A stretch of 64,000 nucleotides of DNA from Thermodesulfobacteriota bacterium (GCA_965232155.1 OZ246948.1:341698-405697), one strand, 5' to 3'; numbered from the stretch's first letter, positions 1 to 64,000 are shown. A program made the numbers and translations. Notes: generated by a model from the sequence alone, not told the origin.

Positions 1-1730
1 CCCAGCGCGTCAAGGTTATCAAGACCCACCTCGAGTATGGCGGCTTCCACAAACACCTGCCTTCTCCTTACGTCAAGCTTGTCCACTATCTGCTTGACCA
101 TCCTGTACTGCGTGAGAGAACCGATCACTATGATGGAGTTTGTCGCCGGGTCCGAAGTTATCTTAAGCCCATCGTGCGAAGACACCATTACGGAAGCACT
201 GGTCTGCTCGCCTCCTCTCCTCTTGATATTCCCTCCTTGGGAACCTAGACCGCCGACATCTCCGCTGCTGCCCGCCTTACCTTCTCCGAGACGGCTTGAA
301 GACTGGCCGGTCCTGTCGGATTGCCGCGACCGGTCACTGTAGGAAACTGAAGACACTACACCCCCTTTCCCCTCCGCGAACAGATTTCCCAGAACTTCGA
401 TTATCTGCTCGGCATCGGCGTTTTTAACCGGTATAACGTAAACGTCCTGTTCGGCATGCTCGCTCTCGATGTCCAAAACGGCGATCGTCTCCTTTATCAG
501 GGGAAGGTCCCTCGGGTCGGCAATCACTATTATGGAATTTGTCCTCTCGTCGTTTATCACTTTAAACCCTAGGAGATCAGAGCTTCCGGATATGAAACCG
601 TCATTCTCGCCCTTTTTTGACTGCTTGGTCTTGCGGTCTTGAGGGTTAAAAATCTCCAGCAGTTTGAAAATGACGTTGGACGAATTTGTGTTATGCACTC
701 TGACGAACTCTATTTTCTTCTCGTAATCAAGATTCGCAATCACTGCGGCGACCTTGTTCACGTTCTGTTCATTATCAATCACCACCAGGGTATTCGACGG
801 TTCGTGAGGCTTTATAAATCCATCCTTGCTAACCAGAGCTCGAAGGACGTTGGAAACTCCTTTGGCTTTTACGCTCTTAAGCTTTATCAGCTTCATCACG
901 TATTTCTGGGAAGACTCCGCAGGGTCGAAGTCCAGTCTTAACGGTATGCTCTCTGCTTTTATCCCCTTTTTCGGGACAATCTTGTTGACTCCCTCTGCGC
1001 TTATGACCGAATAGCCGTTCATATCAAGCAGTATTTCAAAAATCCTAAACGCATTCTCCCTCTCGAAACCGCCCTGGGGAGTTATGATTGTCACGTTTTT
1101 GTCCCTGATCTTGTCACTCAGGAGATAAACCTCGGAGGTGATCTCGCTTATGGTCTTTACAATCTCTTTAAGCGTCATGTTGGCGCGAAGGTTGACCATC
1201 CCTTCGTCTTCGGGAATTTGCCCACCTTCTTCCCCAACAGCCTCAGCGTCCGAGACCGCAGCTGTTTCCTCAACTGAATCCCCGGCGGCCGGAGGCGATA
1301 TTTCCTCAGATTCCTTCGCCTCGAGTTCAGGGACTTCCTTAACTTCGGCTACAGTTTCCTGCTCCGCCAAATCGAGCGGAATGCCGGGGTCCTCGCTCAA
1401 ACCCTCGAGAGTCTCGTCGCCAGAGACTTTCACCGCATCTTTCCCAAGAGGCCTTAAATCTTCCTTGCCCGGGTCCTTTGCGGCCTCCTCGGCCAACAAC
1501 TCCGCGGCTTCCTCGGCAATATCAGCGGGCTTCGCGGGCGAGCTCTCCCCGCTTGTTTTTTTAAGCCTTGTGCCTGGAGCGACAACAACCTTAGCCCTCG
1601 TAAGATCCGGAAGCGGCTCGGACTTCTCTGCAGAAGCCGGCTGGGGACAGAGAACAGAAGCGGAAAAAACGAGAACCGCAGACAGAACTGGGAAAAGATT
1701 TTTATTCAGAAAGTATCTCATAACCTGTTT
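1..1730 (-). CDS. gspD: Type II secretion system secretin GspD, partial; the C-terminus lies beyond the window start. Not in the supplied ORF track; found by manual translation.
   Basis: Manual reverse-complement translation gives MRYFLNKNLFPVLSAVLVFSASVLCPQPASA, a signal peptide. A roughly 170 aa acidic E/A/S-rich low-complexity region follows. After that come N0/N1-like domains (NVTIITPQGGFERENAFRIFEILLDMNGYSV, IIVIADPRDLPLIKETIAVLD) and the start of the secretin domain (RRQVFVEAAILEV). The ATG is at 1728-1730 on the minus strand. Confidence 0.75.
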
Positions 1731-1763
1731 TAACCTTAAGAAACTGAATTTTTCGTATTAGGC

Positions 1764-2711
1764 CTAGTAGACCGTGTACCGGTTGCTCTTTCTTTTACCT
1801 TTTCTCGTGAAATCAACGGTAAACTCACTCTGGCCCTTCAAGTCGGTAAAAAGCGAAAGAGCGTTCTGTACATCGTTTAAAGCAACTTCATTTATCTGGT
1901 GAACTATATCCCCGTTTCTAAGACCCATCTTATAAAACACACTCCGGCTTCTCACTCCGAAGATCTTGATACCGTCATCGCGCGGCACAATCTTAGCCTC
2001 GGTTATTAAACTGCTAGGCTCAGAGAGCAGCTCATCAAACATCCTTCTCTCTATCTGGTACAAGCCCTCGCTGACTTGGCTGACTCCTGAAGCCGACGAC
2101 TTTCCTGACTTAACAGACGGATTGTTCCTTCTTGAAGAACTCGAGGGGCTTTTTGCAAAAACGGATTCAAGCTCGTTTCCGCAGGTAATCAATTCGGGGC
2201 CTTCCGCCCTTCGTATAGTCACCTCGCAGTCATCTATCTTCATTACCTCCACTTTCTCGGATGTCACAAAATCAACCAGCTGCCCTTCAGAATAACCCTT
2301 TATTTTGCTATTTTCCATATTCTTTATCACGGCGATGCTCTTGTTGGCCGCAGAATTAGTGCGGCTTTTGAGTATGAAAGTTCCAAGAAGTTCAAGCTTG
2401 AGGGATGTTTTCGGGGTAAGTTCCCCCTCGAAGACTTCCGAAAAGTCACCCGTTTCCATCTGTCCAGAATACCCGCCCGCTCCAAACAGACTCGTTTTCA
2501 GTATAGAGTCGTAGTACTCCCTCGAACGATAGGGAATCTTAACCCCTCCGTATTTCTCCTTGTAGATGTGTTCGCCTGTCAGGCCACCCTTGTCGGATTC
2601 TATCTTGTCGCGCAGGCCGTTGTTGATCATGGCCGAAACCGAGTACGCAATGGCAACTATCAGCAAGATATTTACAACCCAGACATACTTTCTTAAAATA
2701 ACTAAAACCAT
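1764..2711 (-). CDS. gspC: Type II secretion system protein GspC-like (N-terminal TM anchor, C-terminal PDZ domain)
   Basis: N-terminal hydrophobic anchor VVNILLIVAIAYSVSAMI. C-terminal PDZ-like segment GVRSRSVFYKMGLRNGDIVHQINEVALNDVQNALSLF. Sits immediately upstream of, and co-oriented with, the secretin gene. Confidence 0.55.
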   Translation of the reverse strand: MVLVILRKYVWVVNILLIVAIAYSVSAMINNGLRDKIESDKGGLTGEHIYKEKYGGVKIPYRSREYYDSILKTSLFGAGGYSGQMETGDFSEVFEGELTPKTSLKLELLGTFILKSRTNSAANKSIAVIKNMENSKIKGYSEGQLVDFVTSEKVEVMKIDDCEVTIRRAEGPELITCGNELESVFAKSPSSSSRRNNPSVKSGKSSASGVSQVSEGLYQIERRMFDELLSEPSSLITEAKIVPRDDGIKIFGVRSRSVFYKMGLRNGDIVHQINEVALNDVQNALSLFTDLKGQSEFTVDFTRKGKRKSNRYTVY

Positions 2712-2874
2712 AGTAAATTCCTAAATTAATTCTACGTAATTTAATAAGATAACTTATTTTTTGTCAATATCCCCCCATTACCACGAAAACGCAACTCTTC
2801 GGAAACTCAGAATTCTCAAGCGATATCGCGCAGAGGTTTTTAAAATGCCAGTGCAAATGCTCACCCGCTCCGAT

Positions 2875-3900
2875 TCATCCCCCCACCTCGGAAACAACGG
2901 GGAAGTTTTCAAGCACGGAACAAAAATACCGCTTTTCAAGATCATATATATCAAAAGCAAGTTCTGAAGCCCGCTCGAAGCCCTCTCCAGATGAAGCACT
3001 CTCGCTTATCTCCTTGAAAAGCATTCCCATGTCGTACCACTTCTGACCGATACTGTTCATCTCGTCGGGAAGGCCAGCCCCGTAAAAAGGGGAAAGCACC
3101 GGGGAAACCTCCTTGAGAAAATCCCTGTAAAACCACCTGAAAGCAGCCCCGCAGACCCCCCTTCTGCATATGACCTGGTATGTAAACCTCGAGGCCCACT
3201 TCCAGTCAGCAAGGTTTCTCCAACTGGGAAGGTCCTCGGCCCATTGCTTTATAATCTCAACGCTTGAGGTTCCTCTTAGAGTGGTCCTGCCTTCAAGCAT
3301 CATCTCGGCGTTTTTTCTCACGGCACCGAGAATCATGTCCTCAGCATCGAAGCCGTGTTCGAGAGACCTCACTTCAACACGGTTGTTAGAAAGAGGGTAC
3401 GGCCTTGCTTTTGAGCTTCTCGCTTTCGTCATGTTCTCAAAAGAGACAGTCTGGAGATCTTCAAACGAATTGTCCGCCACGTAAAAAACGGACTCGGAAT
3501 CGTCGTATCCGCATACCGCTATTATGTGTCCGGGGAAATGGGTTTTGGAGTCAAAGTATTCAAGGTAGCAGATATCGGCCTGTATCAACACCGGAACGTC
3601 CCTGTCGATAAATTCCCTAAGTTCAGCCGAGGCCCGCTCGTTGTCGTCCTCGTACTTCCAGTCGGTAACGCCAACACCGAAACTTCTCAGGAAATTAATT
3701 TCCATCAAGGGGCCGCGGGGCTGTATAACCCTGCTCGGGTTCATTCCCTCCTCGCAGGAGTAATAAAAACCGAGCCCGGCTCCCAGCCCGAAACACATCT
3801 GCTCTGAGAGATCGTGTCCGTAGTAGAGGCATACATCTCGCAACGCCGCGGAGCCGCAGTGCACGCCTCTTAAGTGTTTCCAGCCATTTATTATCTTCAT
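2875..3900 (-). CDS. BtrH N-terminal domain family protein (papain-like fold, BtrH_N + DUF4872-type architecture). Start uncertain; alternative ATG at 3951 would add a hydrophobic segment.
   Basis: Motif HLRGVHCGSAALRDVCLYYGHDLSEQMCFGLGAGLGFYY matches the conserved HCxS..LSE.M.FGLG.GLGF signature of BtrH_N proteins. About 340 aa if started at MKIINGW. Confidence 0.55.
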   Translation of the reverse strand: MKIINGWKHLRGVHCGSAALRDVCLYYGHDLSEQMCFGLGAGLGFYYSCEEGMNPSRVIQPRGPLMEINFLRSFGVGVTDWKYEDDNERASAELREFIDRDVPVLIQADICYLEYFDSKTHFPGHIIAVCGYDDSESVFYVADNSFEDLQTVSFENMTKARSSKARPYPLSNNRVEVRSLEHGFDAEDMILGAVRKNAEMMLEGRTTLRGTSSVEIIKQWAEDLPSWRNLADWKWASRFTYQVICRRGVCGAAFRWFYRDFLKEVSPVLSPFYGAGLPDEMNSIGQKWYDMGMLFKEISESASSGEGFERASELAFDIYDLEKRYFCSVLENFPVVSEVGG

Positions 3901-4047
3901 AAGAAGCCGCAGGACTAAGAAAACTAATATAGCCGGAAATCGATATTCCATAAAGACCCTGTTAATAGCACACTCATCTCTCGGGGAAGTCGTCTTGATC
4001 ATTGCGCCAGAACGGATATTAGTAATCACCACCGCGGATGAATCACC

Positions 4048-4989
4048 ATGCTTGAGAAAATCCTTAAAAATTCGAAGAAAGCTATTTTGCTCGGAATAGG
4101 AGGAGGCGGAGATATAGTCGGAACCCTCCCGACGGCAAACCTGCTCGAGATAAACGGAACACAATGCATTCTGGGAGGGCTTAGCTGGGAACGTTTCACG
4201 ATAGACCCCGATCCGGGACCCAGAAAACTTGAAGAATCACGCAACGTCCGCGAGATAAACGACGTGGTCTGGAGATGCAATAAAGACTCCACTACCCGAG
4301 GGGGAGCGAGATTCGCCGAAGCAGGCATGGCCGAAGTTCTGGGAGAGGAGACTCTTCTCGTCGATATCAGTTACGGTCCGGAAAGGGTTTTTGAGGGAAT
4401 AACGGACGCCGCCCAAAAACTCGGCGCAGATCTGGTGGTGGGAATAGACGTCGGGGGAGATGTGCTTGGATTCGGAGATGAAAAAGGACTCATGAGTCCG
4501 CTTGCAGACGCTATAATGACCGCGGCACTTTACAGACAGAGTTTTCAGATGCCCACAGTAATGGGAGTATTCGGCTTCGGAAGCGACGGAGAGCTTTCAA
4601 AAGAGGAGCTTGAAAGATCGTTTGGAATCATAGCACGGAACAACGGAATGCTCGGCAGCTGGGGCATATCGCCAAGGACACTGGAATTAATGGGAAAGGC
4701 GATAAGCGTAATACCCACCGAGGCTAGCAGAGGACCCGTTAAATACGCAAAAGGAGTTTTCAGCACCACTTCAATAAGAAACGGCAGAAGAAAAGTCGAA
4801 CTTGATATAAGGTCCACAGTAACTTTCTACGCAGACCCCCGAGTGGTTTACGAAAAGGTGTCAAGACCCGCACAAGCGGTCTACGGATGCAGAACGATAG
4901 AGGAAGCAAACATAAGGCTTAACGAAGCGGGAATAAGAACGGAACTTGATATTGAAATGGATCTTTATGAAAATCTCGGGAAAAACTAA
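4048..4989 (+). CDS. Conserved hypothetical protein, DUF1152-like (glycine-rich GIGGGGD N-terminal motif)
   Basis: 313 aa ORF. The N-terminus AILLGIGGGGDIVGTLP and a second glycine-rich block VVGIDVGGDVLGFGDEKG resemble the archaeal-type DUF1152 family. No signal peptide. Confidence 0.45.
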   Translation: MLEKILKNSKKAILLGIGGGGDIVGTLPTANLLEINGTQCILGGLSWERFTIDPDPGPRKLEESRNVREINDVVWRCNKDSTTRGGARFAEAGMAEVLGEETLLVDISYGPERVFEGITDAAQKLGADLVVGIDVGGDVLGFGDEKGLMSPLADAIMTAALYRQSFQMPTVMGVFGFGSDGELSKEELERSFGIIARNNGMLGSWGISPRTLELMGKAISVIPTEASRGPVKYAKGVFSTTSIRNGRRKVELDIRSTVTFYADPRVVYEKVSRPAQAVYGCRTIEEANIRLNEAGIRTELDIEMDLYENLGKN

Positions 4990-5343
4990 CTACCGGTCGC
5001 TCCAGACCGCCAGCTCATTGCGGTTGGGATCTAAAAAATGGAACCGGCGCCCGCCGGGGAAGGAGAATATCGGCTTGCAGAGTTCGCCCCCGGCGGCAGT
5101 GATACGTTCCAGCGTGGCTTCCAGATCTTCTGCGTAAAGCACCACCAGCGCAGCACCCCGGTTGCTGTCGGAATGCAGCGGGGAGTGATAAAACCCGCCG
5201 TCCATACTACCGTCATTGAAGGCGCAGTAGCAGTCTCCGTAGTCTTGGAAGGTCCAGCCAAACACGTCACCGTAAAAGGCCTTGATTTTAGCGAAATCCT
5301 CCGCGGGCAACTCGACATAATTGATCCGGGAGTCTTCTTTCAT
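4990..5343 (-). CDS. VOC family protein (glyoxalase/bleomycin-resistance fold)
   Basis: INYVELPAEDFAKIKAFYGDVFGWTF is the typical betaalpha-beta3 VOC N-terminal motif. 117 aa. Confidence 0.7.
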   Translation of the reverse strand: MKEDSRINYVELPAEDFAKIKAFYGDVFGWTFQDYGDCYCAFNDGSMDGGFYHSPLHSDSNRGAALVVLYAEDLEATLERITAAGGELCKPIFSFPGGRRFHFLDPNRNELAVWSDR

Positions 5344-5410
5344 GATCGCACACCATCTGGACGCAGCCCGCTTCCTTGAGTAGGAATATCAGGCCGGCCG
5401 CTTCTGCTGT

Positions 5411-5815
5411 TCAATAGAGTTTTTCGTGAATAAGCTTGAGCATACGCCTTGACTCTTCCTCATTTCCCCAGACGCCCACGCGGACATTCAGATCAGTTAT
5501 TTCGGGTTTGTCGTACTTGACGGTTATATAGACCATTTTATCCTGCTCGCGAAGCTTGGCTTCGATAAGCGCCTTGCCCACCTTGCTTTCTTTTTTGGTT
5601 ACCTCAAGCTCCTGCTGCTCCACAACCTCTACAACCGCAAACCAGACCTTGTCAAACGAAGCAGGTTCCTTGGTTTTAAGAACTCCCTTGAGATAAGATG
5701 CGGCACCCACACCGATCACACCACCGGCCACTACCGCACAACCCGAAGAAAAAACAGTTAAGAACAACAAAAGAAACAGAGTACGATACTTTTTTGGCAG
5801 GAAATTCATCTTCAC
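5411..5815 (-). CDS. Lipoprotein (DUF3568-like), with signal peptide and lipobox
   Basis: Signal peptide LFLLLFLTVFSSGCAV containing lipobox SSGC. 134 aa. Confidence 0.45.
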   Translation of the reverse strand: MKMNFLPKKYRTLFLLLFLTVFSSGCAVVAGGVIGVGAASYLKGVLKTKEPASFDKVWFAVVEVVEQQELEVTKKESKVGKALIEAKLREQDKMVYITVKYDKPEITDLNVRVGVWGNEEESRRMLKLIHEKLY

Positions 5816-6087
5816 TCCCGGCAGGCTTTACAAAAAATCTGTATGGTTAGTTAACCTAACTTAGGAAGAAAAAGAGTCAACATCCATGGAATCCCTCATA
5901 TCAAAAACAGGTTGGTTCTGAGAATAATCGCGGGCGCTTTGCTGGATGGCGCTGCGGGCCGTCGGGCTCCCCATAGAGGGCATAGGTATAATACTTGCGA
6001 TCGACCGGTTTTTGGACAGGTTCCGCACCACCGTAACCGTATGGGGAGACAGTATAAGAACGGCGGTCATAGAGGAACTGGAGCCCG

Positions 6088-6534
6088 ATGAAAATACCGA
6101 CTGAAAAGCAAAACAGGACTTCGGGGAGGATAATCTCGCTTGACATAGGAACCAAAACGATAGGGGTTGCCGTAAGCGACGAGCTGGGGATCACGGCAAA
6201 CGGCGTATGTACCATAAGCCGGGAAAACGAGAAAAAAGACCTTGCGCAGCTTCGCGATGTAACAGAGCGATATTCTCCTTGCGAAATCCTCGTGGGGATA
6301 CCCTACAACCAGGACGGTTCCCTCGGAAACAGGGCAAAGAGCATAAAGAAATTTTCCGAACGCATTCGAGATTCTCTGGGCCTTTCGGTGAAATACTGGG
6401 ACGAGAGCTTCTCTACCAAGACTGCGGAGCAGACACTGATAGAAGCGGGTATGGGAAGAAAGAAGCGAAAAACGATAATAGACAAGATGGCCGCTACAGT
6501 AATACTGGAAGAGTATCTTCTGAGCAGAGACTAG
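6088..6534 (+). CDS. ruvX: Holliday junction resolvase-like protein RuvX/YqgF
   Basis: [21 protein letters not shown] and [14 protein letters not shown] are RuvX signatures. 148 aa. Confidence 0.85.
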
Positions 6535-6553
6535 GTCTCAGGACAGGACTGAC

Positions 6554-7345
6554 ATGCCATACGCAAACACAAACGGAATAAGTCTTTATTACGAAGAGTG
6601 CGGAGAGGGATATCCGCTAGTGCTCATCCACGGTCTTGGAAGCAGTCTTGAGAGCTGGGAGACACAGGTTCCCATCTACTCGGAGCATTTCCGCGTGATA
6701 GTGCTCGACAACAGGGGCTCGGGCCGCTCCGAGAAACCCGATTATCCCTATACGATGGAACAGATGGCGGATGACGCCGCGGGGCTTTTGGATTTTCTCG
6801 GGATAGAAAAAGCTCACTTCGTTGGAAAATCAATGGGCGGAATGATATGCCAGTGGCTGGGTATAAAATACCCCGAGAGGGTAAACAAGCTCGTCATGGG
6901 ATGCTCCTCAGGGCACAGGGACGAGGTCGGAAACCTGCTTATCAAAACCGTGAGGGACATAGTGGATAAAGCGGGGCCCGGGGCGGGATGGGTTTTTGCG
7001 CTTTTCCTCGGATACCGAAGGAAATATATCGAAGAGAACTACGACTCCTTGATAGGCAGAATCCGGGAAGTTCCCGTTGACCCAGATGCGGCCGCCGGAT
7101 ACAGAAACCAGAGTTACGCGTGCGAGAACCACGACGTATTAGCCCAACTCGGGAAGATCTCCGCGAAAACCCTGGTCATGTATGGAGAGCGGGACATTGT
7201 CACGCCTCCCGAGAGATCGAAAAAGCTCGTGGAACTTATACCGAGCACGGCAGAAAAAGCGTTTGCGGACGTCGGCCACGGATTCTGGAGAGAATGCCAA
7301 GCCGAAGTGGATAAAGCCGTGCTTGATTTTCTCACAAAAGACTAG
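6554..7345 (+). CDS. Alpha/beta fold hydrolase
   Basis: HGLGSS oxyanion region. Nucleophile elbow GKSMGG. C-terminal His in DVGHGF. Confidence 0.75.
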   Translation: MPYANTNGISLYYEECGEGYPLVLIHGLGSSLESWETQVPIYSEHFRVIVLDNRGSGRSEKPDYPYTMEQMADDAAGLLDFLGIEKAHFVGKSMGGMICQWLGIKYPERVNKLVMGCSSGHRDEVGNLLIKTVRDIVDKAGPGAGWVFALFLGYRRKYIEENYDSLIGRIREVPVDPDAAAGYRNQSYACENHDVLAQLGKISAKTLVMYGERDIVTPPERSKKLVELIPSTAEKAFADVGHGFWRECQAEVDKAVLDFLTKD

Positions 7346-7383
7346 CTACACGGAACTGTACATGTGTATGCAGTTTCTTTTTT

Positions 7384-9681
7384 CTATGAACCGCGTCGGT
7401 AGGTTAGCTGAACACCGAAGGTTCTGCCTTTGGAGAGCGGTGCGAATGAACCTCCCGCAGCCGCGCTTAAGCTGAGAAATCCCAGGGTTTCGGGAAGATC
7501 GGTATAGCTTCCGTGTTTGACCTTGTCAAGAAGGTTCTTTCCGTAAAATCCGATTGAAAAATTACCGCTCATTGGAGTGATATCAATTCCGGCGTCAACA
7601 ATCTTCTGCTCCGGAGTATATCCTCTATTGTCATCTGTAAGGTATGTTTTGCTGCGATGTGAGTAGCTTACCCTTGAAGTCATCTTCGCCCATTTCAAAA
7701 GTCCAGTGTTATGGGTCGCACCGACACTCCAGGTCCAATTGGCGGCCCGGGGAAGCTTTAAAGCCTTATCTTTTCCGTCAACGATGCCATCTAGGTTGAG
7801 GTCGTCCTTTACTTTGGTGTACTCGGGGTCTACGTATCCGACGGAACCCAGAAGAAAAAGCTGATCGGTAATGCCTATCAGTCCGTCAATTTCAAAGCCG
7901 AAGGCTTCTACGTCTGCAGTGTTGCGAACCACCTGTGCTATGCCTCCCTCGAAGGAAGGAAGAGTTATTACCCTTTGCACATCATCGATCATGTTATAGA
8001 AAATCGCGCCGTTCACGATGCCAATGCTCGTTGACATCTTTAATCCCGCCTCGAAGGTATCGATCTTTTCTTCGTCGTACGGTCCCGGGAGTTCCACATC
8101 TGAGGTATAGGTATTTCGCACATTATAACCTCCAGAGCGGAATCCCCTGGTCCAGTGCCCGTAAATGTTCGCTTCAAAACCCTCTCCGCCACCCAAATAA
8201 TAGGCAGCGCCGAGCTTGGGCGACCAGCTCTTCCAAGTCTCCTCGTCGCTGAAATCAAACTGGCATTCGGGTCCCTTAGCAACGTTGCATGGCATTGTCG
8301 TTCCTATCAGGCCGCTTGTGTTGGAAATGCCGGAAGCGGTCTCAACTTCTCTCTTTTCGTAGCTGTAACGGGTGCCCGCGGTAAGCGTTATCCGATCCGT
8401 AAGATCGTAATCAAGAGACAAAAACACACCTAGCGTATCGACATGGTAATCCCCTCCCAAGTCTTGAGTAAGGTGTATTCCGGCGGGCAAAACCCCATCC
8501 GCAACAAGTCTGTCGAGATGATCTCCAATCAGATAACGACGGTCATGATAATTTATCTCGCTTGTAAAGTAATAAAAGCCGGTCGTCACGTGGAGCTTTT
8601 CGAAGAATCTGCCCGTGTAGCGCAGTTCGTCGCTCCACTGGCGGTAGGGGGTCCATCCTCGTATATTGAGAATGTTTTGCGGCGAAGAATCGACATCAAC
8701 CAAAGCGGTCCCGTCTGCGTCGTAAAAACCGAATACGTTGGTTATTGTGCCATCTCCGAAATCCACATCCCAGTCAATCTGAGCGGAGAAAAAATGATTT
8801 CTATGCTCCCTGAAGCCTTCCTCGTCGATGCTGAAATCATGACTATCGATATCAAAGTCGCGCCAGTTCTGTCCAGCGGTGCCATCGCTGGACGAATTTT
8901 CGTACCGGTAGCGCAGAACAAGGCTTAAGTCATCCGTCGGATTCCACATAATCACCGGCCGTATCATCCGTGTGTCGTTCTCTCCGAAAGTTTTGCCCGT
9001 GTGGAGATTCTTAAACCAGCCGTTATCCTGATTTGTGTACGCGCTTAGCTGCACGCTGACTGTCTCGCTAATCGGGCCTGCGATTGTGCCCATGTAATAG
9101 CTGTTAAGGCTCTCCCCTCCTCCTTCAAACGAAGTGCGGACCGATACCTCAAGAGCATCCCCCGGTTTCTTAGTATTGACCAGTATGGCGCCCCCTGTAA
9201 CATTCCGCCCGAAAAGCGTTCCCTGTGGTCCCCTCAGCACCTCTATGCTTTCAATATCGAAGGTATCAAACAAAACGGTGGTTATCTGCCCCAGATACAC
9301 GCCGTCGACAAATACTCCCACGGTCGGATCAACAGACGTTATGGAGCTGGTTATTCCTACACCGCGGATGGAAAAGTTGGCCACTGCCAGTCCCGAGATG
9401 GCATCGTCAAGCGCCACATTGGGCATGTGTACCGCAAGACTTTCAAGATCATCTACTTTCAAAGCTTCAATCTTTTCCGAACTGAAATGGGTGATAGACA
9501 GAGGAACGTTCTGAAGCAGCTCTTCTCGTTTTCGGGCGGTAACCGTGATTTTTTTGAGAACTACGCCGCTTACCCCGAACACACCCTGTCCAACTGCGTC
9601 ATCGTCCTGTGCAACAGCGTCACCACTGCCGAGCGACGCTAGGAGCACACATACGAGAAACGCACATAAAAACCACTTCAT
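7384..9681 (-). CDS. TonB-dependent outer membrane receptor
   Basis: Signal peptide MKWFLCAFLVCVLLASLGSG. Plug-domain motifs VTARKREELLQNVPLSIT and IEVLRGPQGTLFGRNVTGGAI. Long beta-barrel body. The ORF track's longer N-terminus was trimmed to the signal-peptide Met. Confidence 0.8.
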   Translation of the reverse strand: MKWFLCAFLVCVLLASLGSGDAVAQDDDAVGQGVFGVSGVVLKKITVTARKREELLQNVPLSITHFSSEKIEALKVDDLESLAVHMPNVALDDAISGLAVANFSIRGVGITSSITSVDPTVGVFVDGVYLGQITTVLFDTFDIESIEVLRGPQGTLFGRNVTGGAILVNTKKPGDALEVSVRTSFEGGGESLNSYYMGTIAGPISETVSVQLSAYTNQDNGWFKNLHTGKTFGENDTRMIRPVIMWNPTDDLSLVLRYRYENSSSDGTAGQNWRDFDIDSHDFSIDEEGFREHRNHFFSAQIDWDVDFGDGTITNVFGFYDADGTALVDVDSSPQNILNIRGWTPYRQWSDELRYTGRFFEKLHVTTGFYYFTSEINYHDRRYLIGDHLDRLVADGVLPAGIHLTQDLGGDYHVDTLGVFLSLDYDLTDRITLTAGTRYSYEKREVETASGISNTSGLIGTTMPCNVAKGPECQFDFSDEETWKSWSPKLGAAYYLGGGEGFEANIYGHWTRGFRSGGYNVRNTYTSDVELPGPYDEEKIDTFEAGLKMSTSIGIVNGAIFYNMIDDVQRVITLPSFEGGIAQVVRNTADVEAFGFEIDGLIGITDQLFLLGSVGYVDPEYTKVKDDLNLDGIVDGKDKALKLPRAANWTWSVGATHNTGLLKWAKMTSRVSYSHRSKTYLTDDNRGYTPEQKIVDAGIDITPMSGNFSIGFYGKNLLDKVKHGSYTDLPETLGFLSLSAAAGGSFAPLSKGRTFGVQLTYRRGS

Positions 9682-9861
9682 TCCAGATTTGAATTCTCTT
9701 TTAATTATTTCGATACCCCTTTTTTGTGCACAGGAATTATAACATAACCCTGCGCGAAAAACCCAAGTCATCAGATTTACTGCATAACGGGACTTACAGC
9801 ACGGCATGAAACGCCCGGTCACGACGGACGGACAGGCGCGCCTCACCGCGCAGGCAGCGAA

Positions 9862-10110
9862 TCAGGCAACGGGAATGGAATTTTCGAGCAGAAGAATCGG
9901 TATGTTCTCCCTTACGGGGTAGAGATATTCCCCGCTGCGGCAAATAAGTCCCCCCTCGATTTTCTCAGAAACCCGCTCTCCTGATCTGTCAACGAGAGTT
10001 CCAAGCTCAACAAGTTCGTTAAGCCGCGTAATAATCTCCCGACTGGCTTCTTCAAGAGGTTTCCCGGTCTCAGGACACACGAGAATTTCAAGCAGTTCCT
10101 TGTCAATCAT
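9862..10110 (-). CDS. Trm112/UPF0434 family protein
   Basis: LLEILVCPETGKPLEE and the C-terminal YPVRENIPILL match the Trm112-like family. 82 aa. Confidence 0.6.
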   Translation of the reverse strand: MIDKELLEILVCPETGKPLEEASREIITRLNELVELGTLVDRSGERVSEKIEGGLICRSGEYLYPVRENIPILLLENSIPVA

Positions 10111-10187
10111 TCGGTTTCAGGATTAACGGTTTGCGAAGGCACCCTCCAGGATACAAACGCAGGGGACCCTCGCTCACAAGAAGTCTT

Positions 10188-11480
10188 CTAGGTTCCCAGC
10201 AGCTTCTGGGCCTCCTCATCCGATTTCTCAAAATAAAACTTGGGATCGTTGCGCCCGGCTATAACGCTCTCGTCAATGACGCAGCGCGTCACCCCTTGCA
10301 GTGAAGGCACTTCATAGAAAACCTCAAGCATGATCGATTCTATGATGGCACGAAGCCCCCTGGCCCCGGTATTTCTCAAGACGGCTTCCCTGGCAATAGC
10401 TTTTCTCGCATCTTCCGTTATCTCCAGCTGCACTTTCTCGATTTCCATCATCTTCTCAAACTGCTTCACGATAGCGTTTTTGGGTTCAGTAAGAATTTCG
10501 ACCAGCTGCCCTTCGGTAAGTTCGTTCAGACTGGCGATAATCGGAACCCTACCGACAAATTCGGGAATCAGTCCGAACTGGACGAGATCCTCAGGCTGGA
10601 CCTTGTTAAGAAAGTTGCTTTCGTCCTCAGCAGCCCTGTTTGACAATTTAGCCCCGAAGCCGATGGACTTTTCCCCTATTCTCGCCCGGATAATATCCTC
10701 AAGGCCGCAGAAAGCACCACCGCATATGAAAAGGATGTTCGTGGTGTCCACTTGAGTAAATTCCTGCTGCGGATGCTTCCTTCCCCCCTTGGGAGGAACA
10801 TTTGCCAGAGTCCCTTCCATTATCTTGAGCAACGCCTGCTGCACGCCCTCTCCCGACACATCCCTCGTGATCGAGGGACTGTCGCTTGATTTGCGCGTGA
10901 GCTTGTCTATCTCGTCTATATAGATAATGCCTCCACGGGAAGCTTTTTCGACATCGTAGTTTGCCGCCTGAAGCAGACTCACTATCATGTTTTCCACATC
11001 CTCGCCCACGTAGCCGGCTTCCGTATAGCAGGTAGCGTCCACTATGGTGAAGGGAACGTCGAGAATCTTGGCCAGCGTCTGCGCAAGCAGGGTTTTTCCA
11101 GAACCTGTGGGTCCTATGAGAAGTATGTTGCTTTTCTCCACATCCACTTTGTCGCTTCTTCTCCTGCCGGATTCGTTAAACTGCATCCGCTTGTAGTGAT
11201 TGTAGACGGCAACGGAAAGTACCTTTTTGGCGTTTTCCTGACCTATTATGTATCCGTCAAGAAAGGACTTCATCTCCTGTGGGGTCGGAAAAGATTTCTT
11301 CGGTTTCGGAAAAGCAGTGTCCTTGGTTTTTTCTTCCGCTATGATCTGGTTGCAGAGATCTATGCACTCATCACAGATATAGACCCCATGGCCCGCTATT
11401 AGCTTGTTGATCTCTTCCTGATTCTTCCCGCAGAAAGAACAGTAGTGCTTCGTTTCTTCCCTGCCTTTTTTAGGACTCAT
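10188..11480 (-). CDS. clpX: ATP-dependent Clp protease ATP-binding subunit ClpX
   Basis: N-terminal zinc ribbon CSFCGK...CDEC. Walker A GPTGSGKT. Immediately downstream of clpP. Confidence 0.95.
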
Positions 11481-12082
11481 CCGGTCGCCTCCTCCCTTTC
11501 GGTAATTATGGCATCCACTATACCGTAATCAATAGAATCCTGAGCGGTCATGAAAAAGTCTCTGTCCGTATCGCTCGCTATCTTCTCAAGAGTCTGCCCG
11601 GTGTGCTTCTCAAGTATGGAATTGAGCTGCTTTTTCACCCTGACGATCTCATTTGCGTGTATCTCTATGTCGCTTGCCTGCCCGGAAACGCCGCCGAGCA
11701 CCTGGTGAATCATCACTCTCGAGTGAGGCAGCGCGTACCTTTTGCCCGACGCGCCGCTCGCCAGAAGAACCGCGGCCATGCTGACCGCCTGCCCGATGCA
11801 TATGGTAGAGACTTCAGGCTTCACGTACTGTATGGTGTCGTAGATGGCAAGACCGGAGGTTACGTGCCCTCCGGGGGAGTTTATGTAGAGGTAAATAGGC
11901 GTCTCGGGGTTCTCGGATTCAAGAAAAAGGAGCTGGGCGATGACGACGTTGGCTACCGCGTCGTTTATATCGGAACCTATAAAGACGATCCTGTCCTTAA
12001 GGAGCCTCGAGAAGATATCGTAGCCCTGATCTCCTCTGCTCGTACGCTCAATAACGTAAGGTATGAAATCGGTTATCATCAA
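11477..12082 (-). CDS. clpP: ATP-dependent Clp protease proteolytic subunit ClpP
   Basis: MIHQVLGG and the GQAVSMAA active-site region. 201 aa. Overlaps the clpX start by 4 nt. Confidence 0.95.
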
Positions 12083-12103
12083 AAACCGATTATACTAAGC
12101 GGG

Positions 12104-13411
12104 TTATTCCTTGTCAATCTGCGCGGATTCGGGTTCCACTTCCTCAACCTGGGCCCGCTCGAGAAGAAGGTCCAAGACTCCGCGGGTTCTGATCTGGGAT
12201 TCCAGGTGCTCCCTAGTCCCCGGCTGTTCATAAGCCTTGTGCACCTGATCCGGGGGAAGATTGTATGAAGCGGCAAGGCGGTCTATGTGCTCGTTTAACT
12301 GCTTGCGGGTAACTCTCACGTTCTCCTTCTGGGCGATACGACCGAGAATTATGGATGTTCTGACGCTCTCGGCAGCTTTCTCGGTGAATTTCGGCGCCAC
12401 TTCCTCCCCGATCTCGGGCTCTGCGACTCCGCCTCTCTGCATGTCGGAGAGAAACCTCGTTTTAAGGCTTTCCTCCTCCTTTTCAAGCAGAGACGGAGGA
12501 ACGTCGAACTGGTTTTTCGAGAGAAGGTCGTCGACTATCTGCTCCCTCATGGATGAGAGCTGTTCGTCTTCATGAAGATGCTCAAGCTGCTCCTTTATGG
12601 CCCCTCGCAGCTCAGAAATACCCTCAACGTCAAAATCCTTAGCGAAATCATCGTCCGCCTCGGGCAGAATCCTGTCGTGAATCTCATTCACCTTGACGGT
12701 GAAACTGACGGTTTTCCCGGCAGCCTCGGATATCAGGAAATCTTCCGGGTAGGAAACCGAGAATTGAGCTTCCTCCCCCGCTTTCCTCCCAAGCAGGTTC
12801 TCTTCAAACTCGGGGGCAAACTGTTCTTCGCCCAGCAGGAACTTTACGTTCTGCCTGTTAAGATCGTCTATGGTTTCCCCGTCTTCAAAGGCACCGCTGT
12901 AGTCCACAAAAACGTAATCACCCTCCCTGGCAGGACGGTTCTCCTCGATAAGCCTTGACTGCGCAGACTTTTCCCTGAGTTTCTGCACCTCGGCGTCTAT
13001 ATCCTCTTCGGTTACCTGGCGAACAGTTTTCTTCACTGGAATTGAGCTGTAGTCAGAAAGCTCAAAATCGGGAACAACCTCGAATTCAGCCGAATAAGCG
13101 AACTCCTCTCCGGTTTTCACTTCGCCCATCTCCGTAATGTCTGGGCGCGTTACCGGCAGAAGCGAACGCTCCGCAAGGGCTTCGGACAAGGTTTCCGATA
13201 CAAGGCTAGACGCGGTTTCCTGATCGACCTCCTTTCCGTACATGGACTCGACCACGTGGCGTGGGACCTTTCCCTTTCTAAACCCCTTGACGCTCACTCC
13301 CCCCATAACATCGCGGAACACGGAATTTCTTTTTTCCGCAACCTGATCTGAGGAAAGAGAAACCCTTATCTTTTTTCTGGTGCTGTCAATATGCTCAACA
13401 TCTATCTTCAT
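12104..13411 (-). CDS. tig: Trigger factor
   Basis: 435 aa. N-terminal GFRKGKVP ribosome-binding motif. Canonical tig-clpP-clpX order. Confidence 0.9.
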   Translation of the reverse strand: MKIDVEHIDSTRKKIRVSLSSDQVAEKRNSVFRDVMGGVSVKGFRKGKVPRHVVESMYGKEVDQETASSLVSETLSEALAERSLLPVTRPDITEMGEVKTGEEFAYSAEFEVVPDFELSDYSSIPVKKTVRQVTEEDIDAEVQKLREKSAQSRLIEENRPAREGDYVFVDYSGAFEDGETIDDLNRQNVKFLLGEEQFAPEFEENLLGRKAGEEAQFSVSYPEDFLISEAAGKTVSFTVKVNEIHDRILPEADDDFAKDFDVEGISELRGAIKEQLEHLHEDEQLSSMREQIVDDLLSKNQFDVPPSLLEKEEESLKTRFLSDMQRGGVAEPEIGEEVAPKFTEKAAESVRTSIILGRIAQKENVRVTRKQLNEHIDRLAASYNLPPDQVHKAYEQPGTREHLESQIRTRGVLDLLLERAQVEEVEPESAQIDKE

Positions 13412-13567
13412 TTAGTCTAAAACCCCTCGTAAAGAATTCAGGTAAACATATATAATTATTCGTAAAATACCAAGATCCCCGGCAACGCAAATCAGATTCT
13501 TAAAGTTAAACTCAGAAATCGAACGGCAACATCAATCGTACGCCACTTTTTGAGTGTCGTACGCGAG

Positions 13568-15499
13568 TTACAAATGTTTTTCCCGGTATACGTAATTTCG
13601 TGCAAACAACGAAAAGGCAAGCAGAAGCAGGATAGCTTGGGGAACTGCGGTCTCATAAGAAGGATATATCCCGAGAGTATCCATGTAAGGAATGAAATCC
13701 GCCGTAGTAGAGGAAATAATTCCCGCCTCCTGGAGTTCAAGTATTCCCTTGCCGAGCAGTATGAAGCAGAGAAGGTAGAGGAAAACGCTCGTGAAGGAAA
13801 AGAAGTACTTAAGAGGAATCCTGAGGGTAAACCTGTACATAAGAAAAGCTATAACGAACACGACCGCCACCCCCGCAACAAGTCCATAGATCACGTGTGG
13901 CGTGGATGAAGCGGTCTGGTAGAAAAGCGCCTGGTAAAAAAGCATTGTCTCGAAAGCTTCCCTGTAGACGGCAAGAAACGAAACGAAAGCAAGAGTAAGA
14001 CCGCTTCTTCGGGTAAGCGCGCCCTGGGTCTTCGAGCGGACGTATTCCTTCCATTTTTTCACGTCTGCCTTTGAGATAAGCCAGTAACTCACGTAAAAAA
14101 GAATCACCGCTGCCAAAAGGGAAGTCACTCCTTCCACAATCTCCCTCCTGGCCCCCGAGAGATCTATTATGGTTCTTGCCGCGACCCATGTCGCCAGTCC
14201 CGCAAAAATGGCAAGCACCCACCCGTAGTGAACGTACCTGATCATCCCGCGGTTACCTGAATGCGCCAAGGCGGCGATAATGGCCGCGATTATAAGCAGA
14301 GCCTCAAGCGCCTCCCTCAGTATTATGGCAAAGGAATTGACAAAACTGAGGTATTTGCCGAGAGATGAACCGCCTTGCAGGATGCGTTCAGACTCGCGAA
14401 GGTCCTCCTCTATGCTGGCTTTTAGATCATGAAGCTCGGAGGAGTCCCGGTCGGACATCACCAATGATCTGAAAAATCCCATTTTTTTCTCGACTCTGAG
14501 AACAAGCGATCTTTTTTTAGAAACAAGCGCGGGCTCGATTCTCTGGAAGCCTCCTAGGTAACCGTCAAGGGCTTCCCTGAATGCCTCGTCTTTTCTGCCG
14601 GCTTCATGAAGATTGATCGCTTCTGCAAGCTTCCTCATTGTATGGTCTATAGCTTCGGATGCGCCTCCAGCAATTCCATCCCGAAGATAAGCGGTTCTGA
14701 GGTAAAAGAGAACATTCTGGTCGCTGCCCCCGGCTCCGGCATTAAGAAGAATCTCCGCATTGCTGGCCAAGGCGAGATTCTCAAGCTTCTTTACATCTCG
14801 GGGAATATTCTCCGTGGAAAAACCCGAAGTGCCACCCGGGGGAATGTCCGGATACCCCAGAGAGAGAACGTAAAATGCAATGTCCCATTTCTGTTCTTCG
14901 TCAAGCACCTCTTCAAACGAGGCCATTGCAGTACCTTCGATTCCAAAAGTTGTAGTATTGTAAACTTTAAAGGGCGAGAGCCCCTGATTTATATCGGAGG
15001 CCGTGAAATCCGTGGGAGGAGGGTTGAGAGTCTTGGAAAAAGCCTCGTCCGGCTTTCCAGAAAGCCCGTGACAGGAGGAACAGTTCTCCGCGTAAAGCGC
15101 TTTTCCACTTTCATAATCAGGAATCTTCGTCGGGTAAGGCTTGATGTCATAGGCAGAAATGATCCGTCCCTTAAGTTCATTTGCAAGGCTTTCCACCTCG
15201 GAGACTGATCCTTTGGATACTATAATTGAGTGCAGAAGAGCAAATTTTTCAGAAAAATCGGCGGTTTCTGGCTTTTTCTCAGGAATCTTTTCCCACAGTT
15301 CCACAGATGCGGAAGAGAAATCAAGCATCTCCTGATATTCAAATTCGCTTATGATCTTCCCTTCTTCTACGGCATTTGCGTAATCTCCTCCTATGTAGTC
15401 CACAAGAGAGAGGATTCTGTCTATCTCCGCGGCATAAGAGGGCCTTGGAAAAAGAAAAAATATGAGAACTGACAAATAGAAGAAACTTTTTTTAAGCAT
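13568..15499 (-). CDS. Cytochrome c - FTR1 family iron permease fusion protein
   Basis: Signal peptide. Heme-binding CSSCH with a distal Met (GTAMAS) in a mono-heme cytochrome c domain. C-terminal polytopic domain with the two FTR1 RExxE motifs (REALEAL and YREAFET). Confidence 0.8.
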   Translation of the reverse strand: MLKKSFFYLSVLIFFLFPRPSYAAEIDRILSLVDYIGGDYANAVEEGKIISEFEYQEMLDFSSASVELWEKIPEKKPETADFSEKFALLHSIIVSKGSVSEVESLANELKGRIISAYDIKPYPTKIPDYESGKALYAENCSSCHGLSGKPDEAFSKTLNPPPTDFTASDINQGLSPFKVYNTTTFGIEGTAMASFEEVLDEEQKWDIAFYVLSLGYPDIPPGGTSGFSTENIPRDVKKLENLALASNAEILLNAGAGGSDQNVLFYLRTAYLRDGIAGGASEAIDHTMRKLAEAINLHEAGRKDEAFREALDGYLGGFQRIEPALVSKKRSLVLRVEKKMGFFRSLVMSDRDSSELHDLKASIEEDLRESERILQGGSSLGKYLSFVNSFAIILREALEALLIIAAIIAALAHSGNRGMIRYVHYGWVLAIFAGLATWVAARTIIDLSGARREIVEGVTSLLAAVILFYVSYWLISKADVKKWKEYVRSKTQGALTRRSGLTLAFVSFLAVYREAFETMLFYQALFYQTASSTPHVIYGLVAGVAVVFVIAFLMYRFTLRIPLKYFFSFTSVFLYLLCFILLGKGILELQEAGIISSTTADFIPYMDTLGIYPSYETAVPQAILLLLAFSLFARNYVYREKHL

Positions 15500-15679
15500 A
15501 GCCCGCGGATATATTCCCGTATTGGGGGTCAGGGAAGGTACTTTTTACCATTCTAGACCTTTATTGTCAATAATTCTCATCATCGTCGTGATTTTCGCCT
15601 TTAGCAGATGGTTCCGGGAAGAAAATCGGATGAGTAATTCAGCTGATTGTCCCACTTGCAAATATTTTTAAAAGAATTC

Positions 15680-15722
15680 TTGACATCATCACTCCAGAAT
15701 GTTATTAATCCATATCATGGAT
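15680..15722 (+). promoter_or_regulatory. Putative sigma70 promoter (TTGACA-17nt-TATTAA) for the porin gene, with an overlapping operator-like palindrome ATCCAT-ATC-ATGGAT
   Basis: ttgaca at 15680-15685. tattaa at 15703-15708. Perfect 6-bp inverted repeat with a 3-bp spacer at 15708-15722, in the divergent region between the FTR1 gene and the porin gene. Confidence 0.35.
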
Positions 15723-15789
15723 ATTAAATATCCACAATATCTAGTAATTATGCAACCCTAACAGGTCGCAAGAAGGAGGATGTCAACAG

Positions 15790-17103
15790 ATGTTTAATTA
15801 TACAAAACAGTGGAGAATTCTTTTTGTCTTTTTCCTGATTTTTTCACTCGCAGGCACGCAGATTTCTCTAGCGGGTCCAGCTTCTGAGGAAAAGATAAAA
15901 AAGCTTGAGGAGCAGATAAAGATTCTGGCGGATGAGATAGAAGCCATAAAGTCCGCTTCGGTAACGGAGCCTCCGGTCTATGAGACGGAATTCGGGGTGG
16001 CACCCGCGGCATCAAAAGTCTACAGGGTTGACCAGGGAGTATCGTTCGGGGGCTACGGTGAACTGCTTATAGCCAACGTAAAAGAGGACTCGCACGACAT
16101 AGTGGATACCCTGAGACTTGTTCTCTATAACGGCTACAAGTACAACGACCACATAGTTTTTAACTCGGAAATAGAATTCGAGCACGGTACGACGGGAAGC
16201 AATAAGGATGGAAAAGAGGGATCGGCATCGGTTGAGTTTGCGCTGATTGATTTTCTTATAAGCGATGAGTTCAACCTGAGAGCCGGACTTCTTCTGACTC
16301 CTTTCGGAATCGTAAACGAGATTCACGAGCCGACGACGTTTTACGGAGTGGGTAGACCCGAGGTGGAAAGGCGGATAATTCCGAGTACATGGAGAGAGTC
16401 CGGAGCCGGTGCACACGGAACGTTTGATCTGGGCAGCGCCGGGGACCTCTCTTACAGGGCCTACGCAATGTCGAGCGCCGATGCTCGGGGATTCAAGGCA
16501 TCGGACAACAGGAGTCTTCGGATCAAGGGAAACAGGGCAAGATTCGACGACATAGCTTTTGTCGGAAGACTTGAGTACGACCCGATTCCAGGGATTAAAA
16601 TCGGAGGGTCCGTTTTTTACGGCAACACGGGACAGGATGAAGAAGTTAACGGCCAGACGATAGACGGCCTTTTCCAAATGTACGAAGTTGACGCGCAGTT
16701 TCAGTATGCAGGGTTAGACCTGAGAGCTCTATCAGTCTGGACCAGGTTGGATGACGCCGCACTTATAAACCAACTCAATGAGTATGAAGGCAACAAATCC
16801 GTCGGGGAAGAACAGTCCGGCTGGTATGTTCTCGGAGCATACAACATCTTCTCTGCGCTTAACTCCGGAAGCAGATACCTGGAGTATCTGGCGCCTTTTT
16901 TCCGGTATGAACAATTTGATACGCAGGAAAAGGTTCCCGCCGGGTTTGAAAGAGACCCCGCCAATGACAGGACCCAGTACACTATCGGGGTAAATTACAA
17001 GCCGATTCCAAACGTGGTCATAAAAGCTGAGTATCAGAATCTCGACAATGCCGCAGATGAGGCAAAGGATCAGTTCAATTTCGGGCTTGGATATGTGTTT
17101 TAG
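15790..17103 (+). CDS. Outer membrane porin (beta-barrel) with an N-terminal coiled-coil segment
   Basis: Signal peptide. Coiled-coil KIKKLEEQIKILADEIEAIK. Alternating amphipathic beta strands. C-terminal FNFGLGYVF ends in an aromatic residue. Paralogous to the porin at 55723-56994. Confidence 0.55.
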   Translation: MFNYTKQWRILFVFFLIFSLAGTQISLAGPASEEKIKKLEEQIKILADEIEAIKSASVTEPPVYETEFGVAPAASKVYRVDQGVSFGGYGELLIANVKEDSHDIVDTLRLVLYNGYKYNDHIVFNSEIEFEHGTTGSNKDGKEGSASVEFALIDFLISDEFNLRAGLLLTPFGIVNEIHEPTTFYGVGRPEVERRIIPSTWRESGAGAHGTFDLGSAGDLSYRAYAMSSADARGFKASDNRSLRIKGNRARFDDIAFVGRLEYDPIPGIKIGGSVFYGNTGQDEEVNGQTIDGLFQMYEVDAQFQYAGLDLRALSVWTRLDDAALINQLNEYEGNKSVGEEQSGWYVLGAYNIFSALNSGSRYLEYLAPFFRYEQFDTQEKVPAGFERDPANDRTQYTIGVNYKPIPNVVIKAEYQNLDNAADEAKDQFNFGLGYVF

Positions 17104-17219
17104 GATACAGGACTTAAATCCGCGATAAACGGGCGCGGGTTTATGCTTCTTTTTTTTCTCTCTCTTTTTCTCTCTTAAAAAAGGGCAATATTCAGATAGA
17201 ATGTTGCCCTTCCTTAATT

Positions 17220-17771
17220 ATGATTGCAAGAAGCCTCATCTTAATAACGCTTGTATTTTTTCTGCATGGCGCCGGAGATGCCTCAGCCAAGGTCTTTCTT
17301 ACCAAGGGCAAGGCGCTTGAGCTCGTTTTCCCTGAAGCAGAAGAAATAGAAAAAAGACACGTTTTCCTCACCAAATCCCAAGCCGAGAGAGTACGCACAA
17401 TGGCAAAGGTCGAGGTGGATTCAAGACTTTATACCTTCTACATAGCAAAATCCGGCGGGAAGGAGACAGGCTACGGGGTTATCGACACCCACACTCTTCG
17501 GACCCTGACCGAAACCGTAATGTTCGTAATAAATCCCGACGGGACGCTCCGCCACGCTGAAACTCTCGCATTTTTCGAACCCACGGATTACATGCCGAGC
17601 GGAAAATGGATAAACTTGTTTCTGGAAAAAACCAGGATGGACAGAATGAAGGTAGGAAGAGGAGTTCCCAACATTACCGGAGCCACGATAAGTGCTGTAT
17701 CTTTTTCGCAAGCTACGAGAAGAGTTCTCTCCGTCTACAGAGTCACCTTCGGCATTCCGGCTGATTCCTGA
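17220..17771 (+). CDS. Secreted FMN-binding domain protein carrying an ApbE flavinylation motif
   Basis: Signal peptide MIARSLILITLVFFLHGAGDASA. C-terminal FMN_bind-type sequence GVPNITGATISAVSFSQATRRV containing the (S/T)GAT(S/T) covalent-flavinylation consensus. Confidence 0.7.
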   Translation: MIARSLILITLVFFLHGAGDASAKVFLTKGKALELVFPEAEEIEKRHVFLTKSQAERVRTMAKVEVDSRLYTFYIAKSGGKETGYGVIDTHTLRTLTETVMFVINPDGTLRHAETLAFFEPTDYMPSGKWINLFLEKTRMDRMKVGRGVPNITGATISAVSFSQATRRVLSVYRVTFGIPADS

Positions 17772-17791
17772 TCATCCATTTAGGAGAAAAA

Positions 17792-18283
17792 ATGAAATTC
17801 TTCATTTCAACGGACATAAGAAAAAACGACCTGTTAAAACTTGTCGTTCTGCTCACAACGATTTTCTTCCTCTTTTTGTGGCTGACCAACCTTCTGCTTT
17901 TCCTGAAGGTGGGATTCAGTTATGAAAGCGTTGTTGAGTACTATAGGGGCTCTGAGGAAAGTTTCAGGCCTCCGAGGAGCTATCTTGGGCTGCTTGAAGA
18001 AGCTCATTTCCACTTTTTCTCAATGGCCGTTTTACTGGTAACGCTCAATCATCTCTTTCTTTTTACCAACAGAAGCTCTGCCGAAAAACTTCTCGTCATA
18101 ATAGCATCTTACGGCTCCGCCTTCCTCGATATAGCCGGCGGCTGGCTGGTAAGGTACGTAAGCGCCGAGTTTGCCTATGTTAAGATCGGCTCTTTTGTCG
18201 TCCTTCAGATAGCTCTTCTTTACCTGATCATTTTCGTAACGTTTTATCTCTACAGGAAAAAACCCGAGTATCCGAAGTCGTAG
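17792..18283 (+). CDS. Small integral membrane protein, function unknown
   Basis: 163 aa with about four predicted TM helices. Located 20 nt downstream of the FMN-binding gene. Confidence 0.4.
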   Translation: MKFFISTDIRKNDLLKLVVLLTTIFFLFLWLTNLLLFLKVGFSYESVVEYYRGSEESFRPPRSYLGLLEEAHFHFFSMAVLLVTLNHLFLFTNRSSAEKLLVIIASYGSAFLDIAGGWLVRYVSAEFAYVKIGSFVVLQIALLYLIIFVTFYLYRKKPEYPKS

Positions 18284-18308
18284 CGGCGACTTCCCCTCAC
18301 CCTTAACC

Positions 18309-19286
18309 CTATGGGCATGCGTAAGACCCGAAGCAAGACCTTTTCTCTCCGTTTTTCCCAACGAGCAGAAACCCCAGGGATTTATCCTTCCGGGAAAACA
18401 TCTTTGCACCACGCGGACCCAGAACCGAAACGGCAGTCGAGAAAACATCGGCTTCCGTAGCGGTTTTGGAAACGGCTACAACGGAAGTCATATCCTCGGC
18501 AGGCCAACCCGTCCTGGGGTCAATTATATGAGAGTACTTCTTCCCGGCGTGCTCAAAGTAGCGCTCGTAATCTCCCGAAGTCGCCACACCCTTATTCACA
18601 AGATCAAGCTTCGAGATGATTTCACTTCCGCTCCCGGGTTTTCTTACTCCCACATCCCAGAATTTTTTGCCTGCGGGAGGATTCATCGCGTATATGTTTC
18701 CCCCGAAATTCACAAGTCCTCTCGTGATTCCGCTCTCCTTGGCGATTCTCACCATCTCGTCAACCGCGTAGCCTTTTCCTATAGCTCCGAAGTCGAGCCT
18801 GACGCAGTCGCCATCAAGAAAAACCTGGGATTTAGCTTCGTCTATCTTTATTTTGCGAAAACCCGTACACCCAAGCGCATCGCGGATCCGTGAGGGGGCG
18901 GGTAACCGCCCCGCCCTGGTCTCAGCCCGCCAGAGTTCGAAAAGACTGCCGATAGTTATGTCAAAAGCCCCCTCAGTAAGCTCTGAGTACTTAATCGAGG
19001 TCCGCACAAGACGCAGAAATTCCCCGGGAACGGAAACGGGGCCGACTCCCGCATTTCTGTTCACCTCAGCAAGAACGCTGTCATCCCTGTAGTTACTGAA
19101 AAGCCGGTCTATTTCCTTGGTTCTCTCAACGCAGGCATCAACAACCCGGTGGAAGAGCTCCTCGCTCGGGGAATAAAACTTGAGTTCCATCGTTGAACCC
19201 ATCGAGTAAAAGGATCTCTCGTAAAGATTCTCCGTACCGTGGGAACAGGAACAAAAAAGCAGAACTAGAAGCCCAAGAAGGCGCAT
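18309..19286 (-). CDS. apbE: FAD:protein FMN transferase (ApbE family) lipoprotein
   Basis: Lipobox LLFCSC. ApbE motifs GAIGKGYAVD, VNFGGNIYAMN and GVATSGDYERYFEHAGKKYSHIIDPRTGWP. Confidence 0.85.
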   Translation of the reverse strand: MRLLGLLVLLFCSCSHGTENLYERSFYSMGSTMELKFYSPSEELFHRVVDACVERTKEIDRLFSNYRDDSVLAEVNRNAGVGPVSVPGEFLRLVRTSIKYSELTEGAFDITIGSLFELWRAETRAGRLPAPSRIRDALGCTGFRKIKIDEAKSQVFLDGDCVRLDFGAIGKGYAVDEMVRIAKESGITRGLVNFGGNIYAMNPPAGKKFWDVGVRKPGSGSEIISKLDLVNKGVATSGDYERYFEHAGKKYSHIIDPRTGWPAEDMTSVVAVSKTATEADVFSTAVSVLGPRGAKMFSRKDKSLGFLLVGKNGEKRSCFGSYACP

Positions 19287-19314
19287 ATTCTGAAAATTAC
19301 GTAAAGCGTTTTTC

Positions 19315-19396
19315 TGCGAGAGGAGGGAGTCGAACCCTCACACCCTAAGGTACTAGATCCTAAATCTAGCGCGTCTGCCTGTTCCGCCACTCTCGC
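19315..19396 (-). tRNA. tRNA-Leu (anticodon TAG), class II with long variable arm
   Basis: Manually folded. Acceptor stem gcgagag/ctctcgc. Anticodon loop tttagga. 13-nt variable arm. T-loop ttcgact. Confidence 0.75.
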
Positions 19397-19467
19397 CCTT
19401 TACAGTCAAAAACCGGTAAGCACCCGGAATCATATTTCCGGACAGTGCCGTAAGACGCAAAATGAAG

Positions 19468-19541
19468 TGGGCTGCGAGGGATTCGAACCCACGACCGACT
19501 GATTAAGAGTCAGCTGCTCTACCAGACTGAGCTAGCAGCCC
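19468..19541 (-). tRNA. tRNA-Lys (anticodon CTT)
   Basis: Acceptor stem gggctgc/gcagccc. D-arm gctcagtctggtagagc. Anticodon loop ctcttaa. T-loop ttcgaat, with one U-U mismatch in the T-stem. Confidence 0.65.
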
Positions 19542-19655
19542 GCAAACAGAATAACAGAAAAGAAAATAAATAAAAACCGAAATGTTCGCCGGTCGCAGCA
19601 ACTGAAAATCCTTCGCTTTTTTGAACTCCCCTCCAACCATTGTATATTTTTTAGA

Positions 19656-20591
19656 ATGGTACAAAACCTAATAAACAACTTAAAGGAATACCATAACACC
19701 TACCACTTCCAGATAGAACAGCTACTGCTGTCCATTCTGATAGTAATAATCGTGATCTCCATCAGGAAGATCATGATCTCCATCATAACCAAGAACACAA
19801 ATGACCCCAAGACCATTTATTACTCCAAGCGGATTATCGGGTACAGCTCCACTTTTCTTCTCATATTAATTCTCTGCGGCATCTGGATAAAGGGCTTCGG
19901 CTCCATAGGAACCTACTTGGGTATAGCCAGCGCGGCTATCGCGTTAGCCCTTCATGAAACCATAGCCAACATCGCCGGCTGGTTCTTCATCCTCTGGAGA
20001 AAGCCTTTCGTAATAGGGGACCGCATACAGATAGGAGAAACCAAGGGAGACGTAGTAGACTTAAGACTGTTCCAGTTCAGTCTTGTCGAAATCGGAAACT
20101 GGGTTGAAGCGGAACAGAGCACGGGCAGGATCATACATGTTCCCAACAGCCACGTGCTGAAAGAAAGAACCGCGAACTACCACGGCGGATTCAGCTACAT
20201 ATGGAATGAAATACAGATTCTCGTAACGTTTGAGACCAACTGGAAAAAAACCCGCAGAATTCTTGAGAAGATAATGAATGAAAAAATCGAATCTTCGGCG
20301 AAGCAAACCGAAATCGAAATGCAACTGCGCCAAGCCGCAGAGAGATACATGATTCATTTCTCCAAGCTCACCCCGACAGTTTACATGTCGACAAAAGACA
20401 GCGGAGTACTGTTCTCAATCAGATATATGATAAACCCGAGGCAGAAAAGAGGCTCGGAGCAGTACCTGTGGGAAGCAATACTGGAGGAATTTGAAAAACA
20501 CTCCGACATCGAACTTGCATACCCGACGACGCGCTTTTATACCTATACGCAGGAAAGTCCGAATCCCGACAACACAGGCCCCGCTCCCTGA
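19656..20591 (+). CDS. Mechanosensitive ion channel (MscS family, small-conductance)
   Basis: Three N-terminal TM helices. Conserved MscS pore/beta-domain region IANIAGWFFILWRKPFVIGDRIQIGETKGDVVDLRLFQFSLVEIGN. Markedly lower GC than its neighbours. Confidence 0.75.
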   Translation: MVQNLINNLKEYHNTYHFQIEQLLLSILIVIIVISIRKIMISIITKNTNDPKTIYYSKRIIGYSSTFLLILILCGIWIKGFGSIGTYLGIASAAIALALHETIANIAGWFFILWRKPFVIGDRIQIGETKGDVVDLRLFQFSLVEIGNWVEAEQSTGRIIHVPNSHVLKERTANYHGGFSYIWNEIQILVTFETNWKKTRRILEKIMNEKIESSAKQTEIEMQLRQAAERYMIHFSKLTPTVYMSTKDSGVLFSIRYMINPRQKRGSEQYLWEAILEEFEKHSDIELAYPTTRFYTYTQESPNPDNTGPAP

Positions 20592-20609
20592 GCCGGAGTG
20601 AAGCTGGAC

Positions 20610-23282
20610 CTAAGGCAGCTTATCTGCGGAGACACCTTCTTCGGGCTTCACTATGGCGATGGCGGCCGCATCGGGATTTATGTATTTCCTGGCTACCCTC
20701 GCTACATCATCTGCAGTCACGGCAAGTATTTTCTCCGGGAACTTTGTGTATTCGTAAGTGCCTATTCCGTAAAGCTCGTCAAACCCAACAGTGGATGCCT
20801 GAGCGGAGTTTCTCTGAAGACCTATCTCGAAGCTTCCGACTATGTAATTTTTCGCTCTTTCAAGCTCCTGCTCCCCGACGCCCTCCAAGACAAGCTGGAG
20901 CTGTTCCTTTATCGCTCCGAGCGCCTCTTTTTCCTTCTGTGGCGCAGTTCCTATATAGACGCCGAAATAACCGCCTTCCATCCCCGGAACGTAAAACGAG
21001 GTAACAGAGTACGCGAGGCTTTTTTTGTCCCGAAGCTCAATGAAAAGTCTCCCTCCCTGTCCGGAAAGCACAGTATTGAGCACCTCGAACGCGTAGCGGT
21101 CCCGGCTTTTAAAACCCGGGGCATGATAACCCGCGATAATGTGGGTCTGGGCCTTCTCCTTTTCAAACTCGACGTTTTCCCTCGCTGCGGAAAGTGCGGA
21201 CTCACGAGGCGGGCGGATATTTTCGAAACTGGTTTTTTTCATGCCGCCGAACAGCTTTTCAAGAACGCCAAGGGTTTTCTCCGCATCAATGTCACCCGCA
21301 ACGGAGATAACCATGTTCTCGGGCCTTATGACTTTCTTGTAGAACTTCCTGACATCGGCCGAGGCAAACCCGGTTACGGTTTCCTCGGTTCCCAGAACGT
21401 TGAACCTGTAGGGATGCTCAAGAAAAAGGGTCCCGAGAAAATTTCTGACGGTCTTTCCCGTGAGGTTGTCCTTCTGCCTCTCCAAGGCGGCCAGAATTTC
21501 CCTTCTCTCTCTCTCCATTTCCTCATCGGAAAAAGAAGGATTAAGTATCACGTCTGAGAAGATATCCATTGCCCCTTCAAAATTCTCGCTTAAGGCTGAA
21601 AGAGTCACCCCGACGCTGTTTTTCCCAGAAAAGCCGTCAACCGTTCCCCCAAGCCCCTCTATCTGAGTGGCTATATCCTCCGCGGAGCGGATTGAGGTGC
21701 CGCGGGTGAACATCCCGGACATGAAGTTCGAAATTCCGTTTGTGTTTTCGTCCTCATACCTGAGACCGCCCAGAAACGCCGCTTGAACAGAGAAAAGGGG
21801 GACGGCGGGGTTTCGCTTCAAAAGAACCCGGATTCCGTTTGAAAGCTCGTATTTCTTAAATTCCGCCTGCGCCCGGGAAACTTTTTTCTTTTCTTTTTTC
21901 CGGGTCGCTTCGGGGAAAACAAGGGCTTTTTTTAAGCCCTGCTCAACTCCCTTGGTTTTGTTTTTCGGAAGCAGCACTCCCGCGGTGAGATTTCTCTGCT
22001 CCAGGTATTTTCTGGCCACGCGCAATATGTCTTCCGGGGTAACATTCCTCATCCTCTCAAGATAGAGGCGTTCGTAGCCATGGTCTCCCGTTTCAAGCTC
22101 AAAGTAACCAAGCTTTCTCGCCTGTCCCTGCATGGTCTCTTTGGCGCGGATGAAATCTCTTTCTATGTTAGTCTTGGCGCGGGCAAGCTCCTCGGCCCCG
22201 ACAAGTTCGTTTTTTATAAGCTCTATCTCCGCTACTATCTCCTTTGAGGCTTTCTCCACTTTACCGGGATCAAAAACTCCGCCCACAATGAAAAGACCGC
22301 TTTCCTTGAGGCTGTAAGCATAGGCGTATATGTCGTCCACGGTGGCGTTCTGCTCCTTTAGTTTTCTGTAGAGCCTAGAGCTTTCCCCGGTGCCGAGTAT
22401 GCCACTTATAACATCAAGAACAGGAGTATCGGCGTGGCTCGCCGAGGGGGTGTGAAAGGCAAAGCTGAAGTAACCCGTGTTTACGTCGCGGCCGATAACA
22501 AAGGTTTTCGTGCGTTTCTGCTCGGGCTCCGGAGGAAGTTCGCACTCGGGAGTTTTTCTTTTCTTTATTTTTCCGAAAGTCCGGGCCACCGCATCTTCTA
22601 TTCCGTCAGGATCAAAATCCCCGACCACAACGAGAATCATGTTGTCCGGGGAATACCACTTTCTGTAGAAATCCAGTATTCCATCTCTGGTGAAGCTCCC
22701 CACGCTCTGCTTGGTCCCTATTATGGGTCTTCCGTAGGGATGAACGCTGTAGGCCGTGGAGAAAAGCTTCTGGGTAAGCACCCTTGAGGGAGAATCCTCT
22801 GCCCTTCTTATTTCTTCCTGGACAACCTCAAGCTCTTTTTTAAGCTCTGTGGGGTCAAAAGTCGAGTTCTCCACGACGTCTGAGAGCAGGTCAAGAGCCA
22901 TTGGCAGAAAGCGCCGCGCGCTTACGATGTAGTAAACCGTCTCGTCAAAGGAGGTAAACGCGTTTATGTCTCCGCCCCCCGCCTCAACCATTCCGGCTAC
23001 CTCGCCGACACGTCTTCTTTCCGTACCCTTGAAAAGCATGTGCTCGTGCACATGCGCGAGACCGTACTCGCCCTCCACCTCGCAAGCGCTTCCGGTCTTC
23101 ACCCACACGTTAACGGCGACAACCGGGGAAGAGTCGTTTCTCTCAAGAAGCACGGTCATGCCGTTAGAAAGAGTGTATTTCGTTACTCCACCGACACCTG
23201 CAAAGGTCTGCGCGTTCAAACTCATAAGACTTGCTCCCGTAATCAGAATGAACAAAAAAAGTAATTTGAAAACCCCTTTCAT
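20610..23282 (-). CDS. Secreted two-module M16 family zinc peptidase (pitrilysin/insulinase-like)
   Basis: Signal peptide MKGVFKLLFLFILITGASLMSLNAQ. Inverted zinc motif HxxEH in GLAHVHEHMLFKGTE. About 890 aa with duplicated M16 halves. Start trimmed from the ORF-track Met to the signal-peptide Met. Confidence 0.8.
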   Translation of the reverse strand: MKGVFKLLFLFILITGASLMSLNAQTFAGVGGVTKYTLSNGMTVLLERNDSSPVVAVNVWVKTGSACEVEGEYGLAHVHEHMLFKGTERRRVGEVAGMVEAGGGDINAFTSFDETVYYIVSARRFLPMALDLLSDVVENSTFDPTELKKELEVVQEEIRRAEDSPSRVLTQKLFSTAYSVHPYGRPIIGTKQSVGSFTRDGILDFYRKWYSPDNMILVVVGDFDPDGIEDAVARTFGKIKKRKTPECELPPEPEQKRTKTFVIGRDVNTGYFSFAFHTPSASHADTPVLDVISGILGTGESSRLYRKLKEQNATVDDIYAYAYSLKESGLFIVGGVFDPGKVEKASKEIVAEIELIKNELVGAEELARAKTNIERDFIRAKETMQGQARKLGYFELETGDHGYERLYLERMRNVTPEDILRVARKYLEQRNLTAGVLLPKNKTKGVEQGLKKALVFPEATRKKEKKKVSRAQAEFKKYELSNGIRVLLKRNPAVPLFSVQAAFLGGLRYEDENTNGISNFMSGMFTRGTSIRSAEDIATQIEGLGGTVDGFSGKNSVGVTLSALSENFEGAMDIFSDVILNPSFSDEEMERERREILAALERQKDNLTGKTVRNFLGTLFLEHPYRFNVLGTEETVTGFASADVRKFYKKVIRPENMVISVAGDIDAEKTLGVLEKLFGGMKKTSFENIRPPRESALSAARENVEFEKEKAQTHIIAGYHAPGFKSRDRYAFEVLNTVLSGQGGRLFIELRDKKSLAYSVTSFYVPGMEGGYFGVYIGTAPQKEKEALGAIKEQLQLVLEGVGEQELERAKNYIVGSFEIGLQRNSAQASTVGFDELYGIGTYEYTKFPEKILAVTADDVARVARKYINPDAAAIAIVKPEEGVSADKLP

Positions 23283-23308
23283 CGACTCCACCCTCCAGAG
23301 GAAAAACC

Positions 23309-24142
23309 CTAGGATTCGTCGCCAGCCAGGGCTTCTAATTCTTTGTCCCGCGATGTCGCCTTCGCGACCAGCTTCCAGGCACACCGTCCAAGCTCAAGGA
23401 TAAAATAGCAGTAAGTTATAACAACCGCGACCACTCCGGGATTGGTAATAAGCGCCGCAATTATTATGGAGCCCGCGACAAGGGTGCTGAAGGGTCCGAA
23501 TCTGGCGATTCGGGGGAACTTCCTGTATGGAACCTCGCTAACCATAACAAGTCCCACGACAGGGACGAAGAAAAGATAAACAGATTTCATAAGAGGCGTG
23601 GCGATGATCTGAAACTCGGAGAGAAGAAGTATCGGAGATAGGATAAGTCCCGCGGCCATAGGACTCGGAAGACCCGTGAACATGCGCTTTTCCTTGGTTG
23701 TAAACTGTATGTTAAAACGCGCAAGTCTAAGCGCTGCGCAGACCACATAGAAAAGCATCGCCATCAGTCCCGGATTTCCGTATTCCGAAAGCCCCCAGAC
23801 GTAAAGAAGAACTGCCGGGGCAACCCCAAACGATACAAGATCGCAGAGTGAGTCATAGGACGCGCCGAAACGGCTCTCCGAGTTAAGAGCTCTAGCTATT
23901 CTGCCGTCAAGCATGTCGACAAGCACCGCCATGCCGATAAATCCTGATGCCCACCAGAAGCGATTGAAAAGCCACTCCTCGGAAACTGCGGCTGAGGCGC
24001 GGTCCCCGTGAATGGAAATCGAAATCACTATGGACGCAAGCCCGAACGCAAGTCCCACAGTTGTGAGCATGTTCGGCAGCAGGGGAATAAGTCTCCCCGG
24101 ACGGGGAGATCTTCTCCTTCTTTTTCTTCTCAAGTTAGCCAC
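23309..24142 (-). CDS. pssA: CDP-diacylglycerol--serine O-phosphatidyltransferase
   Basis: CDP-alcohol phosphatidyltransferase motif DMLDGRIAR...G...D..CD. Multiple TM helices. Confidence 0.8.
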   Translation of the reverse strand: MANLRRKRRRRSPRPGRLIPLLPNMLTTVGLAFGLASIVISISIHGDRASAAVSEEWLFNRFWWASGFIGMAVLVDMLDGRIARALNSESRFGASYDSLCDLVSFGVAPAVLLYVWGLSEYGNPGLMAMLFYVVCAALRLARFNIQFTTKEKRMFTGLPSPMAAGLILSPILLLSEFQIIATPLMKSVYLFFVPVVGLVMVSEVPYRKFPRIARFGPFSTLVAGSIIIAALITNPGVVAVVITYCYFILELGRCAWKLVAKATSRDKELEALAGDES

Positions 24143-24777
24143 GCTATAACCGTCCTGCCGGCCACGACTTTCTGCCCTACCTCAACACCCACCTTCACAT
24201 CCTCGGGCAGGTAGACATCCACTCTTGAACCAAACTTTATAATCCCGAATTTTTCCCCGATTTCCAATACGTCGCCGAATTTTGCGCGCGATATTATTCT
24301 CCTCGCGAGAAAACCGGCCACCTGGACTATAACCACCCGGACTCCGCCCTCGCACTCAATCAGGGTAGCGAGCCGCTCGTTGGCCTCGGACGAATCACCC
24401 TTGAAAGCCATTCTGAATTCCCCGGGGGAATAGGTGGTCCCGACGACCTTGCCCGAAACGGGAGATCTGTTTACATGGCAGTCGAAGATGGAGAGGAAAA
24501 TGCTTATTCTTCGGGTGTTCCGCTTAAGATAGCCATCTTCAAAGGTCTCTGAGATATCTATTACTTTTCCGTCCGCAGGACAGATCACGGAACCGGCATC
24601 AAGGGGAGGAAGCTCCCTTTCGGGGTCCCTGAAAAAAAAGACGAAAAAAGCGGTGAGCAGGAAAAACGCTAGGAATAAAGAGAAAGAACCCAGAAGTGCG
24701 AGGAGAATACAAAGCGCGGCTGAAACGTAAATCATGCCGAGCCCCTCGCTTGCGACCCTCACAAATCGAAAATTCAT
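24130..24777 (-). CDS. psd: Phosphatidylserine decarboxylase proenzyme (short archaeal-type)
   Basis: 215 aa. C-terminal GSRVD self-cleavage-type motif. Downstream of, and overlapping, pssA. Confidence 0.8.
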   Translation of the reverse strand: MNFRFVRVASEGLGMIYVSAALCILLALLGSFSLFLAFFLLTAFFVFFFRDPERELPPLDAGSVICPADGKVIDISETFEDGYLKRNTRRISIFLSIFDCHVNRSPVSGKVVGTTYSPGEFRMAFKGDSSEANERLATLIECEGGVRVVIVQVAGFLARRIISRAKFGDVLEIGEKFGIIKFGSRVDVYLPEDVKVGVEVGQKVVAGRTVIAWLT

Positions 24778-25793
24778 CAGTTCTTGTCTTTATCGACCAG
24801 TTTTTTCTGGAAGAGCGAGCTCATCATCCCCCTAAGCTCGGCGCCGACTTTTTCGATCGGATGTTCTTCGCCCTGTCTGAGAAGCGCATTATAGGAAGGC
24901 CTTCCGGCCTGGTTCTCAAGTATCCATTCCGAGGCGAACTGTCCGGACTGAATCTCCCCGATTATCTTTTTCATCTCCTGTTTTACGGAGTCGTTTATAA
25001 GCCTCGGGCCCCTGGTTATATCTCCGTACTTGGCCGTATCGCTCACCGAGTAACGCATGTTGGCTATTCCGCCCTCGTATATGAGGTCAACTATAAGTTT
25101 GACTTCGTGGCAGCACTCAAAATAAGCCATCTCGGGCGGATAACCGGCCTCGACAAGCGTCTCGTATCCGGCCAGGATAAGGGCCGTTAGCCCTCCGCAG
25201 AGAACTGACTGCTCCCCGAAAAGGTCGGTTTCCGTCTCGTCCTTGAAAGTCGTCTCTATAACTCCCGCCCTTGAGCATCCGATGGCCCTGGCGTAAGCAA
25301 GAGCAAGATCCTTGGCATCTCCCGTCGGGTTCTGGTGAACGGCCACGAGTCCCGGCACACCGGCTCCCCCGACGTACTGGTCCCTCACCGTGTGCCCTGG
25401 GGCCTTGGGGGCGACCATGAACACGTCCACGCCCGCGGAAGGTCTGATCTGTCCGTAGTGAATATTGAAACCGTGACTGAACATAAGCGCGTTTCCGGCA
25501 ACCAGGTTCTTTTCCACCTGCTCATGGTATATCGCCGGCTGGTAAGTGTCCGGAGCCAGCATAACCACTATGTCCGCGGATTTGGAAGCGGCGGAAACCG
25601 ACTTCACGTTAAAACCGGCTTCCTTTGCCTTTTTCCAGTTTGCGCTGTCCTTAATGTCCGCGACCGTGACCGAGACTCCGCTGTCTCTTAGGTTCTGGGC
25701 ATGGGCGTGGCCCTGGCTTCCGTAGCCTATGATCGCAATCTTCTTTTTCTTAAGCCTGGACGGATCAATATCCTCATCGTAGTAAACTTTCAC
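24777..25793 (-). CDS. ilvC: Ketol-acid reductoisomerase
   Basis: [21 protein letters not shown] Rossmann motif. 338 aa. Confidence 0.95.
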
Positions 25794-25808
25794 CGGTTAT
25801 ATCCTCCT

Positions 25809-26303
25809 TTACTTGCTCTTCTTGCTCGCCCGGGACATGGCGACGGTTCCCGTTCTCGCGATTTCCTTTATCCCGAAAGGTCTTTGAAGTTCGACGAACG
25901 CCTGGATCTTCTGTTCATCCCCGGTAACCTCGAACGTGTAGGATCTCGGAGACACGTCGACGACCTTGGCCCGGAATATGTCGGCGACCCGCAGAATTTC
26001 CGGCTTGGAATCAGCCTTCGCATCGACCTTGATGAGAATCATCTCTCTTTCCACGCGGTCAAGTTCGGTCATGTCGACAACCTTGATCACGTTGACCATG
26101 TTGTTGAACCTTTTTATTATCTGCTGAATTATGGCTTCGTCGCCGGTTGTGACTAGAGTTATTCTGGACGTCCCCGGCTCCTGGGTTTCCGCGACGTTAA
26201 GACTCTCTATGTTGAAATCCCTCGCGCTGAAAAGCCCCGCGATTCTTGAGAGTACTCCGGCTTCATTGTCTACCGTTATGGATATCGTGTGTCTCGATTT
26301 CAT
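25809..26303 (-). CDS. ilvN: Acetolactate synthase small (regulatory) subunit
   Basis: ACT domain. HTISITVDNEAGVLSRIAGLFSARDFNIESL. Confidence 0.85.
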   Translation of the reverse strand: MKSRHTISITVDNEAGVLSRIAGLFSARDFNIESLNVAETQEPGTSRITLVTTGDEAIIQQIIKRFNNMVNVIKVVDMTELDRVEREMILIKVDAKADSKPEILRVADIFRAKVVDVSPRSYTFEVTGDEQKIQAFVELQRPFGIKEIARTGTVAMSRASKKSK

Positions 26304-26395
26304 GGAACCTCCAAAGTGGTAAAAATTATCAGGAAAGCGGAATTATACCGAATCCCCGAGAAATGTTAATACCCGCCAGCCGCCTCCAAGGCTCC

Positions 26396-26716
26396 TCAGC
26401 CTCCGGCTTCTCCCTTGAGAATATCCCCCAGTTCCCCGTTTACGTGCATGTCGGTGCATATATCGCATCCGCCTATGAAATTGCCGTTAACGTAGAGCTG
26501 CGGAAGGGTCGGCCACTGCGAGTAGTCCTTTATCCCTTGGCGTATCTCCGGGTCCGAAAGAACGTCGACGGTTTCGTAATCCACCCCGTAATGGTTGAGA
26601 ATGCTTACCACCTGAGCTGAAAAACCGCACTGCGGCGCATCCTTCGACCCCTTCATGTAAAGGATAATAGGATTCTCCTCGACCTGACGCCCTATTTTTT
26701 TCTGTATATCTGCCAT
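26396..26716 (-). CDS. grxD: Monothiol glutaredoxin (Grx4/GrxD family)
   Basis: CGFS active site within PQCGFSAQ. 106 aa. Confidence 0.85.
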   Translation of the reverse strand: MADIQKKIGRQVEENPIILYMKGSKDAPQCGFSAQVVSILNHYGVDYETVDVLSDPEIRQGIKDYSQWPTLPQLYVNGNFIGGCDICTDMHVNGELGDILKGEAGG

Positions 26717-26732
26717 TGCCCCGCTCCTTACT

Positions 26733-26975
26733 TTACTTTTTAAGCTTCTCCCACTGATCGTCCGTGTAGGTTTTTATCGAGATGGCGTGAATCTCGGATT
26801 CCATGGCGTCTCCAAGCGCCGCATAAACAAGCTTGTGACGCTCAATAGGCGGTTTGCCCCTGAACTGTTCGGACACGACGACCGCCTGAAAATGCGTCCC
26901 GTCCCCCTCGACCTCGACAAACGACGTCTGAATACCCCGTTCTATCATCTCGCGAATCCGTTGCGTTTCCATCAC
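26733..26975 (-). CDS. bolA: BolA family protein
   Basis: 80 aa with the BolA fold motif GDGTHFQAVVVSEQFRGK...RHKLVY. Forms the classic bolA-grxD pair. Confidence 0.8.
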   Translation of the reverse strand: MMETQRIREMIERGIQTSFVEVEGDGTHFQAVVVSEQFRGKPPIERHKLVYAALGDAMESEIHAISIKTYTDDQWEKLKK

Positions 26976-27096
26976 AGCGGGGAATTATATACGCATATAA
27001 GCGCGTTTCCAAGAAAAGGAGCCCGCAAGGTCCCTTGCAAAAATTCCCGGCTGTTTTATCTTTAAATGTGCCCGAAAAAAGAGGTCCCAGATACAG

Positions 27097-27540
27097 ATGA
27101 AAGTAAGAGAGATAATGAGCAGCCCCGTGGTCACAGCCAATGAGAACGACTCGCTTGAGCAGTGCGCGCGCCGGATGATTGAGCTGAGGATCAACCAGCT
27201 TCCAGTGGTAAACAACGACGGAATGCTCACGGGATTCATCTCCGCAAGCGACTTTATCGCCAAAAAAACCACCGTCTCCTTCTCGAGAACCGAAATCCTC
27301 GAACTCTTCGGACAGTGGTTTGACCAGGAAGAAATCGAAAAGATATACGAGGATGCCGGGCGGACCACCGTGAAGGAAGTAATGAGCAGCCCCGCCATAT
27401 CCATCGACTCGGACGCGTCGGTAAAAGAGGTGTTCGAGGAATTGGCCGGAACTGGCTTCCACAGCGTTGTCGTGGTCGAGGAGGAAAAACCCGTGGGAGT
27501 TGTCTCGGTATCCGATTTTCTGAAACTGATCGTAAGATAA
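27097..27540 (+). CDS. CBS domain pair protein
   Basis: Two CBS repeats: VREIMSSPVVTANENDSL and VKEVMSSPAISIDSDASV. Confidence 0.7.
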   Translation: MKVREIMSSPVVTANENDSLEQCARRMIELRINQLPVVNNDGMLTGFISASDFIAKKTTVSFSRTEILELFGQWFDQEEIEKIYEDAGRTTVKEVMSSPAISIDSDASVKEVFEELAGTGFHSVVVVEEEKPVGVVSVSDFLKLIVR

Positions 27541-27565
27541 TCTGCCTTCGACCCGCCTTGCCATC

Positions 27566-27934
27566 ATGAAAAGCTTCGGAGTTTCAAAGGAAAAACAGAT
27601 GGCTCTTCGGCGGGAAATGGAGCGTCTTGGCATAAGGGAAGAAGATATTGAGGAGACTTTCACGAGATCTTCCGGACCCGGCGGACAGAACGTAAACAAG
27701 TTGTCCACCTGCGTTCATCTGCGACACCGCCCAAGCGGCATTAGCGTGAAGGTTATGAGAGAGCGTTCCCAGGCGCTTAACAGATTTCTCGCAAGGAGAA
27801 GCCTCGCTGAGAAAATCGCGACGCAGATCCATGGAGAAGACTCAGCGGAAAGAAAAAAAGCACAGAAAATAATAAAACAGAAAAAAAGAAGGAAAAGAAA
27901 GACTGTGAAGAAACTCGCCGGGAACACCCGGTGA
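27566..27934 (+). CDS. arfB: Alternative ribosome-rescue factor ArfB (peptidyl-tRNA hydrolase, GGQ domain)
   Basis: GGQ motif in SSGPGGQNVNK. Basic C-terminal tail KKRRKRKTVKK. Confidence 0.75.
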   Translation: MKSFGVSKEKQMALRREMERLGIREEDIEETFTRSSGPGGQNVNKLSTCVHLRHRPSGISVKVMRERSQALNRFLARRSLAEKIATQIHGEDSAERKKAQKIIKQKKRRKRKTVKKLAGNTR

Positions 27935-27959
27935 TAAACCGCCAACTGTAGAGTGCTTA

Positions 27960-28502
27960 ATGAAAAAGGTCGTTGACTCCAAGTGCAATGCCGGGTTGCT
28001 CTCTCAATTGTTGTGCTTAACGCTTGTTTTGCTGCTCTGCACGGCGTCGGCGGAAGCCGACACCCTGACCGGAAAGCCTTACGTAACAGACGGCGACACG
28101 GTCAAAATTTCCGGGGAACGGATCAGGCTCGAAGGCATTGACGCGCCGGAGAGAAACCAGCGCTGCAAAAACGGCTCTGGAAAAAGCTATGACTGCGGGA
28201 TTGTTTCAACCGCGGCTCTTAGAAATAAAATAGGGAGCAATCCCATTACGTGCGAGGGAACAAAGCGCGACCGCTACGGACGCTTTCTCGGTATCTGCTA
28301 CCTAAACGGGATTGACTTAAACGGCTGGATGGTTCGAAACGGCCACGCGCTCGCATACAGGAAATACTCACGCCGTTACGTCTCCGCTGAGCAGGAGGCA
28401 CGCGAAAACAGCCGCGGCCTGTGGACCGGGGAATTCGTCGCGCCCTGGAGCTGGCGAAAGGGTGAACGGCTTACGACCGCTTCTCCAAATCCCGGCAAGT
28501 GA
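27960..28502 (+). CDS. Secreted thermonuclease (SNase-like) family nuclease
   Basis: Signal peptide. SNase motifs DGDTVKISGERIRLEGIDAPE and RDRYGRFLGICYLNGIDLNGWMVRNGHALAY. Confidence 0.75.
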   Translation: MKKVVDSKCNAGLLSQLLCLTLVLLLCTASAEADTLTGKPYVTDGDTVKISGERIRLEGIDAPERNQRCKNGSGKSYDCGIVSTAALRNKIGSNPITCEGTKRDRYGRFLGICYLNGIDLNGWMVRNGHALAYRKYSRRYVSAEQEARENSRGLWTGEFVAPWSWRKGERLTTASPNPGK

Positions 28503-28552
28503 ACCAAGAGCAAGTTGTTGAAAAATCAGGAGTTCGTGTCATTTTTACCTAA

Positions 28553-29833
28553 ATGGAAAGCGAAACAGCAGGTTCCCCTGAGGAAGGCCGTGGATTCTCC
28601 GAAGACTGGGTGGTTTTCGGACCGGCTTTCATCCTTATTGCTCTCGGGCTTCTTTTTCCCCATCTTTCTCTTCCGAAGTTTTCGTGGACCCCAGATTCTG
28701 TAGGCAATATACTAAGCGCGGAGAACATATCTCTTTCCCTCTCGCTGGGAGTGATATTTTTATTTTTTTCAAGCTTCGGCGTTCGTATGATGGGTGGGTC
28801 GGTCGCCCGCTACGCCGTGGGTTTCCCATTAGTGTTTGCCCTGGCATGGGCGTCTAAGTTCCTTGCCGGAAACGCAACGGCCAAGGAATGGGGAATAAGC
28901 TACGTCATCTTCGCCCTTTTTATCGGAATGTTTGTCGGCAATGTTTTTCCCAACCGCTTCCGAGAAGCGGTCCGCACCGAGTACTACATTAAGATCGGCC
29001 TTATAATCCTGGGCTCCAGCATCCTGTTCGGCAAGATACTCTCCGCTGGGTTGGCGGGAATTCTGCAGGCTCTGCTAGTAGTCCTTGTCATCTGGTATGC
29101 CTGCTATTGGATCTGCAGAAAACTCGCCGTGGATTCCGAGTTCGCCGCCATGCTCTCCACGGCCGTTTCCATCTGCGGAGTTTCGGCCGCCATTGCGGCC
29201 TGCGGAGCCATAGGAGGAGACAGAAAGAAACTCTCCTACGTAACTTCTCTCGTCCTCATAGTGGCCGTTCCCATGATGCTGATCATGCCTTGGGCAATAG
29301 AGCATTTCCAGATTCCAGCGATGATAGGAGGAGCCTGGGTCGGAGGAACAATTGATACCACCGGAGCCGTGGTAGCCGCCGGGGAACTGGTGGGAGAATC
29401 GGCTATGAACGCCGCCGTTGTGGTGAAGTTCTCACAGAACGCGATGCTGGGTCTGGCAGCTTTCGCTCTTTCTCTTTGGTGGACGTTTCGCCAAGGTGCG
29501 GATGAAGGGGTAAAGCCGTCGGTCGGGGTCATCTGGGAGCGTTTTCCAAAGTTTATTCTGGGATTCATGGCGGCATCGCTTCTTTTTTCCTTCGTAGTTG
29601 GAGACGATCTTGTTTCGCAGACCAAAGGACTTATGAAGGGGCTTCGCAGCTGGTGGTTCGCCCTCGCATTTGTCTGCATAGGCCTTGAAACCCGGTTCTC
29701 CACCCTGGTAAGCATGGAAGAAGGCCGTCCCGCCTACGCGTTTCTCATAGCTCAGGGAATAAACGTCATCTGGACGCTGATCGTAGCCTGGATTCTTTTC
29801 GGCGGCCTCTTATTCCCCGCTCCCGTTCTATAA
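28553..29833 (+). CDS. YeiH/UPF0324 family polytopic inner-membrane protein (putative exporter)
   Basis: 426 aa with about 10-11 TM helices. Glycine-rich TM motifs consistent with the YeiH family. Confidence 0.6.
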   Translation: MESETAGSPEEGRGFSEDWVVFGPAFILIALGLLFPHLSLPKFSWTPDSVGNILSAENISLSLSLGVIFLFFSSFGVRMMGGSVARYAVGFPLVFALAWASKFLAGNATAKEWGISYVIFALFIGMFVGNVFPNRFREAVRTEYYIKIGLIILGSSILFGKILSAGLAGILQALLVVLVIWYACYWICRKLAVDSEFAAMLSTAVSICGVSAAIAACGAIGGDRKKLSYVTSLVLIVAVPMMLIMPWAIEHFQIPAMIGGAWVGGTIDTTGAVVAAGELVGESAMNAAVVVKFSQNAMLGLAAFALSLWWTFRQGADEGVKPSVGVIWERFPKFILGFMAASLLFSFVVGDDLVSQTKGLMKGLRSWWFALAFVCIGLETRFSTLVSMEEGRPAYAFLIAQGINVIWTLIVAWILFGGLLFPAPVL

Positions 29834-29978
29834 AGGTACTTTGATCATAACGCGAGTCCCTAGGATGTCCGCCACTTGTTAAGTTCTCGGCGCTATCGAC
29901 AGTATGGCTCCCGTTATTGCCAAACCCGCAAAGCCAAGTACCTTAATTGCAGCAAACATTCCACAGGAGTTCGCAACA

Positions 29979-30974
29979 ATGAAAGCAATTATCTATCACG
30001 AATTCGGAGAAACCGATGTTCTTAACTACGAAGAGGTAAGCAAGCCGGAACTTGGACCGGGAGAAGTCCTTGTAGAGGTGAAATCATCCTCTATAAACTT
30101 TGTCGACCTCAGGCTCAGAAGCGGAAAATCACCTCGTCCGGTACCCCTGCCACATGTGGGGGGAGTGGACGTGGCAGGCATTGTCTGCGAGAAAAGCGAT
30201 GACGTGTCTGATGTGGAAACGGGCGATCGGGTCATGGTTATGCCGGCCGTGCGCTCAGATAAGGGCCTCGAAATAGTCGGAGTCAACCTCCACGGAGGAT
30301 TCGCCGAATACGTAAAGATACCTTCATCTAACGTGGTATCGATTCCCGAAGGGCTCTCCTTTGACGACGCGGCGACCCTTCCAACTTGCTACGTCACCGC
30401 TTGGTACGGCTTCTGCGAAAGAGGGGATATCGCCAAGGGAGAAACGGTGCTTGTGCACGCGGCGGGAAGCGGAACGGGGAGCGCTGCGATCCAAGTAGCC
30501 AAGCTTTTCGATTCCTTCGTTATAGCTACCGCGGGAAGCGACGAAAAACTTGAGAAGGCAAAAGAAATCGGGGCCGACGTAACTATAAACTACAACTCCT
30601 CTGATCTCGGAGAGGAGCTGAAGAAAATTACAAAAACGCATAAGATAAACATGATCTTCGATCCCGTGGGAGCTTCGGTGTGGAAAGAGAACACGCAGTA
30701 CCTGGCCCCTGGGGGGAAACTTCTGCTGATCGGAGTCGCGGGAGGCGGCGCTACGGAAGCGGCCCTCGGCCCGCTTATCATGAAAGATCTCTCCGTACTG
30801 GGAGTAACGGTGTTTAATGCCCGGACGGAACACTTCGAGAAAGTCGCCCAGCTTGCCGAGGAAGGTGCCCTGAAACCCTCGATACACAGCAGGTTCCACC
30901 TGAGCGAGGCGGCGGCGGCGCAGAAAATTCTTGAAGATCGCCAGCAGTTCGGAAAAGTCATTCTGAACCCGTAA
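29979..30974 (+). CDS. Zinc-binding / quinone oxidoreductase (MDR superfamily NAD(P)H-dependent oxidoreductase)
   Basis: N-terminal GroES-like domain. Rossmann motif HAAGSGTGSAAIQ. AGGAG Shine-Dalgarno 12 nt upstream of the MKAIIYHEFG start. Confidence 0.8.
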   Translation: MKAIIYHEFGETDVLNYEEVSKPELGPGEVLVEVKSSSINFVDLRLRSGKSPRPVPLPHVGGVDVAGIVCEKSDDVSDVETGDRVMVMPAVRSDKGLEIVGVNLHGGFAEYVKIPSSNVVSIPEGLSFDDAATLPTCYVTAWYGFCERGDIAKGETVLVHAAGSGTGSAAIQVAKLFDSFVIATAGSDEKLEKAKEIGADVTINYNSSDLGEELKKITKTHKINMIFDPVGASVWKENTQYLAPGGKLLLIGVAGGGATEAALGPLIMKDLSVLGVTVFNARTEHFEKVAQLAEEGALKPSIHSRFHLSEAAAAQKILEDRQQFGKVILNP

Positions 30975-30994
30975 GGAAAAACCTGATTTTCAAG

Positions 30995-31849
30995 GTGAGA
31001 ATCAAAAATCTGTTCGCGGCGATCCTGCTTGCCCTCGTCGCCGCACCAGATGTGTCTCTGGCGGAACCGCCCTGCCCAAAAAGCATAATATCGCTCACCC
31101 TCGCCTCAGACGAGATCCTGATCGACATAGTCAGCGATAGAAAAAAAATAGCCGCGCTCACCTATTTCTCGACCGACCCGCTGATTTCAAACGTGGCGGA
31201 AAAAGTGCGGGGAATTCCGCAGGTCCGAGCGAACCCCGAGCAGATAATCGCAAAATCCCCGGATCTCGTGATAGTCGCGGGCCACACAAACCCGAACATA
31301 CGCGCGCACCTTGAGGCGGCGGGAATAAAGGTGCTGCTGCTCCACGAAATCGTCTCGCTTGAGAAAATAAAAAAGAATATAGAACTGGTCGGAGAGGCTG
31401 TCTGCGAGGAAACCACGGCAAAAAGTCTCGTGGAAAAAATGGAAAGCCAGATCGCGGACGCCAAGGCGAAGATTCCGCCTCACGCGAGGGCCCCGACGGT
31501 TCTTTTTTACGGGGCCCCCGGATTCACGGTCGGCAAAGGCTCTACCATAAACGATATAATAGAAAGTTCCGGGGGCATTAATCTCCCGGCCCGCCTGGGG
31601 CTAAGCGGATACAGCAACATATCTACCGAGTACGTAATCCAGAATAACCCTGACCTGGTGCTTACAAGTAGTTATAATCCCTCTCACCCGGATTTTGTCG
31701 GACAGATGTTCAAAAATTCCGCATTCAGAGACAAAAAGATCATAGTCGTCGCGGGAAAACATCTAGACGCCGCATCCCATTACGCGGCACGGGCCGTAGT
31801 TGATCTGGTGAACCTTATATTCAGAGCAGAAACCAATGCCGACCGGTAA
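30995..31849 (+). CDS. ABC transporter periplasmic substrate-binding protein (class III, BtuF/FecB-like; iron-siderophore/cobalamin type)
   Basis: Signal peptide. 284 aa. Periplasmic-binding-protein fold motifs PDLVIVAG and NPDLVLTS. Confidence 0.7.
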   Translation: MRIKNLFAAILLALVAAPDVSLAEPPCPKSIISLTLASDEILIDIVSDRKKIAALTYFSTDPLISNVAEKVRGIPQVRANPEQIIAKSPDLVIVAGHTNPNIRAHLEAAGIKVLLLHEIVSLEKIKKNIELVGEAVCEETTAKSLVEKMESQIADAKAKIPPHARAPTVLFYGAPGFTVGKGSTINDIIESSGGINLPARLGLSGYSNISTEYVIQNNPDLVLTSSYNPSHPDFVGQMFKNSAFRDKKIIVVAGKHLDAASHYAARAVVDLVNLIFRAETNADR

Positions 31850-32873
31850 GAAAACACTTTCCGTATACGCAGTACTCGCCTCGCTGCTTTTACTGACCGT
31901 CGTCGTGTGCGTATCGCTCGGGGCGGTGAGCGTTCCGTTTGACGAGGTAATCCGCATAATAGCCGGCAAGCTGCTCTGGGTTGATGCCGGAGCGGAAATC
32001 GGAAAATCGCAGGAACTTATCGTCTGGGACGTAAGGCTCCCCAGAGTTCTTCTCGCCGCCATAATAGGAGGGGGGCTCTCAATTGTGGGAGTTGTAATGC
32101 AGGCGATGTTCAGAAACCCCCTGGCCGAACCCGGAATACTGGGCTGGTCAAGCGGAGGAGCTTTTTTCGCCGTTCTGGTGATCTACACCGGTATTCATCA
32201 GCAGTGGTTTCTCCTGCTCCCTCTCGCTGCGTTCGCGGGCACCCTCCTCACTGCATACGCGGTCTACGGGATATCGCGCTACAGGGGTTTTGTCGAGAAC
32301 ACGACGCTTCTTCTCTGCGGGGTGGCGCTCGGAACACTTTTCGTTTCGTTAACGACTTTCGTGCTTTCGGTATCAAACGCGTGGTCAATGAAGGAAATGC
32401 TCTTCTGGATAATGGGCGGAATCGATTCGCGCACCTGGACGCATTTCGCAATGGCTGCGGTGCCAGTGCTTGCCGCCTCGGCAATGCTGCTTTTCTACGC
32501 TAAGAACCTAAACGCTAGGCTCCTCGGCTACGAGACAGCGAAAACCGTCGGCATCGACATAGAGAAAACGACCAAGCACCTCATAGTCCTGAGTTCCCTA
32601 ATAGTCGGAGCAAGCGTTGCGGTAAGCGGCATCGTGGGGTTCGTCGGACTTATAATTCCACACTCGGTAAGACTGCTGATCGGGGTGGACCATCGCCGGC
32701 TCCTGCCCGCGAGCTTTATCGCCGGAGCCATATTTCTGCCCGCAGCAGACCTTATAGCAAGGACCGCCATGAGCCCCCAGGAACTTCGCCTCGGAATAAT
32801 CACTTCCTTTATCGGAGTTCCTTTCTTCGTGTTTCTGCTGAGGCGGAGTTTCAGCGGGAGGGGAATCGCGTAG
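31836..32873 (+). CDS. ABC transporter permease, FecCD/BtuC family
   Basis: 345 aa with about 9 TM helices. Conserved FecCD motifs (RLPR, and LAGxxxGxxV-like GVALGTLF). Confidence 0.8.
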   Translation: MPTGKKTLSVYAVLASLLLLTVVVCVSLGAVSVPFDEVIRIIAGKLLWVDAGAEIGKSQELIVWDVRLPRVLLAAIIGGGLSIVGVVMQAMFRNPLAEPGILGWSSGGAFFAVLVIYTGIHQQWFLLLPLAAFAGTLLTAYAVYGISRYRGFVENTTLLLCGVALGTLFVSLTTFVLSVSNAWSMKEMLFWIMGGIDSRTWTHFAMAAVPVLAASAMLLFYAKNLNARLLGYETAKTVGIDIEKTTKHLIVLSSLIVGASVAVSGIVGFVGLIIPHSVRLLIGVDHRRLLPASFIAGAIFLPAADLIARTAMSPQELRLGIITSFIGVPFFVFLLRRSFSGRGIA

Positions 32874-32874
32874 A

Positions 32875-33642
32875 ATGCGGAAAGAATCAGTAAAAATATC
32901 GGGGCTAAGTTACGGCGTAAACGGAAAAACCATAGTTGACGACGTAAGCTTCGAGATTAAAAGAAACGAGTTCCTGGGAATAGTCGGTCCAAACGGCGCG
33001 GGGAAATCCACGCTTCTCAGGCTTCTTGCCCGGATAATTGACCCAACCGCGGGTCGCATCCTGCTTGACGGAGAAGATATCTCTGAATACGAAGCAAAAG
33101 AGCTTTACAGAAAAATATCGTTTCTCCCGCAAACCTCGTATTTTGATTTTCCGCTGAGCGTGCTCGAGGTAGTGCTTACGGGAAGGTATCCGTACCTGGG
33201 AATTTTCGAGAGCGAGAGCGAAGAGGACATAAGGCGCGCCGAGGACTGTCTTTCGCTTGTGGACATGGAAGGGTTTTCCCGGAGAAAAGTAACGACACTT
33301 TCCGGAGGGGAGCAGCAGAGAGTGTCGGTCGCAAGGGTTCTCGCGCAGGAAACCGCTATTGTTTTCCTTGACGAACCCTCCTCTCACCTTGATATACACC
33401 ACAAGTTTGCCCTCATGGAACTGCTCGTGTCGCTGGCGCGAGAAGAAAAAGGGATCGTGGCCGTTCTCCACGACCTTGACCTTGCAAGCAGGTTCTGCGA
33501 CAGAATCCTTGTGCTTGAAAACGGCCGGGTTTCCGCCTTGGGAGAACCGTCGCACGTGCTTTCCGAAAAGCTTCTCTCTTCGGTATTCAAGGTAAGGGGT
33601 TCCTGGGACCCCGGAAGGGGAAATCTCCTTGTTTTCCGGTGA
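32875..33642 (+). CDS. ABC transporter ATP-binding protein (FecE/BtuD-like)
   Basis: Walker A GPNGAGKST. ABC signature LSGGEQQR. Walker B IVFLDEP. Confidence 0.85.
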   Translation: MRKESVKISGLSYGVNGKTIVDDVSFEIKRNEFLGIVGPNGAGKSTLLRLLARIIDPTAGRILLDGEDISEYEAKELYRKISFLPQTSYFDFPLSVLEVVLTGRYPYLGIFESESEEDIRRAEDCLSLVDMEGFSRRKVTTLSGGEQQRVSVARVLAQETAIVFLDEPSSHLDIHHKFALMELLVSLAREEKGIVAVLHDLDLASRFCDRILVLENGRVSALGEPSHVLSEKLLSSVFKVRGSWDPGRGNLLVFR

Positions 33643-33735
33643 ACGCAGGGAGTCTAAAAATCACCTTTTGCACTTTTCAACCGGTAATTTGACAAAAAAA
33701 TTCGATTAACTATATTCTGTTGCCTAGTTTTATTA

Positions 33736-33809
<74 letters not shown>

Positions 33810-33936
33810 GAATTGAGAAATAGAGACCATGAAGGTCAATACAGACAGAGCCGAAGCAACTCCTTCCAAAAGCCCCCGAAATACCACTTTTCTTCATAAA
33901 AAACGCGCGGGGTTGCTTCACCTGAAATAAGGAGCT

Positions 33937-34638
33937 ATGGAACAGCACATTGAAAGCCTGCAGAAGCTTCAGACAGTTGACATAAGAATCAGAGAGTTAA
34001 CTGAAGGACTGGAAAGATATCCGAACGAAATCAACGACCTTAAAAAAGACCTCCTTGAAAAAGAAGAATCGATAAATCTCAAGGAAACCAACCTCTCTGA
34101 ACTAAAGGCGCAAAGTGACGGTCTTGAGTCCTCTCTTCGCTCCAATCAGGAATCCATAAAAAAAGCCGAGGAAAGGCTGTTTGCCATAAAGACCCACAAG
34201 GAATACGAGGCTCTTCAGAAGGAAATAACCGATGCCAGAAAGGAGAACCTCGAAATAGAAGACCGCACGATCTTGGTAATGGCGGAGATTGAAGAGACCG
34301 AGGAAGCTCTTGCCGAAGAAAAGGAAAACTATGCGACTCTAAAAGAGCAATACGCGGAGCAGATCGCGAAAAAAGAAAAAAAGATTGAAGAACTCGAGAC
34401 TTCCCGCAAACCTGCGGAGAAGGAAAAAAGTGAAATTCTGTCCACTATAGACCCGAAAATACTTCCGCTTTACGAAAGAATCTTCAAAAGAAACGGCAGG
34501 GCGCTTGCGCTTGCCGAAAACGAGAAATGCACGAGTTGCAACATAAACATTCCGCCTCAACTCTATAATGAAATACTGAAACAGACAAAACTGGTTCAGT
34601 GCCCGAACTGCAAGAAGATCCTTTACACAAACCCGTAA
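33937..34638 (+). CDS. Zinc-ribbon domain protein with long coiled coil (COG1579-type)
   Basis: Coiled-coil body. C-terminal CTSCNINIPPQ...CPNCKKILY C4 zinc ribbon. Confidence 0.7.
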   Translation: MEQHIESLQKLQTVDIRIRELTEGLERYPNEINDLKKDLLEKEESINLKETNLSELKAQSDGLESSLRSNQESIKKAEERLFAIKTHKEYEALQKEITDARKENLEIEDRTILVMAEIEETEEALAEEKENYATLKEQYAEQIAKKEKKIEELETSRKPAEKEKSEILSTIDPKILPLYERIFKRNGRALALAENEKCTSCNINIPPQLYNEILKQTKLVQCPNCKKILYTNP

Positions 34639-34667
34639 CCGCCCGAGCGGTTATCCAAATTAAGACC

Positions 34668-35084
34668 ATGTCCCCAGAAAAAACAACCGAAGTCTATATA
34701 GACGGAGCGTCAAGGGGAAACCCGGGAGAATCCGGTATCGGGGTTCTTGTGATCCGCCCGGACGGAACAAGAGAGGAAATAAGGGAGTATATCGGCAGGG
34801 GAACAAACAACGAGGCGGAATACAAAGCGCTCATAAGAGCCCTCGTTTGTCTCTTGGCTGAAGACATCCTCGAGGTGAAAATTCACACCGATTCCCAGCT
34901 TGTCGCGAGCCAGATGAACGGACTCTGGAAAGTGAAGGATTCGAAGCTCAGGATACTTCACTCGGAAGCGAAAAAACTCGCTTCCTCGATTCCGGCACTC
35001 GAAATAGAATATATCCCCAGGGAGAACAATGCGGAAGCCGACAGTCTTGCGAATGAGGCAATCGATAGATATTTTAATGATTAG
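34668..35084 (+). CDS. rnhA: Ribonuclease HI
   Basis: YIDGASRGNPG. NNEAEYKALIRAL. TDSQL. C-terminal NAEADSLAN. The start is placed at MSPEKT rather than the upstream ORF-track Met. Confidence 0.8.
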   Translation: MSPEKTTEVYIDGASRGNPGESGIGVLVIRPDGTREEIREYIGRGTNNEAEYKALIRALVCLLAEDILEVKIHTDSQLVASQMNGLWKVKDSKLRILHSEAKKLASSIPALEIEYIPRENNAEADSLANEAIDRYFND

Positions 35085-35450
35085 CGAGTCGGCCGTGCGG
35101 TCGCCCGCGGCTTGTACGCGGGAGGAAAGTCCGAGCTTCGCAGGGCAGGGCGCTGGTTAACAACCAGGTGTCGCGAGACAACGGAAAGTGCAACAGAAAG
35201 TATACCGCCTGGGCGCCACAAGCGCCCCGGTAAGGGTGAAAAGGTGGTGTAAGAGACCACCGCTCCGAAAGTGATTGAGGAGGCAAGGTAAACCCCGCCT
35301 GAAGAAAGACAAATAGGAAAACACCCGGACAGCTGTCCGGTCAGGGCGGCCCGTCCTGGTTTTCGGGTAGTCGCTTAAGGTATTCTGGCAACAGGTATCT
35401 CAGATGGATGACCGTACTTGACAGAACTCGGCTTACAGGCTGACTCGCTT
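35083..35450 (+). ncRNA. rnpB: RNase P RNA, bacterial type A
   Basis: P1 pairing agcgagtc...gactcgct. Universally conserved GGAGGAAAGTCCGAGC (P4 strand). GGTAAGGGTGAAAAGGTGGTGTAAGAGACCACC. ACAGAACTCGGCTTACAGGCTGACTCGCT at the 3' end, which closely parallels E. coli M1 RNA. Confidence 0.85.
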
Positions 35451-35526
35451 TCTTACCCTATTCCCGCATGTACAGGTTCGATACAGCAAGAATTATCTGG
35501 AAAAGAAAAAATAAAACCGGGTCTGA

Positions 35527-36744
35527 TTACTTGATCAAAGCTTTCAGGAATTCTTTTTTCCCGATTTTAACCTCGAAAGCAACCTTGTCAGGAAATTCCG
35601 AATTCGGGTCGGTGTACTTCTTTCCGTCTATGACAAGTCCTCCTTGGGATATGAGCCTTTTAGCTTCCCCTTTAGTGCTGATGGAATCGGACACTCCAAT
35701 AACAAGGTCAACTACCTTCCGGGAATCGGCAACATACTCCTTTTCCTTCGCATCTTCAGGAAAAGATCTCTTTGAGAACTTGGTTTCGAAATCCTGTTCG
35801 GCTTCAAGGGCATCCTGAGAGTTGTGGAGCCAGGAAACGATTTCTCTGGCAAGCGCTTTTTTCGCATCCATAGGATGCCTAGCTTTTAACTTTCGTATCT
35901 TCCCTTCACTGCAGGTACTTAAAAGAAGATAGTATCTCCACATAAGGTCGTCAGAAATCGACATCATTTTCCCGTATATATCCTGCGGAGATTCGTCAAG
36001 ACCTATATAGTTTCCAAGTGACTTTGACATCTTCTTTTCCCCGTCTGTTCCCTCAAGTATCGGAAGAAAAACTCCTACCTGCGGGGACTGTCCGTAATGT
36101 CTCTGGAAATCACGGCCGAGCAGTATGTTGAAGGTCTGATCAGTACCACCAAGTTCAACGTCGCAGCGCATCTGCACCGAGTCGTACGCCTGCACCAAGG
36201 GATATATGAACTCTCTGAGGGAAATAGATATTCCTTCCCTATATCTCTTTGAGAAATCGTCCCGGTCCAGTATCCGCGAAACGTTAACCAGAGAAGTAAG
36301 CCCGAGGAACTCTTCTGGATCGAGGTTGGTGAGCCAGCGGGAATTCGAAAGAACCTGAGTCCTTTTTCTGTCAAGAACCTTGAAAACTTGGCGCTCGTAA
36401 GTTCTTGAGTTCTTGATTATCTCCTCTTTTGAAACCGCCGGGCGGGTTTCGCTCCTGCCCGAGGGGTCTCCTATATAGGCGGTAAAATCCCCTATCAGGA
36501 AAAGAACCTCATGGCCCAGAGTCTGAAAATCGCGGAGTTTCTTGAGAATTATCCCGTGGCCCAGATGCAGGTCGGGAGAGGTGGGGTCGAACCCGGCTTT
36601 TACTTTCAGGGGACGGTCGTTTTTCTTTGAAGCTTCAAGCTTCAAAAGAAGTTCCTCTTCGGGAATTATCGCCTCGGTTCCCCTTCTTATTACCTTTAAT
36701 TGTTCTTCAGGATCAGCAAAGGCCACTTGGAAGTCCCTCCCCAA
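35527..36744 (-). CDS. tyrS: Tyrosine--tRNA ligase
   Basis: HIGH motif PDLHLGHG. KMSKS motif. C-terminal S4-like domain. Confidence 0.9.
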   Translation of the reverse strand: MGRDFQVAFADPEEQLKVIRRGTEAIIPEEELLLKLEASKKNDRPLKVKAGFDPTSPDLHLGHGIILKKLRDFQTLGHEVLFLIGDFTAYIGDPSGRSETRPAVSKEEIIKNSRTYERQVFKVLDRKRTQVLSNSRWLTNLDPEEFLGLTSLVNVSRILDRDDFSKRYREGISISLREFIYPLVQAYDSVQMRCDVELGGTDQTFNILLGRDFQRHYGQSPQVGVFLPILEGTDGEKKMSKSLGNYIGLDESPQDIYGKMMSISDDLMWRYYLLLSTCSEGKIRKLKARHPMDAKKALAREIVSWLHNSQDALEAEQDFETKFSKRSFPEDAKEKEYVADSRKVVDLVIGVSDSISTKGEAKRLISQGGLVIDGKKYTDPNSEFPDKVAFEVKIGKKEFLKALIK

Positions 36745-36761
36745 CAGCGGGTTTAGTATAT

Positions 36762-38246
36762 TTATGGAAGATCAGTTGATCCCATAAGATACCTGTCGCA
36801 TTCTCTTGCGGCTTCCCTTCCCTCGTTTATCGCCCACACCACAAGGCTTTGTCCCCTGCGCGAGTCTCCTGCGGCGAAAACTCCCTCGACGCTTGTCATG
36901 TACTTTCCATAATCCGCCATGGCGTTTGAGCGGTCGTCGGTACGGATATTCATCTGCTGCAGAAGTTCTTGCTCGGGTCCCAAGAATCCAAGGGCCAAAA
37001 GCACCAGCCCGCATGGCCACTTCTGCTCAGAGCCCTCTACTTCCCGAAACGACATCCTTCCGTCATCCCCCCTGTACCACTCAATGCGCACGGTCTCAAG
37101 TTCCGCCACTCTACCCTCATCGTCGCCTATAAATCTTTTGGTAAGAACCTGGTACCTTCTCGGGTCTTCTCCGAAAACCGCCATGGCCTCCTCCTGGCCG
37201 TAATCAAGTCTGTACACCCTCGGCCATTGCGGCCACGGGTTATCCGCAGCCCTTTCAAGCGGAGGTTTGGGAAGTATTTCGAACTGAAGAAGGCTCCTGC
37301 ATCCGTGTCTCATGGATGTCGCGACGCAGTCGGTTCCGGTGTCGCCGCCCCCGAGGATGATAACGTCCTTTCCCGCAGCGGAGATGTAGCGGCCGTCGCT
37401 TAGCCCGCTGTCAAGAAGGCTCTTCGTATTCGCCTTCAAGAACTCCATCGCAAAGTAGATTTCGCCAAGGTTCCTTCCTTCAATCGGAAGATCCCTGGGT
37501 TTTGTCGCTCCCGTGCATATCACGACCGCGTCAAAATTCTTTACCAGTTCGTTTCCGTCGATATCCTTTCCCACTTCCGTATTGGTGACGAACTCTATTC
37601 CCTCCTTTGCGAGGATATCGACGCGGCGGTCAACTATTTTCTTGTCAAGGTGGGGATTGGGAATTCCGTACATAAGCAGTCCGCCGATGCGGTCGTCCCT
37701 TTCAAACACGGTGACCAGATGTCCCGCCTTGTTAAGCTGCGCGGCGCACGAAAGTCCCGCGGGTCCAGAACCTATGACGGCGACTTTTTTTCCGGTTCTG
37801 ATCTCTGGGGGCTCGGGTGTTATCCATCCTTCCTCAAAACCCCTGTCGACTATGGCGCACTCTATGCTCTTTATGGTAACCGCAGGCTCGTTTATGCCCA
37901 GAACGCACGACCCCTCACAGGGAGCGGGGCATATCCGGCCCGTGAACTCGGGGAAATTGTTCGTCTTGTGAAGTCTCTCGAGAGCCTCTCTCCAGAGACC
38001 CGAGTAAATCAGGTCGTTCCACTCGGGTATAAGATTGTTTATGGGACACCCCGCGGTCATGCCGCCTATCACCTGGCCCGTCTGGCAGAAGGGAACCCCG
38101 CAGTCCATGCACCTTGAGCCCTGAACGGCAAGCTCTTTTTCGGGGAGATGACCGTGAAACTCGTCCCAGTCGCTGATCCTGCGGGCAGGATCCCTGTCAG
38201 GCCCGAGCTTCCTTTCGTAATTCATGAAACCTGTGGGATCACCCAT
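36762..38246 (-). CDS. gltD: Glutamate synthase (NADPH) small subunit
   Basis: Fe-S cysteine clusters [15 protein letters not shown] Rossmann motifs [11 protein letters not shown]. Confidence 0.9.
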
Positions 38247-38278
38247 TGAAAAACTTCTCCTCCGTTAAAGCTTCCGTG

Positions 38279-42877
<4,599 letters not shown>

Positions 42878-43220
42878 ATAATTGTCCGCCTGTTGTGTTG
42901 TTATGAAAAAACAACGCGAGAACTGATGCCGGCGTAAGCAACCTCTTCAGACGCCTTCCCGTAATTATAACACAAATCCGAAACTCCGCACACGCTTCGC
43001 CCATGCAAATACACAACGCTAGGCAAGAATTCCGTGGAAAGAGACGGAAGAAAATTTGCTTGTCAGTGACACCCAAATTTTTTGTAAGGCTCAGTTGAAT
43101 TGCGGATGGTTAGCCTTTTATAACTAACCGTGATCATTGCTGTTTGATGCTCGCAACTTCCTGTTATTATTCAATAATTTTCTTCGAGGTCAAATAAGAA
43201 CAAATAATTATGCTTATTTG

Positions 43221-43238
43221 CCCCCCCCCTTCCCCTCC
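43221..43238. repeat. Homopolymeric poly-C tract (C9 T TCCCCTCC) inside the 666-nt non-coding region upstream of gltB
   Basis: Read directly: gccccccccct tcccctcc at 43220-43238. Confidence 0.6.
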
Positions 43239-43543
43239 ATCATCAAGTGTCTACTGTTTTCTATTGGGGCATTCTCTGTCCTGAATTCAGAGAAGACCTA
43301 TTAAAGTCCGCGGTACAAACAAAGCAAGCCTCTACAAATTCTTGAACAAGTTTCTGGATGAAGAACCTGAGAGAAAGCATTTCGAGAACGACAGATGGGA
43401 AAAACGGGTTTGTCCTAAGAATTTCCGTTTTCCGCATTTTCTCCGTCAGTCATAACCTCCCTGAAATCTTTAAATAATACTGTGCAGTCTGGTTAGGGTT
43501 GTATGTTGTCCCCTCCGTGCATGGTTATAATAAATAAAGAAAA

Positions 43544-43885
43544 ATGAAGGCTAATCCCGAAGAAATCAAAGGGAAAAAAGATTCCCAAAGCGTAGTTCTC
43601 TCTTTCCACATGGAGTCAAGCGCAACTTTGTGGAACAGGGTATTCGAGGGTTTTTCCTCCGAAATGATCCTTGTGAGCAGGTTCGAGGGAAAGGACAGAA
43701 AAGCTCTCGAGATACTCTACAGATTCGGCTCAATGGTCGCGGAAAGATACGGAAAGTGCGCCGTCGAGCCCAGGGTCTACGGAATAGTCATAAAAAAAGA
43801 CGTAAGCGACGAACCCGAGGAAACGATAAACGAATGGATGGACCTGATGCGCAGGCTTCGCCACGAGATAATGGGGGTGCTCTAA
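43544..43885 (+). CDS. Hypothetical protein (113 aa)
   Basis: ORF only. No recognisable motifs. Convergent with birA. Confidence 0.3.
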   Translation: MKANPEEIKGKKDSQSVVLSFHMESSATLWNRVFEGFSSEMILVSRFEGKDRKALEILYRFGSMVAERYGKCAVEPRVYGIVIKKDVSDEPEETINEWMDLMRRLRHEIMGVL

Positions 43886-44700
43886 AAGACCGTATCTCCC
43901 GTAATGACCTTGCGAAGACCGCCTTCATCCGTTCTCAGATAAAGAAATCCGTTCGCATCGACGCGCTCCACGACTCCGCTTACAACCTCTCCTGAGATGT
44001 CTACGGATATCTCCTTTCCCAGAAATCCCCACATCTCGATCCACGTATCCACAATCACCCCTGTCCCGCGGCGGCGGAATTCCCCGTAGAACCGGTCAAG
44101 GGCGTTAATAAGTTCCGCACAGAATTTCTCCCTGCTGACATCTTCTCCGAGCAGCACTGAAAGAGAGGTGGTTTTCTCTGAAATATCCTCCATTTCGCGA
44201 CGGATGAATTCCCCGGGCAAATTGAGATTAACCCCGATGCCAATCACGAGATAATCAACCGCACCGTCAGAGGTGCCAAGTTCCGTGAGCACCCCCGAAA
44301 TTTTCTTCCCGCCGACAAGAATATCGTTCGGCCACTTTATCTCGGCGTCCACGCCGTAGATTGAGAAGACTTCGACAAGCGCGCAGGACGCAAGGAAGGT
44401 AAAGACAGAGGACCTCTGCGGGGAGACCTCCGGGCGAAACAAGGCGGAGAGATAAAGATTCATGCCCCCGGGAGATACCCATTTTCGCCCAAGCCGTCCC
44501 CTGCCCCCGGTCTGCGAATCGGAAACCACTACCGTTCCATCCACGTCTGAGCCTTCCGCTACGAGTTCACGCAGGACATCATTCGTGGAACCTACCTCAT
44601 CGAAGACAAAAAGCTGCTCGCCGACTTTTTCCGCCTGAAGATGTTTTCTTATTCTCGAGATTTCCATGCAGATAAAGCACCCCTTTCGTGTGATATTCAA
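43882..44700 (-). CDS. birA: Biotin--[acetyl-CoA-carboxylase] ligase (group I BirA, no HTH domain)
   Basis: LFVFDEVGSTND. GRGRLGRKWVSPGG biotin-binding motif. Start may be at the downstream Met (44667). Confidence 0.8.
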   Translation of the reverse strand: MNITRKGCFICMEISRIRKHLQAEKVGEQLFVFDEVGSTNDVLRELVAEGSDVDGTVVVSDSQTGGRGRLGRKWVSPGGMNLYLSALFRPEVSPQRSSVFTFLASCALVEVFSIYGVDAEIKWPNDILVGGKKISGVLTELGTSDGAVDYLVIGIGVNLNLPGEFIRREMEDISEKTTSLSVLLGEDVSREKFCAELINALDRFYGEFRRRGTGVIVDTWIEMWGFLGKEISVDISGEVVSGVVERVDANGFLYLRTDEGGLRKVITGDTVF

Positions 44701-44744
44701 GTATTATAGTCGGAACCCCGGCTCAAGAGAAAAACCCAAATTCC

Positions 44745-45350
44745 ATGAAACGACTTCTTTCTAAAAACCTTGCGATACCGCTTGCCGCCTACGGGGTTGT
44801 GGTAGCGGCTATAATCATCTCAAAGGTCGCAATTGGCCGAGAGTACGCCTTTTTACTCTCGGCGGGATTCATGCTCTGGGTTCCGTTTCTGCTTGACCGC
44901 GGAGCGGCGGACGTTTTGAGGTTTGATCCGCGGGGGCTGGTTCGGGGAGCGGGAATTTCTCTTGCGGTACTTTTTTCCTATCTGGCCTGCCTATATCTTC
45001 TTTCAGCCTACTTGGGAACAACGATTAAGTTCGTTGAGCCGACGGCACTTTTCGTGCTGACGCACCTCGTGGCTATCGCGTTTCCCGAAGAATTTTTCTT
45101 CAGGGGATACCTCCAAAGAACGCTCGGCGGCGGGTGGAACGCAATTATCGCAGCAAGCGTGCTTTTCGCCTTGGCGCACCTTCTTGTGATCTGCGTGTTT
45201 ACCGGCGGGGGTGCCTGCGCGCAGAACGCTCTTACCTTTTTCCCTTCCCTTGTCATGGGATATCTATACATGAGAACCGGAAACATATGGTCAAGCGTTT
45301 TCTTTCACTTCGCCGCAAACATCATTTACCTGTCTTTCAGGGTCGCCTAG
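44745..45350 (+). CDS. CPBP family intramembrane glutamic endopeptidase (CAAX protease-like)
   Basis: EEFFFRGY and FALAHL motifs in a polytopic membrane protein. Confidence 0.7.
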   Translation: MKRLLSKNLAIPLAAYGVVVAAIIISKVAIGREYAFLLSAGFMLWVPFLLDRGAADVLRFDPRGLVRGAGISLAVLFSYLACLYLLSAYLGTTIKFVEPTALFVLTHLVAIAFPEEFFFRGYLQRTLGGGWNAIIAASVLFALAHLLVICVFTGGGACAQNALTFFPSLVMGYLYMRTGNIWSSVFFHFAANIIYLSFRVA

Positions 45351-45440
45351 CCCGAATCGCCTCAACAGAAATAATGTATTAAATCTTCCGCAAACAAAGG
45401 TTTAGAAAATTCCCCATGTGGTCTTTAAGCTGAAGATTCT

Positions 45441-45537
45441 TTCGTTAATTATGGACTATATACCCATAATTAACGAAATTTTCATTGCCACATTCTATTT
45501 TTTCGTTTATATTGGAATAATAATCCATAATTAATGA
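45441..45537. repeat. Three copies of the motif CCATAATTAA(C/T)GA; two form a perfect 14-bp inverted repeat with a 9-bp spacer (45441-45477), the third (45524-45537) overlaps the ATPase start codon
   Basis: Read directly from sequence. AT-rich 180-nt intergenic region. Confidence 0.6.
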
Positions 45538-46769
45538 GATTAATCATGTATCAACGTACACTAGCCAGCATTATAAAAGAGGTTAACGACAACTTCCCGG
45601 TTCTTTTGGTGACCGGGCCACGACAGGCAGGTAAAACGACTCTTCTGGAAATGTGCGCGGAGGGAGACAGAAATTACGTGACTCTGGACAATTTAGAAGC
45701 CCGTACCCTAGCTCAAAATGATCCGGGGCTATTCGTGCAAACTCACAAGCCACCACTGATCATTGACGAAGTGCAGTACGCACCTAATTTATTCAGCCAT
45801 ATCAAGACAATTATAGATAAGGAAAAAACTAATGGATTGTTCTGGCTTGCCGGTTCCCAGAAATTTCACCTTATGAAAGGCATTACCGAAAGCCTAGCCG
45901 GCCGGGTCGCAATAATCGATCTTTTAGGGTTGTCCCAAGCGGAAATAGACGAGCGCTGCGACAGGCTGACACCTTTTCTGCCGTCACCCGGTTGGATTGA
46001 CAATGCGAAAAGAACAATTGAAAATCCCAAGACCCTAACCGAGACGTATAAGCGGATTTGGCAGGGGACGTTTCCAAGAATCGTTGAAGCAACAGACTCC
46101 GTACGCAACCTTTTTTACCAATCCTACATTCAGACCTATATCCGACGAGACGTGAAAGATATTCTGTCGATTTCGGATGAAACCTTATTTTACAGTTTCC
46201 TAAGAGCGGTCGCTGCAAGGACAGGACAACTGCTTAATTACGCAGATTTGGGAAGAGACACGGCAATTGACAACAAAACGGCCAAATCATGGCTTTCGGT
46301 TCTCGAAACATCGGGCCTTGTGTACCTGTTAAAACCCTATCATCGCAACGTGACCAAACGTCTTGTGAAATCCCCGAAACTGTATTTTCTTGATACCGGA
46401 CTGTGCACTTATCTTACCAAGTGGCCAACGCCGGATTCTCTTGAGGCCGGAGCCATGTCAGGCGCTATTCTTGAGACATATTTGTTTTCTGAGATTCTCA
46501 AAAGCTACTACCACAACGGAGTCGAACCGTATTTTTATTACTATCGCGATCTTGACCAAAAAGAAGTTGATCTTGTGATTGAAACGGGCGACAGTCTTTA
46601 TCCTGTGGAATTCAAAAAAACTGCGACACCATCTTCCACGGCTTCCAAGCATTTTCACCTGCTTGAAAAATTGGGCAAAAAAGTAGGGCACGGAGCGGTT
46701 TTTTGCTTCGTTGAACGGGACGTCGTGCTGGCAGAAGACGTTACCGCAATTCCTGTCGGCTACCTCTAA
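45534..46769 (+). CDS. AAA+ ATPase, DUF4143-containing (ATP-binding protein). Alternative start at 45546.
   Basis: Walker A VTGPRQAGKTTLLE. Walker B LIIDEVQY. DUF4143-type C-terminal region. Confidence 0.75.
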   Translation: MRLIMYQRTLASIIKEVNDNFPVLLVTGPRQAGKTTLLEMCAEGDRNYVTLDNLEARTLAQNDPGLFVQTHKPPLIIDEVQYAPNLFSHIKTIIDKEKTNGLFWLAGSQKFHLMKGITESLAGRVAIIDLLGLSQAEIDERCDRLTPFLPSPGWIDNAKRTIENPKTLTETYKRIWQGTFPRIVEATDSVRNLFYQSYIQTYIRRDVKDILSISDETLFYSFLRAVAARTGQLLNYADLGRDTAIDNKTAKSWLSVLETSGLVYLLKPYHRNVTKRLVKSPKLYFLDTGLCTYLTKWPTPDSLEAGAMSGAILETYLFSEILKSYYHNGVEPYFYYYRDLDQKEVDLVIETGDSLYPVEFKKTATPSSTASKHFHLLEKLGKKVGHGAVFCFVERDVVLAEDVTAIPVGYL

Positions 46770-46863
46770 CGATCCTTCATTACATCGATAACGAGTTGCT
46801 GCGTCGCGACCTGCAAGCCGTAAAATTCTCGAAATATCCGTCGGTTACAAGTATAATTTTCAG

Positions 46864-48603
46864 ATGAAACAGTTGCGGACCGGGCTCTCCCAGATCAACC
46901 CGAGCGTGGGGGACATAACCGGAAACACGAAGAAAATAACCGAGGCGATCGAGACAGCGCGAGGTCTCGATATAGATATTCTGTGTTTCCCCGAGCTTGC
47001 CGTTACGGGCTACCCTCCCGAGGACCTTCTTCTAAAAATCGAATTCATCGACGACAACATACGGGCGCTTGACGAAATAAAGAAGCACTGCCCGGACAAC
47101 ATGGTCGTCATAGTGGGTTTTGTCGATAAAAAGGACGACATATTCAATTCAGCGGCCGTAATCCAGAAAGGGGAGATAATCGACGTATACCACAAACTCC
47201 GCCTTCCCAACTACGGAGTATTCGACGAAAACCGCTACTTCCAGTCAGAAAGACGGTTTCCCGTTTACTCCATGGGAAAAATGACTTTCGGGGTCACGAT
47301 CTGCGAGGACATATGGTATCCCGGAGAGCCTATAAGAAGCCAGGTTCTGCTAGGAAACGCCCAGATTATATTCAACCTCTCGGCTTCACCCTACTACATG
47401 GGGAAACCCCTGGCGAGAGAGAGAATGCTCGCTACAAGGGCGGTTGACTATAACACCATAATAGCCTACTGCAACATGGTCGGGGGGCAGGACGAGCTTG
47501 TGTTTGACGGAAACAGCATGTTCATAGACGAAAAAGGTGAGATCGTCGCCACTGCGCGAAACTTCGAAGAAGACCTGCTGGTCTGCGACGTTAACACCGA
47601 GAGAGTTTATAAATCAAGGCTTAACACTCCGACCATAAGAAAGACGAGATATGAACTTTCCTTCGAGGAAAACCAGATGGAAGCGTTCACGCTTAAACCT
47701 ACGAAGACAAAGCGGAAAGTGAAAATCCCGGGAAAACAGGCTGATCCTTCAGAAGATCCTCTAAAATGCGCCTTCTCGGCACTTGTCCTCGGCACCGGGG
47801 ATTACATAAGAAAAAACGGATTTGAACGGGTGGTGCTAGGGTTAAGCGGCGGGATAGATTCTTCGCTTACGGCAGCCATTGCCGCAGAAGCCGTCGGACC
47901 CTCAAAAGTCATCGGAGTTTCCATGCCTTCAATGTACAGTTCCAAGGGAAGCGTCACCGACGCAAAAAAGCTCGCCCGCAATCTCGGAATCGAGCTTCTC
48001 AGCATTTCCATAGAAGACGCTTTCAGGTGCTACGAGGAAATGTTCGCCGAGGTTTTCTCCGGAATGGAGTCAGACGTAACAGAAGAGAATATCCAGGCGA
48101 GGATAAGAGGAAATATCCTCATGGCGCTTTCAAACAAGTTCGGGTGGCTCGTGCTTGCCACATCGAACAAAAGTGAGCTTGCGGTCGGCTATTCTACCCT
48201 CTACGGGGACATGTCAGGGGGCTTTGCCGTGATAAAGGATGTGCCCAAGGCCATGGTTTACGAACTCTCTCATTATTACAACCGTCTGCGGGGAAAACAA
48301 ATAATACCGAAATCGGTAATTGAAAAACCCCCTTCAGCCGAACTTCGCCCAGACCAGAAAGACACCGACTCGCTTCCCGAATACGACACGCTCGACAGGA
48401 TACTGAAAGCCTACGTGGAAGACGGCCTCGGGGTCGAAGAGATAGTAAAGCTCGGGGAGAAAAGAAGCGTAGTGCGAAAAATAATCAGAATGGTAAACAC
48501 AAACGAATACAAAAGAAGGCAGAGCGCCCCGGGGGTAAAAATAACGTCGCTTGCCTTCGGAAAGGACCGCCGCTTCCCGATAACCAACCTCTACAAGAAA
48601 TAA
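46864..48603 (+). CDS. nadE: Glutamine-dependent NAD+ synthetase
   Basis: N-terminal nitrilase domain (catalytic Cys in TICEDIW). C-terminal NAD synthetase domain with PP-loop SGGIDSS. Confidence 0.9.
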   Translation: MKQLRTGLSQINPSVGDITGNTKKITEAIETARGLDIDILCFPELAVTGYPPEDLLLKIEFIDDNIRALDEIKKHCPDNMVVIVGFVDKKDDIFNSAAVIQKGEIIDVYHKLRLPNYGVFDENRYFQSERRFPVYSMGKMTFGVTICEDIWYPGEPIRSQVLLGNAQIIFNLSASPYYMGKPLARERMLATRAVDYNTIIAYCNMVGGQDELVFDGNSMFIDEKGEIVATARNFEEDLLVCDVNTERVYKSRLNTPTIRKTRYELSFEENQMEAFTLKPTKTKRKVKIPGKQADPSEDPLKCAFSALVLGTGDYIRKNGFERVVLGLSGGIDSSLTAAIAAEAVGPSKVIGVSMPSMYSSKGSVTDAKKLARNLGIELLSISIEDAFRCYEEMFAEVFSGMESDVTEENIQARIRGNILMALSNKFGWLVLATSNKSELAVGYSTLYGDMSGGFAVIKDVPKAMVYELSHYYNRLRGKQIIPKSVIEKPPSAELRPDQKDTDSLPEYDTLDRILKAYVEDGLGVEEIVKLGEKRSVVRKIIRMVNTNEYKRRQSAPGVKITSLAFGKDRRFPITNLYKK

Positions 48604-48611
48604 AAAACAAA

Positions 48612-48872
48612 TCACTTAAGCGAAAGAATAAACTCAGAGAGGCTCTCAACGGTCTCAAGAACCCCAGGGGAAACCTCGGACTCGTCAATCGAGACCCCAA
48701 ATTCCTCTTCAAGCTCCATAATGAATTCGAGCGTCGAAACGGAATCGACGCCAACTCCGAGTTCGATCAGCGACTGCTCAGCAGATATATCTTGGGGTCT
48801 GATGTCGAGATTGAACTTGACGACGACAAGCCGCCTTATTCTCTCCCCAAGAACTTCCTTCCGCTCGGTCAC
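48612..48872 (-). CDS. Acyl carrier protein-like (phosphopantetheine-binding) protein
   Basis: 86 aa. LGVDSVSTLEFIMELEEEFGV has the conserved 4'-PP attachment Ser in the DSV(S/L) motif. Start ATG overlaps the ligase stop (ATGA). Confidence 0.75.
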   Translation of the reverse strand: MTERKEVLGERIRRLVVVKFNLDIRPQDISAEQSLIELGVGVDSVSTLEFIMELEEEFGVSIDESEVSPGVLETVESLSEFILSLK

Positions 48873-50371
48873 TTAAGCTTCTCCCTAAGCACTTTGCCTG
48901 CAGGGCTTCTCGGAAGTGCGGTTACAAATTCCATCTTCGCGGGAATCTTGTAGTCAGAAATTTTTCCCCTGCAGAAGTCGACAATTTCCCGCCTCGTGAG
49001 TCCGTCCGCGACGATAAAGGCCTTTACCTCTTCCCTGCCCCCGGCTCCAGGGGTTCCAATCACCGCGGCTTCCGTTATTTTCCCGTGGGTCATAAGCAGA
49101 TTTTCAACTTCGAACGGGTCAACCTTGTTCCCGGAGATATTGATGAAAAGCTTCTTTCTTCCGCGAATGAAAAGATACCCGTCGCCGTCGAACATTCCGA
49201 GATCCCCGGTGCGGTAAAAACCGTCGACAAAAACCCTCTCGGTCTCTTCCGGAAAATCAACGTAGCCGTCTGTCATTGAAGGGCTTCTTATTATTATCTC
49301 GCCGGTCTGCCCGACCGGAAGTTCGCTCCCGGTTTCAGAAACCACCCTTATAACGACGTTTTCAACCGGCACTCCGACTGAAAGACGCTTTTCCTCTATG
49401 TTCTCCGCGATATTAATTGCCATCACCCCGGTCTCAGAAGAACCGTAGAGCTGGCGGGGGTAAACACCGAAAGCACGGTGGAAAGAAAAAAAGGTTTCCT
49501 CGGGCAGGGGAGCCCCGGCGGAAATAACATGCTTTAGCCGCGGGAAATCATAATCCCCGCGGCTCGCGCTTCGAGCTAGGGTCTCAAGCATGAATGGAAC
49601 GGCGGGAAAGACCGTTATCTGCTCTCCTCGCAGCACGCCGAGAACATCTTTTCTGGTAAACCTCGGAAGGAAATAACAGCACGCCCCGACGCTTACGGCG
49701 CTTACGAAGTTCCCGAGGCCATAGGTATGCGATATCGGAATCGAAAAAAGAATCCTGTCCCCGCTATCCCAGTTTATTGTGGCCGTGTGATTCCGGGCGA
49801 GAGCGATCATGTTGGCGTGGCTTCTCGCGACGCACTTGGGCTTTCCGGTTGAGCCCGTGGAAAAAAGATAGATGGCTTTCTCCGAAGGATGATTTTCGGG
49901 CTGCCCTGCTGGAGCGCCGCCCAGAAAGTTCTCCCGGGTCACGCAAACGGTGGTTATGCCTCCGGAAACGGCGTTCACTTTATGCGCAAGAGATTCGTCC
50001 GTAACGATCAGTGCCGGTTCTGAGAACTCAAGGCAGTATCTTATCTCCTCGGTTCCGCAGGCGCTGTCAATTGGAACGCAGGCAGCTCCAAGTCTTGCTA
50101 TCGAGAAAACGGACACGGCAAGGGAGAGTGAATTGGGAAGGAAAACACACACCTTATCCCCCCGTGACACCCCCAGCTCGGAAAGAAACGATGAAAAGCC
50201 GTCAACAAAGCCGCAGAGCTGCGCGTAACTGCAAGTTTCTCCTTCGTCCCAGACGGCGGCTCCCCGAGGATTCCGCTCCAAGTTCGAATAAAGTATTTCG
50301 CAGTAGTTTCTCATCGCCCCGTCACGGGAAAAGGGGAATTTGTCCGAGCCCAGTGTCCTCAGGAAATCCAA
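48869..50371 (-). CDS. AMP-dependent synthetase/ligase (ANL superfamily adenylating enzyme; acyl-ACP/CoA ligase). Alternative start at 50314.
   Basis: ANL core motifs STGSTGKPKCV, YGSSETG, YRTGDLG and GRKKLFINISGNKVDPFEVE. Confidence 0.85.
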   Translation of the reverse strand: MDFLRTLGSDKFPFSRDGAMRNYCEILYSNLERNPRGAAVWDEGETCSYAQLCGFVDGFSSFLSELGVSRGDKVCVFLPNSLSLAVSVFSIARLGAACVPIDSACGTEEIRYCLEFSEPALIVTDESLAHKVNAVSGGITTVCVTRENFLGGAPAGQPENHPSEKAIYLFSTGSTGKPKCVARSHANMIALARNHTATINWDSGDRILFSIPISHTYGLGNFVSAVSVGACCYFLPRFTRKDVLGVLRGEQITVFPAVPFMLETLARSASRGDYDFPRLKHVISAGAPLPEETFFSFHRAFGVYPRQLYGSSETGVMAINIAENIEEKRLSVGVPVENVVIRVVSETGSELPVGQTGEIIIRSPSMTDGYVDFPEETERVFVDGFYRTGDLGMFDGDGYLFIRGRKKLFINISGNKVDPFEVENLLMTHGKITEAAVIGTPGAGGREEVKAFIVADGLTRREIVDFCRGKISDYKIPAKMEFVTALPRSPAGKVLREKLK

Positions 50372-51368
50372 AGACTATATTCATGTTCTGAACAGCCTGG
50401 CCCGCGGCCCCCTTCATGAGATTGTCAAGAACCGATACGATGACAAGGTGCCCTTCCCGCTCGCAGAAGCCCAAAGAGATACAGTTGGAACCGGAAACAG
50501 ACGCTATCCCAGGAGGCTCGTCGCAGATCCGGACGAAAGCATCATCTCTGTAGAATCCGGAGTAAAGTTCCTTTACCTCATCGAGGGAGATCTCCGAGCG
50601 GAGTTTGAGATACGAAGTGGCCATTATCCCTCTTTTAACCGGAACGCGCGTATTGAAGAAAAGGAGTTTTTTCTTCACACCGCAGAGATCGTAGAACACG
50701 CGAAGAATCTCATGTTTCTGATCATCCCCTCCCGCTCCACGGGCGGATACGTCTTCCTTTACCTCGGTGTAATGACTCTCGGGTCTCGGCGCCCGTCCCG
50801 AAGTCGAAAGAGAAGACTTTATGTCCACTATAATATCGTCTTCCACTTCATACTCTTTAAGAAGAGGCACTACGGCGAGAGAAACGCAGGTAGAGTAGCA
50901 ACCCGCGTTAGCGACTAACGGGGCGTCTTTTATCCTCTCGCGGTTAAGTTCGCTAAGTCCGTAGACTGCCTGCGAAAGAAGCTCGGGAAAGCGCGGCTCC
51001 ACGCCGTGAGCCCGGGAGTAGTCAGCAGGATCAGAGAATCTTAAGTCGGAACTGAGATCGATCACCCTTACGCCTTTTTCAAGGAACTTCCGCACGAAAA
51101 CAGAAGAAGTTCCCGCGGGAAGGCAGGAGAACAGAAGGTCAAGAGGTTCTGAGTCAGGGATCTTCGATACGGGGCTTAGGATAAAATCCGAGTAGCCCAA
51201 GAGATGCGGAAACGCCTCATCCGCCCTCCTGCCCGAGAATTTTTCAGACGTAAGCACCCGCAGATCAACGTTAAGGTGGCGTGCCAGAAGAGAAAGAAGC
51301 TGCTGGCCGACATAACCCGTAACTCCCAGAATTGCTGTCTTGAGTTTCATTTTCTTTTGGGAAACCAA
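50322..51368 (-). CDS. argC: ArgC/LysY-family N-acetyl-gamma-glutamyl-phosphate reductase-like semialdehyde dehydrogenase
   Basis: Rossmann motif ILGVTGYVG. Catalytic-Cys motif ANAGCYSTC. C-terminal LDNLMKGAAGQAVQNMNIVFG, the typical ArgC signature. Translationally coupled to the ligase gene. Confidence 0.75.
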   Translation of the reverse strand: MVSQKKMKLKTAILGVTGYVGQQLLSLLARHLNVDLRVLTSEKFSGRRADEAFPHLLGYSDFILSPVSKIPDSEPLDLLFSCLPAGTSSVFVRKFLEKGVRVIDLSSDLRFSDPADYSRAHGVEPRFPELLSQAVYGLSELNRERIKDAPLVANAGCYSTCVSLAVVPLLKEYEVEDDIIVDIKSSLSTSGRAPRPESHYTEVKEDVSARGAGGDDQKHEILRVFYDLCGVKKKLLFFNTRVPVKRGIMATSYLKLRSEISLDEVKELYSGFYRDDAFVRICDEPPGIASVSGSNCISLGFCEREGHLVIVSVLDNLMKGAAGQAVQNMNIVFGFPEDTGLGQIPLFP

Positions 51369-51481
51369 GCTTTTCTCCGCGAATCCGCCTTGATTAATAT
51401 GGAACTTGTTATCATTAATATAGCTTTAAAAGCGGGAGGGAAAAACCGGGTTCGGCGAAAAAAAGAGGTTGGCTTCCGTTC

Positions 51482-52798
51482 TCAGGCGTTCTGAGCGGTC
51501 GCAGTTCTAAACACCCTGTCGATCCACTGCTCTATGTTGTTGCGCGAGGTCTTTCCTATGAGCTGCCTCACCTCTTGCATGGGAATCACGGCCTTGGCGT
51601 AGGATCTGTGTCCCCCGGCGCTTCCTATTTCATCAAAAAGATCGAAAAGCAGGCGCCCGGCGCTCTTGACAGACCCGCTGTTTCTCACGGACATAACCAA
51701 ATGGGAACCGTTAACAATCCCGAAGGCTACAGACCAGTTGACCCCCCCGACCTTCATACCCATGTCAGCCACCTGAGAAATAAGATGCTCTTTTTCTATC
51801 CTTCCGAGGTTCATGAAAATTATTCCGTCATTTATCCAGTGTTTTGAGAGCGCCTGGCCGTAATGTTTGATTTCTTCTGAATACAGGGTCTTGGACTCTA
51901 TTTTCCTGAGCAGACCCAAATCGGCCTGATTGTAGAGATATGTGAACGCTTCGAGATCATCAAGGTTCGCACCCCTGTTAAGAATCATGGTGTCGGTTTT
52001 TATGCCGTAGAGAAGCGCGGTTGAGAGTTTTGCGGAAATCTCAACCTGGGCAGCCCTGAGAAGCCGGGTCATGATCGTCGCGGTAGCTCCTTCCTCGGAA
52101 CTTATTTCGGTGAATTTCGCGTCGCACTCTGGGGTCCTCGGATGATGGTCAATCACCGAATCGACATCCATAATCTCGCCCCTGAAATAAGAAGGCTGCA
52201 CGTCGACAAGCGCTATGGAATCGAAATTTTTTATATCATCGTGGGAAATCACCTGCAAGTCTATGTCCATAAGTTCCACCATGGCCACGTTCTCGGGTCT
52301 TGAAATTTCCTCCCCGAGGTAACCTATGGTCGCCGTTTTCCTGTTTCTTCTAAGAAGAATACGAAGGGCCATGGCGCTTGCGATCGCATCCGGATCGGGA
52401 TGGTTATGAACGAGTATGAGAACCTTTTTCGCATCGCGGTGAACCTCTCTTATAAGCCTTACGGAAATATCGGATCTCGCGAGCTTCTCCTCAAAAGATA
52501 TCTGGTTGGTGGCGACTTCATCGAATCTCACGTATCTCCCTATATAGCCATCCTTGCGCAGCTCGCCGTCAGCGGAAACAACTATCGGGCTCGTGGGATA
52601 ACTGAAAGCAAGGGATGCCAGAAATTTCTTGGTTGCAAACTCATTGTTTACGACTATAAGCGTAAAGACTCCCTCTTGATTAAACGCGTCATCAGGAGAA
52701 TCAAGCTCTGTTACCTGACCCCTGTTCTTAAAAAGACTCATCGGGAGAAGATCAAATTCTCCGATGAACATATATTGTCTTTCCCCGTTAGTACTCAT
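51482..52798 (-). CDS. DHH/DHHA1 family phosphoesterase (NrnA-like) with N-terminal extension
   Basis: DHH motif region LILVHNHPDPDAIAS. DHHA1 C-terminal GGGH in SAGGHRSYAKA. Confidence 0.7.
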   Translation of the reverse strand: MSTNGERQYMFIGEFDLLPMSLFKNRGQVTELDSPDDAFNQEGVFTLIVVNNEFATKKFLASLAFSYPTSPIVVSADGELRKDGYIGRYVRFDEVATNQISFEEKLARSDISVRLIREVHRDAKKVLILVHNHPDPDAIASAMALRILLRRNRKTATIGYLGEEISRPENVAMVELMDIDLQVISHDDIKNFDSIALVDVQPSYFRGEIMDVDSVIDHHPRTPECDAKFTEISSEEGATATIMTRLLRAAQVEISAKLSTALLYGIKTDTMILNRGANLDDLEAFTYLYNQADLGLLRKIESKTLYSEEIKHYGQALSKHWINDGIIFMNLGRIEKEHLISQVADMGMKVGGVNWSVAFGIVNGSHLVMSVRNSGSVKSAGRLLFDLFDEIGSAGGHRSYAKAVIPMQEVRQLIGKTSRNNIEQWIDRVFRTATAQNA

Positions 52799-52819
52799 CG
52801 CATCTGGAATGCAGAACGT

Positions 52820-53620
52820 CTACCTGTAGCAGGCGGCGCTAAGTTCCTCCGTGAAGCTTGAAATCCTGCCCAGCACTTCCTGCCTTTGCACTCCACCGTT
52901 CTCGATTATTCTCACAAGGGCGCTTCCCACGATAACAGCATCGGAAAAAGAGGCTATCGCAGCAGCCTGGCGCGCGGAAGAGACCCCGAAACCCACCCCG
53001 ACGGGGAGCTCCGAGCGGCGCTTTATTTTTCCCACCAGGTCCTCGAGATCATAGTCCATGTCGGGACGCGCTCCGGTAACCCCGGTGACCGAAACCACGT
53101 AGATAAAACCCGAGGCGTTCTGCGACACTAATTCTATCCTTTCTTCGGTACTCGTAGGAGCGAGCAGAAAGATGCGGTCAAGCCCCTCCCGTTCGGCATG
53201 AACGCTAAGTTCTCCGGCTTCCTCGGGCGGAAGATCAACAACCAGAACTCCGTCCGCTCCCGCCTCGCGGGCGTCGCGCGCGAAACGCTCGGCACCGTAG
53301 GAGAAAAAAGGGTTGTAGTAGCCGAAAAGTATCACGGGAATATCCGAGCGGGACCTTATCCTTCTTACGAGCGAAAGCACGTCAGAAACAGACGTCGAGT
53401 TAGCAAGGGCCCTCTCCGAGGCCGCCTGGATCACCGGCCCGTCCGCCATGGGATCCGAGAAAGGGATGCCGATTTCCACCATATCGACACCGCTTGCCTC
53501 CATGTGGTCAATGACCTGCTCGGTCAAGTCGATATCAGGATCCCCAGCGGTAACATAGCAGATTAAAGCCGCCTTGTTTTTTTCCCGAAGTTCGCGAAAT
53601 TTTTCCTTTATCCTTCCCAT
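52820..53620 (-). CDS. trpA: Tryptophan synthase alpha chain
   Basis: 266 aa. TIM-barrel motifs EIGIPFSDPMADGP. Confidence 0.9.
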   Translation of the reverse strand: MGRIKEKFRELREKNKAALICYVTAGDPDIDLTEQVIDHMEASGVDMVEIGIPFSDPMADGPVIQAASERALANSTSVSDVLSLVRRIRSRSDIPVILFGYYNPFFSYGAERFARDAREAGADGVLVVDLPPEEAGELSVHAEREGLDRIFLLAPTSTEERIELVSQNASGFIYVVSVTGVTGARPDMDYDLEDLVGKIKRRSELPVGVGFGVSSARQAAAIASFSDAVIVGSALVRIIENGGVQRQEVLGRISSFTEELSAACYR

Positions 53621-53769
53621 GTGCTTTTATAAGAAGCCGGCAGCCTGGAAACGCAGAAATCGCAAGCAAACAGAGTAAAAAACGAACCTCCAACCTTCGG
53701 AAGCTTTATATACGCACGCATGGGTGTTGTCAAGCACGCATCGGGGGAGAAAAACCAGTCCGCGTCGCT

Positions 53770-54969
53770 TCAGATAAGAGAGGAAGCGGTATGTATATCC
53801 TTATCCCCCCTGCCGGAGAGACAGATAACTATAATCTGCTCGGGGGACATGGACGGAGCGATTTTGCGGACGTGGGCTATTGCGTGGGCGGTTTCAAGTG
53901 CGGGAATTATTCCCTCTACTTCCGAGAGATAGGAAAACGCCGAGAGCGCTTCTTCGTCCGTTACGGAAACGTAATCGACCTCTCCCGCGTCCTGGAAATA
54001 TGAATGCTCGGGCCCAACGCCCGGGTAGTCAAGACCCGCGGCCACGGAATGGGCTCCCTTTACCTGGCCATCTTCGTCCTGGAGCAGAAAAGTTTTGCTT
54101 CCGTGAAGAACCCCTACTGAACCCGCGGTTATGGTCGCCGAATGAAGGCCGCTCTCAAGACCGTGGCCCGCCGCCTCCACGCCGATTTTCCTTACCCCGG
54201 ATTCCTCTATGAAAGGGAAGAAAAGACCCATGGCGTTTGAGCCGCCGCCGACGCAGGCAACCAAGGTGTCAGGGAGTTTTCCTTCCGCGGCGAGTATCTG
54301 CTCTATCGCCTCATGCCCGATCACGGACTGAAAATCTCTTACCATCATGGGGTAGGGATGGGGACCGGCGACACTTCCTATTATGTAGAAGGTATTTCTC
54401 ACGTTCGTAACCCAGTCTCTCATGGCCTCGTTCATGGCGTCTTTTAGTGTTTTCGTGCCCGAGACCACGGGCCTCACCTCGGCACCCAGAAGCTTCATGC
54501 GGAACACATTAAGCTCCTGGCGTTTCGTGTCCTCCTCCCCCATGTATATCACGCACTCCTTGTTCAAAAGCGCGGCAACCGTGGCCGTGGCAACCCCGTG
54601 CTGCCCCGCTCCGGTTTCAGCTATTATCCTGTCCTTGCCCATCCTCCCGCAGAGAACCCCCTGACCTATCGTGTTGTTTATCTTGTGCGCTCCGGTGTGG
54701 GCTAGATCCTCTCTTTTAAGGTAAATCCTGGCGCCGCCGAGACTCTCCGTCATCGCGCGGGCGTAATAAAGCGGGGTGGGCCTCCCGGCGTACTGCTTTA
54801 GGTAGTAATCGATCTCCTCGTGAAAAGTCTCGTCAGCTGCGGCCTCCTCGTAGGCCCGCTGAAGTTCGATCAGAGCGGGCATCAGGGTTTCCGAGACATA
54901 GCGGCCGCCGAAGTCTCCGAAATGACCTCCCGTATCGGGGTAGCTGTATTTCCGGTCAGTCTTGCCCAT
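53770..54969 (-). CDS. trpB: Tryptophan synthase beta chain
   Basis: PLP motifs HTGAHKINN and GGGSNAMG. Start placed at MGKTDRK; the ORF-track Met lies 33 nt upstream. Confidence 0.9.
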
Positions 54970-55576
54970 GACTCGCGGCCTCCATAAACCGCTTAAGCTC
55001 AAGATGATTTTTTATCCCCGGGGAGCTTTCAACCCCGGAACTCACGTCAACCGCGTAGGGATTCACCGTCTGTATGGCGTCCCGCACATTATCCGAGTTA
55101 AGACCTCCGGAAAGTATAACGAATTTATCCTCAAGTTTCCGGCGGGAAAGAACATCCCACGAGAAGCTCTCTCCAGTGCCTCCGTAGGCATCCGGCGAGT
55201 AGGCATCGAAAAGAAAGGCGTCCGTATCGTAGAGCTCCACCGCATCAAGACTTTCAGCGTTCTTAACTCTTACGGCCTTTATGTAGTTCTCTCCGAACGC
55301 GGCGCAGAACTCCGGGGTCTCATCCCCGTGGAACTGATAGACGTCAAAACCCGCAATGTCTTTTGCCTCCCTCAGGTAATCTGCCTCGGCGTTTACGAAA
55401 ACTCCCACCTTGGTTACAAATGGGGGGATCCGGCTTATCACTTCTCTCGCCTCTTTGGGGCTGATAAACCTCGGACTTTTCTCGTAGAAAACAAAACCGA
55501 GCGCCGAGGCTCCAAGCTGCACCGCGCAGAACGCATCCTCAGAGTTAGTTATTCCGCACACCTTTACTCTTGTCAT
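54956..55576 (-). CDS. trpF: Phosphoribosylanthranilate isomerase
   Basis: [10 protein letters not shown] and [10 protein letters not shown] motifs. Immediately upstream of trpB-trpA. Confidence 0.85.
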
Positions 55577-55722
55577 TTGCGGGTAATCCTAACCGATGAG
55601 AAAAAATTAATTAACCGTATTTGAGCGCGAATAAAAAAAGCCCCTCGCACCGTCTCCGGAGCAAGGAGCTTTGGTCTAACAGATTAAAAGGAAGGAGAAA
55701 AACTTATTCCTTCGCGCGGGTC

Positions 55723-56994
55723 CTAGAAGTAGGTTTGAATCTGCGCTCTTACTATCGACTCATCAGACTCCGCACCAGCGAGATCCTCTTCCCTCTGGAA
55801 CGTGTAGTCAAGCTGTACCTTCCACTTGTGATTGCCGCTGAAGTAGTAGTTAAGTCCCTGCGTAAACGCCCATACATTGTCAAGGTCATTTCCTCCTACT
55901 ACATTCGCCCCATCATCAAACACTACCATCGCGTACCTTGAGGCAAGCTCTACTCTTTTCGGAAGAAGGAAAAAACCTCCCTGAACCCTGAAACCCTGAT
56001 CATAGGCTGTGTCTACTCCGCCCTCATCAGAATTGGCCCACCTTCCGATATACTCACCCGTAAGATTGAACCTCGGGTCCCTGTAGTTTACGTCCGCCGT
56101 GAAGGAAGTTACCGTACCGCTCTCAAGCTCTCTCTCCCCGGATGGAATCCCTATATTGCCATCACTCCCATCCTCTACATCTATGCCCGCAACAGCGGCT
56201 CCAACCATGAGCGTGGGCCTCTTGGCGAAATTCTCTTTTACGCTCTTGGCTTTCCCACCGATAACGGATGCCTGCACTCTCCCGGCCCAGAGCATACCTG
56301 TGTCACCCTTGTCGTTTTTCTGGTTCGCGCCCTCTCCCTGGAAAACACCTAAGTCATACCGGACCATTCCGCCGCCGAGAAGACCGTAAACACCACCACC
56401 GATATCCCTGTCGTACTCAAAATAGTCGGTTATTATCGAACGGTCTACAACCTGAAGGGCGGATGAGGAGTTAAGCACCTCCCTGTTGAACGGAACCTTG
56501 TACTGACCCACCGTGGGAACAAAAGCCTTGTTCTTGGCAAATGAAAGCTTCATATCTTTGAGTTCACCGGTTCTTCCGAAATCGTACTGAATTTTGTATT
56601 TCATCCAGGGAGCGAAAGCGTTACCGTCCCACGTTATCCTTAGCCTTCTTACCCTGAAACCGAGACCTTCATCATCTTCTCCGTCAGGGTTTATGTAGTT
56701 GGCGAGGAACTGACCGCGAAGCCTCATTCTCATCTTGTAGTTCTTGTCCGCAGTCTGGAAAGTAAGACCAGTGCCTTTTTTAGTTTCGACCTTTATTTTG
56801 TTGTGCCAAGCCTTAGAATCTTTCGCCGTGGCCTCGTATGCCTTGATGTTCATCTGCTGCTCAAGCTTTTCTATCTGCTGCTTGAGTTCCTCGATCTGTT
56901 CCCTGATGCTCTCGTCCTCGCCGGCCTGGGCGGGAAGTGATATAAAGGGAAGCAGAGTGAAAAAAGAAATAGCTAAAACTGCTAAAATTCTCAT
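55723..56994 (-). CDS. Outer membrane porin (phosphate-selective porin O/P-like), with N-terminal coiled coil
   Basis: Signal peptide. Coiled-coil IREQIEELKQQIEKLEQQM. Beta-barrel body ending in an aromatic residue (IQTYF). Divergent from phoB and adjacent to the pst operon. Paralogous to the porin at 15790. Confidence 0.6.
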   Translation of the reverse strand: MRILAVLAISFFTLLPFISLPAQAGEDESIREQIEELKQQIEKLEQQMNIKAYEATAKDSKAWHNKIKVETKKGTGLTFQTADKNYKMRMRLRGQFLANYINPDGEDDEGLGFRVRRLRITWDGNAFAPWMKYKIQYDFGRTGELKDMKLSFAKNKAFVPTVGQYKVPFNREVLNSSSALQVVDRSIITDYFEYDRDIGGGVYGLLGGGMVRYDLGVFQGEGANQKNDKGDTGMLWAGRVQASVIGGKAKSVKENFAKRPTLMVGAAVAGIDVEDGSDGNIGIPSGERELESGTVTSFTADVNYRDPRFNLTGEYIGRWANSDEGGVDTAYDQGFRVQGGFFLLPKRVELASRYAMVVFDDGANVVGGNDLDNVWAFTQGLNYYFSGNHKWKVQLDYTFQREEDLAGAESDESIVRAQIQTYF

Positions 56995-57160
56995 CTCATG
57001 TCTTCCTTAATGTGTTTGTTGGTCTGCTTTAAACAACTCTGGCCTAATGATATGCGTGAATGATTAATTCAAAATAAACGAACTGTTAGTTCTATGTTAA
57101 GAACCTTCAGGGTGTAATTGATGTACACTTCTGTATTCTGTAAATTAAGAAAGAACACAG

Positions 57161-57859
57161 ATGAGAAAGCTCATAGCTGTAGTAGATGATGAAAAAGACA
57201 TACTCAACCTGATAACCCACCATCTAAAGCGCGAAGGGTACCAGGTAAAGTCTTTTCAAAGTGGAAAGGACTTTCTGCTCTACATAAATTCCGTTCCGCC
57301 CGATCTGGTGCTGCTTGACATCATGTTGCCCGGCATGGACGGCCTTGAACTGTGTAAAATCCTTAAAAGCAAGCCCTCGACGGAATCCATACCCATAATC
57401 ATGATCACCGCGAAATCCACCGAGGCCGACATAGTAGTGGGTCTCGAACTCGGTGCCGATGACTACATAGTGAAGCCCTTCCGGACCAGGGAACTCGTCG
57501 CCAGAGTGAAAAGCATCTTGAGAAGATACGCGATGAAGGACTCGTGGGACGGCGCGCTTCGGATCGGCCCCCTCAAAATAGACTCGGCAAGCTACGAGGT
57601 TTCGGTCAACTCGCGGAAAATTGATCTTACCACCACCGAGTTCAGAATACTCGAGACCCTGGGGGAGGTGGAGGGAAAGGTTTTCACCCGCGACCAGCTG
57701 CTCAAAAGAAAAACCCTCTGGGGAGACGAAAGAGTGGTTTTTGACAGAACTATAGACGTTCACATAAAAAACCTGAGAGAAAAGCTCGGTTCCGCCGGCA
57801 AGATGATAAAGACCGTGAGAGGAATCGGTTACAAGCTAGAAGAGATCCAACCGGTTTGA
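57161..57859 (+). CDS. phoB: OmpR/PhoB family response regulator
   Basis: Receiver domain with the phospho-Asp in LVLLDIMLPGMDG. Winged-helix C-terminal domain. Confidence 0.85.
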   Translation: MRKLIAVVDDEKDILNLITHHLKREGYQVKSFQSGKDFLLYINSVPPDLVLLDIMLPGMDGLELCKILKSKPSTESIPIIMITAKSTEADIVVGLELGADDYIVKPFRTRELVARVKSILRRYAMKDSWDGALRIGPLKIDSASYEVSVNSRKIDLTTTEFRILETLGEVEGKVFTRDQLLKRKTLWGDERVVFDRTIDVHIKNLREKLGSAGKMIKTVRGIGYKLEEIQPV

Positions 57860-59223
57860 AAATATTCAGAAAACATTTCCTTTATCTGCTCTGCATCGCC
57901 GCCACCGCGGCTCTGCTCGCCATGCTGCTTCCACCCAAGCATGGAGTTCTCGGTTACTTAGTGTACGTGGCCGCGTTTACGGCATTCGGATTAGTGCTGT
58001 CGCGGATAATCGAAAGGGACATCCTGAAAGACTTCTCAAGGATATCAAAGGCGCTTGAACTCCTGCCGGAAAAGCAGAAGAAAGCCCGCAAGACGGGCCG
58101 CAAGGTAGGCGACTTCGACACCGGAGTCTCGATCTCCATAAGCGAGCTCTCGGAGAGGATTTCCCTCCAGATGCAGTCAACCGAAAGGGAGGGAAACCAG
58201 CTCAAGAGCATAATCGAGTCGATGAGGGAAGGAGTCATAGTAATATCTAGGGAAGAGGAACTGATACTTGTAAATGACGCCGCCAAGGAGATGTTTGGAA
58301 TTGAGGACGCAGCCTTAGGACGCCCCTACATGGAAACTGTGAGAAATCCTGATCTCCAGAGGCTTATCTCAAGGATGCAGAAAAAGAAGAAGTCGGCCAC
58401 CCAGGAAATCTCGGTGCTTTACCCAGCGGAAAGATCATACCTTGTGAGTGTCCGTGTAAGTCCCCGTTACAGGGAAATCGTGGTGGTGATTTTCGATATC
58501 ACAGAATTTAAGAAGCTTGAGCGAATGAAGGCTGATTTCGTGGCGAACGTATCCCACGAGTTCCGAACCCCGCTTACGTCCATAAAAGGATACATCGAAA
58601 CGCTCCTTGATAAGAACTACGACACCGACGAAGAGAAAAAGAGATTCCTCGAGATAATAGAGGAAAACACCGACAGGCTCATAGCCATAGCTTCAGATCT
58701 GCTCGTGTTGTCTGAGCTTGAAAGCGGAGGAACCGATCCCCCAGACTCCGGGAAAGGGTACGAGGAGATCAACATCGAGGAAACGATCATTCGCTCTGTG
58801 GGCTCACTTGACTCCCTATTCTCGAGAAAAGGGGTCAATCTCTCCCTTGAAATCGAAGACGGCCTGCCCCCCTACAGGGCAAACAGGTTCCTCATGGAGC
58901 GCATGCTTATTAACCTTGTTGAGAACTCGGCTAAGTACACCCCGGAAAACGGCTCTGTTGCTGTCCGCGCCTCGGCCCCAAACAGCACCTTGCGCATAGA
59001 GGTTGAAGATAACGGGATTGGAATCCCCCAAGAGCACCACCAGAGGATATTTGAGAGATTCTACAGGGTGGACAAGAACCGTTCAAGGGAGATAGGCGGA
59101 ACGGGGCTTGGACTCAGCATAGTGAAGCACATAGTCATACAGTACGGGGGAACCATAGAAGTGAGAAGCGCGGAGGGTGAGGGAAGCATGTTCACCGTTG
59201 AGCTTCCGCGACCTGAGAAGTAA
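57856..59223 (+). CDS. phoR: Phosphate regulon sensor histidine kinase (PhoR-like) with PAS domain
   Basis: H-box SHEFRTPLTSI. N, G1 and G2 boxes (DNGIGIP, GGTGLGLSIV). Overlaps the phoB stop. Confidence 0.8.
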   Translation: MKIFRKHFLYLLCIAATAALLAMLLPPKHGVLGYLVYVAAFTAFGLVLSRIIERDILKDFSRISKALELLPEKQKKARKTGRKVGDFDTGVSISISELSERISLQMQSTEREGNQLKSIIESMREGVIVISREEELILVNDAAKEMFGIEDAALGRPYMETVRNPDLQRLISRMQKKKKSATQEISVLYPAERSYLVSVRVSPRYREIVVVIFDITEFKKLERMKADFVANVSHEFRTPLTSIKGYIETLLDKNYDTDEEKKRFLEIIEENTDRLIAIASDLLVLSELESGGTDPPDSGKGYEEINIEETIIRSVGSLDSLFSRKGVNLSLEIEDGLPPYRANRFLMERMLINLVENSAKYTPENGSVAVRASAPNSTLRIEVEDNGIGIPQEHHQRIFERFYRVDKNRSREIGGTGLGLSIVKHIVIQYGGTIEVRSAEGEGSMFTVELPRPEK

Positions 59224-59232
59224 ACGCAGCGG

Positions 59233-59898
59233 TCAGTTCATCTCCGAAGTGTGCTGATGCTTAAGCATCTCTCCGGTGGCTATGTAGTAGGCGTTCTCGG
59301 CTATGTTGGTCGCAAGATCCGCCACTCTTTCAAGATGCCTCGCGACGTAAATGTAGCGAAGTGCCCGGTCAAGCGTTGAGGGGTCCGATATCACAAAGGT
59401 TATAAGCTCCCTTACTATCTGGGGTTCGTAGTTATCGACTTCGTCGTCTTTGCGACAGACCTCAACGGCAAGTTGCTCATCACTTCTTATAAACGCGTCC
59501 AAGGCCTCGCGGAGCATCTCCAGCGCCTTGTCAGCCATCTTGGGAATGTCAATAAGCGGCTTTATAGGGGGATAATTCGCCGTGAAAAGAGCCATTCTCG
59601 AGATACTCGAGGCATGGTCCCCTATCCTCTCAAGATCGTTGTTGACCTTCATTATCATGGTGACGGTCCGCAGATCTGTGGCCTCCGGCTGGTAAAGAGC
59701 CAGTATCTTGATACAGAGGTTGTCTATCTCGATCTCCATCGAGTTTACCTGGTCATCCGTGCCGATAACCTCCTGAGCAAGAATCATGTTGCCTTCGCGA
59801 AGGGCCTTTATGCTCTTGGCAATCATGGTCTCGACAATGGATGCCATCTCAAGCAGTTTCTTGTTAAGAAGCACGAGGTCCCCTTGGTATTTTATCAT
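59233..59898 (-). CDS. phoU: Phosphate signalling complex protein PhoU
   Basis: Two PhoU repeats with the conserved D...ER.GD motifs (NDLERIGDHA and RHLERVADLA). Confidence 0.9.
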   Translation of the reverse strand: MIKYQGDLVLLNKKLLEMASIVETMIAKSIKALREGNMILAQEVIGTDDQVNSMEIEIDNLCIKILALYQPEATDLRTVTMIMKVNNDLERIGDHASSISRMALFTANYPPIKPLIDIPKMADKALEMLREALDAFIRSDEQLAVEVCRKDDEVDNYEPQIVRELITFVISDPSTLDRALRYIYVARHLERVADLATNIAENAYYIATGEMLKHQHTSEMN

Positions 59899-59922
59899 CC
59901 GTAATTGCTCCTTCGGAGATGT

Positions 59923-60798
59923 CTAGCCGAACTTGCCCGAGACATAGTCTTCAGTGTGTTTTTTGGCAGGGTTAAGGAATATCTTCTCCGTGGTGTCAAA
60001 CTCCACTATGTCTCCTATGTACATGAAGGCCGTGTAATCCGAGACCCGGGAGGCCTGCTGCATATTGTGGGTCACGATCACTATGGTGAACTTGCTTTTA
60101 AGTTCCGTAACAAGATCCTCTATCTTGGCCGTAGCTATGGGATCAAGCGCGGAGCAGGGCTCATCCATCAAAAGCACGTCCGGTTCAACCGCTATTGCCC
60201 TCGCGATGCAGAGTCTTTGCTGCTGACCTCCCGAAAGGCTCATGGCGCTGTCATTAAGCCTGTCGTTTACCTCGTCCCAGAGGGCGGAGCGTTTGAGGTT
60301 TTTCTCCACGATATCGTCAAGAACAGATTTCTTCTTGATCCCCGCTATCCTGGCCCCGTAGGCGACGTTCTCGTAGATTGACTTGGGAAACGGATTTGAT
60401 TTCTGAAATACCATCCCGACCCTTTTTCTAAGATCGGTGATGTCGACATCGGAATCGAATATGCTTTTACCGTTAATCGATATGTCCCCTTCGGTCCTGC
60501 AGTCATCAATGAGGTCGTTTAAGCGGTTAAAGCAGCGAAGCAACGTGGATTTGCCACAGCCAGAAGGGCCTATAAACGCCGTGACCTGTTTTCTCGGGAT
60601 ATTCATGTTGATGTCCCGAAGGGCCTGCTTTGTGCCGTAAAAAAGACTCAAGCTTTCGACTTCGACCAAGGGGTTGGGAACAGGCCTTGCCTTCTCCGGT
60701 TTCTTGGCCTTGGGAGCCGGGGAAACACCGTTTGTCTTCGGGGTTCTGAACTCCTGTTTTTCCATCGGTTTTTCAGACAGCATTAAATCTTCCTCCAC
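59923..60798 (-). CDS. pstB: Phosphate ABC transporter ATP-binding protein
   Basis: Walker [10 protein letters not shown]. Signature LSGGQQQRL. Walker B LLMDEP. Start possibly at a downstream Met. Confidence 0.9.
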
Positions 60799-60816
60799 TA
60801 CTTATACCCTATTAAA

Positions 60817-62433
60817 CTACACTGCGGAAGTCGCGTATTTTTTCCTTAGCCTGTTTCTTATTATTATCGCCGTTATGTTAAGCACAACGACTATCAGTAT
60901 GAGCAGAAAGGCAGTCATGAACACCATAGGTTTTGCTGCCTCGGCGTTTGGAGACTGAAAGCCGAGATCATATATGTGGAACCCGAGATGCATGAACTTC
61001 CTCTCGAGGTGAAGGAAGGGGAAGTGCCCGTCTATGGGAAGATCAGGCGCAAGTTTCACGACTCCCGTTATCATGAGCGGGGCCACCTCTCCGGTGGCCC
61101 GGGCTACCGCCAGAATAAGGCCCGTAAGTATGGCCGGAAGCGCACTCGGAATAACCACCTTCCAGGTAGTCTCGAACTTCGTTGCCCCGAGTGCAAGCGA
61201 CCCCTCTCTTATGTTTCTCGGAACTGCGGCGAGTCCCTCTTCGGTCGCGACTATTACCACCGGAACAGTGAGGAGAGCGAGGGTAAGCGATGCCCACAGT
61301 ATTCCTCCCGTGCCGAAAGTCGGGCTTGGGAGAGCCTCCTTGAAAAACACGGAGTCGATTATGCCCCCTACGCCGTAGAGAAAGAATCCCACTCCGAAAA
61401 CTCCGAACACTATCGAGGGAACCCCGGCCAGATTGTTAACGCATATCCGAACAATTCTTACCATCACTCCCTGCCTGGCGTACTCCCGGAGATAAAGTGC
61501 CGCTATGACTCCGAAAGGCATAACTACTATGCTCATTATAAGCACCATGAGCACCGTGCCGAATATCGCGGGGAAGATTCCGCCCTCGGTGTTCGCCTCC
61601 CTGGGCTCATCGGAGACAAATCCCCAGAATCTCTTGACGTAAAAACCGGCTTTTTCCGCAAACCCCATGTCGTTTGGACGGAAGGCGAGCACAATCTTCC
61701 CAAGTGGGATCACCTTCTCGTCCCCCCCAGCGGAGGTCATCACCGCCTCGTTTCTGTTAAGCTCGGTGTAGAGCGCTTCGAGCTTCGCCTCACTTGCCTT
61801 GTACCTATTTTCGTATTCTTTTATTTTCAAGCGATGCTCGGCCTCCTTAGCGGGATCGCCTTCGCCGCGCATCGCAAGGCCACGGAGCTTAAGACGCTGC
61901 TTTTCAATTCCGTGGTTTATATCCCCTATCTCACCTTTTTCTATCTTAAGTATCTTGGCGTGTATCTTGTTTGAGTCGCGTATGAGACCCCGAAGCACGG
62001 AGAAAGCCTCAGTGTCCCCGCCCAGGATCACCATCCCGTTCTTTCTTATCTCCTTTAAGTAGCCGTGGTAATTACCCCACTCGTGCCGTTCCAAAACCAC
62101 GGCGTTGCGAGGATAGTCGCGCGACGCTATTTCCGCCTCGTTTATCCATTTGAAGTCAAGACCGTAGAGATCCCTGTTTCCTATCTTGAGTTTAACTCGG
62201 GACCCAGAGCCCCTTACTCCGTCGCTATCCCGCACGGACTCCCTAGCGTGAAGTTGCCCCAAGTAGACAGAGCCGTCTCTAAGCGTATAGTGCCCGATAT
62301 CCGCCGGCCACATAGAACCCAGACCTTTTGTGGCTATGAGAAACAGAAGTCCCCCTATCATCACAAGCGTGATCATGAGGGCAAGGCCCGATATCCAAAT
62401 GTAGGCGTCACCTGCTTTCCAGAGTTTAGGCAT
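60817..62433 (-). CDS. pstA: Phosphate ABC transporter permease PstA (long form with about 250-aa periplasmic insertion)
   Basis: C-terminal PstA core (EAA-like loop ALGATKFETTWKVVIPSALP). Preceded by an N-terminal TM helix plus a large coiled-coil-containing periplasmic domain. 538 aa. Confidence 0.85.
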   Translation of the reverse strand: MPKLWKAGDAYIWISGLALMITLVMIGGLLFLIATKGLGSMWPADIGHYTLRDGSVYLGQLHARESVRDSDGVRGSGSRVKLKIGNRDLYGLDFKWINEAEIASRDYPRNAVVLERHEWGNYHGYLKEIRKNGMVILGGDTEAFSVLRGLIRDSNKIHAKILKIEKGEIGDINHGIEKQRLKLRGLAMRGEGDPAKEAEHRLKIKEYENRYKASEAKLEALYTELNRNEAVMTSAGGDEKVIPLGKIVLAFRPNDMGFAEKAGFYVKRFWGFVSDEPREANTEGGIFPAIFGTVLMVLIMSIVVMPFGVIAALYLREYARQGVMVRIVRICVNNLAGVPSIVFGVFGVGFFLYGVGGIIDSVFFKEALPSPTFGTGGILWASLTLALLTVPVVIVATEEGLAAVPRNIREGSLALGATKFETTWKVVIPSALPAILTGLILAVARATGEVAPLMITGVVKLAPDLPIDGHFPFLHLERKFMHLGFHIYDLGFQSPNAEAAKPMVFMTAFLLILIVVVLNITAIIIRNRLRKKYATSAV

Positions 62434-64000
62434 CGGACTGTGCGTATTTCCTCCTCAGTCTCTGGCTTAGAATCTCCGCCAGAGTGTTAAGCAAAAAGGT
62501 GGCCGCAAACAGCAGAATCGCCGTCAGGAAAAGGACCCTGTAGAGGGTTCCCCCGTGCGGGGCTTCTGGAAGTTCGACCGCGATGTTAGCCGAAAGAGCC
62601 CGGAAGCCGTTAAAAAAGCTCCAGTCCATAACCGGAGTGTTGCCCGTAGCCATGAGCACGATCATAGTCTCCCCCACGGCTCTTCCGAAACCTATCATGA
62701 TGGCTGAGAATATGCCAGCGCTCGCCGAGGGCAGAACTATTCTGGTGGCCGTCTGCCACCTGTTGGCCCCGAGAGCCAGAGATCCCGCAGAAAGAGTCCT
62801 TGGGACGCTTGATAGTGCATCTTCAGAGATTGTAAATATGATGGGAATCACCGTAAAGCCCATCGCGAATCCCACGACCAGCATGTTTCTTTGATCGTAG
62901 CGAAGATCGAACATCCTGAAAAACCAGTCTCTAAAGTCCCCGGCGAAAACGAGACTCTCAAGCGGACTGTTGAGCCACAGGGAAAGCGCAGCGGCAATCC
63001 CTATAACTCCCACGAGCGTGAAAAACTCGGCTCCCGCCCGGAATCTCCCGGAAAATGAGAACGGAAGACGGTGCCATAGGAGAAGCACAAGAAGGGTAAG
63101 CGCAATCACAATAAACGGCATCATCAGAGTCGCGACGAAAATCTTCTCAAGCAGCGGCGCAAGCCAGAGACCCGCCAGAAATCCGAGCACAACGCTTGGA
63201 AGCGCCGCCATTACCTCTATTACAGGCTTTACCACGTTCCTTATGGAAGGATGGAGAAACTGCGAAACGCATATTGCCGCCAGAACCGCAAGCGGAATCG
63301 AAAGTATCATCGTGTATATGGCGCCCTTCAGGGTTCCGTAGGCAAGCGGCGTCAGGCTGAACTTAGGTTCGAACTCATCCGTCCCCCCCGTTGACTGCCA
63401 CACATACCGGGGCCTGTCGTAGCCCTCGTACCATATTTTTCCGAAAAGGGTGCGGAAATTAGTCTCGGGATGCGGATTATCAAGATGATAGTTTGAAAGC
63501 ATCATGTCGGAATCCACGGCCACCACCCCGTCCGCCTTGGGAGAAAAGCTAAGCCCTGCGTAAGGCTTTCCGTGGCCCGGAAAATCCAGCTGCTTTATGG
63601 CGGAAGTGGCCTGGTAAAGGAATATGTTTCCCGAGGTGTCGGAAGCAAGAAATCCCCTCCCCCTCTGCGACGCGGAGAGCTTGTCTACCGCCCCTGGAAG
63701 CGAGGGCAGAACATGTATCTTAGTAAGCTTGCTTCCCTCGCCGCCGTCCGCAGCCTCGAACCACACACTTACGTTTCCCGCGGAGTCGCCGACAATGAGG
63801 GAACGGTGACCTAGGAGGAACCCTATTTTAGTAACTGCCACCCCGGGACCCTCAGTAGCCGCAAGTATGGATTTGAGCTCTGGAGAAGAGGGGTCTGAAA
63901 GCGACCAGTGATAAAGTTTCCCGTTCTTTGTTGAGACGTAGAGGTTCTGGGTTTCGGAATCGACCTGCACTCCGGTGACCTCGGCTCCTTCAAGCTCCAC
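62426..64000 (-). CDS. pstC: Phosphate ABC transporter permease PstC (long form; N-terminal beta-propeller-like domain), partial; the N-terminus lies beyond the window end
   Basis: C-terminal PstC core (LSAGSLALGANRWQTATRIVLP). N-terminal repeats GKLYHWSL, GNVSVWF and GNIFLY suggest propeller blades. Overlaps the pstA start by 8 nt. Confidence 0.8.
   Translation of the reverse strand: MELEGAEVTGVQVDSETQNLYVSTKNGKLYHWSLSDPSSPELKSILAATEGPGVAVTKIGFLLGHRSLIVGDSAGNVSVWFEAADGGEGSKLTKIHVLPSLPGAVDKLSASQRGRGFLASDTSGNIFLYQATSAIKQLDFPGHGKPYAGLSFSPKADGVVAVDSDMMLSNYHLDNPHPETNFRTLFGKIWYEGYDRPRYVWQSTGGTDEFEPKFSLTPLAYGTLKGAIYTMILSIPLAVLAAICVSQFLHPSIRNVVKPVIEVMAALPSVVLGFLAGLWLAPLLEKIFVATLMMPFIVIALTLLVLLLWHRLPFSFSGRFRAGAEFFTLVGVIGIAAALSLWLNSPLESLVFAGDFRDWFFRMFDLRYDQRNMLVVGFAMGFTVIPIIFTISEDALSSVPRTLSAGSLALGANRWQTATRIVLPSASAGIFSAIMIGFGRAVGETMIVLMATGNTPVMDWSFFNGFRALSANIAVELPEAPHGGTLYRVLFLTAILLFAATFLLNTLAEILSQRLRRKYAQSDA

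Follow-up and report, generated by a model that had tools for sequence, protein, structure and literature searches.

The DNA analysed (the window, a single stretch of 64 kb) derives from Candidatus Dadabacteria, and at positions 13568-19286 it encodes a cytochrome c-FTR1 fusion permease, a porin-like protein, a secreted protein with an FMN-binding domain, a small membrane protein with four transmembrane helices (4-TM) and an ApbE FAD:protein FMN transferase. An earlier note, made from the sequence alone, had described these genes as an iron-uptake island, and a check of open reading frames and motifs recovered all five as claimed, both in position and in motif content. The neighbouring genes at the locus are those for Tig, ClpP, ClpX, the porin-like, FMN-binding and 4-TM proteins, ApbE, tRNAs and MscS. 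Comparisons drew on approximately 125 related loci, with operon organisation counted across 80 metagenome loci and recurrence across 14 lineages, and with 20 Dadabacteria loci compared for conservation of promoters and palindromes.

The permease gene lies on the minus strand (13568-15499) and encodes a 643-aa protein in which a signal or anchor sequence leads into a helical domain with a DYIGGDY..EY.EM motif, followed by a mono-haem class I cytochrome c domain (CSSCH, Met192), a second helical domain and a C-terminal FTR1 permease with two REXXE motifs, the C-terminal half forming about seven long helices in an AF2 model. Matches to Pfam FTR1 (PF03239; 2e-29, 103 bits against a cut-off of 25.3) and Cytochrom_C (1.7e-10, 42.5 bits against 21.3) both exceed their gathering scores, assigning the protein to the FTR1 family with a class I c-type cytochrome, and the cytochrome domain also matched the solved cytochromes cytochrome c6, CcoP and the ACIII monohaem subunit in Foldseek and HMM searches. 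The previously proposed fusion of cytochrome c to the N-terminal side of an RExxE permease was borne out, with C140SSC143H144, Met192, R395EALE399 and R513EAFE517 unchanged throughout 24 homologues, the most divergent of which share 45% identity; NCBI names such homologues 'cytochrome c/FTR1 family iron permease', and haem attachment is predicted from the CSSCH and Met192 motif. Against the NCBIfam EfeU equivalog (NF041756) the protein scored 120.5 bits, below the cut-off of 255, and the permease is accordingly classed on its sequence as an FTR1 family member and not an EfeU orthologue. The combination of a two-REXXE FTR1 permease with an extracytoplasmic redox-active partner is common to FtrABCD, EfeUOB, FetMP and yeast Fet3-Ftr1, but unlike in those systems the partner in Dadabacteria is a covalently fused mono-haem cytochrome c, and Pfam annotation of the neighbours identified no cupredoxin, P19, EfeO/EfeB or polyferredoxin genes at the locus.

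Upstream of the permease gene, a predicted promoter block (15542-15574, minus strand) comprises a -35 element TTGACA (reverse complement of 15565-15570) and an extended -10 element TGgTAAAAA (reverse complement of 15542-15550), with the -35 covered by the near-palindrome TTTATTGtCAATAAT (15560-15574), a candidate operator. This block occurs once in the window and is nearly invariant across the 20 Dadabacteria loci, with variable flanks. The divergent porin-like gene is preceded on the plus strand (15680-15733) by a perfect -35 TTGACA (15680-15685), a 17-nt spacer and a -10 TATTAA (15703-15708) that matches at four of six positions and is preceded by TGt as an extended TG (TGtTATTAA, 15700-15708). 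On the 3' side of this putative promoter lies the palindrome GGATATTAAATATCC (15719-15733; GGATAT-N3-ATATCC), a further candidate operator, which is unique in the window, retains its arms in nearly all of the 20 loci around a variable spacer, and does not look like a classical Fur box.

The porin-like gene (15790-17103, plus strand; 437 aa) is the first gene of a conserved operon. Its earlier description as a porin stood as far as an outer-membrane-like open reading frame with a signal peptide, to which an N-terminal coiled coil and a C-terminal ...GYVF can be added, but the match to the OmpL-like porin family BBP2 (PF07642; 8.6e-5, 22.4 bits) falls below the gathering score of 26.2. Homologues likewise carry a weak BBP2 match, no solved relative was found, and the product is best regarded as an outer-membrane-protein-like beta-barrel of putative porin class. 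Two conserved hairpins (17116-17211, plus strand) occupy the gap to the FMN-binding gene, the first (17116-17142) terminator-like and followed by a T/CT-rich run, and the second (17181-17211) with a 13-bp stem ending 8 nt ahead of the ATG, which has no Shine-Dalgarno sequence. One possibility is that these hairpins reduce expression of the FMN-binding and 4-TM genes relative to the porin-like gene.

The FMN-binding protein (17220-17771, plus strand; 183 aa) has a signal peptide (ending ASA|K). Scored against Pfam FMN_bind, its own sequence stays under the gathering score of 22, with 16.2 bits (E=0.017), but PF04205 is annotated in many homologues that are about 50% identical, and the family profile matches RnfG in the solved structure 9eri_G (1e-5), with ITGATIT of the family aligned opposite ITGSTIT of RnfG. 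The flavinylation motif attributed to this protein was recovered in part: P-N-[IVM]-[TS]-G-A-T-I, including the TGAT core, is invariant in the family, but the canonical Asp of the D-x-x-[S/T]-G-A-[S/T] motif found in secreted flavinylated proteins (PMC12052999) is replaced by an invariant Pro (P-N-I-T-G-A-T). Change of that Asp to Ala is reported to have only a minor effect (PMC12052999), and Thr156, in P-N-I-T-G-A-T-I-S, is the predicted site of flavinylation by ApbE. Residues D89, H91, R94, E98 and LAFFEP are invariant and specific to this family. The FMN_bind fold and the aligned flavinylated Thr motif are common to RnfG and NqrC, whereas the Dadabacteria protein is stand-alone and secreted, with no other Rnf or Nqr subunit in the window. 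A Pfam and neighbour survey of the whole 64-kb window identified no Rnf, Nqr or NosR genes, which argues against the possibility, raised in the earlier note, that the FMN-binding protein and ApbE belong to such a complex encoded nearby. The apbE gene (18309-19286, minus strand; 325 aa) is convergent with the 4-TM gene, and its product is a clear member of its family (PF02424; 1.2e-79, 268 bits) with a lipobox Cys14 conserved across homologues, in agreement with its proposed identity as a lipoprotein.

Between these two genes, the 4-TM gene (17792-18283, plus strand) encodes a predicted inner-membrane protein of 163 aa, for which the expected four helices were modelled by AF2 (pLDDT 82) and the topology is N-in/C-in. 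The protein had no credible match to any local Pfam family at E<=10, and its assignment to PF27139 (Aq_1264_TM), an uncharacterised Pfam family, was made through the precomputed matches present on all 120 homologues listed for it (up to 94% identical). Identification as an EetA/B homologue was rejected, there being no match in the local Pfam library. Glu, His and Asp residues are conserved along TM2 and TM3 and at the periplasmic mouth. At its periplasmic end TM2 carries E69/E70-x-H72-x-H74, with H87 deeper in that helix; three histidines are conserved, H72 and H74 being nearly invariant and H87 present in most homologues. In 17 tandem-duplicated proteins, repeat 1 retains H72 alone and repeat 2 retains H74 and H87, and this division of the histidines implies that the single-copy protein would form a dimer in which both subunits share one site for a cofactor or metal. 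In some organisms the 4-TM protein is fused to ApbE, with an extra helix that puts ApbE outside the membrane, and one protein is a fusion with a DtxR-type domain, which is cytoplasmic. At 77 of 80 metagenome loci, the gene immediately preceding that for the 4-TM protein is FMN_bind. The conserved acidic and histidine residues, the absence of another iron permease from many loci and the fusion to a cytoplasmic metal-sensing domain could alternatively indicate that the 4-TM protein is a channel or binding protein for metal (Fe2+), with E-x-H-x-H and H87 as the ion path and the flavoprotein drawing its electrons from elsewhere. This is considered improbable, however, as fusion to ApbE and a pairing with FMN_bind that is nearly obligate suggest a partnership of a redox or flavin kind, a 4-TM protein and an FTR1 permease are encoded together in the L079-type operon, and the asymmetric split of the histidines in the tandem forms fits a single shared ligand site better than a pore.

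Across the wider data set, the five-gene island did not hold up as a unit. Instead, the conserved functional unit is the porin-FMN_bind-Aq_1264_TM operon, with a porin homologue upstream of FMN_bind-4TM at 68 of the 80 loci and, counted by lineage, in 13 of the 14, and with the trio occurring also apart from FTR1 and ApbE. An apbE gene is found within 8 kb of the module in nine of the 14 lineages. Comparison of neighbourhoods placed an FTR1 permease next to the module in five of the 14 lineages, in five different gene orders (divergent; convergent; apbE-porin-fmn-4TM-f7-FTR1; fur-cytFTR1-apbE-porin-fmn-4TM; and cytFTR1...porin-fmn-4TM-apbE). Adjacency of the flavin module and FTR1 is seen repeatedly, but the coupling to cytochrome c-FTR1 is facultative and not obligate, since each part is also found without the other: many modules have no FTR1 nearby, four Dadabacteria have kept cytochrome c-FTR1 and lost the four-gene module, and in Acidobacteriota and other Thermodesulfobacteriota the cytochrome c-FTR1 genes stand alone. 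A Fur-family gene (Pfam 3.4e-37) is located upstream of apbE on the same strand at five loci in two lineages, from a few hundred bases to ~1.2 kb away and in one case (L081) upstream of cytochrome c-FTR1, and an imelysin gene (3.5e-84) follows the 4-TM gene in one lineage. Regulators of the Fur family can respond to Zn, Mn or peroxide as well. Taken with the FTR1 and DtxR-type links, these neighbourhoods make an iron-acquisition role for the module well supported, and they lend weight to the earlier proposal of an iron-related, flavinylation-dependent extracytoplasmic system.

Conservation across Dadabacteria extends to the flanking Tig-ClpP-ClpX genes, and synteny within this group alone therefore proves little. 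With the whole region syntenic, unrelated genes inserted between the porin and cytochrome c-FTR1 in some genomes, and each part occurring alone, the locus could hold two unrelated neighbouring systems, namely a periplasmic redox module with a non-iron function and an iron permease whose adjacency in Dadabacteria is inherited synteny. Such an arrangement appears very improbable given the recurrence of FTR1 adjacency in five lineages with differing gene orders, the Fur, imelysin and DtxR links, and a rough estimate that only about 1% of 16-kb windows should contain an FTR1 gene.

Among known systems, P19/FTR1 clusters contain FMN_bind genes and likewise place ApbE-type flavinylated FMN_bind proteins beside FTR1, with redox chemistry proposed for iron uptake (Meheust et al. 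2021, eLife, PMC8238504). These comprise 260 clusters, described as mostly Gram-positive and with P19, whereas the Dadabacteria locus has neither P19 nor the thioredoxin-like gene, and has a porin, a fused cytochrome c and Aq_1264_TM, which do not feature in the available description of those clusters. The flavinylation-associated membrane cytochromes b (PepSY-like, MsrQ-like, DUF4405 and FezC, the haem sites of FezC arising by homodimerisation) are also small, helical inner-membrane proteins with conserved His, encoded beside apbE and FMN-binding genes and commonly in an iron context (Huang et al. 2024 preprint, PMC10979944). The 4-TM protein differs from these in having no Pfam match to them at E<=10 and in possessing three conserved His in four helices, as against four His forming two bis-His haem sites, and its haem binding is putative. 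The resemblance to the Listeria monocytogenes extracellular electron transfer locus (FmnB, PplA, EetA, EetB, Ndh2, DmkA) extends to an ApbE-family transferase, a secreted FMN_bind protein and a small membrane protein, and was reduced to analogy: no EetA/EetB homology was detectable in the 4-TM protein, no Ndh2 or DmkA was present among the neighbours, and the organism is diderm, its locus having a porin and an assimilatory context (FTR1, Fur, imelysin) in place of a respiratory one. A respiratory conduit for dissimilatory metal reduction, as a flavin counterpart of porin-cytochrome systems, would combine a porin, a periplasmic redox protein and an inner-membrane protein as seen here, and porin-cytochrome-like operons have been reported in Dadabacteria by FeGenie (PMC7005843). 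The assimilatory neighbours, which include no multihaem cytochromes, nevertheless make this reading highly implausible. Moreover, in a general comparison with MtrB, a 26-strand barrel, the 437-aa barrel looks too small to sheathe a flavoprotein of ~18 kDa.

On balance, the evidence tends to favour an explanation in which the flavinylation module and cytochrome c-FTR1 cooperate in assimilatory, reductive iron uptake under repressor control. The outer-membrane channel would admit small iron species, and lipoprotein ApbE would link FMN by a covalent bond to Thr156 in the secreted FMN-binding protein. Aq_1264_TM would act as a dimer whose interface, on its periplasmic side, holds a His-ligated cofactor (most likely haem b), and would connect the flavoprotein with the membrane electron pool. 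The reduced flavoprotein would then reduce ferric complexes in the periplasm and cytochrome c-FTR1 would import the released iron, with the fused haem taking the place that a cupredoxin, P19 or EfeO-type protein has as redox partner in other FTR1 systems. A repressor acting at the two conserved palindromes would probably control expression.

The direction of electron flow could, however, be the reverse. FTR1 permeases are paired with an oxidising partner in the established systems Fet3-Ftr1, EfeUOB and FtrABCD, and a haem of the His/Met class I type predicted here is more plausibly an Fe2+ oxidant, in a ferroxidase-partner role, than a reductant. The haem c would then oxidise Fe2+ at the permease mouth for translocation as Fe3+, and the electron would be carried off by the flavoprotein together with the dimeric 4-TM protein, which could plausibly move electrons through the membrane. 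Its destination would be quinone or, following the proposal made for FtrD, the other side of the membrane again. This route is judged unlikely, as neither FTR1 nor a cytochrome is encoded near most modules, which must therefore function without an oxidase-permease, the L079-type FTR1 has no cytochrome domain, and the covalent FMN of the NqrC/RnfG type is presumably low-potential, which would make it an odd acceptor for a high-potential haem.

With cooperative reductive uptake as the preferred explanation, the gene set points to an undescribed route for reducing and importing iron. More tentatively, porin-FMN_bind-Aq_1264_TM-ApbE may represent a widespread and undescribed reductive iron-uptake system of diderms, whose membrane subunit would be a transmembrane electron carrier of a new class, dimeric and histidine-ligated (haem b), and which together with cytochrome c-FTR1 would be to bacteria what the Fre / Fet3-Ftr1 pathway is to yeast. 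If this is true, a flavin reductase would free Fe2+ from ferric ligands and a haem 'ferroxidase'-permease would re-oxidise and import it, with the same electron possibly recycled.

The source organism belongs to Candidatus Dadabacteria, which NCBI files under Thermodesulfobacteriota, and all five open reading frames claimed in the earlier note lie in the window at exactly the positions claimed for them, confirming the observation on which it was built. The interpretation of these genes as an iron- and flavin-dependent island held in its main thrust, but the five-gene unit had to be redefined and the coupling to the FTR1 permease proved to be only facultative. The 64-kb window contains no Rnf, Nqr or NosR gene, so the FMN-binding protein and ApbE are not parts of such a neighbouring complex. 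Between ApbE and an MscS-like gene there are two tRNA genes (19315-19396 and 19468-19541, minus strand; Rfam 56.9 and 68.2 bits). Elsewhere, the window carries other iron-type uptake genes (30995-33642, plus strand, and 7384-9846, minus strand), namely those for a FecCD-type ABC importer (Peripla_BP_2, FecCD, ABC_tran) and a siderophore/haem-type TonB-dependent receptor, as well as a phosphate-regulon cluster (55723-60798) of Porin_O_P, a PhoB/PhoR-like two-component pair, PhoU and a PstB-like ATPase.

Scanning metagenomes with the family of the four-transmembrane (4-TM) protein as seed gave 80 loci at 41-96% identity, which were grouped into 14 lineages at a threshold of 75% identity on that protein. 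The gene for the FMN-binding protein was directly upstream of the 4-TM gene in 77 of the 80 loci, the remaining three being cut at a contig end, and a porin gene preceded this pair in 68, with most of the rest also truncated. ApbE was found within 8 kb of the 4-TM gene in 31 loci from nine of the 14 lineages, in upstream, downstream or convergent positions. Two loci (L101 and L121) have the FMN-binding, 4-TM and ApbE genes without a porin, and in other Dadabacteria-like genomes the trio of porin, FMN-binding protein and 4-TM protein is distant from any FTR1 or ApbE gene. Taken together, these counts and exceptions identify the conserved core as the FMN-binding protein and the 4-TM protein, preceded by a dedicated porin in almost all lineages, with ApbE as a frequent neighbour or fusion partner. 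Judged by eye, two loci have redox proteins adjoining this module: L084 has a multicopper-oxidase-like protein and a small cytochrome c with a CVHCH motif (2172-4199 and 5200-5733), and L114 has a protein resembling dihaem cytochrome c peroxidases (8631-9947).

An FTR1 permease adjoins the module in five of the 14 lineages and in five different gene orders, far above chance given that, by a rough estimate, an FTR1 gene would be expected in about 1% of 16-kb windows. The divergent order of the window recurs in Dadabacteria whose cytochrome c-FTR1 protein is only 50% identical; the other arrangements are a single co-directional cluster of apbE, porin, FMN-binding, 4-TM, f7 and FTR1 genes (L079-type), the order fur, cytochrome c-FTR1, apbE, porin, FMN-binding and 4-TM (L081), cytochrome c-FTR1 ahead of porin, FMN-binding, 4-TM and apbE (L111), and an FTR1 gene convergent with the module (L102). 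The FTR1 protein of the L079-type cluster is a plain permease of 258 aa that has both REXXE motifs and lacks a cytochrome domain. Further iron-related neighbours include a Fur-family gene (Pfam 3.4e-37) on the same strand upstream of the cluster in five loci from two lineages, and an imelysin gene (3.5e-84), which follows the 4-TM gene in L092 and in L112 lies downstream of it at a distance of approximately 0.7 kb. The f7 gene encodes a conserved secreted, all-helical protein of 115-137 aa. It occurs with the module in one AT-rich lineage, placed either between 4-TM and FTR1 or next to ApbE. It was found at approximately 8492-8842 in L079, L082, L085, L093, L097, L108, L110, L117 and L124, and beside ApbE in L075-L077 and L080. 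The protein is periplasmic and 116 aa long in the L079-type operon, and D-F-x-P, Y-W..H and G-I are among the residues that never vary in it. It has no Pfam match, and BLASTP and hhalign showed no relationship to the helical domains of cytochrome c-FTR1.

The association is nonetheless one of separable parts. Four Dadabacteria genomes retain cytochrome c-FTR1 and have lost the porin, FMN-binding, 4-TM and ApbE genes as a block, and the short remnants of ApbE and porin genes at two of the deletion sites, beside an intact cytochrome c-FTR1 gene (L018, 7794-7883; L020, 7538-7887), indicate that this loss was recent. In Acidobacteriota and another Thermodesulfobacteriota lineage the cytochrome c-FTR1 gene stands alone, and in three Dadabacteria genomes unrelated genes lie between porin and cytochrome c-FTR1 (L028, 4482-7418; L004, 6185-7720; L024, 4603-7518), encoding a 978-aa leucine-rich-repeat protein, a Cache-domain protein and a UvrD-like helicase. 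Synteny within Dadabacteria extends to the neighbouring Tig-ClpP-ClpX genes, so that proximity in this clade is by itself little evidence of a link. The probable role of the module is to provide reduced iron for any importer that a genome encodes.

The fusion of a cytochrome c to an FTR1 permease was upheld, with both domains of the 643-aa protein (13568-15499, minus strand) above Pfam thresholds (FTR1, 2e-29; Cytochrom_C, 1.7e-10). In an alignment with 23 homologues at identities down to 45%, the haem motif C140-S-S-C143-H144, the distal Met192, both permease motifs (R395EALE399 and R513EAFE517) and an N-terminal acidic motif (D34-Y-x-G-G-D-Y...E54-Y-x-E57) are all invariant. NCBI labels homologues "cytochrome c/FTR1 family iron permease", and literature searches found no published characterisation of such fusions. 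The AF2 model had a pTM of 0.38, making its domain arrangement unreliable, and Foldseek recovered the cytochrome c domain alone; a strong match to PDB 6h5l_B was rejected as an architectural relative, since this protein is a dihaem cytochrome and each of its two haem domains matches the one haem domain of the fusion. Homologues at approximately 47% identity (P0469-P0510) carry a conserved cytoplasmic C-terminal extension of approximately 90 aa (HIKGHIIEW..CEDIDLEAE..), which the window protein lacks.

For the 183-aa FMN-binding protein (17220-17771, plus strand), the cleavable signal peptide and the TGAT motif were borne out, although its Pfam FMN_bind score is below threshold (E=0.017) and the canonical Asp of the D-x-x-[S/T]-G-A-[S/T] consensus is replaced by a Pro that is invariant in the family. 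PF04205 is present in many homologues at approximately 50% identity, the family profile finds the solved structure of RnfG (9eri_G) at 1e-5, and the invariant I-T-G-A-T-I-T aligns with I-T-G-S-T-I-T of RnfG. Changing the Asp to Ala in the ApbE flavinylation motif is reported to have minor effects only (PMC12052999). The assignment of ApbE (18309-19286, minus strand) is secure, with a Pfam match at 1.2e-79 and a lipobox cysteine kept across homologues. The porin-like protein (437 aa, 15790-17103, plus strand) combines a signal peptide with a coiled coil and a C-terminal aromatic residue, and its BBP2 match is sub-threshold.

The 163-aa 4-TM protein had been likened to the membrane components of Listeria extracellular electron transfer, a comparison that is an analogy only, as it has no similarity to EetA/B. 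Among the matches listed, all 120 of 120 homologues have a precomputed match to PF27139 (Aq_1264_TM), a recent family of about 420 clusters at 50% identity by exhaustive HMMER search; literature searches found no mention of Aq_1264. The positive-inside rule predicts an N-in/C-in topology, with which the 4TM-ApbE fusions agree, having one added hydrophobic segment before the periplasmic ApbE domain. Y51, G53, H72, H74 and K99 are nearly invariant in distant members, and H87 is present in most. In 17 representatives the domain is tandemly duplicated, with the first repeat keeping H72 and losing H74 and H87 in almost all, and the second keeping H74 and H87 and losing H72 in nearly all. This complementary loss of histidines implies that the single-domain protein functions as a dimer, in which a shared site, combining H72 from one protomer with H74 and H87 from its partner, would hold either haem b or a metal ion. 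In another tie to iron, one representative of the family is fused to a cytoplasmic DtxR-type metal-binding domain and a FeoA domain. There is precedent in the small membrane cytochromes b associated with flavinylation, one of which, FezC, makes its haem sites by homodimerisation (PMC10979944).

Within the 290 bp between the divergent cytochrome c-FTR1 and porin genes, two blocks have hardly changed across 20 Dadabacteria loci, unlike the remaining sequence. The cytochrome c-FTR1-side block is a predicted promoter (TTGACA/TGgTAAAAA) with its -35 element inside the near-palindrome TTTATTGtCAATAAT, and the porin-side block is a predicted promoter (TTGACA-17-TGtTATTAA) followed by GGATAT-N3-ATATCC, whose arms are kept in almost every one of these loci and whose spacer is variable. 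Both palindromes are candidate operators. Neither resembles a classical Fur box, and neither has a second copy in the window, so no regulon can be defined. Two hairpins in the porin-FMN_bind spacer (17104-17219) are conserved across 13 Dadabacteria loci, one terminator-like and followed by a T/CT-rich run (17116-17142), the other with a 13-bp stem (17181-17211), overlapped by a promoter-like TTAAAA-16-TAGAAT and ending 8 nt before the FMN_bind start codon, which has no Shine-Dalgarno sequence. Rfam identified no known cis-regulatory RNA at the locus, a below-threshold rimP-leader match being probably due to chance.

The locus is best read as a periplasmic iron reductase module that depends on flavinylation and cooperates with an FTR1 importer. 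Its two precedents are the FMN_bind genes of P19/FTR1 clusters (PMC8238504) and the membrane cytochromes b described above. It differs from both in its dedicated porin, in a new membrane family whose key histidines number three rather than four, in a fused cytochrome c that takes the place of P19, a cupredoxin or EfeO, and in having no similarity to Listeria EetA/B. A His/Met haem would suit Fe2+ oxidation at the permease, and if the haem does oxidise Fe2+, the island would resemble the yeast pathway of reductase and oxidase-permease. For most bacteria it is poorly resolved how ferric complexes in oxic water yield Fe2+ to cells that have no siderophore machinery, and where the electrons of FTR1-type permeases come from or go to. 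The locus offers a testable set of parts: an outer-membrane channel, a predicted flavinylated periplasmic protein, a new membrane family, and FTR1 with or without a fused haem. If correct, this reading would extend the known parts of flavinylation-based extracytosolic electron transfer by a membrane component, give a function to Pfam PF27139, and explain how iron is acquired by Dadabacteria, a group common as sponge symbionts and marine heterotrophs, and by several further uncultured lineages.

Follow-up and report, generated by a model that had tools for sequence, protein, structure and literature searches.

The window analysed here, a 64-kb stretch of DNA (64,000 nucleotides), contains three closely spaced genes on the minus strand, located as in the first-pass annotation: a gene for an ArgC-like protein (50322-51350, 342 aa), an ArgC-fold NADPH reductase paralog of what we call the Q-clade; a gene for an ANL-superfamily adenylating ligase (48869-50314, 481 aa); and a gene for an acyl or peptidyl carrier protein (ACP; 48612-48872, 86 aa), the predicted dedicated carrier of the ligase. 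For the ArgC-like gene, a start at ATG 51350, yielding the 342-aa product, is more likely than a start at TTG 51368. Both junctions within this triad had been described as overlaps. However, the stop codon of the ArgC-like gene (TGA, 50322-50324) is separated from the ligase ATG at 50314 by a 7-nt gap; an overlap would require the ligase to start further upstream, at TTG 50371, and the ATG is favoured by orthologues and by gene callers (481-aa products). The ligase stop does overlap the ACP start, through GTGA (GTG start, 48872) rather than the ATGA originally reported. Across six related loci, the intergenic spacing at the two triad junctions ranges from −23 to +49 nt.

Upstream, a 131-nt spacer (51351-51481, minus strand) separates the ArgC-like gene from the DHH-family gene that precedes it. 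Because no consensus promoter or terminator was found in this spacer, the triad may be co-transcribed with trpF-trpB-trpA-DHH; a promoter and terminator scan of the region yielded sites no more numerous than in shuffled sequence. As previously noted, the 64-kb window holds no arg or lys gene besides the ArgC-like gene: lysX, lysZ, lysJ and lysK are absent from it, as are argB, proB and a second argC.

An ArgC paralog with an altered catalytic motif

The ArgC-like protein consists of the Pfam domains Semialdhyde_dh and Semialdhyde_dhC_1 and scores 317.3 bits against the NCBIfam argC model TIGR01850, for which the curated equivalog cutoff is 233.6. In a PDB sequence search, it matched ArgC at 1e-63, and a Foldseek search with its AF2 model (pLDDT 83) returned ArgC as the best match as well, with TM scores of 0.89 to 1XYG and 2CVO and 0.86 to 8AFU; the loop 181-207, which forms the substrate channel, is modelled with low confidence (pLDDT < 50). 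The contig index contained no exact match to the protein.

The clade alignment shows that the protein retains G9-x-x-G12-x-x-G15, Arg104, Cys151, Arg186, Arg240 and the C-terminal DNLMKGAAGQAVQNMN. Cys151 (codon 50898-50900, minus strand), which lies in the GCYST motif within ANAGCYST and is kept in 100% of the clade, corresponds to the nucleophile of the ArgC/ASADH/GAPDH superfamily (PMC12041015). Among sequences down to about 40% identity, Cys151, the GxxGxxG motif and the nicotinamide-side motif DNLxKGAxGQAxQNMN show little or no variation, a degree of conservation that indicates selection for redox catalysis.

The first-pass annotation credited the protein with the full ArgC/LysY signature. 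The catalytic Cys of GCYST and the C-terminal motif are indeed present, but the HRH motif, the GAG pocket and the conserved Tyr are all altered. Canonical H-R-H-(T/L) is replaced by D209-D210-Q211-K212 (50715-50726, minus strand; DDQ codons, 50718-50726), with Gln211 (50718-50720, minus strand) at the position of the catalytic base, equivalent to His219 in Mycobacterium tuberculosis (Mtb) ArgC. In a joint alignment, this position is occupied by Gln in 126 of 126 related sequences and by His in 59 of 59 canonical ArgCs. When a profile of the clade was compared with 1.84 billion cluster representatives, about 10 of the best 150 were of the Gln type, nearly all of them top-ranked; the remainder of these 150, a few unparsable sequences excepted, kept H-x-H. 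No conserved base replacing the catalytic His was identified across the clade, Lys212 being only 79% conserved. Basic residues specific to the clade are Lys37, Lys/Arg88, Lys212 and Arg235. Cys76 (FSCLP) was considered as a marker of the clade and dropped because it occurs in a number of canonical representatives too.

The substrate-channel 'GAG' loop is altered as well: S179-S-L-S-T-S-G-R186 (50793-50816, minus strand), where the low-confidence loop of the AF2 model opens, replaces canonical S-G-V-S-G-A-G-R. At the pocket positions, the window protein has T183-S184-G185, Arg204 and Arg235, compared with Gly (100%), Ala (98%), Tyr (100%) and Leu (92%) in the canonical set; in the clade alignment, GAG is less strictly kept, and Arg210, Tyr204 and Leu235 have gone. 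In ArgC, the Cys is activated by the second His of HRH, a motif that also binds substrate phosphate and carbonyl (PMC12041015, PMC10170137). The GAG motif of true ArgC holds the N-acetylglutamyl side chain (PMC10170137), in a pocket that also includes a conserved Tyr (Mtb Tyr211, Da Tyr203) and a Leu (Da Leu233), and three ArgC substitutions, at S178, G182 and L233, reduce the activity on N-acetylglutamyl phosphate about 1000-fold (PMC10170137). Judging by the alignments, the clade has lost precisely the residues credited with activating the Cys, binding phosphate and carbonyl and forming the N-acetylglutamyl pocket (PMC12041015, PMC8220418, PMC10170137). By the same evidence, the ArgC-like reductase is a distinct paralogous clade that lacks the His base and the Arg of the phosphate-binding HRH motif and has a relaxed N-acetylglutamyl pocket.

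Conservation of the triad and coexistence with a canonical argC

Gene-neighbourhood conservation, which had been suggested as a check on the functional linkage of the three genes, is strong. Among the 66 species genomes of the Dadabacteria lineage in which the ligase was found, about 64 preserve the gene order of the triad. Wherever upstream sequence exists, the gene immediately upstream of the ligase is the ArgC-like gene, and in all 66 genomes but one (L073) the ACP gene comes next downstream. The same arrangement is found at eight loci on metagenome or MAG contigs, and the triad is also present in streamlined marine genomes of 1.5-2.4 Mb and in sponge-associated genomes. Complete chromosomes with the triad include OZ241964.1, OZ241855.1, OY763921.1, OZ244197.1 and OZ244991.1. 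The flanking order is broadly conserved in the lineage too, with trpFBA-DHH upstream and MerR-like, DUF8083 and sigma-70 genes downstream; since all the genomes with the triad come from this one lineage, the co-occurrence of the three genes amounts to roughly one evolutionary event. No aldehyde-using enzyme, such as an aminotransferase or an alcohol dehydrogenase, is conserved beside the triad in the examined loci. Arginine genes are not mentioned in two papers on Dadabacteria metabolism (PMC8115339, including its supplements, and PMC10978986), and a literature search on the gene combination and on 'ArgC-like' found no published description.

One genome, L070 (2.67-Mb chromosome), has, 8.5 kb upstream of the triad, an argC of the canonical type whose motif reads HRHTPEIE, so that the ArgC-like gene of the triad is a paralog there. 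Coexistence was seen in this genome alone, with the canonical argC visible as its C-terminal 154 residues; over the same 154 residues, the TIGR01850 scores are 198 bits for the canonical protein of L070, 155 for its Gln-type protein and 131 for the window protein. The two L070 paralogs are 45% identical. A metagenome scan with the canonical fragment returned 80 loci, none of which had the triad in its flanks. The gene order downstream of the canonical argC is common to L070 and three of these triad-less loci (L089, L094 and L095).

The ligase and its carrier protein

The ligase comprises the Pfam domains AMP-binding (PF00501, 1.4e-72) and AMP-binding_C (PF13193), and its core motifs are complete: STGSTGKPK, PISHTYGLGN, YGSSETG, YRTGDLG, GRKKLFINISGNKV and the Lys of AGKV. 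In the ligase alignment, STGSTGxPK, SHTY, YGSxETG, TGD, GRKK and the C-terminal GK are invariant. The best PDB matches are scattered over the LgrA A-domain, FadD13 and oxalate-, feruloyl- and malonyl-CoA ligases and point to no single substrate. Activation of an amino acid at the alpha-carboxyl was considered and rejected on a reading of the A4 motif, PISHTYG, which has no Asp.

The ACP contains a PP-binding domain (PF00550, 3.3e-9), carries a net charge of about −11 and has a peptidyl carrier protein as its best PDB match; against the NCBIfam ACP models, including AcpP of fatty-acid synthesis, all its scores fall below the cutoff. Ser44 in GVDSVSTLE (codon 48741-48743, minus strand), the predicted phosphopantetheine attachment site, is invariant in seven aligned orthologues.

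Homologues of the ligase in other phyla, at 36-40% identity, occur without the ArgC-like gene, and in 11 of the 14 loci from those phyla the ligase homologue has an ACP gene next to it or close by. Annotated neighbours in six loci are a chorismate lyase (L076 and L077) and an LpxL-like acyltransferase (L080, L081, L085 and L087). The remote loci, with their ACP and either a chorismate lyase, as a predicted supplier of the substrate, or an LpxL-like acyltransferase, as a predicted consumer of acyl-ACP, fit a family of stand-alone acid:ACP ligases. The gene content of such a system, namely a ligase, an adjacent small ACP and a predicted user of acyl-ACP, is found in the window and in at least 64 genomes of the Dadabacteria lineage.

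Discussion

We consider it somewhat better than an even bet that the triad is a split, carrier-protein-dependent carboxylic-acid reductase, in which an acid, once loaded on the ACP by the ligase, is reduced from the thioester to an aldehyde by the ArgC-fold enzyme. The chemical steps, the direction of the reaction and the nature of the substrate that we infer are the following. The ANL ligase would adenylate a carboxylic acid, which is unlikely to be an alpha-amino acid activated at its alpha-carboxyl and possibly still bears an anionic group, and would pass the acyl moiety on to the thiol of the phosphopantetheine arm at Ser44 of the ACP. The acyl-S-ACP would then dock onto the ArgC-fold enzyme, where Cys151 would receive the acyl group by transthioesterification, and NADPH would reduce the acyl-enzyme to a thiohemiacetal, from which the aldehyde would be released. 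Under this proposal, HRH was replaced (by D-D-Q-K here) because the leaving group is a thiol, not phosphate, and the N-acetylglutamyl pocket would have been remodelled. Reduction of an ACP thioester had already been suggested in the first-pass annotation, and the suggestion is partly supported: the conservation of the triad, the distinct Q-clade, the canonical argC of L070 and the ligase homologues with ACPs of their own all speak for it, whereas the full signature and two details of the junctions, which had been cited along with it, did not hold up. Counting against a thioester reductase are the loss of the base that would normally activate Cys151, for which no conserved substitute was identified, the confinement of the triad to one lineage with broadly conserved gene order, the lack of a conserved aldehyde-using neighbour, the occurrence of a canonical argC beside the triad in L070 alone, the retention of Arg104, which is a phosphate binder in true ArgC, and the fact that the ArgC equivalog cutoff is still passed.

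The same cutoff favours the view that the gene is an ordinary argC, whose adjacency to the ligase and ACP genes is inherited gene order without functional meaning; that the flanking gene order is likewise conserved in the lineage and that the window holds no other argC also agree with it. Such coincidental linkage of the only argC was the fallback of the first-pass annotation. We regard it as very improbable because HRH is gone, whereas H-x-H is present in almost all other readable top cluster representatives, because the changed pocket residues include those whose mutation abolishes activity on the native substrate (PMC10170137), because a canonical argC coexists in L070, and because the spacing of the ligase and ACP genes stays operon-tight where other neighbours vary. 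A variant pathway to arginine, ornithine or proline is unlikely, albeit less so. Here the ligase and ACP would replace ArgB or ProB, and the gamma-carboxyl of N-acetylglutamate or glutamate would be converted to an ACP thioester and then to the semialdehyde by the modified ArgC, which makes this a special case of the split-reductase mechanism with a defined substrate. A switch from acyl phosphate to thioester on a substrate that is still anionic would require just this combination of a lost HRH with a retained Cys, NADPH site and three Arg residues. Furthermore, GAG is intact (SGAGR) in terrestrial members, some of which also have the Tyr; the module occurs throughout the lineage, streamlined marine genomes included, as expected of core biosynthesis; and neither argB nor proB lies in the window. 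However, GAG, Tyr204 and Leu235 are all changed in the clade of the window protein, making an N-acetylglutamyl substrate less likely, adenylation is costlier than phosphorylation by a kinase, and the canonical HRH-bearing argC of L070 implies that the triad is not needed for arginine in that genome.

It is also conceivable, if rather doubtful, that the ArgC-like protein is not an acyl-ACP reductase at all and instead works in reverse (aldehyde to acyl-enzyme to acyl-ACP), acts in acyl transfer or in a thioesterase-like manner, or is a non-catalytic partner of the ACP. The catalytic His is missing in every member with no conserved substitute base, the substrate-channel loop is poorly modelled, and the examined loci have no conserved aldehyde-consuming enzyme near the triad, all of which would suit a non-reductase. 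Against these roles stands the (near-)invariance of Cys151 and of the dinucleotide and nicotinamide motifs, and an oxidative route to acyl-ACP would be redundant given that the ligase already makes acyl-ACP. Taken together, the gene content and the pattern of lost and kept residues indicate that the triad is probably a new split acid-to-aldehyde reductase, not an arginine gene.

The proposed split reductase resembles several known systems in part. The ArgC-like protein has the fold of true ArgC (TM 0.86-0.89), to which it is 30-38% identical, along with the Cys nucleophile, the NADPH motifs, the counterpart of Mtb Arg114 and the C-terminal signature. It differs in having D-D-Q-K in place of HRH and changed Tyr, Leu and GAG residues, and its gene invariably accompanies those of a ligase and an ACP rather than arg genes, with a true argC coexisting in L070. 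CAR, Lys2 (alpha-aminoadipate reductase) and the myxobacterial ElbD are single polypeptides of A-T-R architecture, the R domain of which is of the short-chain dehydrogenase type, without a Cys acyl-enzyme. The triad shares with them an ANL adenylation unit, a carrier with a phosphopantetheine Ser, a thioester intermediate and, as proposed here, NADPH-dependent release of an aldehyde; it consists, however, of three separate proteins, and in place of an SDR-type R domain in the same chain it uses a reductase of the ArgC/ASADH/GAPDH fold that has a Cys nucleophile. LuxC is a member of the aldehyde dehydrogenase superfamily, cyanobacterial acyl-ACP reductase comes from yet a different family, and neither LuxC-LuxE nor the cyanobacterial enzyme is known to have an ArgC fold or an operon that includes a dedicated ACP gene. 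Both nevertheless combine ATP-dependent acyl activation with a Cys-dependent NADPH reductase that converts a thioester to an aldehyde (for LuxC, PMC12041015).

In the LysY/LysW (ArgW) systems of Thermus and archaea, an ArgC-fold reductase (PDB 5EIO, TM 0.85) acts on a substrate tethered to a small acidic carrier, which sets a precedent in the superfamily for reduction of a carrier-bound substrate. However, LysW is a zinc-ribbon protein that binds the amino group of the substrate through its C-terminal Glu, whereas the carrier here is a predicted phosphopantetheinyl ACP, and LysY reduces an acyl phosphate made by LysZ and keeps its catalytic His209 (PMC12041015), whereas here an ANL ligase takes part and the His is lost. 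A LysW-type system was rejected on family membership, the carrier being PP-binding (PF00550) and the ligase AMP-binding (PF00501), as opposed to the ATP-grasp type of LysX. The archaeal malonyl-CoA/succinyl-CoA reductase, an ASADH homologue (4DPK/4DPL), comes from the same superfamily and went over from acyl-phosphate to thioester substrates with its Cys mechanism intact (PMC12041015), a precedent for thioester reduction; it belongs to the ASADH branch, uses CoA instead of a carrier protein and keeps the activating His. The ArgC-like protein lies outside that branch: 4DPK matches it with an E value of 4e-7 and a TM score of 0.71, and ArgC matches far better (TM 0.89).

We would give about even odds to the fuller claim, namely that this is the first ArgC-fold enzyme to be fed by a phosphopantetheinyl carrier instead of an acyl phosphate, and hence a three-protein CAR, and that the triad is a lineage-defining, probably essential module of Dadabacteria supplying the aldehyde of an unrecognised pathway. 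In a sharper version, the triad would provide a thioester route replacing the kinase-dependent step of glutamate-family amino acid synthesis. If the split-reductase reading is correct, the adenylate-to-thioester-to-aldehyde logic of CARs, Lys2 and LuxCE would have been implemented with a third, independent reductase fold. A natural ArgC scaffold would also have been retuned from acyl phosphate to thioester, parallel to the switch from ASADH to malonyl-CoA reductase. An example of this kind would be relevant to enzyme engineering, by which ArgC has already been converted to a formyl phosphate reductase. All examined members of this uncultured lineage, which is distributed worldwide, would then retain an unrecognised aldehyde-dependent pathway. 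Already at present, metabolic reconstructions of Dadabacteria may credit these organisms with an arginine step that the ArgC-like gene probably does not perform.

Organization of the ArgC-like, ligase and carrier protein genes

The minus strand carries three open reading frames arranged head to tail: an ArgC-like gene (50322-51350; 342 aa from the first ATG, with an alternative upstream TTG at 51368 that gives six extra residues), an ANL ligase gene (48869-50314; ATG start, 481 aa) and a carrier protein (ACP) gene (48612-48872; GTG start, 86 aa). The first-pass annotation had the ArgC-like stop codon overlapping the ligase start, but the TGA of the former and the ATG of the latter are separated by 7 nt, and this ATG is supported by the database orthologues, which are mostly 481 aa long. 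The overlap described for the ligase stop and the ACP start is present, although the sequence is GTGA, with the carrier starting at GTG, rather than ATGA. The Pfam domains are Semialdhyde_dh and Semialdhyde_dhC_1 in the ArgC-like protein, AMP-binding and AMP-binding_C in the ligase, and PP-binding in the carrier. Among NCBIfam models, the ArgC-like protein passes the argC equivalog TIGR01850 (317 bits, curated cutoff 233.6); the ligase scored below the cutoff of every specific ligase model, and the carrier missed the cutoffs of all AcpP models, indicating a dedicated carrier, not the ACP of fatty acid synthesis. The carrier is acidic (19 Asp+Glu vs. 8 Lys+Arg), with the serine of its DSV motif at position 44.

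As the first-pass annotation stated for the vicinity of the triad, no other arginine or lysine gene is found within the 64-kb window, the remaining genes being housekeeping ones (pstABC/phoU/phoBR, trpFBA, nadE, birA, gltBD, tyrS, ilvCH, pssA/psd, clpXP and tig). The class A RNase P RNA (35085-35451, plus strand, 303 bits) and three tRNA genes, Leu-TAG, Lys-CTT and Met-CAT (19315-19541, minus strand; 33736-33809, plus strand), are ordinary. Several less typical genes were also observed. A 429-aa protein (2875-4164, minus strand), whose gene adjoins a GspC-like gene, weakly matches the BtrH-related acyltransferase DarH (102 bits, cutoff 300), and a nearby alpha/beta hydrolase (6554-7345, plus strand) weakly matches PcaD and the ornithine-lipid acyltransferase OlsI. 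A 924-aa protein (20610-23384, minus strand) looks like two fused M16-type peptidase halves that match, below cutoffs, the YfmH and YfmF models (associated with 5-aminopentanol modification of EF-P). A predicted 411-aa ATPase without an NCBIfam match (45534-46769, plus strand) has a CPBP-type membrane protease-like gene on one side and nadE on the other; in L001, a related contig and the only one covering this position among the loci examined with the stretch annotated, a TonB-dependent receptor, a DprA-like gene and a DEAD-box helicase are found there.

Conservation of the triad

The top database matches of the ligase are 66-93% identical, two of them carrying the NCBI name Candidatus Dadabacteria, and a second tier (47-51%) is named Dadabacteria, Thermodesulfobacteriota or Deltaproteobacteria. 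Gene order (ArgC-like, ligase, ACP) is identical in eight contigs from metagenomes and MAGs, L001-L008, examined for ligase and ArgC-like matches across the identity range. When a ligase alignment was searched against one genome per species (185,579 species), 80 loci were recovered, 66 of which (L009-L074; ligase 41-93% identical) belong to the lineage of the window, many on complete chromosomes of 1.5-3.1 Mb. In these 66 loci, the ArgC-like gene is directly 5' of the ligase wherever the contig has upstream sequence, and the ACP gene is directly 3' in all but L073; conservation of the triad in other genomes is thus borne out, within one lineage. Junction gaps in six related loci range from -23 to +49 nt at both junctions. 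The flanks are partly conserved too (trpFBA-DHH upstream; a MerR-like gene, DUF8083 and a sigma-70 gene downstream), so that the triad loci represent one lineage with conserved gene order, and the co-occurrence amounts to about one long-kept evolutionary event, not many independent ones.

The DHH-family gene (51482-52798, minus strand; 438 aa, weak match to Mn-dependent pyrophosphatase) lies between trpA and the ArgC-like gene in the window, L001, L005 and L006, whereas L002, L004 and L007 do not have it there; some members of the lineage may transcribe it together with the triad. In the non-marine members (L002 and L004-L008), the ACP gene is always followed by a divergently oriented gene whose 235-246 aa product faintly matches MerR_1, and by a gene for a DUF8083 protein (e.g. 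L002:9747-11329); the window is without this pair, and nadE converges on the ACP gene, the two stop codons being 8 nt apart. Among the triad-type loci, L073:8927-11488, which is G+C-rich and encodes a ligase with 41% identity, diverges most: its ArgC-like protein carries two insertions around the Gln motif, and the ligase gene is followed not by an ACP gene but by one for a 439-aa zinc-ribbon protein. In one MAG (L086:8959-11465), all three genes are present, with the ArgC-like and ligase genes frameshifted into several frames, reflecting either assembly error or a decaying copy. Dadabacteria-type triads also occur in MAGs named 'uncultured Spirochaetia bacterium' (L023, whose ligase is 87% identical to that of the window, L041, L043, L049, L060, L066 and L073) and 'Ignavibacteriales bacterium' (L053); these labels are probably wrong.

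Divergence of the ArgC-like protein

Alignment of the window protein with its 120 best database matches splits in two: canonical proteins carry the motif (K/R)AY-x(3,4)-H-R-H-(T/L)-(P/S)-E-I, whereas triad proteins carry x-x-Q-(K/R/G/E/T)-x-E-(I/M/V), represented in the window by G-D-D-Q-K-H-E-I. Hence, contrary to the full ArgC signature initially reported, HRH has given way to D-D-Q. When 126 triad-type sequences are aligned together with 59 canonical ones (window numbering), position 211 is His in 100% of canonical and Gln in 100% of triad-type proteins; position 210 is Arg in 88% vs. Asp in 56% (Arg is never among the residues listed for the clade); position 204 is Tyr in 100% vs. variable (Arg in the window); and position 235 is Leu in 92% vs. 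Arg in 67%. The GAG motif, nearly invariant in canonical proteins, is relaxed in the clade (Thr-Ser-Gly in the window). The clade retains Cys151, Arg104 (the Arg114 equivalent), Arg186, Arg240, GxxGxxG and DNLxKGAxGQAxQNMN.

In Mycobacterium tuberculosis ArgC, Cys158 is activated by His219, and phosphate is held by Arg114, His217 and His219 (PMC12041015). In the Denitrovibrio enzyme, phosphate and carbonyl are bound by the HRH motif, the N-acetylglutamyl side-chain pocket is shaped by S178, G182, A183, Y203 and L233, and three substitutions in this pocket leave native activity almost 1000-fold lower (PMC10170137). As aligned, the positions altered in the clade correspond to residues with assigned roles in ArgC. 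Among the 150 best of 1.84 billion cluster representatives searched with a clade profile, about ten, nearly all top-ranked, are Gln-type and the others keep H-x-H, bar a few in which the motif could not be located; the clade is thus small and the His otherwise nearly universal. The AlphaFold2 model is confident overall (pLDDT 83, pTM 0.86), except for the substrate-channel loop (residues 181-207, pLDDT < 50), which could reflect either the shallow input alignment (13 sequences) or real mobility. Among solved structures, the model comes closest to ArgC (TM 0.86-0.89), followed by LysY (0.85), with ASADH and archaeal malonyl-CoA reductase near 0.7.

Proposed function and alternatives

Most likely, the ligase would adenylate an acid and load it on the carrier as acyl-S-ACP, the acyl group would move to Cys151 of the ArgC-fold enzyme, and reduction by NADPH would release an aldehyde. 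With a thiol leaving group, the phosphate-binding HRH would not be needed, which fits its replacement. Within the same superfamily, LysY is a precedent for action on a carrier-bound substrate, and ASADH-derived malonyl-CoA reductase for action on a thioester. Speculatively, the retained arginines could mean that the substrate still bears an anionic group, and the clade-specific basic residues Lys37, Lys/Arg88, Lys212 and Arg235 could provide the surface on which the acidic ACP docks. The weakest point of this mechanism is the missing base for Cys activation. That same absence makes a non-reductive or reverse role of the ArgC-like protein conceivable, but Cys and NADPH motifs as strictly conserved as these speak for redox catalysis.

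Least likely is an ordinary argC. The first-pass annotation had allowed that this might be the only argC of the organism; in at least one triad genome, L070 (OZ244991.1, 2.67 Mb), a second, canonical argC lies 8.5 kb upstream of the triad, which has the flanks typical of the lineage. Of this argC, only the C-terminal 154 residues are inside the locus (L070:3-467), and these include an intact HRHTPEIE motif: AYKIGEHRHTPEIE. Over the same region, TIGR01850 gives 198 bits for this copy, 155 for the L070 triad copy and 131 for the window protein; the two L070 copies are 45% identical, and the triad gene there is clearly a paralog. Relatives of the canonical gene were found in the metagenome scan, none adjoining a triad. 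The Gln-type clade holds the triad copy of L070 as well as the window protein, and most simply the divergent function arose before these two separated. The canonical copy in L070, together with the remodelled pocket in the clade of the window, also speaks against the triad being a thioester route to arginine or proline, which would be a special case of the main mechanism.

The ligase family and its partners

The gene combination of the triad was not found described in the literature searched, and members of the clade are named ordinary ArgC in public sources. The route from adenylate through carrier thioester to aldehyde is already known; an ArgC-fold reductase in such a role is not. The ligase has the full set of ANL core motifs, including the C-terminal Lys, and its A4 motif (PISHTYG) appears to lack the Asp by which amino-acid-activating domains bind the alpha-amino group. 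Its solved relatives (an NRPS A-domain, FadD13, and oxalate-, feruloyl- and malonyl-CoA ligases) are too spread to name a substrate.

The 14 most distant scan loci (36-40% identity), labeled Nitrospirota/Nitrospiria, Scalinduaceae, Thiogranum, Trueperaceae, Hydrogenophilales, delta proteobacteria, Acidobacteriota/Bryobacterales and Solirubrobacterales, contain no ArgC-like gene, and in 11 of them an ACP-like gene is beside or near the ligase, mostly just upstream. Neighbors were annotated in six. In L076 (Scalinduaceae MAG; 8942-11461) and L077 (Thiogranum MAG; 9126-11461), the ligase homologue and ACP are accompanied by an Rv2949c-like chorismate pyruvate-lyase, suggesting hydroxybenzoate loading; in L076, a class-II DAHP synthase gene lies upstream, with methyltransferase, O-antigen ligase-like and asparagine synthase genes nearby, and these loci look like a pathway that supplies a surface glycoconjugate via 4-hydroxybenzoyl-ACP. 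The other four (L080, L081, L085 and L087, in delta-proteobacterial and Bryobacterales MAGs) share a cassette of ACP, ligase and LpxL/HtrB-like acyltransferase at about 9700-12470, adjoined in L085 by glycosyltransferase and methyltransferase genes. The family therefore fits stand-alone acid:ACP ligases whose product is passed to a neighboring enzyme, which in the Dadabacteria module would be the ArgC-like protein.
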